DNA from: Takakia lepidozioides
Taxonomy: Eukaryota; Plantae; Bryophyta
Assembly: GCA_030704615.1 (NCBI GenBank)
Contig: CM060731.1
Coordinates: 63,116,001 to 63,180,000 of the forward strand
Direction: 5' to 3'
Length of the DNA stretch: 64,000 nt
Shown: one piece after another, positions 1-64,000 of the stretch
How positions within the stretch are numbered: the first letter of the stretch is position 1
Layout of the letters: each line of letters opens with the position of its first letter
Program-made: the position numbers and the translations under genes
The notes under the pieces: generated by a model
Told to the model about the DNA's origin: nothing
Databases searched by the model: none
Seen by the model: only the letters and a program-made list of their open reading frames with translations

Positions 1-47
1 GAGATCAGATCTGTGCAAAGGAGAGCGTGTTTGAGGTTTGTTAAAAA

Positions 48-422
48 ATGGGTTGTCTGGGAAGACGATCGTCTGCTCTCGCCTCCTTCTGTGTTGTGGT
101 CTCTCTTCTCTTAATGGCAGACTTTGCCGTTGCCGGGAGTCAGCTGGAGGACGCTCCTCCCATGTTCACAGAGCTCGCAAACTCCAGTGAGATGTACTCG
201 GAATTCGGGGTGGGGGGAATGCTAGGATCGAAGGAGACCATGCGACGGATGTTGGCTGGGTCAGGGTACTTCATAAGCTACGGCTCTCTCTCTGCGAACC
301 GAGTTCCATGCCCAGCTGGGTCAGGCAGGTCTTACTACACGAATAACTGCGACTCGACCAACTCTCCTGTCAGGCCGTATACAAGGGGCTGCACGGCCAT
401 CACACACTGTGCTAGAGGCTAA
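48..422 (+). CDS. RALF: Rapid alkalinization factor (RALF) peptide precursor
   Basis: Intronless 124-aa ORF with a hydrophobic N-terminal signal peptide, an acidic pro-region and an RRML site-1-protease (RRxL) site. The mature part has a YISY-like motif (YFISY) and the RALF 4-Cys pattern (VPCPAGSGRSYYTNNC...PYTRGCTAITHCARG). Confidence 0.95.
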   Translation: MGCLGRRSSALASFCVVVSLLLMADFAVAGSQLEDAPPMFTELANSSEMYSEFGVGGMLGSKETMRRMLAGSGYFISYGSLSANRVPCPAGSGRSYYTNNCDSTNSPVRPYTRGCTAITHCARG

Positions 423-2092
423 CTCGACATTTCAGAGGTTGGTGTCTACCTCTCTGCCACTCAATGTCTGCATCATGTGCGTAACCCCGTTAGAGTAGAG
501 CCCTATCTAGCAGATAGTACAGCTGTGAAGTTTCATTTTGCGATTGTGAAGACTTGTTTGGGGGTACAGCCCGCATTCATCTTGGCCGCAAAGCTTCGGG
601 ATGGCGTTGATGTCAAAGCGTTATACTGTGACAACTGCTTTTTCTAGCCTCTTGTCTTCCCTTCCCCACCTTCTCGACCTTCCTCTCTTGCCCCCTCTAT
701 ATCTCATGCACGCTGGGGTAGTAAGAACACAAGGCTACGGCAAGTATGGTGTAATATATGTTCAGTGCGTTGGCTTGGGCTGTACTTGTCTCCGTGTCTG
801 TGATGATTAAAAATGTGACGCTACTGTTTCGTGTGTCATCGGGCTGGAAGGCCATGGCAAGGTAGCATTGTAAAATATGAAAATACAGAAATCCATCCCC
901 CCCACCCCCTCCTCCCCCATGCAGCATTTTCCGTTTCTCCACCAAGATTAGTCTTACTTCTGGGGGGGAGCATTCACTGAAAAGCAGTGCATAGTTCCTA
1001 TGGCTCGATAGCAATGGCATGCAACTTTTGTTAGTAAGGACTTGTGCCCTTACCTCCTGCGCCCTTCCTGCCTTAGCCTACTCTCCACAAAGTTTTCACT
1101 TCTTGTGTGAGTGTTCGATGATTGCAGTGGTGGGGCTCTCCTCTCTCCCCTGTCACGATGATCAATGGGCCAACCAAGTTTGTCACATGACCCTCTTTGA
1201 TCAGAGTGCTCCATCTCCAAACAAGGGTCAAGATTCAATCCTATCTACCTCTGAAAGATTTCCACTTTTTGGAGCTGCATTGGTGCATTGTGAGCTGGAG
1301 TTCAGTGTAAGTTCTGCTGGAGTCTTCCTTCTTGCCTCAGAAAGTAATCACATGATATTTCATCTCAACCGGAGGCGCTGTTAGCAACTTTTCGAATGAA
1401 ATGCAAGTGGCTGCAGTGTTCTGGACAAGAGTTGATCCCTTGCATTGTAGGAAGAACTCCCCATCATAGTGGTTCAAGCCAACACATGAACACTTGGTTA
1501 TGTATTATTCTTTTTTAGGTTCATCCCAGGTGCTGTGAGGATAAGAGTGATCTGAGCAGTCAGGACCCACTATGCTTGGAGCCCGTAGGAGGGGTCAGAG
1601 CATCCCCACCCTACAGTGAACCCAGCACGCCAACGGAATATCAGGGTGTGGTGGGCGGGAAAACGTCCACACCCTTGCACCGAACCCTATATCCCATGAA
1701 AAGCGGGCATTGAATTTCCTTCCGTGCACTGAACCCGAGCGCCCTATTCAGGGCCCCGAATAAGCCCCTGAATCTAAGTCAATGCGACCATGCCCAGGTC
1801 TAACGCGTGCGTGTCAGCAGCTTGGCAATGAGCACAGCCCCTCCTGCCAATGGGAGCCGAGCTGTGCAGGGACAGCGTGGGGGATTCAGGGGCAAGGGTG
1901 TGCGCGAGGAGGGGCTGCCTTGCCACAGAACCCAACAGGCCCTGAATCGATCACGTAATTTTGGCGATACAGAGAGTCTTTCGGGCTCAAGGGTGGGGAT
2001 GCTCTCACCCTGGGTGGCCACACTACCTGCTGTGTGCTTGGCAGTTAGTCTCAGGTCTGTTTCCGCGTCTAAAAACTTGGAACTAAGGGTTT

Positions 2093-2510
2093 TAAGCCTG
2101 TGGAGTCTTTCCCAGCTTGAGCTCATTGAGCTTTGGGAGTTTGCAACTGGATTTAATTACTTCTCGAGTCACTGAAGATGTCTGTTGAGGTCTGGTGCAC
2201 TCAGTCACGTCACAATATGGTAAGGAAAAACCATGCCTGCCCCTGCCTGCAAAATGAACTCCCCATGTGTTGTGGTAGACACAAGGCACTGCTCTTTTGA
2301 AACATCTTTTCTCCAATTACTTTCTGATTTTATTAGTTTACAGGACTTGTCAAGCTTCAGCTTTCACCTGTTGTAATCTTCTCTTGTTCTGCAGATCTGT
2401 TGTCCTTGTGCTTGGATGTCTACACCAAGGCCTCAAGTGCTGGAATTCACTGTTGCTGGAGCTCACTGCTCTCACATTCTGATTGGTGTTGAATAGCTAG
2501 CAGTCAGCTG

Positions 2511-2551
<41 letters not shown>

Positions 2552-2770
2552 GTGTATCATGTGTAGGTGAGCAAGTGGTCCACATGGAAAAATGGGATGC
2601 AACAGTGTGAGATTCAGGACTCTGCTTCATCTACGACCACTGTAGATTGCTCAAATTGAGGAAGAGTTCTTTGGTGATTAATTTGCATCTGAGAGCTCTT
2701 TAACTTTCTTGACATGGATATTCTTTAAAAGCCAATTTTCAATTAGAAGAGTATTGAAGCTCAAACAGAC
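2093..2770 (+). repeat. Copy 1 of a ~700-bp direct duplication flanking the tRNA-Tyr
   Basis: Collinear with 3974-4708 (gagctttgg.agtttgcaactggatttaatt ... GA microsatellite ... tcaaacagac). Both copies contain a (GA)n tract, at 2514-2548 and 4459-4483. Confidence 0.85.
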
Positions 2771-3119
2771 TGCCTTTCCAATGTTTTGCTGACCATTTTT
2801 TGTCATAATACTGTAATTTTGAGACCTTATTCACACCATAGTTCTTTAAGGAATCATGAATACCAACATCCTTATCTGCCCAACTAATCTCAGTCTTCGC
2901 GAACCTTCTCTTGTGACTTGATGTTCACGCAGTGTTCAGAGGGGTCTTCAGCAGATCTTGAGCCATGGACCTTGTGTGAAAACTAATCAACCGACATGGC
3001 CTCAACAATGTCCCTAGTCTGTGGATAATCTTTATGTAAAGAACAGCAGCAAGCACTATGATGATTTGTCTGCCGCATGGACACCCCTTCTTCAGAAATT
3101 TTTATCAGTTCTGCTATCC

Positions 3120-3447
3120 AATTTCTGCCTGCTTGATGGATCAAAGATTCACACCATTGTCACATGCCCCCGCAGACAGAAGTCAGCTCACAAACCTTAC
3201 ACCCAAACCACAATGACAGTTGTGAAACCAGAGTGTGAGAGAAACCTCAAGCAACCTTCATGGCCTTCGTGTGGACGGAACAAATTTCTGCCTGCTTGAT
3301 CGATCAAAGATTCACACCATTGTCACATGCCCCTGCAGACAGAAGTCAGCTCACAAACCTTACACCCAAATCACAATGACAGTTGTGAAACCAGAGTGCG
3401 AGAGGAACCTCAGGCAACCTTCATGCCTTCGTGTGGTCGGAACAAAT
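3120..3447 (+). repeat. Two tandem 163-bp units, part of a dispersed repeat
   Basis: aatttctgcctgcttgat recurs at 3120 and 3283. Segment 3011-3232 also matches the reverse complement of ~50817-51030. Confidence 0.85.
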
Positions 3448-3686
3448 TGCGTGCTGCAAAAGCTTTGGCAATGTGTCCATCAATTGTTGCATAAGTGTCT
3501 TGACTCTGCTGCTGCTTTGATTTTCCTTAAGCAGAGTCACAGTGTAACTCTGTTTGAAGGTGGGAAGGGAGGTCTGTTTGAGGTTGCACTGTGTCCTTGA
3601 CTCTGCTGCACAGGTTCACAGTGTTATTATAGGAACCAAAAATAAAAGCCACAATTGAAACACGTGTTCTGCCCCATGCAGTGAAG

Positions 3687-3769
3687 TCCGACCTGCCGGA
3701 TTCGAACCAGCGACCTAAGGATACCTGCAACTCTACAGTCCTCCGCTCTACCAACTGAGCTAAGGTCGG
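3687..3769 (-). tRNA. trnY-GUA: tRNA-Tyr(GUA) with a 10-nt intron (3723-3732)
   Basis: Minus strand reads CCGACCTTAGCTCAGTTGGTAGAGCGGAGGACTGTAG[AGTTGCAGGT]ATCCTTAGGTCGCTGGTTCGAATCCGGCAGGTCGGA. This is a canonical plant cytosolic tRNA-Tyr body with A and B boxes, a GTA anticodon and an intron after position 37. A T-run lies ~40 nt downstream. Confidence 0.96.
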
Positions 3770-3973
3770 ATGATGAAATGAGAGTTGTTCTCAAAGTATT
3801 TACCACTATGTCAGAACAAAACATTGCTATGAGTTAGGTAGTTACATGCTTGAAATGATGGGTTGAACAAGGGCTCTTTAGAAAGTGAACTCAGACACAA
3901 GGGTCCTGTTGTGAACGTTGAAGGATCAGACATCCAGTCTGATTCCACGTTGGAAAGTTTGAACTTCGACTTG

Positions 3974-4708
3974 TAAGCTTGTGGAGCCTTTCCTAGCTTG
4001 AGCTCGTTGAGCTTTGGCAGTTTGCAACTGGATTTAATTTGGACTGAGCACCCTGACCCTGTTTCCTTCTCGAGTCACTGAATATGTCTGTCGTTGAGGT
4101 CTAGTACGCTCAGTCAAAAGTAAACATAAGTTAAGGAAAAACCATTCCTACCTGTGAAATGAATCCCTCTATAGGGAGTGGACACAAGACATTGCTCTTC
4201 TCAAACATTTTCTTTTTTCCATTCACTTGATCTTATTTTTTCAGTTGACAGAACTTGTCAAGGTTCAGCTCGCATAATGTAATCTTCTCTTTGTTCTGCA
4301 TAGCCAGATCTGCTCTCCTTCTGCCTGGATGTCTACAGCAAAGCCTCCAAGAGCTGGAATGGAGATAGTTGTCTGTATTAGTTGGAATTCCTTGTTGCTG
4401 GAGCTCACTGCTCTCACATTCTGATTGTTATTGGATAGCTATCAGTGTCAGATAAAATTAGAGAGAGAGAGAGAGAGAGAGAGTCGTGTACCATACCATG
4501 TACAGGTGAGCAAGTGGTCACATGGAAAAATGTGATGCCACAGTTTGTGATTCAGGACTCTACTTCATCTAAGACCACTCTAGATTGCTCAAACTGAGCA
4601 AGAGTTCTTTGGCGATTAGCTTGCATCTGAAAGCTCTAACTTTCTTTGACATGGATATTCTTTACAAGCCAAATTTTCATTCAGAAGAGTATTGAGGCTC
4701 AAACAGAC
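3974..4708 (+). repeat. Copy 2 of the ~700-bp direct duplication
   Basis: Diverged copy of 2093-2770. It is followed by 4751-4890, an inverted copy of ~2845-2982. Confidence 0.85.
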
Positions 4709-5452
4709 CTCCCTTCCCCCTTCCCATGTTACATTGATCAAGTCTGTAGATTTCACACAAGGCCCATGGCTCAAGATCTGCTGAAGACCCTTCTGAACAC
4801 TGAGTGAAAGATGAAATTCGAGACCCGAGAGAAGGTTCACAAAGGCTGAAATACGTTGGGCAGATAAGAATGTTGGTATTCATGATTCCTTGTAGACCTA
4901 TGTATGAAGAAAGTCTCAATTATCCATATCACAAATCAAGAATGCAAGGTTCTGCAAAGGGAACGGAACAAAAGAAGCATTCAGAGACCAGCAGATATAT
5001 AGAGCATCATGCATGGAGTTCACGCCAAAAGCTTCACGCAATTTATATCAGGTACTCCCACTGGGAGACTCCAAGAGTACATTATTGACACACAACTGAC
5101 ATAGCTCCGGCTGTAGCACGGAAATTCCTACTATACACTCCCTCATAACATATACTACATCTAATAGTACAGTTAATACATACTTAATTCAAGCACAAAG
5201 AGACCCCACAATATCCGTTGAGCTGCTCGTCTCTGATGTTGAGTATGCACTGCACCTATGAAGAGCTCAAATCGACCAAAGTAAAGACAAGCAGCTTCTT
5301 ATTCCAACGCGTCAAGATTATTTCAACTGTCAAATTCATCCCTGCAGTCTAATGTGGTCTTCCATTCTTATCCAGGGTGAGGTCTACAGGCACTAGCAGA
5401 AGGATGGCCGATGTCACTGATTCCCTCCCTCTCTGAAATTCGGAGAAGACAA

Positions 5453-7947
5453 TCACATGTAGAGCTTGGAATCATCAAGTATATCAGGAAACAGCACAGG
5501 TCCGTCACATAGATGCTCTGGAAATACCGGCATAGTCTCCCAGGTCATGTACATGTCGTTGCTGACGAAGGCCTCTCCACTGATATCGGAGTTGCAAGAG
5601 ATGGGAGAATCCTCACATCTGGGCATTTGCCAACTGTTCAACCACCCATTCACCGTCTCCCCCTTCACATTCAGACAATCGTTAGGTACATCTAGCTTGG
5701 GTGGTAGCCAAGCAGTCGAAGGGTTAGATTTCACATCTTGCCACTCGTTGATCTTTCCTGGCAGCTCGTATCGCTGGGGCTGCTGCCAACCAGCCGGAAG
5801 CTCACACAAGTTCTGCCAAGTTTCTACAGCTTCTTCACACTTGGTGTTCTCCCAGGGACTTGGCCAAGTGAGTGGAGGCTGCTGTGGCAACTGGGGTATC
5901 TGCGGCATCGGGTCACTGTTCCAGAGCCACTCTGCCCGAGGCTGGAGCTCTCCACCTGTCCCGAAGTTGTGAATGGAGCTCAAACCGGGGGGCAGGATGG
6001 ATTGAAGATTGTCTGGGTTCCGACTCGGACTAAGAATAGCACCGAAGCCACAAGGACTACAGACTTCTGCTGCGGGTCCCGAGAGAGACTCGACTTCCGA
6101 AGAGAGAGAGAACAGTCCTGAAGGACTGCCGGCGGAGGCAGACCCAAAAGAACATACGGACTCGCCTGATAGAGACATAGGAGATGCGCTTGAATCATCA
6201 GAATACGTTACATGAGTGGAGAACAGGCACGGGCTAGATATGGAAGGGGGCCGGGGTAGCGACGGCTTGGGAAGGCGACGCAGAGACTCTGCAGATTGCG
6301 AGACCACTTCTGCAAGAGGATCCAAGGACTCATCCGAATACTGCGTGATTCTCGGCAACTTGGAAGGGATTGGCAGAGAGAATACACTTCGGTGGCTGGA
6401 GGCAGAACCAGTACTGCATGTCATTGTAGAGTCGCTGGAGGGTGCGACCAACGCAGGAACATCTGAAGCATCTTCCATGTAGGATACCTGCAGAGGAACA
6501 GTCCACATGTTAAATCTTCCTCGAGACATGCAAACAGACAAAAACTCGTAATGCATGAGATTACGTGCTGTGTGAAACAGTATCTCATATCGGAGATTGC
6601 AGTTTCATACTTCCTCGTGCGAAAAGATGACGATGCTTCCACAGGGTTTAAGATTGCAGGGTTTTGGGAAATTAAAGCTTCACTAAAGACTGATTAGCAA
6701 TGCATAATCGGCCAAGAAGTCACAACCCCACTTGTCTCGGACATGCCACCGACTTCAAGCAAATTGGGTACTGTTACCGTATACAAAGCCTTGAACGAAC
6801 GCTATGTCTCAGAATTGACAAACAGATCTTAACACAAGTCACACTTCCTGGAATCGTTCAATGCAAACACGAAATTTGACTTGTAAGGTAGCTGCCATGA
6901 ATGCATGCACCTTCTACTGACTCGGGCCCTTCTTAAACTGTAGCCAATTGCCAACCTCTGCAACAGTAACGTAATCAGTACCTGAGAAGGGGGGCTTCTT
7001 GCGGGCTGACGAGATTCATACAGAAGACACTTGATCCCTCGGTCTCTTTCCGGAGCGAATGTGCGGGGCTCATACACGTAATCAGACAGAAGCCATTGCT
7101 TCCTTCCCGTGTTCCCTGTCATTTCCTCTTTCCGGAAATGGGGGTCTGGAAGTACCACCTGATCCTCTCGCAGTACACGCCTGGGTGGGTCACTGATAGC
7201 ACCCGCCAATCTCTCCACTGACTCGTAGACCTGCTGTGCAGGCTCCTTTGGGGGATCTGTGAGCTTCTCTACAGATCGGAAGACTTGGAGAACGGGTTCA
7301 CTGCAAGAATCCATTAATCTCTGTAATGGACGATACACCTGCCGAGCAGGTTCACTTGCGAACATGGGCAGCTTCTTAGAGGGCTCGAAAACATTTCGAG
7401 AAGGCCCAGTACCAGAACCAGTTGCCCCCAGCCTCTCGGCAGGGCGGTAGACTTGCCGAGCAGATTCACTGCAGGTCAATGAAGTCAACCAATCAGCCTT
7501 CTTAGGCTTGCTTGCAGGCAGCCCAGTAGAGGAAAGATGAGCATCCAGTTGCTGCTGCTGCTGCAGCTCTCTAGAGGCCGTCATAGCTTGGGAGAGGATG
7601 CACGTTTGATGTGAAGGATACACAAAGTTTGTGCGTGCTTTCATGCCCCGCATAGATCTAGCAGCAAGATCATACGCCAAAGCAGCATCTTCAGCCGTAT
7701 CGAAAGTTCCAAGCCACCTTCTTTCCTTGGTATTGGGATCCCTGATTTCCGCAGCATATCGGCCCCAAGGCCGGCGACGCACACCTCTGTATCTCCCCTC
7801 CCGGCTCCTTCTTACTCTCTTCTCTCCTGCCTTGCGAATGCTGGACGGCCGGGGCCCCATGTCTGGACCTCGGGTCTGGCGGACACTGGAGTACGCAGCG
7901 GTTAGTTGGCCTTCTTGTGACGTGAAAGATTGGATTCTGCCCACCAT
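5453..7947 (-). CDS. AP2/ERF transcription factor, ERF group VIII-b (ESR/DRN/LEP/PUCHI-like); exons 7947-6982 and 6487-5453
   Basis: Single AP2 domain [57 protein letters not shown] phase-0 GT-AG intron at 6981-6488 (CAG|GTACTG ... CTGCAG|GTA) joins the two track ORFs in frame (RSPPSQ|VSYMEDAS). The C-terminus is Ser/Pro-rich and acidic. The start is assumed at the first ATG (7947). Confidence 0.88.
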
Positions 7948-9649
7948 AGCCACCGTACCCTCCTTGCGTCCTCTAATTATCTGTCTTTCCCTCCCCCAAC
8001 GGTAGCCTGCGATCCTTACCCGCTATATGAAAATGTAGTATAAGAATTCAAGCACTTGACAATCTGATGTAGCTCCGACAGGAATCGCGTCTGCATGAAA
8101 GCATAGGTACTGACCTGTGCTCTTCTTTGCGAGTCTGTCTCACTGCACCGCATGGATTAAACGGACGGTTCTCTCACGAAATCTGTGAGCCTGAACCAGA
8201 CCCCTTATATTTATACACCTCTCAGAACACGTGAGTACTAGTAAATGACAACACTTCCCAGCAGTTGGAAGTAAACAGGAATGCGAACAGCGCTAGCCCG
8301 AGAGATGGACTGAATACCTCTAGACACTCCCCACAGTATGTGACTATACTCTCTGCGCGCTAAAGAAGAACGCAGAAGGAAAGCCTTACAAGCTCCCAAC
8401 CAAAACAAGCAGAGGGAGCAAAGTCGGGCAGGTGACTGCTGAGACAGCTCTACAGAACACCTTACAAGAGAGAAAGACAAGACTAGAGCTACAATTCAGA
8501 GACTCCAGGAGACAACTAGTGCCTGCCACACACTAGCATGAAGTGAGATAGAAACAAGAGACACTGAAAAGCAGAGAAAGGAAGAGATAGAGACAGAGAG
8601 TGCGAAAAAAACTGAGGAAGATGAAAGGACAGATATGGAGCTGGAGCTTGGATGATGGACACAAGACGTACTGATTCAGTGCGGCATAACTCCAAGTGTG
8701 CAGCACACACAGGATCTGCAGACAAGGCAAGTGTGCGAGACGACTGGGAAGAGAGGGATGCGCTTATAAACACACACTGCCGGCGGCTTACTATCTCACC
8801 ACCCTTTTTCAGGTAACCGGATACTTGCCAGGCGCTACTTTCCGACATCGCACAAAAGTGCCCCGCCGGTGGTAAATCCAGGCCGGTAAAGTAAATCTAC
8901 AGAGTGGATTCTGCGTACGCAACCGCGCAGCTGGCTGCATGCGGCTAACATTCACCGCGCAGTTCACCGCATCCCCGTTCTGCATCTCTAGCTACTCACT
9001 ACTCACTACCTCTGTGTAGCCTTGTTTTTCCAAATTTCACTGAAAAAGTTTAACTATTTTCTTAAAAGGGAAAGCAAATTGTTGGTTTCGAATGGAAACA
9101 CAACGGGCAAATTTACGGATCGTGTGCATTGTGTTCTTGATTTCCCGTTCCTTTGTCGATGCCGATGCCGGAGAAAAATTCAATATCGCTCATTGAATAA
9201 CTTCCGGACATCAATATCGCACATAATGTTTTCAAGCCACATTGCAAAGGGTACTGGATTATTATTGAAATTAAAATGTGTTTGATTTGACTACTAATAA
9301 CCAGCTTACTAAATACACTAACAAACCCCATAACTTTGGATGGTTCAAGTACCAAAAGCCCATGGTCGGATTTATTAGGGGGGATTGACAATCCGGGGAG
9401 ATTTTCAGAGGATCCAGTCCCGGGGCTAGATTCCGGGCTAGGCTGTGCGCAGCCCGAGGGGATCCCGTTTACCGGCACGACGTGCCGTTTCTCGGTAACC
9501 CCGCCCAACCCCGTTCCGGTCAAAGCCAACCGTAACATTCCCCGTTACAAAGTCAATCGCCACATTCCTCCCTAACCCTGGTTAAGTGTGTGGTTAATAC
9601 TGGACTGTTGGCTACAACGGGTGCCGTCTGACCGGATGGGCCACATTAC

Positions 9650-10260
9650 GGAACGGACTGTGCGTGTGTATGATTGAGGATTATAGTTATTGACGTCGCC
9701 GCAAGTTGGTCGCGGGCCGAGGCTCCACACGGTGTTAGAATTTCGGATCGGAGAACGGACTGTGCGCGTGTATGACTGACTATGATAGTTATTGACGTCG
9801 CCGCAAGTTGGTCGGGTCGAGGCTCGACACGGTGTTGGAATTTCGGATGGAATTTCGGATCGGAGAACGGACCGGGCGCATGTATGATTGACGATGATAG
9901 TGATTGACGATGATAGTTATTGACGTCGCAGCAAGGTGGTCGGGTCGAGGTCGCAGCAAGGTGGTCGGGTCGAGGTCGCAGCAAGGTGGTCGGGTCGAGG
10001 CCCGACACAGTGTTGGAATTTCGGATGGAATTTCGGATCGGAGAACGGGCCGTGTGCATGTATGATTAACGATGATAGTTATCGACGTACGCAGCAAGAC
10101 GGTTGGGTCGAAGGGAGCATCGACATAATTAGCGAAACACGCAGAGGCCATTGGGATGGAAATTTTGCATGGGAGAACGGACAGTTGGGAGAACGGACAG
10201 TGATTGACGATGATAGTTATTGACGTACCAGCAAGACAGTTGGGTCGAAGGGAGAATCAA
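9650..10260. repeat. CpG-rich complex minisatellite (~100-180-bp units, with an internal 25-bp triplication)
   Basis: Recurring gatagttattgacgtcg, ggaatttcggat and ggagaacgg blocks; gcaaggtggtcgggtcgaggtcgca x3 at 9931-10000. Confidence 0.8.
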
Positions 10261-13200
10261 CATAAACTGCTCACAGCCCCTAGGCACCTGAATTCCATAT
10301 CGGAGAACGGACCCTCTTCGTTTACCAAGACTTAAGTCCTAGATTGCTGATATTTTTCTTGGGTAACGGCCTACGTTCCCTCTTTAATCATGTGCTCAGA
10401 GGATAATCACTCAATTATTGGTAACCAAAATAGAATTACTCCATTCCGTCGCAGGTACATTTCACACAACTTAGTAATCAAATCAAATCAAATTTGTATT
10501 AACTATTAAACCCCCCACCCGACTAGCAAATATACTAAAACCGAAAACACCTTCATCCTACTAGTACAAATTCATACTCTTGAAGATGAGTAGGTACCGT
10601 ACTTAGTTGCCGGAAGTTGCTGGAATGTCCTCAACACATACAAGCGAAAAGTACCCGCTGTCCAACCATTCATCGGATGTTCGATTCACAATATCAAAGC
10701 ACTTCATAGCTACAACTTGAAAATCTCCGAAACCGACTTGCTCCACCATGAGAATATCTCCTATCTAGGTATATTCACCAAAACCAGTTCACATGAAAAC
10801 CAAAAATAAATAAGAATCCAAAGCTCCAAATGAAAATTCCGGAAAAAAAACAAATAAAAAATAATGGCATCCCAACTTCACTGAAAATCCAAATTTGGGC
10901 TCCGCCAGTAACGAAATAAAACAATATATATATATAAATATAAATGCGGGGCACCGACATTTGCGACTGGACCGTTATGACGGACGGGCAGCCGTCACGG
11001 TGGCGTGACAGGCGGGTGGCTAAACTGGTGGCGATACCTGGCACGCGCGGATCCGTAACGGTATGCATTAGATGCTGCGGCTGCCGGTCTGAAAATGACC
11101 CCCTTTATAGCGAATCATCGCGCATATTGAATCCAAATAGCATTTGCCAGCTCGCCCCCCCTCCTTTTCAGGCGTCCCCGTCTGGGATGAATGCGACGGA
11201 CGGAATGTATGGATTAATGTAACGGACGGAATTGATGGTACAATCCCGTAACGGATAAGACCCTCGCTATATATAAACCCAATAATTAATCATCATTAAT
11301 TCGGCTATTAAGAGTAATTTGAATTAATAATTTTATACTCCGTCTCTCTCCCCGCAACTCCGTCTCTCTCTCCTCCGCCACCCCGTTTCTCTCTCTCTCG
11401 TCTGTCAGTCTCCTCCGTTGCGGAGGAGACACAGAGAAACAGACAGAGAGACAGACAGAGGAGGTGAATCTTCAATCAATCAAGCCAGGGCATGGCTGCG
11501 CGATGATGCAAGCAACAGTAAAGGCGGGGGGGGGGGCTGTGCACGGCTGTGGCCGTTGAGGTGGTGAAAGAAGGAGGAGAGGGGGGGCAGTTTGGGGGGG
11601 AAGACGAAGATGTGTGCACGAGGCCATAACTGTGCGAAGGCTGCTGCAGGACTGCATCTTTATAGCTGTGCAGTGCAGGGTGTGCAAGTAAACAAAGCTT
11701 GAACGCCATAGCCAGACTGTAGTGCCTGCCTCCACGAACGGATTGCGTCCGGCGCAGGCTGGGCACGCGCACACTTGTGTATTGGGCCCCTCCCCTCTCT
11801 TTACTTCTGCTGCTCTTTTGCTGCCCCCGCTAACGGTACCTGGCACCACTCCCATCCCTAGTCCGCAACTTTTCGCCACCTCTATGCCACCACCGCACAC
11901 ACGACCCACTCCCCCAATTCTCCCCATAAAGCACCTTCAAACTTGGTAGGCTACGTGTGGAGTGGACCCACACCCTGATTGAGCTTCAGAATATGGTATC
12001 CATGTTTCTCTATAGGGTGTGGAATCTAGGGTGGTTTTGAAGTGCGGGTACAGCTCTTCAGGCTAGACTTGTTTGGTATAGTAAATCAGTACTTGACAAG
12101 GAGAGAGAGAAGCAGGTTAGTTCTAAGATGGCAGATTAGAGCAGTGAAAGCAGGGGTAAGAGGACAGATAGTTAAGAGAAAGTGGTAAATGCCATGTGGG
12201 GCACACCGGGCCTGCCTTGACGGTACTCGCCAGCCGCGCACGCGTCGCCAGGACGCTGGCGTCACTCCCTGGCTTGCCCATTATTTGCAATCATGGTCCT
12301 CCTCTCTCCCTCCCATGTTGAGATTGCAGTGTTCCATACAGTGTGTTGTGGAGCTTCTGGTGTTGGAACTTGGGAGTAATAAGCTTGGGAGTAAGTTCAC
12401 AACAATGCGTGTTCTGGCTGCTTCTTCTAGAGCTGGTGTAGGTACCATGTAAGTAGCGCATGGCATAGAAGATACCGCCCTGCTGCAGTCATAAAGCCAT
12501 CTCTCTAAGCTGGGCTCGCTCCGAATTCTTTACAAAAGCTTTGATGATGATGTTGGGTGGTAGATTTTGTGGCCTCATGCCACCGCTTCTTGTCTTCTCA
12601 ACCGGTTTTCAGCTTCAAGTAAGTACATAGCAGGGAAGCAGAGAAGGAGAGACTAGTTTGATTTGAACTGTGCCCAGAACAGTGTGTGGGAAACTGGTTA
12701 TGAACAACAGCTACGGAAGGCGGCTGCATGAGGCATCATCATAATTATTTAGGGCTTGGATATGTGTACCTGCAGTTCAGCATTTGGATCATAGCTCATG
12801 TCAAATCAGCACATGCCATGCAATTTATGTGCCAGCTCAAATGAGCAGGTTAAATTCCTGTGAATAGACAGACTTACTTTGACATGCCCCTATTTACCTC
12901 AAGTAGGTTGCTACTTATGTTAGGCTTAATGTCCACCTTAGACCACTCCTTAACATATTAATGGGAGAGTTCAAGGTTAATTAGAGCTTAAAACCAACTG
13001 AATGCTTTTAAAGTGGGTTGATTGGCAAAATGAATGAAGTGATTTTCGTAGCCACAAATAATGAGAACTTTCTGTTTTCACTGTCCACATTGGGTAACTT
13101 CTACACTGCTTCAATGGGAACTCTCATGATCCCTAATTTGCATTAGGGACTACACATGCAAAATCCAATCAACCCTTACCTCAATCATGCCAACTTGGTA

Positions 13201-15364
13201 AGAAATGTATCATGGATTGTTTTCCCCTTTGCTTTGTGTACTGTCTAGTGTTATATCAATAACCCCCCGAGTTTGTTATGATAATTGTGATGTGACCCCA
13301 ACAGACGTTAGATCACTCAATACTGTCACCGGCATGCAGAATCTTGAGCAACTTTTCCCTTGGGATTTGGCCAACATTCCTGAGGGTGACACTCCAAGTG
13401 TGTTGCCAAAAAGGCATCATCCTTCCCTCATCTTCTTCACCTTCCTCCTCATTGATACAACTCCTCCCTAGATCCCACACGTGTGAACCAAAATGATGCC
13501 AGAAAAAGCGAGAATGTACTCCAATGGAAAAATGCCATGTTATGATGGCAGAAATTGGCTGACACAATTTCCTGTTGCTGGTAAGAATCTGCAGTACAAA
13601 CAAACCCTCCCTCAACTGAGATATGAACTAACTCAGGACAGTTCCCACACAACTGACCCAAGTACAAGAGCAGTCTTGAAATTGAGTACTGGGGCTGTCA
13701 ACATTGTATATACTTAAGTTACTGAACTTTGGAATGACAGCAGGCATGACTTGGGGATGTGGGTTTGCTTTGTTTGTTTGTTTTGATGGGACCCAGGGAA
13801 TACACTCCCGGAATAAGCAAGCCTGGCCCTAAGTTTTGGCAGGGACTCTACACTTATTAGCCAACAAATTGCCCTGATTTGCCAGTGTGGCTGCAAGAAC
13901 AGTTTATTTCACATTGGCAGCTTCAAGGGATTTTTATACAAACACAATAATGGGCACAACTCAACAGTCACATGCACACAGTTTATTATAAACCAGACAC
14001 ACACCTGATTAGCATATGATAATTTTGCTTGACTTGTCTCCGGAATTTCCTTATTAAGCATTTCCCAACATTGCATAGTTTGTTTATTTCATGCGGAATC
14101 GATCCGGTTTCCGGTAATCCAAGATTATATGTGCATTTGGGTTCAAACTTGCATGAATGACTGAAATATATTGACAAGCATGGTATTTTTCCGCAATATC
14201 TTTGTTGTTTTTCCGCACATATCCAACAACTATTCTGATCACCACCAGTCGGTATCTCGAGAACCTGGGGGACACTGGGTTCAAATCCTGTTACCTAGTT
14301 GTGTGTGGTTGATTTCTCTTCTCTCCCTTCCGTTGGGCTTGTTACTTGAAAGAGGTTAAATTTGCCTCTAAATGTAAGGGGTCTGTTTGTTTTACCACTT
14401 CAAAAATATTTTTCATATTTTTTATGTTTTTTATTTTTCCGGACTGCATTAGAAGAATGGAGGTCATGGGAGCCTTTGAAAGGTCCAGTAAATGGTGAGA
14501 AGCTAACTATAGTAGTGTGATATAGTTTTTTATATATAGTAAATGAGACATTCTTTCTGTCGCCATAGAGCTGGCTAAGCCTGACACGTTATATTCTCCA
14601 AGGCTATTCCTCTGTGGGCCCAATCGCCGCAAAAATTTCTGATGGCTACTGCTATTAATTCCATTTTGGATTAACTATTGGGGTTTATATTTTAATTAGC
14701 CATTAATGATTAGGGTACTAGCCTAACCTAACCCAACCTACTAACCCCACCAGTGTACCACACATAATAATGCAGATAATATCAATTATATGTATTTTTA
14801 ATCCACAAATAGCAAAGGGGACATTCTTGCCACCCCGGTTGTGAGGTCAGGCTGACATAATCATGACTTACTAGTAATTAGTAACTTACTATACTTAGTA
14901 GCTACCTACCAGTAACTAGTAACTTAGTAGCTACTGGTAAGACAGGCTGCATACCTATGATAGGTTTCTAACTTTTGAACTAGTTGAGGGTCTCCCCCAG
15001 TTTTAACCCAACTGGGCCCAAATAGTTAGAGTTTTTCTTTTTTTAGTTAGATTAATAGTTGCCCCACTTACCATTTACCTACCTTTAAGTAAACTCTTAG
15101 CTGGTAGGAGTGATAATGAATAAAATTTAACACTTGCGAGTCCAAGTGTTAGAGAAAAATAGAGATAAAAAGAAGAATGCAAATCACAGCTTATCATCAA
15201 ATTGAATTTTTTTAGACAATAAGCACCATAGGAAAAGAAAAAAAAACACCATAAAATGTAAAATAGAGTGAAAGAGACTTGAAGATGTTTATCCTATCTA
15301 AAGGAGTAACCATTTAGTGGTGCAATTTAACAAGATGTAATTTACGGCGAGGTTACTGAGAGGT

Positions 15365-15449
15365 TATTTTCTCCTCTCTCTATCAAGGGGCCTGATTTGT
15401 GAGCTGTCGCTCCCAGGTGTTTCCCTTTGAAAAAAAAAAAAAAAAAAAA
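15365..15449 (+). mobile_element. Short poly(A)-tailed retroposon 3' end (SINE/LINE tail), copy 1
   Basis: ttttctcctctctctat.aaggggcctgatttgtgagctgtcgctcccaggtgtttcccttt followed by an A-run; near-identical to 25893-25980. Confidence 0.6.
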
Positions 15450-18400
15450 GTAATTTGTAATTCCCATAGGAAAATAGAAACATGAAGATGATGGTGGTGG
15501 TGATGGGTAGGTGATGCACTTTGAATGCATGGCGCAACAATAACATGTGGGTGTACATGAATTTTGACGGCTAAAAGCTGAGCACCAACATGGGCTACTA
15601 CTTTGTCTTGTTCCATAAGACCTTGCATTGGACGATGCTAATTATCATCGTGGTCATACTTATGAGCGAATGACGATGCTAATCAGTCACATAACGTCTG
15701 CAATACTACCCACCCAAAGTGTATCAAAGCATTCGTCCGCTTTAGCCGGAGTCTTCTTCTTCTTCTTCTATCAAAGCATTTGCGGATCGGGAAAAAGTCA
15801 TAGCATGTCCGCTATGGTTCCTTTTGACTCCCAAGACGCTTTCGGACATCTTATGTTGAACAATTCTCAATTCTCTCATAGGTACCTATGGGCTTTTGTA
15901 TTCAATCAATCAATCATATAGGGCCCCATGGTCCAACCAATCGAACGGTGCGCATATCTGAACATGAACTTGTAATCAACCTAACATACATTCCATGGTA
16001 ACTTGTAATCAACCTGGTTAGCATACATACCATGATAGTGGTAATTATCTCTGTTTAACCAAAGGCTAAAACGCTTAAAAAAAATTAAAAAAAAGGTTAA
16101 AAAAAAGGTGACCATCTGACTTTGTGATCTAGTAGCCAACAAGAGATGCTGACTAAGTTAGGGCAGGGAGGCAAGCAAGAGAGTTGTCATAGCGTCTCTG
16201 TCAATGTAGAATGATGCAGCACACTAAGCAGCAGTTTAAGAGATAGTTAAGTACAGAGAGAGCTCGTGACAAGAGCAAGGAAAGGATGGAGCCGTCAACG
16301 GATCCCGAGAACGCTTCAGGGAATCACAATCTCCCGTGATCCTCGAGGGGTGTTATATAGGGCGGGGAGTAAGTTGGGTGGCCTGCAAAACATCAAGCCA
16401 CAATTCGCAATAGCGCATGCATGCAGATCGATGCGTTAGTTTGCGGAGCCTCGCTCCATATCCAGGCTGATTGATACGGATCTGCAAGGACCCCACCCTG
16501 CTCATCACCGCCGATCGGGTGAGGGTGACTATGTTTTGCGCCATCCTCTATGGTTGGACAGGTGTGAAGATACTGTCGCAGAGGATTGGAATGGCAGTGA
16601 TGGAGTACCGGTACATAATTTCTTCAGAGAATATTTTGTGACTAGCGATGCGTTCCAGTTGCAAATGTGTGACAGTGTCATAGTGTGAATTACTGCTTGG
16701 GTTAGCAGATCTGAGTAAGTAGATCCTAATAAGCAGAGGACATTATAACACTTATGGTTAAGTCTGACATCCACGAGGGGCAGATCGGATCCTGAGCTTC
16801 ACCCATCATCTTTCCTTCATTGCCTTCAATTTCTAGAATCCCATCTCCATGCATGCTTGGAATTATCTGCGCTAATCAAGCATCTATTTCCAGCTTCCGA
16901 TGTAGCGTCAACAGGGGGTGGCAAATGACTTTAAGGGTATAGAGCATTCTGAACATTCCATTCTGACATAGAGATGAGCTCATTGGGCTCCGGCAGTGTT
17001 TTTTGGCACAAAGTTTTGTTTTCTAGTATGTCTCTGGTGTTTGCAGCTATCATGGGTCGCCGCCATCTTTGAGTGGATGACGGCATTTGCCAGAACTGTG
17101 GCGTATCAGAGAGGGTATCCCAGGCCATCTGGCTAGGACCTCTTAAATAGTCTCCTTTCCTCACATGGTTAGGTGAATTTTCAATGATGCCAGTAGGGTA
17201 GTAAGGGCTAGCCTGCCGACTTGTAATTTGCTGGGTGAATTTCATAATCTGAATCTGGACATGTAACCTGGCATCCTCTACGTTAGTTCCGCCATTATTT
17301 TGTCTTGAAGTGAAATTGCTCATTTGTAGGAATCTTCGTTGTAATATTTACTGCTTGTAAGTCGTTAGTGATGAAAACTTGCTCACACGATGATGTTGCT
17401 CCGTATGTAACTAGAAAGAGGAAGAGTTAGGCCCACGAGTGGAATGTGGGTGATGGCGGGATTGGTGGACAGGAAGTTTGGAGCAGGTTTGCATTTTGAA
17501 GGCGGCGAAGCCTCTGACAGATTTTTCTGCTGGCGTCACTGTCCTGTCCTACTGCAAAAAGATTAGGGCATAGCTCAGTTTTTGAAAAGTAGCTTTAAAA
17601 CCAAATATCATTGGTTCAGCTTGCGATCTCAGCTTCGGAGCAATGAAACTTATCACTTCAACTTCAAACCTGTAATTGATTTTGCAAAAATGTCTAGGAA
17701 GCATTTTTGACGTAACGTAAGGCAACCTGTCTACTGCAAGGTCTGTCTGTAGAACTTTGCAGACAGGCAATTTTTGCAACATGTTTGTGCTTACGATGCA
17801 TGGTTGATGGGGTGAGACGTGTGAGGCTGTAGTGCACAGTTGTAAGGACGAGACACGAGACATGGTCTCTGCACGAATGTAAGAAGGCGTTTGAAGGTTT
17901 GTGTGCTACTAAATACGAGGATTGTAAGAGTGGCAATGGTGTGGGGGCACAAGACTGTCAGAGACAGTTTTGTTTGAAAACCAGTGAGGGCCGCTCTGAA
18001 ACGTGGCATGGATGCAGCTACAGTCAGAAGAAGGGGGCTGGTCATGTTGCCATGCAATAAAGATGACTTTACTACTTGGTCTTCCGATGCAAAACTCTGG
18101 TCAAAGTCCAAGGCTTCAGCACCATATATGCGATTCAGACACCCTTCTTCTCTCGAGCCGAAATACATTTATAATTTTTCAGGTTCGTTTAGTAGCACGC
18201 GTCTTTTGCAATGAATTTAACAACAACTCTGAGCCATCCAGACAGCAGTCGGAAGCTTATCGTCATTCCTAACTGATGACATGGCGACCACCGCAACTTG
18301 TAAATATCATCTCTGACATGCTTGCCATTGCTCCACCACGACATCGCCTCACCGAAAGCTGAGTTTGTCGATGCAATGCCGCAAGGCCAGCACCAAGCAG

Positions 18401-19702
18401 ATCGGTCAAGCGCAACGTGCTCGCTCGCATCAGATCCGTTATAGGCCCACCGTGCTAGCTGCCCGCCGCCATCACCTTTTTTTTTAAAAGAAAAAATAAC
18501 AGAACAGCCCTGGAAATTTTATTAATAAGGTAAGGAAAAAATAACCTTACAAGACTCATATTATATAACTTTGCCGCTCTCCCGTCTTTTAAATTTTTCT
18601 TTTTCTTTCTAAATTGGAACCTTCTTTTTTTTTCTTTTTTTTTTCCCCTTGTTCATTCAAAAACTGGGTAGGCGCCTTTTAATATATATATTTTTTAAAA
18701 CTGGGTAAGTCGGAAAGTCGTTAAGTATGACTGATTAGTTCAAAGTGTGTTAAAAAGAAACATCTTTATTTTTATGTTCTGGATAATAAGTTTATGACTT
18801 CTTGTGAAATTAATTTTTTAAATGAAAAATAGTATTTATGTCAAAATAGTGGCAACAAACTGAGACTGAATACTATTATGAAACTCTGAACAAAATGTTG
18901 TTGTCGTGAAATACCAAGGTTCGGTAAACCTGCTGGTTTGGGTTGGTATCTTCAACTCTCTCAAATCAAGCCCATAGGAATTTTATTTTTTCAAAATCAG
19001 AATGGAAAAAAACTCTATAAACGAGCTGCTATGAATTACATCTCAATTTTTCATTTTGAATTATGACTTTTACGAAGCAGCTTGAATCTTAAAGTCTGGC
19101 ATCAGGGACAAAAATCATCTCACACAATTGGCAACCTATTATTTTGTGTTGAATTTTTGGTGCGTACGATGCTGATGATGATGTGTAATGGTTTTTAATT
19201 TTTTCGCCTCCTTGCGATGAAATGATCATGAAGGCCTCCATCCCCTCAATCCTTCGGTGTTGTTAGAATTTTAATATTTCACAACTCCTTTACAACAATA
19301 TTACTATGTTGCCAGACACTTGGGTGCCAACTAATACCACCACAAAAGCTATTATCAAGTTTGAAGCCCAACAAGAATATTTTAAGATGCATAACTAAGT
19401 TAGCCTCCAACAACTATCACAATAATTTGCTTACATAATATATTTAACAAAAATCATATTTTTAAATTCAATCAAACATTGTTGACTACTAGGATAGCCT
19501 TGTCGTTGGCCCAAGTTGAGTTCACTGTCTTTTCTGATGATTTATGTTCTAGGGAATGCAAAACAAAATTTTGGAAGACAACAAACCCGTGCTGTTGTAC
19601 TTACCAATATCATACTATCGACTTGCAGAGCTAAACAATCGTCGTGCCAATATATAGTTTTTCTTATACTTGACTAAGACAAATTGAAAATGACAACCCT
19701 TT

Positions 19703-22700
19703 TCTTTCATTTGAGCCAGCCTAGCCCTTTATGGATGTTGCATGTTTTATTTCCTGCACTTAATTTTCTCCACTTTTTAGGCATAATCTCATCCATCTCA
19801 TGATGATGTTATGTCCCGTTCTAAGGATTGAAGTTGTTGATGTTAAGATATCACATTGTGATTGTTTGTAGAATCTATATTTTTGCTTGCTCTTTCAAGA
19901 ATCTAACTCCATAAATGGACTTTTCACCACCTACCTTTGACTCACAAGGGGATCAAGGAGGGGATCAGGTGAGGGGAAGCCATGTCCGGAAGGAAGGCTG
20001 TGGCTCCTCACAAGCCGTCCCACTTGCCTTGTTGCGTGGTTTGTCAATCGAGAACGTCCGTGGAGTGCAAACTGGCACCGAGGCCCCACCACCAGCGTTC
20101 GTCTCTCTTGAGAGACACGATAGCGACTTGAAGTGGGCCATCTCCTTAATGCGGGCCATTTCCTTAATGCTAAGCTTTGGGGCATCAACAGTAGGAGCGG
20201 TTACTTCACTGACGCAAAGTCGATATGATGGTATCAACGACAAGCTGGAGGCCCAGAAGGGTATCCTCGCTTCTACAAGAGACGACATGACGAATGCAAA
20301 GTTGGAGATGACTACCTCCAGAGTGGAGATTACTCATGTTAGAATGGATTTGGCTGAATTGCGAAAGGAGGCGGATGGTAGCGCCGCCGACTTGAGAAAG
20401 AATATGGAGATCATCAATAACTCTGTTGAAGACGTCAAGACAATTCTCAACAAGGACATCATCAGGAACCCAGAGGCTGAACCTGGGCTCCTCCGAAAAT
20501 TCCAATCTTCGTGGGGGAGAGCGAACGTCCTATGCAGCTGCTCTTCGTCGTCAAGCTGCGAATTTGGTTAAGACATCCACCAATCTGCTGGCAGAGGGCG
20601 ACAGCACCATTGCCTTGAATCTCCAGAGTTTGACAGGGAGGTCAATTGGAAACACGCCAGTGGCAGGCGCTCCACCAGACTCAGTTTCAGGAACTAATCC
20701 AAGATGTAAGCATTTTAATTGATCTCCATTAATTTGTAGTTGCCTCCTGCATAGATTATCTGCCTTTGCCTTCCCAAGGCCTATCTTCGGCTTTTTGTTT
20801 TCTGCTTCCTTGTGTCTCCATGTCTATTGTTTCCTCGATGCTGGCTCTTCGTTCTCCAGCGTCCTTCTTTGGTTTGCCCTCCCTTTGCAATTCTCCCTCT
20901 AATGCAGCGACCTCCTTTGTGCATGTCTTGTATCTCGCTCTCCCTATGACTTTTGTCCTTGGTTTATCCCTCTATCGATTCTGTTGCTTTTGTCCCTCTT
21001 TGGTGTCGGTTATGGCTCTCTCCCCCACCTTGCTTTTTAATTAGGGGTCTCATGGTCATTCCAAACTCTCTTGATAGATTCATCATTTCTCGAATCTTCC
21101 TCTGTCTGAAGGAGCTCGTAGCTCATGAAGCTCTAGCATTAGCCTACTCTTTAAGATAGCCCTAGGTTCACTTGGTTCATTGGATGGTTCTCTCTTCAAT
21201 ATGGTTCCTTAGGTTCGTCCCTCGCCGCAAGGTGTGCATGCTTTATGGCCTCACAAGGATTTATTTTTGCCCATCAATAAAAATACCGGGCTTCATCCCT
21301 TTTTTTTTTTTTTTCTTGAACATGGTTTTAGAGGTTTCCATTTGGGCCATGGAACCATAGTCATGTTGGTGAATGACTGTGTATGACGTATACATAGTGT
21401 GTACATATTGTAGTAGCATCTTCCTCTTCGAAATCCTTGGACTTTTCCTCTATAAACAGATTTGGGGATTGACCTCTCAACTACAAGATGTACATGTCCC
21501 ACACATGTCATTCACCAATATAACTATGATTCCATGGTCAAAAGAAAACCTCTAAGACCATTTATGGAGTCAGATTCTTCAAAGAACATTCCTAGACCCC
21601 TTCAATGTAATGTACCTTCTGTCACACCAGTTATCAAGCGTCTGACTTTTCGCAAAGACAACAAGATGGTTTCGTTGAGATACACATGTACCAGTTGATG
21701 CTCAAGTGTTTGCATATAAACGTGTTTATAGTGTAACGGGATGGTCCTAGTCACAAACAATTACAATGCGACATCTTAACATCAACAACTTCAATCCTTA
21801 CAACGGGACATAGCATCGTCATTTATGGATGATGGTGGGCCTAAAAGTGAAAAAAATAGAGTGAAGGAAAGAAAACATGCAACATCCATAAATGACTGGC
21901 TCAAATGAGAGAAGAAGGGTTGTCCCCATCGATGCTTGGAAGGCCCCGGATCCATTATTCCTGATCCTCACACACCAAACCCTGAAATCACTTTCATCAG
22001 GTTGTCTCCCGGTGCAAACTTGTGACAATGCAATTTCGGTCTGTTTTTTCTCTTCTCTCTGGATCTTGGGTCTCTTAATCCGTTGGGACTTCCAGTCGCT
22101 TGTAAGCCTTCATGGCTACTTTAGGTCAGCTTAGCATTCTTTGGTGATTGCTATAGGCTCTTGCATGCTTTATAAACATACCTTGGTAACACATTTTGGG
22201 AAGCAAATGCAATCACCTCAGGTCACTGACCCAGCTATTTACCAGCTGTGCCTGTTTTTTTTTAAAAATCTTAAGCAGATCTAATTTCCGTGAAACACTC
22301 AAAGACACAACATCATCGATATCCATCCACAAGAATCCAACTTGCACTCGGTCTGCTACAAACACCTCCTCGACCTCTTCTCTTCAAAATCCTTGAACTC
22401 CTTATCTGCAAACAGACATGGGGATTGACCTCTCAACTACAACATGTACACGTCCACACATGTCATTCACCAATATGACGATGATTCCATGGTCCAAATG
22501 AGAACCTCTACCATTTATGAATTAGATTCTTCAAAGAGCAAGCAGAAATATACTCTACAAACAATTACAATGCGACATCTTAACATCAATAACTTCAATC
22601 CTCAAAACCAAACATAACATCGTCATGAGATGGATCAGAGTGTGCCTACAAAGTGGAGAAAAGAAGTGCAGAAAAAAAAACATGCAACATCAAATGGCTG

Positions 22701-22712
22701 GCTCAAAAGAGA
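19703..22712. repeat. ~210-bp inverted repeats (19703-19918 / 22511-22712) with internal direct and inverted copies
   Basis: aggattgaagttgttgatgttaaga at ~19825 pairs with tcttaacatcaa.aacttcaatcct at ~21775 and ~22578. Segment 21425-21585 is duplicated at 22381-22535. Confidence 0.75.
19915..20571 (+). CDS. Hypothetical protein: hydrophobic segment followed by a coiled coil
   Basis: 218-aa ATG-initiated ORF, GC-richer than its flanks. WAISLMRAISLMLSFGASTVGAVTSL is followed by a heptad-like region (INDKLEAQKGILAST...VRMDLAELRKEA...LRKNMEIINNSVEDVKTIL). No family recognised. Confidence 0.35.
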   Translation: MDFSPPTFDSQGDQGGDQVRGSHVRKEGCGSSQAVPLALLRGLSIENVRGVQTGTEAPPPAFVSLERHDSDLKWAISLMRAISLMLSFGASTVGAVTSLTQSRYDGINDKLEAQKGILASTRDDMTNAKLEMTTSRVEITHVRMDLAELRKEADGSAADLRKNMEIINNSVEDVKTILNKDIIRNPEAEPGLLRKFQSSWGRANVLCSCSSSSSCEFG

Positions 22713-25035
22713 GATAAGAGAATTCCAACTTGCACTCGTCCGCTGTAAACACCTTCTCATAGACTCAGCAACAACAATCAGGAAGACGAGAAAGGTGAAT
22801 GAGCCTCTCGTAAAGTCAAGTCTCGAGTCTCGACCTGCTTGTATACAATCTCTTTAATTTCTCTATTTTCTACATAAAAACAAAGGGTGCAATGATTGTT
22901 GGACGATTGTGGCCTTAGAGCTCATGCCTGGTGTTGAGGTAGTAGACAAGGGTAGTAGAGAAGAAAGAAGGTTAGGCATAAGGAGAAGCCCTCCGGAATG
23001 TGATGTTCACTCGAGTTTAAAATAAAGAACGATTATGCCCAACTGATTTCTTATTGAAGTTGTTGTCCCCGAGTTTGCGGTATCCAATATCCACCCCAAC
23101 ATTTTGAACCAAAGAGAGCCATTTTTTTTTTGGCATTGTCTTATGCCTCTCGAAGCTGAATTACTTTAATCATTAATGTAAGGAGATGGAAAACCAACCC
23201 TCAATAATTTGAAGTGCCATGAATGGTAGGGTTGTTTGGTTAGTCATTGAAGCCTCTCTAGCAGAGATTGTAAAAAGAATATTTTTGGTAGGGGCTCATT
23301 CATGTAAGCTACATGATAATGATGTCGGCCGCAATTAGTATAACACAAACTACATATTTATAGGCAACATTGAAAAATCTTGTATATATTTATAAGAAAA
23401 AATTTGGGTGAAAAGAGTTTGAATAATTGTGAATGATAGAAATGACGGAGAGCTAAAAGAAATGAAGACTTTGTTGTACGTTATCGGCAGGGTTGCTCAA
23501 TCAATCTGCATTTCTATTTTGAGCCAGCCAACATCAATGTTTATCATTATTAAGGATACACATGGGAAATGTTTATGCCAATGTGCTGGTGGTTGAATCT
23601 GAATCTTGGGCGAATCTGGGTCCTTAAGAGGGACATGTCGTTGTGTCCAGTTCATACTAGGGCCACACATGCCAAATACGTCCATGGAACGTAGCTCCTA
23701 TATCGTGGGAGCTCGCGCACGGTTGTTAGATCGTCCCTACATTGGCATCCCCGCGTCCGGGCAACCAAGTTCTCCAACGTGAGGAGAACTGCCTTATGCA
23801 GCCGAACGTACGTTCCGGGAAGCACGCACCAGATCAGGGACGTCCATAGCTCATGTGTCATTTTTCACGTGTGTTGTGGGCCGTTGGATTACACACCATC
23901 TCAATCACTCCTAGTTTGCCACCTACTCGACACATGGGGGACGGCAGGCAGTGTGGCCGCAACACAGCCGCCGTCCCGCAACGTTGCGAGGCGTCCACCG
24001 AACGGGCCCGCATCCCGTGTGGCCCGGCTATCAGTCTAAGATCACCCGCAATGCAGTGCAACATGTCATCCACCTTTGTCCACTAGAGTCTGATTTGGAT
24101 AGATATTGGTCGTGAAGCAACATGCATTTGAAAAGGTGATTGGTTGGTTCCCTTGGTATGTCAATGGATTACAATAAACATGGGGTAATTGCATATTTTG
24201 TAAATCAAATAGAAAATCTATTTGGAAAGAATTAGAGCACTCCAGAAGAGAAGAACATCAAGGATAAAAATGCAGATATCTTTCATGCCAAAGGTGCATC
24301 ATGAATGTAATTACACTATGTCTATGAAGTCAATGATGAGTTAACAATGAACATGGCTACAAAAATCTCTTTGATGAAGAGAAAGCGGAAACAAGATGGT
24401 GATTTGGAATAATATATGACGACGGTTGTTTGGATACCCTCCCTAACAAACTCTTAGATTCGCTACATCCTGGCAAGACCTTTATTATGCCTATGTTGAA
24501 AACATGGTTGACTGATCATGACCATCTTGTATCGTCACCTAGAATTATACCAAATCTGTCAATAAAAGAAACAACATGAGTTATCTCATCCTTAAAACTC
24601 TGTCTATAATCATGTTCTCTCGTTCAAAAGTCCCATCGTCCTATATAATTCACTTCCACATGAAGAAAACAAGGTTGTTAATAAGACTAGCTTTGGAGTC
24701 CGTCAAATATGTTCATTTATTTATCTTCTGATACATGGCCCCAGGGTATTGTCACCATTGAGTCAGGTCCATTGAAAGAACATTGTCCCTGATCCTATGT
24801 TCACCAACTTTGAAATCTTGAGGGTGGGCCTTAGGCCCTGTCTTGTTTTGGTTTTAACTACTGGGCTGCTCACGTTGAGCAGGTGGATGTTTATGTGAAA
24901 GGCTTTCTAGACCATATCCAAAAAGCCAGAACTAATTGTTCATATAAAGGTGAATCGCACTAGTAGGGTGAGCATCTTTGTTTGTTCCCTCTTGATTGTG
25001 ATTCGAAAAACTGAGGTCATTAACAAACAAAAGAC

Positions 25036-25282
25036 TGCTGCAATGGAACGTATAGTGGTCGAACAATTTTATCGTGACCTTTCACTTATGTACACAAAAC
25101 ATGACTATCCATAATAAAAATTTGGAATGCTGATGAGATTGGTTCAAGTAGGAAGAAGTTCCACATCAATAGTCCTAGCAAAACGAGGATCCAAAAATGT
25201 TTATGCTACAGTGCCCACTAATCATGAGCACATGAATGTCTTGGTTTGCATGAGTGCCGCTAGCCAATCAATTCCAAATTTG
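25036..25282 (+). pseudogene. Degraded pogo/Tc5-type (DDE_1) transposase fragment
   Basis: Translates, with stops and a frameshift, as VEQFYRDLSLMYTKHDYP**KIWNADEIG / IVLAKRGSKNVYATVPTNHEHMNVLVCMSAASQSIPN. This matches the NxDETG...VLVCxxAxG region of pogo-family transposases. Confidence 0.72.
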
Positions 25283-25892
25283 TCTGAAGATTTTGCCAAT
25301 TGATTGGTCATTTCAAACAGAATGTTCCTAAGGTCTTCACGTTGAGAACAGATATCTACGTTCCATAATTGCACAGTCACTACATATCATGTATAATTCT
25401 GTTTATTTTATTTTATTTTAAAAAACTGGACCGAGGGCGGCCCGAATATATTAAAGAGGAAAAAAACAAACCTCTCATGACATGCCATGGAGGCTGAGGA
25501 AGGGGACACTACCTCGTAACAGTTCTGCTTAAAAATTTGAAGAATTTGAAGTCAAGTGCCGCCTATGTGACATATTATTAGGTATTAGGTTTATACAAAT
25601 AAAAAATATAATAGTTATTCATGCCATTGTCAAAATAAAATGCAGGCAGAAATTAGCTAGTGTACAGTTTTATTCATTTCTATTCATTGAGCCTGGAGGG
25701 AGAAAGGCCCTCCTTTTAGATTTAGTTTAGACAATCGAGACTCAGATTCTTGGATACAAATAAGACAGCCCTCAACATAGTAATACAGACCTTACAGCTT
25801 TAAAAAAATAAAAATAAAAATTACAGCTTTGAAACTCACAGTAAATTAATCTTCCTGGCATTCTAATTTGATCGTTCCCTCTTTAAAAATAA

Positions 25893-25980
25893 TTTTCTCC
25901 TCTCTCTATGAAGGGGCCTGATTTGTGAGCTGTCGCTCCCAGGTGTTTCCCTTTACAATAAAAATAAAAAAAATAAAAAT
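25893..25980 (+). mobile_element. Short A-rich-tailed retroposon 3' end, copy 2
   Basis: Near-identical to 15365-15449, with a degenerate A-rich tail. Confidence 0.6.
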
Positions 25981-26823
25981 ATTAATATTAATATTAACAG
26001 GGTTCCTCCCAAGTAGATAAAAAAAAGTATTACACAAACTAATTCAAAGCAGAGTCCTGTCCTGGGCCCCATTCCCCTTGACAACAATTCTACACACTAC
26101 ACACCGTATTCTCATAAAACAATTCCCCCAAGTTACTAGTACTTTAAAAAAATAAAAAAATAAAAAAATAACAGGGGATTGTAGCCCTGGAAACTTTATT
26201 GATAGGGTAAGGAAAAAATAACCTTACAAGGCCATGTGGCTGAGTAAGGTACTGACTATAGTTAAGAATAATCAGATAAAGATTAAGATAAAGTTCCTTG
26301 AATCAGAGAAAATTGGAGTAAACGACACACGGGATAAAATAAAGCAGGGACGGACGTCAGCAGGCGGTCAGCGAAATGGTGGACGAATGTCATCCACGGA
26401 CCACCCCCACATCGGGCCCTGCGTCGTGTGGGCCCGCGATCAGATCGCGGGCCACTGCACGGCCGCGCGCGTGCCGGCCCCGCGACCGCGCGTGCCAGCA
26501 GGGCCGGGCAGTGGGCGCACTGCCCGCGCTCCACTTCTGGGACCTTCTGCGGGTCGGGTCGCCCGCCCCAATACTTACCGGACTTCCGCCCTGCCCGGAT
26601 TGGCCCCCGTTCTCGGACGCGTGGGAGCGCGGGCCCGGGTGACGTGGCCCGCGCTGAAACGTACCAGAGTACGGCCTTGGGAAGGCCGCCAGTCGCGCCC
26701 GGTCGCCTGCCCATCGGAAACCGGCTAATGCGTCACCAGCTAGCCCCACCGCATATAGGCGTGCTATATGCGGCCGACGGGCAGGTGGCGGGGTTGATTA
26801 AAGTAACTGCGTGTAAATGGAAG

Positions 26824-27200
26824 TAAACATACCAGCTTAGGTCAGCTTAGCATTCTTTGGTGATTGCTATAGGCTCCTGCATGCTTTATAAACATACCTT
26901 GGAGTAACTGGGAGTAACTGAGAGTAAACATACCAGCTAACTGGGAGTCAACATACCAGATTAGGTCAGCTTAGCATTCTTTGGTGATTGCTATAGGCTC
27001 CTGCATGCTTTATAAACATACCTTGGAGTAACTGAGAGTAACTGAGAGTAACATACCAGCTAACTGGGAATCAACATACCAGCTTAGGTCAGCTTAGCAT
27101 TCTTTGGTGATTGCTATAGGCTCCTGCATGCTTTATAAACGTACCTTGGAGTAACTGGGAGTAACTGGGAATAAACATATCTTAACTGGGAGTAAGTGGG
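26824..27200. repeat. Three tandem ~123-bp units
   Basis: ggtcagcttagcattctttggtgattgctataggctcctgcatgc at 26840, 26964 and 27087. A single dispersed copy is at ~22123-22186. Confidence 0.9.
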
Positions 27201-30200
27201 AGTAACGGCGAGCCGTCAGCAGCAACGGGGGTTCTGACGCGCATGCTGGGCTATATTTGGGCACTGTCGTCTCTCTCCGTTTTCTTCTGTGAGACTGTGA
27301 GGGAGGGAGAGGGTGGGAGAGCAGTGAAGGAGGAGAATTGAGAGTGGAGGAATGATGTGGGGGGTAGATCTTGGTACATTCGGATGGTATCAACGATTGG
27401 GAGTTGTCATTCTGGAAGGGCCCTTTTCTAAGGAGGAAATGATGGAGTTGCTAATAATTAGGAGCTAAGGTAGAGGTAGAGTCTGCGACTTGTTGTCTGT
27501 GGGTGGGGTAATTTGGCGAGTTAAATTTAGGGAGCAAGTTGTGGTTGTCGGCAGGCTGGCTGAAATAAGCAACTGAGGTTTACTGGCGCATAGTAGGGCT
27601 CTGTTAACGGTTGGTGAGGAGTATTAGTGGTCACAGCAGAGATGCGCAAGTGCGTACTGTTGTGTAGATAGTCATGACCCAATCGTGGAAGGGTGAGATA
27701 CCTTCTGGCCCAATTGGGTTGGCATGAACAGGTGAAGGACCACGCGGTACCAACTGACTGGAACTTTTGCACAAGCATCTGTAAAAGCTGGAGAATGACG
27801 CTATCCGAAGTGGCCCGAGTCAACCTGTGAAGAGCGCGATTTTTTAGATCCGATGGCAAGGGATTGAAGAGAAATTGATTGTTATGTAAGTACGAGGGTG
27901 TGCCCGGAAATGGATCTAAAAATCTGCTCAACGGACTGGGGCCCAAACTTCAACTGGGTTCTTAGAACTTGGGAACTACCTGGGCACCTGGGTATCTTAG
28001 TATCTAGTGCACAGAACGGACCGAAAAGGCAAAAACGTCACAGGTAGGCGAGAAAGGTTGGGTGGACTTTCCTCAGGTTTGATTCCCCGTCACGCCCATG
28101 CGTCACAAAGGGGCTGCCACCAGCAGGTTAGAGTATCTGGACTCCGTTGTATCGCTTTCTAGATAACTGTCCAACTTCGTGTTTGTCTCTTGGTGTCCCC
28201 TCCCCTCAATTATCGAGACCTCTCTTTGGCAGAGCGACAATTTGTTTCCAGTTATACGGTACATGAAAATCATTTGTGAGTTCATTTATAAATATGTTGG
28301 ATTATTCGAGGAGCATCTTGCAGGGGTTTGTTTTGGCACCAGTGTGGCAGACTCTGCAAGAGTGATGACTGTCTGGTCTTACGTCACGGATTAATTAGCA
28401 TAAGCACCACAGTTTAGACACGCGGCGCCATTGAGTCGGTCTCTTAAATGAACTGCAGGAGGTTGGTAATGTCTTATTACTTTCTATTACAGCCCGTCTG
28501 GACGACAAGGTGGGGGTGCCCAAGGTGTGAGCTCAGCATCTGCTCACAAGTTAAGTTACAACAGTCCCTGGCTCAAACCTGCCACAGTCATTTGTGTAGG
28601 GACCACTGGAAGCTCTTGGGTCGAGGAGGACCACCGCCAAGTTGGTTCGCGCGCAGTATGTTCTGAAGCCCAACTAGGTACGTAGTGTGTTTGTGGGAGG
28701 TACGGAGTGCCGTTATTTGAACAGTCTGACACCAACGTGCCCTTAGCGAGGATCACCAATCCAAAGCTCGCACCGGCCTCCTTTCCTTGTCTAGTAATCC
28801 CTTTTCTTGTGTTTACCAGCTCTCCCACCCACCCAACTTCAATCAAATTCACTTTCCCATCTATATTGCCTTTTCTGCTGCTAGGCCCAACTTTAAAACC
28901 AGCCGCCATAGCCAAAGCTGACATGTCAAACACGCCATTCCATTCAAACCACCTGTTCCTTGCCCACTGTTTGCATTCTATTTACGGTGTTGCTTGCTTC
29001 AGCGCCAGATGGGTCAATACCTAGGTGACAGCATTGCGCCACTTGGGCTAAGCATGACGTCAAAAAGGAACTAAACTTCAAAGGCCAAACTAGGATGCAT
29101 GGGGTACCTTGAAGCTCGCCAGTCTGTCAGACTTGACCTGGCTCATCAATCTATTTTCGTTTGGACGAAATCCGCCTGATCCGCTATTTCGATCTCTCAC
29201 TATGTAGCTTCCGTAGCTTTCGATTCATAGGGCGCACTTCAGCTCACTTTAGCATAGAAGATTTTTCGCAAGCTGTCCTAGACATGTGAAGAACTGAGGA
29301 CTTTGGCCCTGCAAGATTTTTCCCAAACCCTGCAGACAAAATTATGTACAAGACTAGTAACATGGGGAACACGTAGCTAGAATTCTCCTTCCCCGAGCTC
29401 GCTCGCTGGCATTGCACTGACTACACACGTCAGAATCTCCACATGATGCTCATATGAGTGACCTGCACCCCACTTGTAAACGCCTTCATATTTAGCTTCC
29501 CGAGACGAACGCCCACAGATAGCCCATAAGGGAGTCGGGACATATAATTTCCAACCTTCAATCGTCCCGCTCGACATAAATCACCTGCAACCCTAATTGA
29601 CGTCATCTCTCTTGTTTTCTTATATCCTCGGCTGCAAGTAACCCGGGCACACCATACCCAGTCAAACTTATGAGGCAGGCTACTGGAGACTCTTACGCCC
29701 TCCATCGCAATTACTCCACCTCTTGTGCTCTTCCCAGTCACCCCAGACTCGCCAGACAGTCCTGTATTCTCCTGCCCCCAATCGGGAGCGTACTATGACG
29801 CCATGCTGATGTAATCCCACTAAACTCCACCACTCCGGAACAACACGGATTCATTGCCCCTGCAGATCCACTCCCTCCTCGTTACAATCTCCAGCTGAGC
29901 TCCAACAATCTCCCGTTCCAACAGAACCACAACTGCTGTGTGTTGTTGTGGTGGAGCCCATACAAAAGCGCAACCTAGACACACGAACTCCACACACTGC
30001 AGTTGACGATCGATCCATCGTCTCTCTCGCCATCGCCATCGTCTCTCTCTCTCCGTTGAAGCAGCTCTCCTGCAGACCGGTCCACACAAGACAGCGGCGC
30101 TGCGCAACAAATAATAATACCAGCCCGGCGCTAAGGCGGGCGGCGGGCCATCCCCCACCGCGCCGCGTCAGAGGCTATATAATGGCCCGGATCCCCCATT

Positions 30201-32745
30201 CTCGGGCAAACAGTATGGGATAAATGGCTGCGTCCAAAACTGGCATACGTATGCACTTAGAGGGGTATCTGGCGGCCTCGAAAATCGCGCGCTACGTCTT
30301 GCCGGTGGGTGGGGTATCTTTGCCGACCGTGTCCGCCCTTTTTTACACCCCCCCTTTCTATTCCTTGTTTTTTCCGCGACCGTCTCTCGTACTCCCAAAA
30401 AGTCAATTTCAATCCATTTTTCCATTCTCGAAATTTCCTAAATTAGGCGATACTCCTCATCCTAGATAGACTCCGGCGACTCGCCAACAGGTTGACCGGT
30501 TTCGCCACACCGTATCTCATTCGCCAGTATATTCGGCGAAACCACTACTGTATCCCATATCCCTAATATCGCGTATTTAGGTCTGCGTCGTGGTGGCCTG
30601 AGATACGTATAGGTACGCCAAATAATTCTACCGGAATGTCGATCGTGATAAAACATGGGTACGTCACGGCTTGTCGTATGACGCACGGTGCCGGCACGCG
30701 TCATAAATCCACATCGTGCCTGTCCGTATCTAGTACCGTATGCGGTGATGACGTATGTACTTCCACCGGTAGACGTACAATAATGAACTGGCACGTATTA
30801 GTCGCCTAATCACGATTAGTGGTGGCCCAGTGGGTTAGTTAATGATGGTTTTAGCGTTGCAGTCCTTTCTCGTAGCCCCTATTCTAATTAGCAGGCTTCC
30901 TTTAAAAAACATTAAAAGAAAAAAAAGAAAATAGCACGACAAAAGACAAAGAGAAGGAAAGAGAAAGAGAGAGAGACAAAGGGGAAAAAGTGGAGTATGA
31001 TAGATGAGGAAATGGGGGTGATGATGGGCCATGATGCCCCTTTTGAACCTGTTTTTGGCTTTACTGAACAGAAAAAAGAATATAATGAATGGTGAACCCG
31101 GCGCATGGATGAAAGATTCCTCTTTACAGTACCTGCAGGGTACCAAAAGGAGGTAGGGGATGAATGTGTGACATCATGCAGGATGTCATCTTACAACAGG
31201 ATGCTTATCTGCCCTTCCTCATTTATGGGGCATTAAATGATGCATGGGTGCATGGGGTGCAAAGCATCTCTGTGAGTTTTTACTTTTTACTTTTTTTAAG
31301 GTCTGTTTTACCTTTTTACCTTTTTTTCCCCTGGATGTTCATCATCATGCCACACACATAATCTAGACCCCCCCAAATGTGGGGGGGGTGTTGCTGATTG
31401 ATGATGAGTGAAAAAACAATTAACCATATTAGGCTCTATACAATCCAGCCAAATATATACATTGTTTAATTTGGAAAAAGTCCGGATAATTAAAAATGAA
31501 TGATTGGAAAAAATGATTGACAAACTAGGTAAGCAATTTGCTAAATTAGCGAGTCACTTTGTAAGTTTTTCTTAAGAAATTTATTTATGGTGGACTTATA
31601 TTAAGTAAACCCAGAAGCTAATAGGGGCTCGGCATTCGAAAACGGTCAATCCATTTAACACCGCTGAGGAGGGTTGTTAGAACTACGGATGAAATCTGTT
31701 AATTAGATGTATTATTGGAAAGATCAGTTAAATGCATCCTTAAATCGTGTATTAAAGCTGTATTTAAGTATTTCAAAATGACGTTAATGACGAGTTACAG
31801 TTAAAAAAACCACAAGTGGGTCCTTAACGAACAGACTAAATATGTCCGTAAACACGTTGTGACAAAGATACCCACGAGGGTTAGTGAGTAAGTACCCCCT
31901 GCCACACACTAAACATGTCGTTTAGCACCAGGATTAGTAAGTAACAACATGCATGCGCGGGACAGTTTTAACTTACCGACCATCATTCCGGTAACCGAGG
32001 GTCGTTAGTGCTAACGCGAGGTTAGGCAACAAGTCACCGCGATGATGCGCCCCGGGGCCCACCGGCAAGCGACCGGCTGAAGGCGAGCGGCAGGCGACAT
32101 GTGCAGAGGGCGTCTGACGCCAGCTGGCGGTTGTCGCCAGTCACGTGGGGTTAGTGGCTAACCGCAGCGGATTAGTAAGTTGGTCGGCGCGTCAGGGCGT
32201 CGTGGGGAACAGTCTCGCGCTTCGTTAGTGGCTCTGTACTTACTAGAAGACTAGTTTAGTAGTAACTGATTAGTTTAGTCTGCCGGGCCGCAGGTTGTCG
32301 CCCCGCTTTTCGCAGGGCGAGTGAACGTTAAGCCTGGACGTAACCGGGATTAGCGTGCGGGATTAAGGCACGCCTGGCAGGCATTAATCATGGTTAAGCC
32401 CGAGATTTGATACACCCGCTCTGGCCATCAACTTCGATGTTCGCAAACAAGTGGGGCTCATTAGTGATGTGGATTCACTAACTGACATGGTTAGTCGGTT
32501 CGTTAATTGGCCGGACTTGGCGGGCTACTTTTGGGGGACCGGCGTCTGAGCAGGGTTAGTGGCGGTCCTCTATTTTGGACCCCATTTAAGTGGATCCTTT
32601 GATTGACATCAAATTGACTTGGTTCGTTTAATATGGTTCATTTATGTGGTCCATTGTTTATTTATCTATTTATTAGTGGGTTTGATTTATGTGTTTAATA
32701 TACATTGACTCCATGATTTCTGTTTTTCTCTTTATTTAATTGTTT

Positions 32746-33237
32746 TAAAAGGAAATGATGTACTAAGAGCATTGTTTATAGTATATTATATGGGGTTTGA
32801 AGTTTGAACGGATGAAAAATGACTGAAATATATTAGCTGGCTAAGATGAGAAAATATTATAATATGGGTACTAAGTGAAGTTTGTTTTCCTACAAAAAGA
32901 AAGAAACAATTAATAATTCACCCACCTCTAAGTAGTTTAGAAAATCTATTCGTAAAACTATTTAACTTAATTTAATTTAATTTCGCAACTGGAATATTTC
33001 CTTAAAGGAAATGATGTACTAAGAGCATTGTTTATAGTATATTATATGGGGTTTGAACGGATGAAAAATGAGTGAGATATATTACTTGGCTAAGATGAGG
33101 AAATATTGTAATATAGGTACTTAGTGAAGTGTGTTTTCCTAGAAAAGAAACAATTCACCCACCTCTAAGTAATTTAGAAAATCTATTCGTAAATATATTT
33201 AATTTAATTGTTAATTTAATTTAATTTCGCAACTGGA
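32746..33237. repeat. AT-rich tandem duplication (period ~256 bp)
   Basis: aaaggaaatgatgtactaagagcattgtttatagtatattatatggggtttgaa ... tttcgcaactggaa occurs twice. Confidence 0.85.
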
Positions 33238-33919
33238 ACAGAAATAGTACTATATGGACAATTAGTGAATGAATGGAAGCAGGTCTGAAGGTGTTGGGGG
33301 GGTCAACAAAGGGCAGAACAAATCCCATCAATGACTAGTGTAATTGCCAATATTAATGGCTTTGATGCCTTTCTACATTAAATTTTCAGGAGTTTGGAAC
33401 ATCTACAAAATTCAAATTCTCCAAGATTTATGAGCTGTAAAGACGGCAATTCCACCTTGGGAGCCTTAGTACCTATTTTCCTTAATTTTCAAGGACAGGT
33501 GGGACGTAGGTTGATATTAATTACTTGATATTAATTATTAAATATCCCTGATAGAAAAGTATATTTTGTAAAATAATATATATATATATATATATCCTTG
33601 ATAAATGCAAAATATGTAGCCCAGCTTCGGTAGAGTAGGTCTTAGGGGGCCTCAAAAAGCAGGGATGGCCTAATGGAATCCCAGAAGATAATTAATAATT
33701 AAGCGGTGGGGTGGGGGGTATTAATAGGGATTCTTGTGGGGTCCGGACCGTGCTCCTCCGACTTTTTAATTGCCTGCCAAATCGTGCACCCAATATAATA
33801 CTTCTTGGCTCTATCAATCATTGCTGCCCTCTTTACACTTCCTTGTATGTAGTTTGCATGTTTTTTTTCTTTTTTGGTTTGACGAACAAGCAAGCGACCA
33901 TCCCGACAATTTAGCGGTG

Positions 33920-34960
33920 GGGCTTGTTTGTCAACACTTGTTCGGCCACCTTTACAATAATTTATAGTTGTGACAACCGTCAACGACTCATCGGCTCCTC
34001 GCTTTGTCGGAGACACAAGAGAGATGATGGACAGTTTACGGGGTTGGTTGGGCTTGTTTATCAATTTTCTGCTGAAAAAACCGTCAACGACTCATCGGCT
34101 CCTCGCTTTGTCGGAGACACAAAGAGATGATGGACAGTTTACGGGGTTGGTTGGGCTTGTTTATCAACACTTGTTCGTCCACATTTACAGTAATTTTCTG
34201 CTGAAAAAACCGTCAACGACTCATCGGCTCCTCGCTTTGTTGGAAACACAAGAGAGATGATGGACAGTTTACGGGGTTGGTTGGGCTGGTTGGTCAACAC
34301 TTGTTCGTCCACATTTACAGTCATTTTCAGCTGCAAAAACCGTCAACGACTTGACTCATCGGCTCCTCGCTTTGTCTGAGACGCGAGAGAGATGATCGAA
34401 AAATTAACGGGGTTTGGTCGGGCTTGTTCGTCCACCTTTACAATAATTTTTAGCTGTGAAAACCGTCAAGGACTCATATGCTCCCGGTTTTGTCTGAGAC
34501 GTAAGAGAGATGATCGAACAAATACGGGGTTGGTCGTGCTTGTTTGTCAACACTCTGTCCACCTTTGCAGTACTTTTTAGCTGTGAAAACAGTCCACGAC
34601 TCATTTGCTCCCCGTTTTGTCAGAGACGCAAGAGAGATGATCAAACAATTTACGGGGTTGGTCGGGCTTGTTTGTCAACACTTGTTCGTCCACTTTTACA
34701 ATACTTTTTAGCTATGAAAACCGTCCACGACTCATTTGCTCCCCGTTTTGTTTTGTCTGAGACGCAAGAGAGATGATCGAAAAATTAACGGGGTTGGTCG
34801 GGCTGGTTTGTCAACACTTGTTGGTCCACCTTTATAGTAATGTTTAGCGGTAAAAATCGTCAACCACTCATCTGTTACTCGTTTTGTCTGAGGCGCAAGA
34901 GAGATGATCAACAATTTACGGGGTTGGTCGGGCTTGTTCGTCCACCTTTACAATATTTTA
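33920..34960. repeat. ~120-bp tandem minisatellite (about 9 units)
   Basis: Repeating aaccgtcaacgactcat...gagac.caagagagatgat...acggggttgg...cttgtttgtcaacacttgttcgtccac. It grades into a related repeat family at 34960-35270, 36135-36450 and 46640-47620. Confidence 0.9.
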
Positions 34961-35273
34961 TAGTTATGAGTACATCTCATGCTCCCTTCGTCTGGATGTG
35001 GGTGTCACATTAGAGATACTTGTGCGTTATCAACAACATGTGGATATTGGATTTTGAAAATACTTGGATCAATGTCCGGGGATACAAAAAAAATGCTATA
35101 CCCCATGTTTTTTATTTGAAAACACACTAGTTTAACCACCATCCAGCGTTAGTCTGATTCATTCATTGATCAATGTCCGGAGTAAGAAAAATGTGATACC
35201 TACCCCATGTTTTCGATTTAAGATAATGTAGTTTGATTACCTTACAGCGTTAAATACTCATTCATTCATTTAA

Positions 35274-36130
35274 CCCTTAACTTCCTATGGAACCCGTTTC
35301 GGGTTTCATAGAACATGATATATTAACGTAACTTTTGCAGATCTTAATATTTTTAGGTAGTTTCTTCAGCAATGAACGACCTGACGACATGGCTGGTCGT
35401 CTCCAATTGGCAGCATGCCATTTGGTGAAAGTCTGCCACATCTAGAAATTTCCAAAAACCGGAGGGTCAGATGTGCTCTTGCATGGAGGGGGGCCACGTA
35501 GACTTGACTGCTACATGGCCATCTCTGATTGGACATCACTTCAGGCCACTGGGCATTCAGTTTTTTTTTTTTTTTTTTCCATTGGACAATTTCTACCATT
35601 GGGTGTGGGCATAATTTGGACCAGGGTGTAGGTGTGAAGAGAGTCACTCCCTCACCAGAGGGATTTGGAATTTGAGCAATATTTCATAGCATCTTGTGGA
35701 GGCTAAATCCCAAATTCTAAATCTTTGTAATGAAGGTAGTTTGAACCCCCCCCAAAAAAAAACACATACAAAGCACCCCTGCTAAACCTGACATTAACCC
35801 CTCATTTTTTGCATGGACATGTCATTCCTACCACAGATTAGGAATGTGTGGAATAAACACTCCACAAAAATCTAAAAACCTCTCAAATTAGTTGGTCAAG
35901 GCTCAAAAACCATGTTTTCAAAAACGGAAACAAAAAAATTCATCCTCTCTAAAACCATATAATCTCCCACATTTCACAATGAAGTTCATTTTTGGTGAGT
36001 GCATGCAGGTGCCAAGTGCGCACCCACGTGTAAGGTTTATTTTTCTGGATGATTTTTGATAGGTAGTTAGTACTGGGCATGGGTAGGAATTTTTAGGTGT
36101 CAAAAAATGAACCATGTAGGAAGTTAAGGG
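35274..36130. mobile_element. piggyBac-like non-autonomous element (857 bp)
   Basis: TTAA on both sides (35270-35273, 36131-36134) and perfect 14-bp TIRs CCCTTAACTTCCTA / TAGGAAGTTAAGGG. Removing it restores a sequence collinear with the paralogous repeat at ~47407-47470. Confidence 0.85.
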
Positions 36131-38925
36131 TTAATGTTAGACTGCCTTTGCAATATTTAATAGTTTTGTTATCTATTGAAAACCGTCGGTTCCTGTCCTC
36201 CTGTTTGTCTAGCTGTGGTGTCACTTTAGAGATACTTGTGCGTTACCAAGACCCCCCGTTGTTGGATTTTCAGAAAACCGCACCCCATGATTGTCCGGAG
36301 ATACAAAAAAAGTGATACCCCATGTTTGTGATGTAAAGCCCTCTAACAAGTAAACGAATGAATGAATATTGTTTAACCAACATGGTGATTAAACTAGAGT
36401 CTCTTTATTTAGTGGTTTTGTCATCTATGGACGACTGTCAATGACTCTTGTTTGCGTCGATCTTGGTGGTCAGAGTTTCTCGGTAGGTGAGCAGCTCCTC
36501 CTTGGTCCAAAGCACAATGTCTTTGGTCGCCCTGCTGCCCATTAACCAGTTAAGTGCTTGCGTCCCTGTCTCCTTGAAGGGGTGATCTCTATCCAGTACC
36601 AACGGTGTAACACATAAAGAACAAGTAGCCCCTATACCTAATGAACAAGTTACCTTATAGGCGTCGCTTTTTCTCCAAGAGTCGCGAGAGTGGGTGGTGA
36701 GGCTTCAATGCGAATCCCACTACTGCTTAGTTGGTGCCCGTATCACCAAGTATTTCTCAATGTAAAACCCACCACTGCTTAGTTTGTGCGCATATCACCA
36801 AGTATTTCTCACTACAAAATTCACCGCCGCCGCTATAGGTTTAGGGTTTCTGGCTACACTGCTGAAGGTTTCGCCTCGCTGAATTGGCGCAGATGTACAC
36901 CAGTTCTCTATACGAGAGTTGTATTGGTATATAGGGTTAACCCGGGTATCAATAGTGGGTATCAATCTAGTATGAGAGAACCTACCAGGCGGATGACGGC
37001 TACAATACCCAAGATAGACCAGTGTTACCCTATTTCGGGCCGCCACCCTACCAGACTCATATTGAGACCTCTCATGAATGCAGAGCGCGATACCAGTTTC
37101 AAAGACCCTGATTCCCCTCTTGAATTTTGGGTAGGGTGTTGCAAAATACTAACATACATTCTAGGGAAGGGTGACGGATGTGTAGAGGGAACCTTTGGGC
37201 AGCGGATTACAGTTAGGGTCACAGGAGATTTGTCGGATTTGGGTGGTTGTGTAAGTGCAGCTATTGTCAAGTTATTTTACCACTAGTGTGAAACTAGCTA
37301 GGAAATAGCTAGCTTTTACATATTGACATTTGGGATTGGCCCAAGTGTCAATCCAGGGGTCAAGGCAGATTTAGGCCCTGGAGTGGTTATCTTCACGGCA
37401 AGCGCATGAGGCTCATCTTTCTCGAGTTGAGCCTCACCGCGCCTAGCTATGGCGCCGTAGTGGGATTCCCCATGGCGTGGGGTGCACTTGGCTTGACTTG
37501 TATTTGAGTGATGAGGTTATATATGCATGAGTTTATGCTTCAGATTTGTGAGCTTGTGCTTGTATTCTTCTTCTTTATCACTCGAGAAAGATCAGCTCGT
37601 ATCTATGAGTGCTAGATACGAGTTAGTTGTAGCACTTGTGGTTTTTTGCTTGAGATTGGAGAAACCAAGTTGTTATGCAAGGAGCACCATGGAGCTCTTG
37701 GTTGTTAGAAGCGGAGGCGATGTGGGTTACAAGTGGTAGACCTTGGCATTCGATCTTCAGCTTCAGAGATGATGAAAGCACCATGCTGCAGGTAATTCCA
37801 GAGCACCTTGATGGTTTCAGATTGTGTACATGCATGAGCAAGCACGATTGGGAAGAGGCAACGGCAAGAGCAGGGCTGGAACAGGAGCTAAGAGGGCGGC
37901 GGCAAGGCCATGGAATGTGCACCTGGGGTTCAGAGCTTGGGAAGAAGAGCTCTTGCACCACAAGAGAAGTGTCTTGTGGCTGGAAATGTAAGCCTTGGGT
38001 TTCAGGAGCTTGGCAAAGGCTGTGGAGTGCTTAGTTTGTCTTAGAGAGCATCAAGGAGCCAAGGAGCCAAGATAGGGGGCTGATATCTCTTGTGTGAAGA
38101 GGTTGCATGTGTGGAGCATGTATTCAGCTCATTGAAGCTTCATCTTCAAGCTTGGAGGGCAAAGCAAGGAAGAGGGAAGGGCTGACTTCCCTTATGTGAA
38201 GGCAATGTGTGTGGAGCTGCTATCAGCCTGGTGAAGGCTTGCACTTTTAGGTGGGGAGTGCAAGGAAGGAAAGGAAGGGGCTATGGTTCCCTGAGGGCAT
38301 GTAGAGCTGCTTTCAGCCTGCTGAAGCTTGTATTTCGGTTTGTGGGTGCAAGAAATGAAGCCAAGGAGGAGATGATTCTCTTATGGGGAGAGTGGGGCAT
38401 GTGTGGAGCATGCCTCAGCCCATTGAGGCTCTTGTTTTCAAGCCTTAGAGAGAGTAGAACGGAAGGTCTAGGGCTGGTTCACTTGAGTGAAAAGAAAAGC
38501 ACTTGAGGGCCTATTGAGTTGGGTTTCAACTTCAAGCTTGATGAATGAAAGGAGCGCAACTCTTGAAGCAACAGGTGTAGAGGGCTGGATAGGCTCTAAG
38601 ACAGATGTTATGGCCAATGAGAGTGTTGAATGAGTGCTCACAAGGGCTGGGAACCAGCAGGGCTTGGTTATTGCCATTGAGTTTAGTGCGCGTGTTTGGG
38701 GGGAGGCCTAAGTGAGAAAGAAGGCTTGGTTGGGGCACCACCTCATGGCTTAGGGCTACTATGGTGGTGTGTGTGGGAGCCGAAAGAGCAAGGTACCTTG
38801 CTGATTTCCTCACAGCCACATCATAGCTCGGTGGAAAGAAGCCTAGAGTCCAAGAGACACAAACCCTAGCTTGGCGTGGCTAAACCCCCTGGAGAAATGG
38901 CTAAACTGCCAGAGCGGCCATGTGT

Positions 38926-39900
38926 GGGGCTGTGACCTGTGGCATGACAGGCTGTGATGGGCTGTGATGGGCTGTGACAGGCATGTGTGTGTGTGTGACG
39001 GGCTGTGTGTGCCTGAGGCCTTTGTGACGGGCTGTGAGGGGCTGTGACAGGCCGTGCCCTGGCCTTTGGGGCAGGGCTGTGAGGGCTGTGACAGGTGCCT
39101 GGGGCCCTGTGACGGGCTGTGCTGTGACAGGTGCCTGGCCTTTGGGGCTGTGACGGGCTGTGAGGGGCTGTGACAGGCTGGCCTTTGGGGCTGTGACGGG
39201 CTGTGAGGGGCTGTGACAGGCCTGAGGCCTTTGAGGCTGTGAGGGGCTGTGAGGGGCTGTGACAGGCTGGAGGCTGTGACGGGCTGTGAAGGTGGGCTGT
39301 GCCTGTGAAGGCTGTGACGGGCTGTGACTGTGACAGGCCGTGCCTGGCCTTTGGGGCTGTGACGGGAGGGGCTGTGACAGAGGCCTTTGAGGGCTGTGAG
39401 GGGCTGTGATGTGACTGCTGTGAAGTGTGAGGGCTGTGACAGGCCGTGCCTGAAGGCCTGTTGTGCCTGGGGCTGTGAGGGGCTGTGACAGGCCGTGCCT
39501 GAGGCCTTTGGGGCTGTGACGGGCTGCTGTGAGGCCGTGCCTGAGGCCTTTGGGGCTGTGACGGGCTGTGATGGACGGGCTGTGAGGGCTGTGACAGGCC
39601 GTGTGGCCTTTGGGGCTGTGACGGGCTGTGAGGGGCTGTGACAGGCCGTGCCCTGAGGCTGCTGTGAGGGGCTGTGAGAGGAACTGTGAAGGCCTTTGGG
39701 CTGTTGCTGTGTGCCTGTTTGGGGCTGTGACGGGCTGTGAAGATGTGCTGACGGGCTGTGAGGGCTGTGACAGGCCGTGCCTGAGGCCTTTGAGGCTGTG
39801 TGAATGTGAGAAAAGAAAGATCTGTGACAGGCTGTGAGTGAGGGCTGTGACAGAGGCCTGTTGTGCCCAGTGGCCTGTGGGTGACGGCTGTGACCAGTGA
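38926..39900 (+). repeat. GGGCTGTGA(C/G) 10-bp-based tandem array with a higher-order ~45-bp unit
   Basis: Dozens of gggctgtgac/gggctgtgag units, interspersed with aggccgtgcctgaggcctttgg. Confidence 0.95.
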
Positions 39901-40622
39901 GTGTGGGCCTGTGCTGGTCTGTGCCCGTGTTGACCTGTGGACGGCCTGTGCTGACTCGTGGAGGCACTGGTGGACTGCCTAAGGACTGGCATGTGGTCTG
40001 GAAGGCCGAATTTTGAAGCTCGTGGAGGGCGGTTTGAGGAGTATCTTCATGATATTCCCATGGTCATGCAAGTGAGGGTAGAGAGGAGAGGCAGAGTGTT
40101 GGGATGAGAGCATGCTGGGGTTAGGCATTGCTTTAGCTTCTCTTCCTCGTAGTTTCCACCCTCTCATTAGGCCAAGACCTTTCCGTAGGTGGAGGCAAGA
40201 GTCAGTCCGGGTTTGGGCTGGGGTGTCCTTGCAGGAGCAACACCGTGGAGTTGTTTTTGGTGTGGGGGAGTTGTCGTTCTGATTTCTTGTGTTTGGATCC
40301 CCTCCATACCTGCATGCTTGACTGTGCGCCATGCTAGTTTTTGTGGGCGCTTGTTTTTATAGGTGATTGGTCCGGATTTGATCACCGGCCAGTCCTAGAG
40401 CATGCTGTCGATGGTGAGGCTGGGGTGATGACCAGCCAGACCATCATTGTTTCTCCTGTGGTGAGGTTGGAGGTGATGACCAGCCAACCATAGGAGTGCT
40501 TGCGGTGGATGCAGGTACAGGTGTAGGCTATGTTAGGAACTTAGTATTCCAAACCATAAGCCGCAACAGGTTCTCTACCCGTTTACCTTGTGGAGAGGGG
40601 TTAGGGACATGTTCATGACCGG

Positions 40623-42020
40623 TTGAGTGTCAACACGGAGGTGCCACTAGTTGCTGGGACAGTGCCGGTTCGAGCACTAGCGATACTAGTGGGTACACGA
40701 GACGAGGTGTGCGGTTTAGGCCACCTTCACCTCCTGTGTCTTCCACGGAAGGTTCTGATTCGGATTGTGAATCAGGAGGACTCATACCGGCGGTGCAAGT
40801 TGTTTCTTTGCCATTGTTGTGGGACACAATGGAGGAGATGTATGGAGCTACCAAGGGGCCACGAAGGTACTCTGGGGCGGTGGGCACCATCGTTGGATGA
40901 TTTTATCCAAGAGTTTGATAGTTGGTGTGATTTGCAGCAAATGCGCAATCCACAACTATTTACGCCTTTCATGGCATGGAAGGGGCTGTTTCAGCACCTT
41001 GAGGGGCCGCCTATGGATGATTACCATGAGTTCAGGCGGGGGCATGAGGTTGAGATCGAGGAGTGGAGGATGTACTGGTCACCCGACTATGTCTCCATCA
41101 CTAGGGGCACTAGAGCCACGAGGGCAGTGGCTACACCTGCCGCTGCACCGGCAGCTTCAGCAAGCAGCAGTGGGACTGGTGGTACAGTAGCTACGACGTC
41201 CACCCAAGCCACTACCGCACCAGCACTAGCACCCGTGCCTGCCTTCAACCCTGTTGTGGAGTTCTTCGAAGAGTTGAGAGGGAACTACCAAGGGGTGAGG
41301 ACAGAGAAGTTGCGGAGCTTGCAAGAGTTCCAACGGAAGCCGACCGAGAGCTTGAGGGAGGCTTTCACTCGCATGAGGCGCTTGATAAATGTAACCCAAG
41401 GGGTTACGGAAGCTCAGGCAGTCCAATTCTGGTATGGGATATTGGACAAGGAGCTGAGGAGAAGGGTGCGGGATGCAACTCTCCTACAAGCGGCCCAACC
41501 CACCTTAGCAAATGTGTTTTTGCTGGCAGAGCGGATAGAGCTCAACATGGTGGAGGAACGAGTGGTCATGGTGGGATTTGCTAAGGAGACACCACGGGGT
41601 AGTGGTGCTCCTAGCCAACCACTACCTCAACGTGCTCAAGGCAACAAGGGGGCTCAGGTGAAGCTCAGGGAAGGGCAGAGAGGACCTCAGATGCAGGGGT
41701 CTCTCCCTTCATTTGCTGGCCAACAACGGGCGGATGTGGTGTGCTGGACATGTGGAGGACCCCATGTCAAGAAGGATTGTCCAGAGGGAGGCAAAGGGCC
41801 GGCACATGCACAGCCTGCACAGTTACAGTGTGGGCATTGTGGCAAACACGGGCATGGAGAGGCTCAGTGTTATGGTTTGCATCCTGAGTTGCGCCCAGGC
41901 CAGTTCCAAGGGAACAATGGTGGCCGGGGGCAGGTGGAGCAGCCCAGAGGGGACGAGGTGGCCAGCCACGAGCCAAGGGCAAGCTCAACGTGGCCAAGGA
42001 CGCGGAGGTCAGGGTGTTGA
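40623..42020 (+). pseudogene. gag: Gag polyprotein (frameshifted) with two CCHC zinc knuckles
   Basis: Retrotransposon capsid-like LQEFQRKPTESLREAFTRMRRL...FWYGILDKELRRRV. Knuckles CWTCGGPHVKKDC (41742-41780) and CGHCGKHGHGEAQC (41829-41870). Confidence 0.85.
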
Positions 42021-42779
42021 CCAAGGCATGGCCAACCGGCTTCAGCAGCTAGAGCAGAGGCTCGCTGCCATGGCTACAGCTCAGGTGGTACCGGCTCTAA
42101 GGCCGGATGGTCCACCTCCTGCTCCTGAGGGAGGAGATATGGGAGGCATGGGATTCATGTGTGGAGCAGCACTACCACTAGTGCAGGTGGAGTCTGCTGC
42201 AGCCGTGACTCGAGGAGCAGCACGAGTTCCTGAGCCACGAGGTGCAGAGGTGGAGTTATCACAGCGTGGGGAGGCAAGCCGTCAGGCTAGGCTTCCTCAG
42301 TCATTCACATTGGCGGAGACAGTGTCGACGCCATCCATGGCACCTAGTTCTCGCCCGACTGTTACCGAGGCGGAGGTTACTATGCCATTGGGGAGAGCTA
42401 CACGGGTAGCACCACTACCTAGTGTTGCCAAGGCTACGGCAGCTAGTGTGCTGCTAGGAGCGGCCACATCTGTGTGCCAGGCTCCATTGTTCTCGGCTAC
42501 CATGATTGCGACGCCGGGGGTAAGACCAGCTGAGGTGTTCAGGCTGGCAGCTACACTCTGTGAGAGTGGGGAGGTTACTTCATCTTCTGCGGAGATAGTG
42601 GAGGTGTAGTGCCGGAGGGATCCTCGGATTTGAGGGTCAAGACTGCCACGGCGGCGCCATGGCAAGCTGCAGCTGCCAGGTTGATGGAGCTGCCAGCTAG
42701 GCCAGCCATTGAGCGCGCCATGGTGACACCTGGAGTTGTCATGTTAGACAACCAGGATGACATTTTCTGTTTGAGTGGA

Positions 42780-43130
42780 CCGGCAGGCAAGAGGTACCGG
42801 CCACTGCGGGTCTTGTTGGACTCGGGAGCTCAGCCATTGATGCTGGCAGAGCTGCTATTGCAGGCTTGGGCCTCACGGAGGCGGATATGGAGCCTTGTCC
42901 TTTCCAGATACAGACGTCTTTGGGAGGATCGGAGCAGGCTCGGGGCATGACACGGCGTGAGTTGGCTATCAGACTACGGCCGGATCACCCTACAGATGGC
43001 TCAGTGATGCGAGCCAAGGCCATTGTGACAGACGCAGTCTCATACGATGTCCTGGTTGTGGGGCAGTGTTGTACCCCATGGGCTTCACCCTGGATTTTTG
43101 GGAGGAGTCAGCTTCCTATAGGCCTGCATG
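42780..43130 (+). pseudogene. Retroviral-type aspartic protease
   Basis: RVLLDSGAQPLM (DSG at 42819-42827), IQTSLGG flap, and YDVLVGG across a 1-nt frameshift. Confidence 0.8.
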
Positions 43131-43527
43131 GCAGTCAGGGGAGGGCCGGCGTGTGCAGCTCCCTGTGACGTTCATAGGAGGAGTTGCGGTTGCCCAGCGA
43201 GGCAAGATCCGACACTAGCAGCATTCACAGCGGCAGTGAGTTGGCCTAGAGAGTTGCTTGAGGGCAATGCTCATTCAGAGGATGTACCACCTCCGGAGAG
43301 CAGGATGACATGTATGGTATGGCGGAGTTGCCTACCATGGTTGCTCAGACTCCATTGTGGGGCACGAGCAAGGATTTGCAGCGGGATGCTGATCGACGGG
43401 TGCAACAAGCCTGGGTGGAGGCTTTTGTACCGTCAGGAGAGGAGGAGAGTGTGGGGATTGCACCAGGACCACCTCAATTGTCTCCATTGGACACCACACC
43501 TATTGTGTGGCAGTATCCGGATGAAGG

Positions 43528-44490
43528 CATTTGTCTTCTGACTTGTTTGGCGGGATCAGCACCGGATTGGCTGCTGTGTTACAAGCAGGTGTACGAGTTG
43601 GCGTTACCTGTATGTGGAGAGGGATGAGACTGCACGACGCGTTTCACTTCGCCATGTTGCTCAGTTGGTGCAGCGGTACCCTGAGTTGTTGTCGGTGTCT
43701 GCAATTCGTGGATATCAGCAGGCCTTGCCAGCAGACATTTCGTTGCTGGGGGCGCAGGATTTGGAGCGGGTTGGCTCCATTGATCTGGTAGTGGCAGGTT
43801 GGCCCTGCCAAGGGCATTCATCAGCCGGGCATGGCAATGGATTGCGAGACTCGAGGTCGGGTCTGTTTTGGGAGATGGTGCGGGTTTTGCGCCACTTGCA
43901 GCTTCATCAAGCTGTATCTCCAGCATACATCTTGGAGAATGTGCCACTGATGGGCGATTCTCGGGCCAGGGTGATGGCCAGTGTGCATCAAGTCCGGTCG
44001 TGGCTTGGGTCAGCAGTGTTGCTAGATGCAGCTACAGTGGGGTCACGGCTCATCGTCCACGGCTATGGTGGACTAACTTGATGCCACCCGCACTGCTCAA
44101 GCGTGCATTTGATGGGTGCAGCGGCCAGCACATCTCACAGTGGATAACATTCTGGACACAGGGAGGCAGTCTCAGCGTGTGAGACACGATGACCGTTCGC
44201 CTTTGGCAGTGGTCAACAAGGTGGGTCAACCACGGGCAGCATTACCTACACTGCTCAGCTTCCCAGGATCGCATGCTTTCCGGGATAGTGGACCTGGCCT
44301 CCTGTGGGATGCTCAGTTGCAGCAGTTAGTGGAGCCTAATGCTGACGAGCGTGAGCGGGCAATGGGTTTTACCACTGGTACCACGCGGTGTCGTCTCTTT
44401 CTGAGGCATCACGTCGTCAAGTGTTGGGGCAAGCAATGGATCTCAATTGCTTGACCTGGATTATCAGCTTGGCTCTAGCTGAGCAACGCA
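43528..44490 (+). pseudogene. C5-cytosine DNA methyltransferase domain (DNMT3/DRM-like motifs, canonical order) in the Gypsy pol
   Basis: Motif I (D)LFGGISTG (~43541-43566), II YVERD, III DI, IV VVAGWPCQGHS (PC at 43803-43808), VI ILENV (ENV at 43935-43943), VIII AHRPRLWWTNL (44048-44080), IX ERERAMGF (44347-44370), X RRQVLGQAMD (44412-44441). About five 1-nt frameshifts. Confidence 0.92.
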
Positions 44491-44899
44491 GAGTGCGGAG
44501 TACACTTCCCTCAATGGTCTCTCTGCCTACCGAGACGGTTCAGCAGTGAGTGGGGGCGAGCATGTGAGGACCACGGGGTGCATGCATCCATGGCACACGT
44601 GGGAGGTGCTCGAGGTCAGAGGGAGTTGGCAGCCAGGCGGCTGTGATAGATGAGGTTGGGGATTCTTCTCGGGTTGAGGAGGTCCTCAATGATGAGATGA
44701 TGGGGCAGGATGAGGTCTTGTCATTGACTGAGCAGGGGGAGTACTGCTCAAGAGGTTGCAGCATAGTAACCACGGGACGCGTCCTCTACCTCTAAGCCCA
44801 CTGGACTTAAGGTTGTAGTTACGGAGGACAATTGGGAGCCTGACATTGGACCCATTGTCACCGGAGGAGAGAGACGACGTATACGGCGGTTCTTGAGGG

Positions 44900-45533
44900 C
44901 TTACAGGAATTGCTTTGCCTTCAGTTTGAAGGACTTGGGAGCACTGAAGGTCAAGAGATCCGTATTGAGTTGGCCACTGACACGCCAATCTTTCGGAGAC
45001 CCTATAGATACAGTGACATGGAGAGGTCTTTGATTCAGATGAGGACTCAAGATCTCTGGGAGGCAGGTTTGGTGGAGCTCTCTGGTGGAGAGTATGCTTC
45101 AGCCACAGTGATGCCAGCCAAGAAGGATGTCTATGGCAATTGGACGGAGAGACGTATGTGCGGTGATTACCGGCCTGTAAATCGTCAGACCAAGTCCGAT
45201 AAATATGCCATGCCAACACCAGAGGAGATCTTTGATGCCATCGGGCATGCTAAGGCCTTTAGCACTTTGGATTTACGATCCGGATATCACCAGTTGCCAA
45301 TCAAGAAGGCGGACAAGCAGAAGACGGCATTCTAGGGGATCAATGAGCACGGCAAGGATTGCCTATACCAGTGGCGGTTCTTACCATTTGGGCTTAAGAA
45401 TGCTCCTGCAGAGTTTCAGAGAGTCATGGATAGGATTCTAGCAGGGGTGGACTTTGCTCGGTGCTACATAGATGACATCATCATCTTTAGTGTTACGATG
45501 GAGGAGCATGAGAGACACCTTCAGGTGGTACTG
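44900..45533 (+). pseudogene. Ty3/Gypsy reverse transcriptase (truncated; one TAG at 45333-45335)
   Basis: PIFRRPYRYS...YASATVMPAKKD...RMCGDYRPVN...FSTLDLRSGYHQ...KTAF*...LPFGLKNAPAEFQRVMD...YIDD (45465-45476)...HERHLQVV. Confidence 0.95.
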
Positions 45534-46145
45534 TTAATCCTCCACTGAGGTGCGGCGATTTTGATTTTGAGATTTTGAAGTGTCGGATGGCTCTTCAAGC
45601 TATCAATGTGATGAAACCTTTCCTGCAATTTGCTGTGACATTTAATGTAAGTAAGGCTCACAATATGTTGGCCCTTATACTTGATCCCCGCTTCAAGGGG
45701 CTGAAGTGCATCACCCAATATATTGGAGTTGAGAAGGCTCGTGCCATTGTGCAAGAGTATGATAGGAAGGTGTTGATTCTTTTTCTGGTTAAGGTGCATG
45801 CGAAGCTGAATCCTACAATGGCAAACTGTGCCCACCCGCACAACCAATTCCTGGCAATGCCTTGTTTGGTGCTCTGACATCCGGTGAAGAATCTTGCGAG
45901 GGGTTATTGGCTGCTGAATTGTCAGTTTTTCGTCGCCTTACTATACTAGCAGATTGCTACGATGCTCCTTTAATTTGGTGGCATTTGAATGCTAGTCAGT
46001 TTCCTTCTTTGTCATATCTTGCTCGACAAATACTTGCCATTCCAAGATCCCAGATTGAAACGGAGCGAATTTTTAGTGTTGCTGGTGTTCTCACAGCTTT
46101 GCGGTGTTGTCGGCTTGGGCTTTCCAATCTAGATAGTCTTCAGCT
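45534..46145 (+). pseudogene. hAT transposase C-terminal fragment (dimerisation domain)
   Basis: LALILDPRFKGL and PLIWWHLNASQFPSLSYLARQILAIPRSQIETERIFSVAG...RLGLSNLDSL. Confidence 0.9.
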
Positions 46146-46639
46146 TATGATGTTTGAGTCTTGTTATGTGATCTTCTCATTCATGCTTTGCATGTATAAT
46201 GATGCATGATCTGTATGTATTGGAAACCCTTGATGTCACATGGAATTCAGCCTGTCTGTGTCGTGAGAATAAACTTCATACCTGGGTTGATATCTGTCTG
46301 GTGTGTCGTGAGAATAAATTACTTCATACCCGGGTTGATATCTGTCTGGTATTGCACAATTGAACCAAACCCTATTATCGATACCACATACTGGTTCTTG
46401 CAAAATGCAATATTTATACCCGTATTCTATATCCTTGTTTTGCAATACCTAGGGCCATACCTGTGTTCACATTTCAAAACAAATCAAGCCCCGGACCCGG
46501 CTGGTATGTTAAAAATTCAATACCAGTACAACATTGCTCTATACCCGCTTATGATTTTATTCCGTTTTGAAAACATATAACTCCCATGACCGTGGGTTGC
46601 GCTCACGCGAGCGTGCACGTGCTCACATAATACCAACCC

Positions 46640-47620
46640 CCTAGTTTAATCACCATGATGGAGCGTTGTACACTATTCATTCATCCATTTGCTTATTAGA
46701 TGGCCTTTACAAATTTTAGCAGTTTTTGGGTCAGTCAACCACTTCCAAGGTGGTATGTGCCCATTACCACTAGGCTACAACTTGGTTGTCAAAATAAATG
46801 TATGAATAGCGTACAACCATGCCAGATTAGACTAGACTTTTCTCAAATCGAAAACGCGGGGTGTCTCATTTTTTCGGACAATGATCCGGTGCGGTATTTT
46901 CAAAATCCAATATTTGTTGGTTCTTGATAAAGTGTGGCTATCTCTAAAATGACACCCACACCAAGACAAAATAAGGTTTAGACTGTTTTTGGGTTCAATC
47001 CACCCTTGGTGTCACAACGGTGTCCACCTTTTTAGCAGAAGGCAGTAACCTTCGGGGTGAAGAGACACATAATTTACGCTTCATTGGGGAGGCGTCAAAT
47101 ATTATTATTATTATTCATACGTTTACTTGTTTGTCCACCTTTACAATATTTAATAGTTTTGTCATATCTCTACACAACCGTCAAATGACTCCGCCTTTGT
47201 TTTTCGTCTTGGTGTGGGTGTCACGTTAGACATAGCCATGCTTTATCGAGAACGGACAGATATTGGGTTTTGAAAAAGTGGTACCGGATCATTGTCCGGA
47301 GAATACAAAAATGAGATACCCCATGTTTTTCGATTTGAATAGGGCCCACCCCCGGAAGGGGCAGTAGCTGTGAGGCGAAGTGGCTCTTAGTTACGGTTGT
47401 ACACTATTCATTCATTTACTTGTTCGTCCGCCTCAATATCTAATAGTTTTGTCATCTCCCTAGAAAACCGTCAAATGACTCGCTGCACCTTGTTTTTTTG
47501 TCTTGGTGGGGGTGTCACGTTAGAGAGAGCCATGCTTTATCAAGAACCGACGGATATTGGATTTTGAAAAAGCCGCACCGGATCATTGTCCGGAGATACA
47601 AAAAATTGAGATACCCTATT
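46640..47620. repeat. Repeat family shared with 34.9-36.4 kb; one inverted and two direct copies
   Basis: ggtgtcac.ttaga...gatattgg.ttttgaaaa...ggatcattgtccggaga..caaaaa..gataccc at ~47200-47338 and ~47500-47617; reverse complement at ~46843-46972. Confidence 0.8.
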
Positions 47621-47898
47621 TACAAAACATTGTGGCAGAATCACCATGCTTCCTTGTACACTAATCCTTCATTCATGTGTGCTCAAGCAATGGATAAATG
47701 AATGAACTTTCAGGAGGCTTGGTTCATCCAATAATTGTGTCTGTTCATACATGGATGAAAAGTCGATGGAATGAAGGAGTAAGACAGATTGTTTACGTAA
47801 ATGAGGGATTTGGAATAAATAGGTAAGAAAACCATTTATATAAGTCAACGAACGGACGCAGTAATGTGTGGATTGACCCCAACTGAGCGAATTGACTC

Positions 47899-48096
47899 TT
47901 GGACGATAAATGCGCGGATTGACTTACGTGGAATGTACAAATTGGGATGAATCGACGAATGATTTGGACGATAAATGCGCGAATTGACTTACGTAGAGTG
48001 TACAAATTGGGATGAATCGACGAATGATTTGGACGATAAATGCGCGAATTGACTTATGTAGAATGTACAAATTGGGATGAATCGACGAATGATTTG
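47899..48096. repeat. Three tandem 65-bp units
   Basis: ggacgataaatgcgc at 47901, 47966 and 48031. Confidence 0.92.
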
Positions 48097-51000
48097 GGGA
48101 TTTAGATGTATAAATGGGCACAGAACGCGCAGTGCATTAGGGTTAGGGTTTCGCTCGTTTGTAGAGCTATGAAGGTCTGGGATTCTTTCCCCTGTGCCCT
48201 CGTGGTAATGGTCGAAGATGAGGGGGTTCCAGGAGTTTTTCATTTACGTCTGAATCGATACTGGTGAATGTCTGCAGTTTTTTGACTCTTGGAACTCGTA
48301 CCTCTCAGGCTGGGTTTTTTTTGTACTCTATCTCTCCCTAGAGAGTCCCATTTTTCTTGGTGCGAAAATTTCAGAATTCCAGTGCGTAGTGCGTACTGTG
48401 CTGGAGCCACTCTATCGGAGGTGGCAGAGGGAGCTCGAATTTTTTTGGCTGAAGAGCTTAGCGAACCGTGGGTCCAGGGTTTCCATCTCTCAAGGTAAGA
48501 TTATGTGATTTTTTTCTATTGGGAGACCGAAAGTGTGGTTGTTTAAGTTAAGGTAATTGTGAACCTTGAAATTCAACGAGTCCATGTACAAATTCTTCAT
48601 CTGCACACTGCAATCTGTTTACTTGAAATCTACCTATGGACACCCTCATCATTTTGCTCGGGGAAAATAAATTACAGCCGAAGTTTTAATATGCACCTGA
48701 GCTCATTTCCGAATTGGAAGACGTGAACATCCAGGATATCCTATGAACCTTGCCTTGGAATTACCCCAGACGCTGATCCCACCAGGACCAATTCAGTAAG
48801 TCCAACTGCAACATAAAGCTCTCATTGAAAGCCAATCCGAGTTGCAGGATTACGCACTTAGGGCTTACCCCAATCTTCGATGCAAATGCCAGAGGAGATG
48901 ATAATGTACTGATTGTTGTCTGCTTCACATACGCTTGTGACCAATTGGGCCAAGGGAGATAAAGGTACCTTGCAAGTTACAAATGCTTGTTGTGCGAAAA
49001 AACAACACATTCAATTTTGAGAAGCAGGCTGCATCAATGGTTGATACTTAGTAATGTCAACCACCTTCACATATTCTTGTGGCCAATTCGGCCAAGGGAT
49101 ATCAAGGTAGAACAGAGGTGTGCCCATGGAAAGATACTTATTCAGTAAATATGTGGAAGTGTAACATTCACGAGACTGGACAGAACCTGTAAGTAACAAA
49201 TGCTTATTGTGAGAGAAAAACAACACATTGTCTGCTGGCAATTTTGAGAAGCAGGCTGCATTAATGGTTGATATGTAGGAATGCCCACCATCTGCTAAGT
49301 AACTAAAGTGTCTTCTCAACGAAATTTGAGCCCAGAGTTCAGCATCCTTACTAGTACACAAGAAGGAGAGTTATCTATCATCAGCAGAAGAGGCTTTTTG
49401 GGTTGGCAGAACAGCAAACTGAGGTGGTCTGTGGCCATAACATAGGCATCTGATAACTCAGGAGTCCCCGCACAGGAGCCATGTAGCGCCACAACACCAC
49501 AATGTGGGCAGTGGAAGTAAGCCGATCCAGTAAGAGAGACCAAGGTCGGATCAGCTGACACATAACAACTCTATCTTCATCCAATGGTTCGGGTTTGTTT
49601 CATTCGTGCAGGTGGTTCTATTGTTTTCCATGGCTCCTTTGGTCGTCCCATGGTTCCTTCTTTGTTTCTCCTGTTTTACAGTGTGGTAATGTGGCACATC
49701 AAGTAGAGGGAGATAGCAGCTGGGGACATATAACAGAAGACTTGAACAAGTACAAAGTATGGCCTGTGATCATCCTCCCTGTAGGCAGAAGGTTATTTTT
49801 GCTGCAATCTGTCAATTTTGGGCTGAAATTCATGCCATGGTGGTTTCAGTACTTTGGCAGGGTAAGATTGCCAAAGGGAAAATCATAAACTAGGGATATC
49901 ACATGTCAGAATCACCTGACTATTGGATCTTTCAGTGGTTGGAGTGCCATCTGCATCAGAAAAGACCCTGTAATTAGTCAGCAAATTGCAATATGGAAAG
50001 ACAGCACAACTGAAGCGACCATCTGCAAGTTTGTTTCTTTATCAATTGGACAATCGTTCAAGGTCATGGATTACTAATTATAAAATGTGGTTCTGCATAC
50101 TGGGCAAAGAAAAGGGAGCAGCTTAAGTAACGCCAATGTTGTGAAGATGGGTGGAATAAGCCACCAATATGTCTCAGAGTCATTATTTGCAAGGCTACAC
50201 AATTTCTGAGATGTCATGCTTTGCCATCAAAGAGATGCTGTAGCCTTTATCCCACAGGGTACCATACCTCCCAGTGGTGACCAGGGAGCACTACCCTAGT
50301 TCTTCGACAGCCAGCGGTATCTGATTCACGAGTCTGAGCTTTAGTCTGCTCGCTCGAACAGTCTGGATAGAGAGACAAACCATACTCGATGTGGCTGATA
50401 CTCAGAATCCTCATTTACTGTCACTCTGAATTGGTGAAAAGTCAAGTGAAGTTCTCCTTGATCTCCCTGTTACCTTGTGGAGTGTCAAGAATCTTTGTTT
50501 CAACTGCAACAGGTGATTGCTTTTATGTACATCTGCAACTCCATTTCTTTTGTGGATTGTATCCTCACAGAAATTGTAGCCTGCTTATGCCATTGGCACT
50601 TAAGATGTCTGGGGTGCATTAAGTGCCCAGTTCAAGACAAAGTGTCACCCCATTGCAAAGAATTCGCCTGCACCCATGCCTACTTACATGTTGGCTGGCA
50701 TTCACAGTGCGCGCATTGTTGCTTTACAAGTCAGTTGCATAATTTCCAGCTTTGCAAACTTGCCACTGCTCTGCATAAATCTGCATAAAGTTTAAAAACC
50801 ATGGAAGAGATGGATGTCTCTGGTTTCACAACTGTCATTGTGATTTGGATGTAAGCTGACTTTCTGGTTGTGGTGCAGTATGACAATAGTGTGAATCTTT
50901 GATTGATCAAGCAGGCAGAAATTGGATGACAGAACTGATAAAATCTCTGGAGAAGGGGTTTCCAAGCGGCAGACAAATCATCATAGTGCTTGCTGCTCTT

Positions 51001-52852
51001 CTTTAACTAAAGATTATCTACAGACTGGGAGTGATGTCCTTGTAATCACCATGACCTTAAAACTCACCGGATCGTTGTGACCATATCAGGAGGGAGAATA
51101 ACACCATCCACTGCGAGATCGACTATGGAACTTAAGAACATTATCATTCTCAAGGAATATATTCCCTCAGGTTACCAGTTACTTCTGTGTGAAATGATCA
51201 GTATGCTGGATCTAACAACTGAGAAGCCAAGAGTACCAGCGACCTGTGCACCTGCTGAAGATGGAGAACAGATTTTTAGCAAGTCTAAGGGACACAAAAG
51301 AAAACTTTGAAAGCGAGCTACTGTAACCTTGGAAGCCAAAACATTGCTCGCTTATTACAAAGGGGAAAGGAACAAAAGGCGTGTACACAGAGACCAGCAG
51401 ATAGAGGAGATAGAGTAGCATGCAAGAGAACCTCTATCCCACGGCATTCGTTTGAGGGTCTAGAATGCCTGAAGCTGATCTCAGATATCTCATTCTTGAT
51501 CCCAGCTAGGGTTTTTCAACTCCAAACCACTAAATAGCATCCGAGTCATGCTCCGATGAAGAAGCTATGATTACTACGGAGCTGCCCATGTTATCTCTGG
51601 TGAATTTCCTTGGCTAGTGTAGGGAATCAGCTCATGGGTTACATTCGGCTCATTTGTTTTGAAAGATCCAACTCAAACACCAACAATCAAAACAGTTCCA
51701 TCCATGAGATATCTATGGATTCTCCTGAACGTTCCTCTCCTGAGAGCCACAACAAATCTCTGAAGAGAAAACACATTATTTCACAGCATCGAAGTGACGC
51801 TCCGTTTCCCTTGTTGGCTGGGTTTGCATTTAGATGCCAAACTAGTGAGAATGCAGATGCTGACAGTCGCCTGATCGTCAAACAACCTCAGTAGAAGAAA
51901 AATTGGATATCATCTTCTCTACCCGATATGTGGTAGCCTGAAGGTTTGGATTGTTTTTCGACACATTGAAAAGTCTACCAAATGCCATTCAGAGTGGCAG
52001 AAGGGGCCATCAATTCCAGCACTGGTTGGAGGCCATGTCTCTGCTTCAAGCAACTGATGGCATAAGCTGGTTTCTGTCAGCATAAAAATGTATCTGCATC
52101 TGCTGTGGTTTACTTCACATACACTGCTGAAGCTTCAAATCTGCTGTTTCGACACAGGAGAGACAATAAGACTTGGAAGTAGAAAAGTGGTCTGTATTTC
52201 GATTTTTTTCTCCATTCCTTAAGGCAGCACTGTGCAGGTTCAGGTAGCAACTAGCAACCTATGCGAACTCCTCTCTGAAATGCAACAAAGTTATGACCTG
52301 CATGTGTCTGCCTCCCAATCCCCACCCTCCAAACTGTGCAACAGTTTACCATCTCCCAGAAAAATTGTCCACTGATTCTATCCCAGCCATCCATCCAAAA
52401 TTAGGATAGGAAGTATCATACAACAAGTTGTTCGTGAATCTGTTGACCCTGGGTGGGTGCTAAAGCAGCTGTTCCACAGCGACTGCTCGAGGGACGAACC
52501 AAAAGTGTCAAAAAACACCCCCAGAAACAATGTGCGTTCTAGAAACAGCTCACAGTCAAGATAATTTACAATCCTCTGGTGAGATCCCAGCTATGCCATC
52601 AGAATGTGCCATGGTCATCGACGTCTGACTGAGACTGAACAGTTCCCTGCCAGTGGAATAGGTATGATGTCAAGGAGAGTAACTTCAGGAGCCAAAACAT
52701 TGCAGACATCGGTTGGGATATTCAGGGCTAGACAGAGCTGGATTGAACTGCGAGATCCTCAAAAAATTTCCCTCAAAAGTGGTGACATACACCAACCTCT
52801 TGAGTTCAATCTTGGAACCCCCAATCAAATTCCGAGGATGGGGTCATCGCCA

Positions 52853-55800
52853 TTATATCACTTTTAATTCCTCGGGAGGAATGCCAGCTGGGTCAATGTC
52901 CCAGGAGTCTGCTGGGATATTAAAACTCTCGGTGCCAAGCATTTTGTAAGCAGGCACTCTGTGTGAAAGTAACCCCATAGAGTGGTCAGGAAGTTTTCCT
53001 GTCTGATATTCTGGCTTCCAGAGTGTTCGAAAACCAGGCACCTTTGCGAGCACCTTGACTGTTGGAGCTTGTGCCAAACCGTAACTTTCTACAATCTCCA
53101 GCAGCCGGAAACGGTGGCGTGACCTTGCAGCATCTTTCACACGTAGCTCCTTACGCTTTCCATCATTCTTGTACATTGCCCACACCTCACCTTTCCTTGG
53201 GTAAACTGAAACTACCTCATTTGGTCCCTCGTCAACAACCATCTCATGAGAAAAACAGTTGATTGGATAACCGACATCAGATGTCTTGCCATCCTTGAAT
53301 TTTCCGATGGTTTGAGGGTACCCACTGTTCTGCTGTGGCCACACACAGGCAAATTTGTGAGCAAATTTCGAGGCCCTCCTGGCAAATTAGATGTTTACTG
53401 AGTCATATTGCAAACTTGCACCTGTTTAGTCTTGAGTAACATGTGCTTCAAAGCAGGGGCAGCTTTAACAGTCTAAAGTGAACCAAGTGCTCTGCCCACA
53501 ATCTAGGAAAGAAAGAGACAGTTTAAGAAAAGTACATCTAGTAGAGCATCACGACCTTTAAAAATAGTTTGCCATTGCCTTGTTGCCAGAAAGCTGCCTA
53601 ATGTAGCCCCTTTTTTGTGTGATTGAACTCATCCCAAACGGAACAGCAAGACATGTACTACTTATGGAACAGCAAAGCTATTGCTCTGTGAATTTGTGAT
53701 GAGAAATGTAAATCAAGATAACCTGTTGAAACTGTAGAGGTGAGTACTGAGGCAACATCCACGACACATATGCTTTGAACGCCGGTCCTGATTTAACCAC
53801 CCTTTGGATGCGCACCCAAGTGCGAGGCATGAAGTCAGCATCGTCGTATAACGCCCATATCTACCACACCCACTCTGTGTTAATATTAATATTATATTAA
53901 TATTCATGTGAAGCCTGCCTATAGTTCTGTCAACTAAGAGAGAGTGTACCCATCGGGCTGTTTTTACAGTTTCTTTTGCTCAGAGAATCCAGACAGGGTT
54001 AGAACAGAGCACAAAGGTGGGGATAAAGGAAGAGGAAAGGGGGAAGGTAGGATACAGGACAAAAACTGAAGGCATCCAGCATTGCTGAAGCCTAGCTCCA
54101 GTGGTGACACGTACCTTAACTGTGTGAATGTCTGAGGGAAGGAAAGGAAGGGAAGGAGAGGAAGTTTAACGTCCAGAAATTTACATAGCAGGGAAAGAAA
54201 GAAACTTTTTGGAGGCCCATAGGGCCCGTGGGACGAAGTAAAACGACTCATCAAGAGGAGAGACTTGTGAGAGAAATAGAAAGGGGGAGATGTACTCAAG
54301 GCTTGCTTGGCTTAGCCTTGTGGCCATAAACTCTGTCTGCTTTGGAGGGAGAAAGAGAAAAAAATGTAAAATGGACAAGTAAAAAATCCATAGCTTGTTC
54401 TAGAGAATTCCAATTTCAATGAATTTCAATGAATGTCTGACCCAAAAAAGAGAAGAAAAATGATGTTGTGGTATACTGCGTGTTTTTTAACATGGTTCTC
54501 TGTCCGGTCTCCGTCGAAATTGTAGTGGTCTGCATCCGGTACAGTAGTTTCGACATCCTCCCATTCCTCATCGGACACCGGTTCAGTTGAGGCACGAGCA
54601 TGACCTGAAGACTCAGAAATGTAGTTAGGGAGGATTTCTGGTGAACTTGCAACACTATCCAATTCTCAGTGCCCTACAGGGTTGCTAAGCGCATAGGGAG
54701 TTCTCCATCAAAGGTTACTTTTCACAGTGACTATGCAATGCCACCGGACCCCTTCGGTTGACCCATGGTTTCTTTGGAGACTTTGCAGCATCTCTGTCCC
54801 TCTTACTTGAGACAATGTGCCACCTCCAGATGTCTTTTAGAGCGAGGACCAATTCGGTGAGCTAACCACCCAGTTGGGTGTGTGAAGCTGCTTTATAGCA
54901 GTCTGCAAAAAATCAACTATCTTCACGAAACAAGTTGATGAAAAATGCTTGTAAGTTCAAAAGAAAATACCAGCAGGTCCAGAAAATAACTAAGCCTGGT
55001 GGAGAACAAACAGTCCTAAACCAACAGAGCTGAAGCCCTCACATGACAACCTAGAAACTGCAGCACTGTGTTGATGATATGGGTAAGGAAAGACACCCAG
55101 CTAACCATGCCACTTCTGTAGAGCTTTGGCAGGATGGCCGCCTCCCTTGCAAGGCCATGTGGGGCCTCCTTTGTCCTTCTCTGATTCGGTATGACTCCTT
55201 TTTTTCGCATTTCTTGGCCTTAGCACTCTCCTTCCTTTGCTCTCCAGGATTTGAGCAATGGTGCCTCCGTTGTAATGAGTTTGTCCATTCCCAACATCAG
55301 GCTGAAATCTATCCTCGCTCTCGTTGCCACCTTCATCTGGGAAGTCATCCAAAATCTCCTCTTTCACAGGCATGACTTGCCCTGGCCACTCTTCCCCTTT
55401 CTTCCTTTCCAACCAGTCCACGTCTTGCCTCATCTTCTTTCCACGTTGAAAGAGTGCATACTGGCTTTCATCAGAATACTCCAAAATCTCTGCCTTGACC
55501 AGACGAATGTCACATGTTTTCTCCGAATTCTTTTTTGTAGGTGGGTCAGGACAAGTGTTGGGCGATCTCCCGTCTTCCATGGCACAAACCTTTCCTGTAC
55601 TTAGATTTCCTGCTTCGGTTTCTGTGCCTTGTGTAGGACACCGCTTTCCAGTATATTCTGGTACCCGTGTCTCGGAGCACTCCTCAAATTCGGCCTTGAT
55701 TTCCTTAATCCATGTCTGCCACTTGGCTGCCGGGTTTCCAGCCCCTCTACCCCTGGAACCAGGAAATATCTTAGATATTGCTCTTTGATTTTAGACATTG

Positions 55801-58800
55801 GCCATCACATACTCTAATAAGCCCCTTGTCCCTAGGCATATCCAGGATGAGATCAACCTCAGCCAAAACTTGCCATAGCACTATGCTTGGACATCAACTC
55901 CTTGCATGGAGCTGAGTGTTAATCTGAGAGCAACTTTGACCTTTTATCAGAAAGCACAATGTTGAATGCAACACTGCTAGTGCCACCACCTAACAGACAT
56001 GTGTCACATGCATGGCATGGTCGCATTGCCAGCAAAAGGTAGAAAAGGGCAATGTGAAATGATGAACTTCAGGGCCTTCACATTCCTGAGTTTGAGGAGA
56101 CCTGCAAGTTTCCAGCAAAAGTTTCCCAGGTTTCTCACTACATGACCTTCTCCCTGCCTACACCGTGTGGAAGCTGTGTACAATCGTTACCATAGATTCT
56201 TTCAGAGAATTACAGATGAATAATGAATGGAAAATCTTACTGAAATTGAAGTGGCAATCAGCTGCCAACAACCCGAAACAAGCTGAAAGTACTAGGATAT
56301 CATCAACAACTCTATGGTATGAATGGTATCTGTTGGAAACCTCTAACAAATATCTCAATTGAAAGAATTTGTTCGCTTAAGGTTGCATCTGAACCAACAG
56401 CAGTTGTTTTTAATTTCATAGCCCTATGTGGAGCTAATTATCCAATGAACATCAGATATGGGTGTATACAACCTTAAGGATGCACATAAAAAGATTCTCA
56501 TATAGTACCTGATGCCCATATCAAACGAACTCTCGATGAACTTCTCTTTCAGTGTGAAGTCTCTGCTCCCATTCAACTCTGGCAAAATTTGACCATTTGT
56601 CTTCCTCTGGAGCCCCTTCGAGCCCAGGATAAGATCACAGCCTTCATCATCAAATTGAACCAAATCTGTGGATGAGTGCATTCCTTTGTTCCCAGGCCAC
56701 ACATTAATAGTTTCTCCTTCAGCCTCTCTCTCTCCATTGCCATCATCTCTCTCCTTTCTCTTCCCCGCAGTGCATGGGCGGTCTCCGTTCCCACCCTCAG
56801 CCCCACGTCTGCTCAACCCCTCCTTGACTTTGAGGCTCGCACCCCTTCCTTTCTGGTCACTAGTGTTGCTTAGAATAGAGGCCTTTGCATTGACAGTGCC
56901 TTTCAGTGGAACACCACAGTAAGCTTGGGGCAATACCTTTGTTCCAGGGGCAGGCTGAACAGCACCCTTTTTTTTCTCTCTCCCTCTGCTTCGCGTGGTA
57001 ACCTCTCTTTTGTCCACTTTGATGCCTTCATCCCTCTCGTCCTCCCCCTCATTGGACAACCCTTCCAGAGCACCCACTATTTCTCTCTCAAGTAGTCCTG
57101 CAAAGTCCTCATCATCATCATCATCATCATCATCATCACTGACCTGAGTATTTTCGAGGACCTCGGTGTCACTGTCAGAAAGAGTGATAAATTTCTCTCT
57201 ATTTAAACCAGCAGAATCAGAAGAGCGAGCACTTTTGTCACAGCCTACCACTCCAATGCCAGCTGATTCACTACGATCACCTCCTTGCTGAGACACAATG
57301 CCCCCTTGGCCAGTAACAGGGCTGTCAGACCCACCTGCAAACCCTCTGTTCTCACCATCCACACAAGGGGTACAGGGCTTGATCCTCAAATCATTGCATT
57401 GATATGCGAAATCAGATAAATTCAACTCAACTCCTTTCTCAGCGTCATGAACTCCGACAGTATGATTGGAGGTCTGTTGCAGATGTAAGGTCTCCGAAGC
57501 TCTAGGCAGCTTGAGATTTGATTTCTCAGGCGGGATCCTATGATGAGAAAAAAATTCTTCACAAAATGGAGCCCCTCCCTCATTAGGGCTGCCATTCCCT
57601 TTTATAAGACGTGTACCTCCTGTATTCATTTCGTCACACACTGTACAGGTCATGGCTCTATTCACACAAGGAGATCCAAGGGAATTCAAAGCCCTGCTGA
57701 TATTGTCAATAGAAGGTGTTCTGGCACTTTGGGGCTGGGGTTCATACACCCTTGCCTGCCCCTCACAACTCCCCTCTGGTCTCTTGCTGAAACATGAGGT
57801 TTCAACCTCAGCATGGTCGCTGACACCTGTGCAATCCAGCACAGGCCATGTGGAATGTGCATGTGTAGGTGACTCAAAACGAAGTGACTTTGCAGGGCCA
57901 CAAAGTGCGTCACTTGTAAGATCCTTGGAAATTTCAGGAACCAGATGAGGCTGATCAAAGTCATGAACTGAGGTATGCTGCAGCAATGAGACTTGTGGAT
58001 CAATGTGAGGGCTTTGCTCCCCTCCCTCCTTAGGACGCCCATGCCCTTTTTCATGACGTGTACCTCCTGTATTCATTTCGTCACCCACTGTACAGGTCGT
58101 GGCTCTGCTGACACAAGGAGATCCAAGGGAATTCAAAGCCCTGCTGATGTTGCCAATAGAAGGTGTTTGGGTACTTTGGGGTTGGGGTTCAGAAACCCTT
58201 GCCTTCCCCTTACAACTCCCCTCTGGTCTCTTTCTGAAACAGAAGACTTCAACCTCAGCATGGTTGCTAACACCTATGCCATCTGGCACAGACAACCTGG
58301 AATGTGAATGTGTAGGTGACTCAAAACGAAGCGACTTTGCTGGGCCACGAAGTGCGTCACTCGTAAGGTCCCCGGAAATTTCAGGAACTGTGTGAGGCTG
58401 ATCACAGTCATGAACTGAGGTATGCCACAGCAAGGAGACTTGTGGATCAATGTGAGGGCTTTGCTCCCCTCCCTCGTTAGGGCCCCCATTCCCTTTTTCG
58501 TGACATGTACCTCCTGTATTCATTTCATTACCCACAGTACAGGTCATGGCTCTGCTCACACAAGGAGATCCAAGGGAATTCAAGGCCCTGCCGATGTTGT
58601 CAGCAGCAGGTGTTTGGGCACTTTGGGGCTGGGGTTCATAGACCCTTGCCTTCCCCTCACAACTCCCCTCTAGACTCTTAGTGAAACATGAGGCTTCAAC
58701 CTCAGGATGGTCGCTGACACCTATGCCATTCAGCACAGGCCATCTGGAATGTGAATGTGTAGGCGATTCAAAACAAAGCGACTTTGCAGGGCCACAAAGG

Positions 58801-59804
58801 GTGTCATGTGGAAGGTCCTCGGAAATTTCAGGAACCATATGAGGCTGATCACAGTTATGAACTGAGGTATGCCGCAGTAAGGGGACTTGTGGATCAATGA
58901 GAGGGCTTTGCTCCCCTCCCTCGTTAGGACGCCCATGCCCTTTTTCATGACGTGTACCTCCTGTATTCATTTCGTCACCCACTGTACAGGTCGTGGCTCT
59001 GCTGACACAAGGAGATCCAAGGGAATTCAAAGCCCTGCTGATGTTGTCAATAGAAGGTGTTTGGGCACTTTGGGGCACGGGTTCATCAACCCTTGCCTTC
59101 TCCTCACAACTCCCCTCTGGTCTCTTAGAGAAACATGAGGCCTCAACCTCAGCATGGTCATTAACACCTATGCCATCCAGCACAGGCCATCTGGAATGTG
59201 AATGAGTAGGTGACTCAAAACGAAGTGACTTCGCAGGGCCACAAAGTGCGTCACTTGTAAGGTCCTCAGATATTTCAGGAACCATGCGAGGCTGATCACA
59301 GACATGAACTGAGGTATGCCGCAGCAAGGAGACTTGTGGATCAATGTGAGGGCTTTGCTCCCCTCCCTCATAAGGGCCCCCATTCCCTTTTTCATGACGT
59401 GTACGTCCTGTATTCATTTCGTCACCCACTGTACAGGTCGTGGCTCTACTCACACAAGGAGATCCAAGGGAATTCAAAGCCCTGCTGATGTTGTCGATAG
59501 AAGGTGTTTGGGCACTTTGGAGGTGGGGATCAGAAACCCTTGCCTTCCCCTCACAACTCCCCTCTGGTCTTTTGCTGAAACATGAGGCTTCAACTTCAGC
59601 TGTAGAATCCGGGTAAGCTTGGTGATGGATGTTGGGCTCCCACTTGATGGTAAGGTCCTCAGTAGGTCGACCCTTTTTGTTCATGTTGGACCCATTTAGG
59701 TGTACTTTCCTTAAAGCCTTTTGCTTCTTCACCTCAAAAGCACGATATCGCATCGCCATCAACCGGGCCACAGCGGTCTTCTGAGCTTTATCTACTCTGT
59801 CCAC
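52853..59804 (-). CDS. DUF3444-domain protein with a long repetitive N-terminus (multi-exon)
   Basis: Predicted exons: ~59804-56509, 55752-55106, ~54640-54477 (acceptor uncertain), 53860-53723 and 53332-52853. The spliced C-terminus reads VPDADHYNFDGDRTENHVKKHA|IWALYDDADFMPRTWVRIQRVV...|...CFSHEM...VYPRKGEVWAMYK...LAKVPGFRTLW...LSHRVPAYKM...SWDIDPAGIP, typical of DUF3444. The 5' end is unresolved and upstream exons are possible. Confidence 0.8.
57575..59601 (-). repeat. Coding tandem repeat, 447 bp (149 aa) x ~4.5
   Basis: gatccaagggaattcaa at 57673, 58120, 58567, 59014 and 59461, an exact 447-bp period. Confidence 0.95.
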
Positions 59805-61162
59805 CTTCTGCTCCTGCTAGCACCTCGTATCCGTTAGAACTAAGTTACAGGTCTCTGTTTCACATGTAAACAATAAATCAGCCAACCAGAACCTGCTGTG
59901 GTGAAGAGAGGATCAGAAAAAGACCGTTGGCTCACACCCGAAATAGCAGAAAGGCCATAGTTAATTGGAACTCAGCACGTACAGGTAGAGACACACTGCA
60001 CATGTACCTGTGCTGTACATTTACACCCATGATGCAACTGTGTGGTATGCCTCTCAAAACGGTCATGTAGTAGGAGCTCATACAAGTTCTCTAGCACAAC
60101 AAAAGAGGGACAGAGGGAAGGAGGAATCAAAGCAATATTCAAAATGCCGAAAGAACCAACATGTAGTGTTCCCAATCAGCCAAAACTCACCTTTTGGTTT
60201 TCTCAAAAAATGCTCATGTAGTCCCAGCAGTACATAAAACTTGCTGAGCACAAGAAAAAAGGTTGGGAGGGTGATATCTAAGCGGGACTGTAACAACCTG
60301 AGGTCTTGTGCACAAAAATACTGAGTGATCAAGCAAAGCCACACTAGACACTCCCATGTCAGCCCCTCCAATTAATTCATGAATTATATGTTATAGGTCA
60401 TTCAATTGCTCAGAGCTTTGTTATCCCTGTGTAGAATGTCCGGCCTGCAAAACTGCTTTCTCCTGGGTTTTAAATTACAAAAGTAACTCTAATGAGTTAA
60501 AATCACAAAGACTGAACATTAACCTCCCTGCTTGCGGTCCTTTAATAGAATCAGAGACTACAGTGGCATAGGGATATATCATTGTAATTAGAAGAGCACT
60601 TAGGTTTGTATGACTAGCATACTGGACATGGAAGAAATATTCAGGAACTTCTCATCCTTATAAATCAGCATGTGCTAGTAAAGCTGCAAATGTTAACCAA
60701 GTGAACAAAGCTCAAAGCAACAGTGCCACCTCCTTTCGAATGGAATATGTGTAAACATTTGGAGGAAGACCCCAGATTACCAAATACTCAGTTTCCTGAT
60801 CAAGATGCCACGACATGGAGGCCAGTGTGCATATTACATGGGAGATGTGTGATTAGCAGATTGGAGACAAATCTTTGACAGCTTAGACTATCTTCACTTT
60901 GCCTTTAATGTTGGTCCTGCGCTGTACTGAGTTCAATGCGACACTAACTTGTTGTTGAAGTTGTGCTGGTTGTTTGGTGAAATGTTGACGGAATAGAAAT
61001 GAGAGGAAGAAAAGGAGAGAGAGAGAGAAAAAGAGAGAGAACGAAGGACTTTAAAACATCGCTGAAGGCCCCGAGAACATGGAGAGAAATGAAATGAATG
61101 AAATGGAACTTTATAACGTCCACAGAAAGCTCAAAGAGGAAAAAAGAAAGCTGAAAGAGAGA

Positions 61163-62891
61163 TTGTACTCATAAGACGTTGTTTGCCATAGCCTTGTGGC
61201 CATTGACCCCGCGCCCAGTTTGAGCGGGAACAAAAGGGACAGAACCTACCTCTGTCAGGGGCTGACGTTGGTAGTAAGACTTACCTTCATATATAGAATT
61301 AATCCGGGTTTTCCAGATATCCTCTAGAAATCCCTTCACACAAGCATCAATCTGCTGTGTGTGATTTGCCCAAAAACTAGGCCTCAGGAGGGCCTGGGCT
61401 TTTGGCCAGCCTCGAGACTTTCAAAGTTGGTAAACAGAGGTACAGGCACAATTCCCTTGATAGATTTGAAGAGAGCGTCTCTTTGGTGAGAGGACCCCGG
61501 ACAGTGTATCAGAAAATGAATACTGTCTTCAGATTGCCCACACAACGGGCAATTGCACTCTCCCTTTCCTCTCTGCTTCTGTTTGCTGTTCAAAGGTAGG
61601 CTTCCTGCCCTGAGTTTAAATTTCAGTCTAGTGCCGAGAGTAGACCCTTGAGGTCATCCAAGATGTCCTCCCCCATGTCACTGACTGGAAACAAGTTCAG
61701 GGAAGTTTTCTGCCTAACTTCATTTTCATCAGACAATCTCATGGCAACAGACATGGCTTTGGACACTACAGCCTCTAAGTCAGATTTATCCAGCAGGGTC
61801 AAGACTTGCGGTTCCAGGTCCAGGTCCTTGAGAATCTCTTCTACTCTCTTCTCCAGGACTTAGCCTGTTTGACAGGGCGGTCCTGTTTCCAAGATATAGA
61901 GTCGATTAACTTAGGATATCTGGTGTTGGACATATGTTGCAGCTGACCCCACCATCTGACCTTGAATCCATCTCATCGGGAGCTTAAGGACGGAATGCCA
62001 AACTCACCCCGAACAGCCACATTGGCTGTTTTGGAGCATGCTGACATACACTCCTTAAGCACCCCCACTTGAATGGATTCTAGAGACTTAGCCTGGCTTT
62101 CGGCGAAACAGGGGCTGTGTGGATCATATCTTCACTCTAAGCCAGATTATCCAGGGAAGGAAAAAAGAAGGGAAACCCACTTATGTTTTTTTCCTGGATG
62201 TCAAAAAGGCTTATGACACAGTGTGGAGAGGGGCCTATGGTTCCGCCTCTGGTCTTGTAAAGATGTGGAGAGTTGTCCACAACTTGTATGCTCACACCAA
62301 AAGCTGTGTCACTGTTAACGGACAGAAGTCCAACTTCTTTGACATAGACCAAGGTGTAGCTCAAGCGTACTCTCTCCCTCTGCTCTGCAATGTTTTCATC
62401 AATCAACTCCTCGAGGATGTGGAAAGTGAGGGATTTGGGTTAAGGGTGGGTGATACCACCATACCAGCCCTTATGTTTGCGGATGACTTCGCAGGCATAG
62501 GGAAGACTCCAACCAATCTCCAGGAGTTGGTTGATTGCGCGAAGAGATACTTTGATCTTTGGGGGCAGCTAATGTCAGCAAATGTGCAGTGGTAGCATTC
62601 AACGACAGAGGAGAGGGAGGAAGTGATCTTAAGTGGCAGTGGGGTAGCCAAGAGATCCCGGTCCTCCCTTCCTACACTTACCTGGGCGTTGAGTTTTCCT
62701 CCAATTGTAATTGGGATGCACATATCGGGTTGTTCAAACTGGCAAGGGCAAAGCTCTGGGGCTCACTAAATTTTTCCACTGCAGAGGGGTCAACTCTGAG
62801 GTTAAGAACACCATGCTTTGTCGCGTTATTAGACCTGCCTTGGAGTACGGATCCGCAATATGGGTTGATAACTCCAACCAGGCTAAGTCTC
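61163..62891 (-). mobile_element. 5'-truncated, 5'-inverted LINE (RTEX/CR1-like RT plus CCHC finger)
   Basis: Plus-strand RT fragment at 62100-62891 (FLDVKKAYDTVWR, MFADD, YTYLGV, IRPALEYGSAIW). Its continuation is on the minus strand at 62097-61163 (QAKSLESIQ, LKFKLRAG, CPLCGQSEDSIHFLIHC). 15-bp TSD AAGCT(G/A)AAAGAGAGA at 61148-61162 and 62892-62906. Confidence 0.88.
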
Positions 62892-63559
62892 AAGCTAAAA
62901 GAGAGAGAAAGAGAGAAAGCAAGAAGCAAGAAAAAGAAAGAAAGGGATTCCATAGCATCCACAGAAAGCTCTAAGAGCATAGATAAGAGACAATCAACCA
63001 ATGAAGCAGTAGTGACCAGGCCTAAATATCTGAAGACAGACAAATGTTTGCGCTTCTGTGTTTGATTTGTGTTTGTGTGTGTGGGAAGATGCCATTATGT
63101 AAGCCAAGTACACAGTTTATGCAGTGATTCTAGAGAGACCTTAAATTGTCCCATTCTATTCGTCATTACTCCTTTGGTGGCAAAACACCTATCCAAACCA
63201 GACTAAAAGCATCAAGATAGAACCCAACTTTCTTCTCAGTTACTGAAGTTTAGACCCATCCACACAACTCAAGACAGCATCTCATATAAGACTATATATG
63301 GTGGCGCGGTTACTAACCTTAAGCCTGGCAATGGTGTCTATCAGTAGGTCCAAAACCTCCCTTGCAACTATTGCAGCATCAGGCACTTTACCCAACCTCA
63401 GATTCACCTTCAGTGTCATGTTATGCTTTTTGTCCACCACGGTCCATGATAACTGGCACATACATGTGTTTGCATTAGTGAATGTTAGGGATTTTTCTGG
63501 TTCATAAGCAAGGGCAATGGAGAGTGACATATGATGCTCACAACACCTTTCTCACTGCA

Positions 63560-63733
63560 GAAGGGATTTCTAGAGGATACCTGGAAAACTCAGATCAATT
63601 GTCTGTTCCAAGGTAAGTCATACTACCGGTGTCAGCCCCTGACAAAGGTAGTTTCTGTCCCTTTGTGTTTCACTCAAACTGAGCGCAGTGTCAATGGCCA
63701 CAAAGCTATGGCAAACAACGTCTTATGAGTACA
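63560..63733 (+). mobile_element. 174-bp 5'-truncated copy of the same LINE 3' end
   Basis: Matches the reverse complement of ~61164-61338. 11-bp TSD TTCTCACTGCA at 63549-63559 and 63734-63744. Confidence 0.88.
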
Positions 63734-64000
63734 TTCTCACTGCACAAGCTGATTTTCTTCCTCAATAAAATCAGTTTAAAAACTGATAAGAGTTAGTGTG
63801 GAGTCCCATCACCCACAGTACCCAGAATGTGTCAATACATTCACAGCATACTTGCTTTGGTTTCAGAGTAGTGTCATACCCGCATCATATCTTTGCCACA
63901 CGCAGAGAAGGAATAGGTTGAGTCAGGTTGTTGCAGACAAAGATGGGAGCGTGCCTTTTCCATGAAGTCAGGCACACTGATGTCCCAGCGTGTTGCTTTT

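Follow-up and report, generated by a model that had tools for sequence, protein, structure and literature searches.

The window, a 64,000-nucleotide stretch of the Takakia lepidozioides genome, very probably contains a 3'-shortened copy of a high-copy Ty3/Gypsy retrotransposon family of land plants that carries its own DNMT3-like methyltransferase (MTase). The explanation that best covers the findings as a whole, and which we consider reasonably probable, is a streptophyte-derived Gypsy family whose first frame would encode capsid, protease and DNMT3-like enzyme, with the packaged enzyme likely methylating the element's own cDNA. Gag, protease, C5-MTase and Gypsy reverse transcriptase (RT) are collinear on the plus strand, where the original prediction had placed the element (40623..45533). 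The right end of that span held, with the RT stopping at 45533; the left end did not, as the element starts at 37265, 3.3 kb upstream of the gag start given previously. The features identified were:

37265..37580, + strand: 5' terminal repeat A, the left end of the element; 316 bp, starts TGTCA and ends CA
37415..37426, + strand: 12-nt site within A, complementary to the 12 nt directly after A; 0 of 2000 random leader 30-mers reached 12 nt
37581..37592, + strand: predicted self-priming primer-binding site; pairing retained in relatives with different sequence
38945..39962, + strand: GGCTGTGA-rich tandem array in the 3-kb leader; high-depth coverage in sequencing runs
40622..41930, + strand: gag with two zinc knuckles; Retrotrans_gag E 0.0016, under the curated cut-off; 71% amino acid identity to relative L004
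42708..43137, + strand: aspartic protease (LDSG at about 42816-42827); 59% amino acid identity to L004
43510..44500, + strand: DNMT3-like C5 cytosine methyltransferase domain with catalytic residues kept, by profile, alignment and a relative's fold model
44764..44766, + strand: in-frame stop closing the Gag-protease-MTase frame, a predicted readthrough site, degraded in the window copy; same position in 43/43 loci
44862..45533, + strand: Gypsy RT with YIDD at 45465, one frameshift and one stop; incomplete
45535..46150, + strand: hAT transposase remnant at the 3' break, outside the element; Dimer_Tnp_hAT E 2.9e-11; depth down to the low flank level

The zinc knuckles, the DSG protease and the YIDD-bearing RT of the original prediction were all recovered; the first knuckle (41742-41780) is an atypical CX2CX3HX4C and the second (41829-41870) is canonical. 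The window copy ends before any RNase H, integrase or 3' repeat, as the hAT remnant starts at about 45535. Its reading is broken by 17 frameshifts, five of them within the MTase (near 43539, 43601, 44050, 44115 and 44387), and by the RT stop at 45333; most of the frameshifts look like assembly errors. The element is high-copy in its host as judged by contig depth in sequencing runs, where summed contig depth does not equal copy number. Among the listed runs with the sequence there was none of RNA, which carries no information on expression. The land-plant neighbours expected on the contig, RALF and ERF, were found as a RALF match (E 1.4e-20) and an AP2 domain, together with a DUF3444 protein. 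Matches of the latter were 26-37% identical, and the named ones were from angiosperms. A host DNMT3 gene was looked for near DUF3444 at 53 kb, and none was found there.

The presence of C5-MTase motifs in non-permuted order, with an intact catalytic PC, was confirmed. An open relative could be aligned over 319 of the 329 MTase codons, and the window domain keeps the F/G of motif I, the PC (43803-43808), ENV and both motif VIII arginines. The Pfam DNA_methylase profile matched one MTase fragment (E 3.7e-13). DNMT3A/B were the best sequence matches (E 8e-22) and also the best matches to a fold model of a relative's MTase (E 3.7e-20), in which DNA-bound DNMT3 was matched over the whole domain. 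These results agree with the DNMT3-family resemblance noted originally and with the difference from the permuted plant DRM. Identity as a DRM was ruled out by the profile, whose motifs I-IV fall within the C-terminal part of DRM chains and the N-terminal part of DNMT3. Viral contigs matched ordinary MTases at 27-41% only (19 loci) and gave no sign of a viral donor of the MTase. The Atlas search returned generic DNA_methylase clusters alone.

Named proteins of Marchantia, Calypogeia and Sphagnum are laid out in the same way, with up to 77% identity, and gag or protease upstream plus RT downstream of the MTase was found in 39 of 80 metagenome loci, which marks the MTase as a family trait rather than a one-off insertion. 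The domain order in relatives was gag-PR-MTase-stop-RT-RH-INT-PHD. The window itself reads gag-PR-(MTase)-RT, 17 of the 80 loci continue to RNase H and integrase, and a PHD follows integrase in 11 of 18 cases. That the window instead holds a methyltransferase retrocopy inserted once into a dead Gypsy element, or a chimeric or algal contig, is scarcely credible, and the family's sequences already contradict it. Such an origin would suit a copy that is broken and shortened, and a 3' break that no contig among those listed bridges, but the spacing is conserved in dozens of loci, protease and MTase lie together on a contig from another sample (42788-44464; 17 differences), plant genes share the contig, and the best-matching sequencing run includes the 3' flank with no differences.

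Quick tree searches without bootstrap were run for the MTase and for the RT, the latter with family members and one other RT. Both trees, built without a Klebsormidium sequence, set the window among bryophyte-type elements. The element MTases all fell on a single branch (SH-aLRT 99-100), with Closterium host DNMT3 outside it; plant host DNMT3 was represented by one sequence on a long branch. Element MTases of Mesostigma and Closterium grouped with the window family (SH-aLRT 93), and the protease-MTase order is also present in these two algae. In chlorophytes, a sister MTase is placed between RNase H and integrase. Land-plant elements might have captured a host DNMT3 independently of the algal elements, or come sideways from them, and the patchy record (none of the protein matches bore a name from Physcomitrium, hornworts, ferns or seed plants) and the grouping of Sphagnum with Marchantia inside the tree, not by host, are in keeping with such events. 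We regard this as improbable in view of the single element branch, the order shared with Mesostigma and Closterium, the absence from the element MTase of the DUF3444 carried by plant host DNMT3, and synonymous sites that are saturated between the window and peat-moss-type copies. The original prediction had left open whether the lineage persisted in, or entered, embryophytes; the saturated synonymous sites and the algal protease-MTase order are better matched by persistence since streptophyte algae than by a recent entry.

Comparison among copies indicated that the MTase domain is under purifying selection. Between the window and L004, pN was 0.18 and pS 0.72 for the MTase, and 0.14 and 0.75 for the RT. 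Across 58 distinct copies, the non-deamination changes that copies share in the MTase gave a pN/pS of about 0.27, and private changes gave 1.39. The corresponding value for shared changes in the RT was about 0.11, so selection on the MTase is weaker, on small counts.

The MTase had been thought to lie in the Pol polyprotein frame. Instead, it terminates the Gag-protease-MTase frame, before a stop that lies at the same place between MTase and RT in all 43 loci and is followed by CAACCC in 40 of them; this stop is absent from one environmental relative (P0093). CARYYA is a readthrough context downstream of a stop. The position of the MTase upstream of the stop suggests that it is likely synthesised at the capsid (Gag) level rather than as part of Pol, and many copies per particle are predicted.

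The left end of the element was supported by read depth, which rises from zero at 37265 in 4/4 sequencing runs, and by contigs that start at 37264-37265. Loose contig ends upstream of 37265 correspond to the B-end junction in related loci, and one behind 37580 corresponds to a B start. Family members end as A-coding-B or A-coding-B-A-B, with a purine tract and a self-priming-like site; the longer form is present in relatives L054, L074, L057 and L018 and, by loose contig ends, in the host family. These ends amount to a permuted LTR. RNase H and integrase were recovered in 17/80 loci, and neither form of the ends has a complete direct LTR on both sides. Target duplications of 4 bp flank 5 of 6 two-ended relatives, the termini are TG..CA, and relative P0051 encodes an rve (DDE) integrase. 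In relatives, two of 17 copies keep a self-priming pairing of 16 nt, and 9 of 17 keep one of at least 9 nt. If a two-LTR circle were cut at random, the mirror form A-B-A-coding-B would be expected as well; none of the 17 listed 5' ends showed it. With DNA profiles built from peat-moss-type repeats, A on the window was matched weakly (E 0.098) and B was not found there. DIRS, PAT or Ngaro identity is disfavoured by the rve integrase and protease of relatives, and Troyka (CG..CG termini, 3-bp duplication, animals only; PMC12440569) was rejected on the TG..CA ends and 4-bp duplications.

The following cycle is predicted. The fusion of capsid, protease and DNMT3-like MTase would be packaged in bulk, every Gag carrying an MTase, and readthrough of the stop would make RT, RNase H and integrase at a low level. 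The protease would release the MTase inside the particle. Transcripts are predicted to begin some 150 nt into A. Reverse transcription would be self-primed and yield an ordinary B+A LTR, and integrase would join the DNA at the palindromic B|A junction within it, an unusual step that the permuted ends predict, to give A-coding-B and A-coding-B-A-B insertions. Methylated new copies would resemble host DNA or stay quiet. A wider proposal, which we offer tentatively as a doubtful one, is that an ancient green-plant Gypsy lineage predating the chlorophyte-streptophyte split carries a DNMT3-like enzyme throughout, and that in its land-plant branch a capsid-level enzyme would pre-methylate self-primed cDNA and a DDE integrase would act at a palindrome inside the LTR, in an LTR/DIRS-style hybrid cycle. 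If this were true, LTR-finding programs would miss such elements.

The chance that the MTase actively methylates the element's own cDNA appears about even. We give distinctly less weight to retention of the domain for another task, namely binding or methylating element RNA, binding DNA ends, or titrating host DNMT3. Production on the Gag side, like that of nucleic-acid-binding structural parts, would suit such a role, as would the EC that replaces PC in motif IV of many algal relatives; the invariance of P and C among the loci was imposed by the search pattern and is no evidence. CpG depletion, looked for as a mark of self-methylation, was not seen in the MTase, where observed/expected CpG (0.64) did not fall below that of the adjacent hAT (0.53) or of a host frame (0.32). 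In de Mendoza et al. 2018 (PMC5890265), the MTase domain of Klebsormidium nitens was inactive in yeast, a result its authors call inconclusive, but DNMT3s of dinoflagellate elements methylate CG de novo. The window MTase also keeps all catalytic residues checked, and the match of a relative's model to DNA-bound DNMT3 across the whole domain favours catalysis on DNA.

The same paper describes KnitGypsy-Dnmt3 of K. nitens, a Gypsy element with a Dnmt3-related domain, to which the window family is probably akin; the K. nitens element is known here by description, and no Klebsormidium protein was named among the protein-search matches. The two share an intronless, non-permuted Dnmt3-like domain with catalytic residues in a Gypsy coding region under purifying selection in a streptophyte host, and, by a figure legend, DIRS-style split A-coding-B-A-B repeats with Gypsy domains (PMC5890265). 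In contrast, the KnitGypsy-Dnmt3 MTase is described inside the Pol frame, in one alga and in few copies, whereas that of the window family ends the Gag frame before the conserved stop, in a land plant and at high copy. SymbioDIRS-Dnmt3 and SymbioLINE-Dnmt of Symbiodinium are likewise described as retrotransposons bearing C5 MTases, the DIRS ones with A-coding-B-A-B repeats and demonstrated CG methylation, but use a tyrosine recombinase or are LINEs rather than having a DDE integrase (PMC5890265). In our trees, dinoflagellate MTases fell outside the clade of window-family element MTases. The EpiLTRs of Cymbomonas and Euglena are also LTR elements with a C5 MTase; their DNMT is reported to be most closely allied, as a sister, to DNMT4 and to occur alongside Dam and a chromodomain, and their authors separate them from streptophyte Gypsy-DNMT3 (bioRxiv 10.64898/2026.05.21.726589). 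PAT, Ngaro and VIPER share the arrangement of A1 at the 5' end and B1-A2-B2 at the 3' end but integrate by tyrosine recombinase, unlike the window family with its protease, rve integrase and 4-bp target duplications (PMC6681497). Host DNMT3s of non-flowering plants (PpDNMT3a/b, MpDNMT3b) have a similar non-permuted DNMT3-type catalytic domain but are cellular genes with DUF3444 on a separate tree branch (PMC6453930, 10.1101/2021.02.12.428880). Tcn1 and Tf1-Sushi chromoviruses are moss Gypsy elements also predicted to self-prime, but have a chromodomain, ordinary LTRs and no methyltransferase, a word that occurs 0 times in the survey (PMC6317226).

Elements of this kind are therefore already known from Klebsormidium (2018). 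The view that they are unrecognised in embryophytes held in part: the literature search found no report of a methyltransferase-bearing Gypsy in land plants, but related proteins already stand unnamed in Marchantia and Sphagnum annotations. Added here are the MTase before a conserved stop, the permuted ends with 4-bp duplications, the chlorophyte sister MTase between RNase H and integrase, and frameshifts that look mostly like assembly errors. Surveys based on LTRs could overlook the family on account of its permuted ends. The role of retrotransposon methyltransferases has been an open question since 2018, tied to algae that are difficult to work with; because the family is present in Marchantia polymorpha, a model plant for which methylation mutants and methylomes exist, this role becomes testable there. 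Among the Marchantia and Sphagnum gene models that carry a DNA_methylase domain, some are frames of transposons rather than host enzymes.

The original prediction placed a gag with two zinc knuckles, a protease, a C5 DNA methyltransferase (MTase) and a Gypsy reverse transcriptase (RT) collinearly on one strand. All four parts were located on the + strand in that order, with both DNA_methylase and RVT_1 matched in Pfam:

Coding parts of the window element
40622-41930, +, gag with two zinc knuckles
42708-43137, +, protease with LDSG
about 43510-44500, +, C5 methyltransferase (Pfam DNA_methylase, E 3.7e-13 on a single fragment)
44862-45533, +, RT with YIDD at 45465 (Pfam RVT_1, E 1.4e-14 on a single fragment)

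The RT is interrupted at 45533 by a hAT remnant, a transposase C-terminal portion (45535-46150, +) that directly abuts the cut. Alignment of the window MTase, read with X at breaks, to an open relative covered 319 of 329 codons. The expected catalytic PC (motif IV), ENV (motif VI) and motif VIII, with both its arginines, were all present, as was motif I F/G. The relatives' profile matched DNMT3A best (E 8e-22), followed by DNMT3B/C, by DRM, where the match is in permuted position, and by bacterial enzymes, which agrees with the proposed resemblance to DNMT3 rather than DRM. The AlphaFold model of the MTase domain from L004, a related metagenome locus (pLDDT 87.7), is predicted to match DNMT3A/B along its full length (E 3.7e-20, TM 0.72). 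We infer that the domain functions as a methyltransferase.

An initial protein search returned 63 hits, those named from Marchantia polymorpha, Calypogeia fissa and Sphagnum at up to 77% identity; the Marchantia models P0008 and P0011 join DNA_methylase, RT and RNase H. Named protease-MTase proteins also came from Closterium (2) and Mesostigma viride, and a representative search yielded 484 clusters with E of 1e-30 or lower. The MTase was not a one-off insertion: in 39 of 80 metagenome loci the MTase was preceded by gag or protease and followed by RT at conserved spacing, and 2 had another layout, in a set collected via the MTase, where members lacking it cannot appear. Copies continuing to integrase, which had been sought, made up 17 of the 80, and a PHD finger followed integrase in 11 of the 18 loci with enough sequence.

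Between the window and L004, amino acid identity was 70% for the MTase (pN 0.18; pS 0.72, saturated), 77% for the RT (pN 0.14, pS 0.75), 71% for gag and 59% for the protease. Selection was assessed on non-deamination changes in 58 distinct copies of the 73 of peat-moss type. MTase changes common to at least four copies (18 synonymous at 242 sites, 15 non-synonymous at 742) gave a pN/pS of about 0.27, whereas private changes gave 1.39; shared RT changes (18) gave about 0.11. Because of this contrast between shared and private MTase changes, we conclude that the MTase domain is conserved during spread of the element and decays once inserted. The methyltransferase-bearing element is real, family-wide and conserved.

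An in-frame stop was present at one position between MTase and RT in all 43 loci aligning across the linker (TAG in 26, TAA in 17). CAACCC follows directly in 40 of them, and L019 has TAG CAACCA; this context resembles the CARYYA readthrough context. Open Gag-protease-MTase proteins (P0007, P0108, P0110 and P0243; 1278-1332 aa) end 93-113 residues past motif X. The window stop lies at 44764 in a degraded context, and the environmental protein P0093 has no stop between MTase and RT. Because the conserved stop separates MTase from RT, the MTase is, as judged from sequence, part of the Gag frame, a position from which it would be produced far in excess of RT.

Frameshift-aware alignment over about 1550 codons of the window copy found one stop and 17 frameshifts: 15 due to loss of a single base, one to loss of two bases and one to a gain. 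One pair of a loss and a gain among them may stem from the alignment itself. The window MTase had 5 frameshifts and no stops in 317 codons, versus 29 frameshifts and 157 stops in 16,067 codons of 51 environmental copies (after removal of 12 duplicate loci and of copies shorter than 250 codons). A high-depth contig differed from the window over 350 nt by 3 gaps and no substitutions. Given these results, assembly errors probably account for most of the frame breaks, and the copy is probably young. No contig bridging the 3' break was seen among those listed; if the truncation is real, the copy is non-autonomous.

Relatives carry split end repeats, A (339 bp) and B (113 bp), arranged as A-coding-B (L033, L071) or A-coding-B-A-B (L054, L074; 3' part also in L018, L057 and partly L004). 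Their insertions start with TGTCA and finish with GACA or AACA; among the 6 copies with both ends, 5 show a duplication of 4 bp. A purine tract lies upstream of B, and the B-A junction forms the palindrome GACA-GC-TGTC. Window depth begins at 37265 (TGTCA), and loose ends showed the same junction ahead of 37265 and a B-like start behind 37580. B+A would thus constitute an ordinary LTR, with integrase acting at the palindrome within it. The A-B-A form expected from a simple two-LTR-circle model was not seen, which counts against that model; single-B ends could arise from recombination or assembly collapse. The 12 nt following A in the window are complementary to a stretch that lies 151 nt into A, a length of pairing reached by 0 of 2000 random controls. 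In relatives the sequence differs and the pairing is retained: of 17, 2 pair over 16 nt, 9 over at least 9 nt and 5 not at all. This is a likeness to self-priming elements as described in PMC6317226.

The contig also carries RALF (E 1.4e-20), AP2 and DUF3444 genes. RALF is not known outside land plants, and these neighbours therefore indicate a land-plant host, as the RALF and ERF genes had suggested. The close relatives of the element that carry a name are from liverworts and peat mosses, which makes a bryophyte the likely host. The stretch was present, in whole or part, in 13 of 18 runs listed (6 studies). Contigs span 37265-45530, with depth in one run, X1, thousands of times that of the 3' flank, and a run with merely 1.75 Mb assembled covered 27 of 30 bins. 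Because of this depth and coverage the family is high-copy, although depth figures are not copy numbers.

A profile search returned 130 proteins, the 120 listed including Haematococcus, Monoraphidium, Chromochloris, Cymbomonas, Enallax, Tetradesmus and Hariotina; the order RT-RH-MTase-INT-PHD occurred in 62 of 122 proteins with a domain match. In chlorophyte-type Gypsy elements (L076:3-5501, L078:7904-13024, P0123-P0204) the sister MTase lies after RNase H and before integrase; the frames of many are open, and motif IV is often EC, not PC. In quick trees, with few host sequences and Klebsormidium absent, the MTases of all elements formed a single branch (SH-aLRT 99-100), which excluded the host DNMT3 of Closterium as well as dinoflagellate and bacterial enzymes. 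The two layouts fell on opposite sides of that branch, with the same split in the RT tree; by these trees, the element MTases may have a single origin. P0207, an environmental Gypsy polyprotein in which a divergent MTase precedes RT-RH-INT, formed a long branch in both.

The supposed novelty in embryophytes held in part: the kind is already published, but no land-plant or chlorophyte report was found in the literature searched; subscription papers, Repbase and preprint supplements may contain one. PMC5890265 describes KnitGypsy-Dnmt3 of Klebsormidium nitens, with DIRS-like repeats and an enzyme for which no activity was found in yeast, and regards it as acquired within the lineage of K. nitens. 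The portions available of PMC12344493 and bioRxiv 10.64898/2026.05.21.726589 cite it as streptophyte and name no land plants, and those of 10.1101/363937, 10.1101/2021.02.12.428880, PMC6453930, PMC6317226, PMC12885004, PMC6681497, 10.1101/2022.06.16.496473 and PMC12440569 do not describe such an element. The window element is a land-plant variant of the published kind; for the Gag-side methyltransferase with a permuted LTR, no earlier description was found in the parts of the literature searched.

Elsewhere in the window are an intact RALF peptide gene (45-422, +) and an AP2/ERF gene (5453-8022, -; AP2 E 2.7e-14), downstream of which a 383-codon serine/proline-rich frame is probably a second exon. 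A 1130-codon open frame (56424-59816, -), in which a 447-bp (149-aa) unit occurs five times in tandem at 75-88% identity, had no convincing Pfam match; with the DUF3444 exon downstream (52856-53386), it perhaps forms one J-domain/DUF3444-type gene. A 218-codon frame with a coiled-coil-like stretch (19915-20571, +), within inverted repeats at 19.7-22.7 kb, had no Pfam match. A 120-140 bp repeat family, dispersed and tandem with some copies inverted, flanks the element on both sides (33870-35060, 36130-36470, 46620-47600) and is possibly a MITE or Helitron-related repeat. Fragments judged by eye to be LINE-reverse-transcriptase-like lie at 62092-63065 (-).
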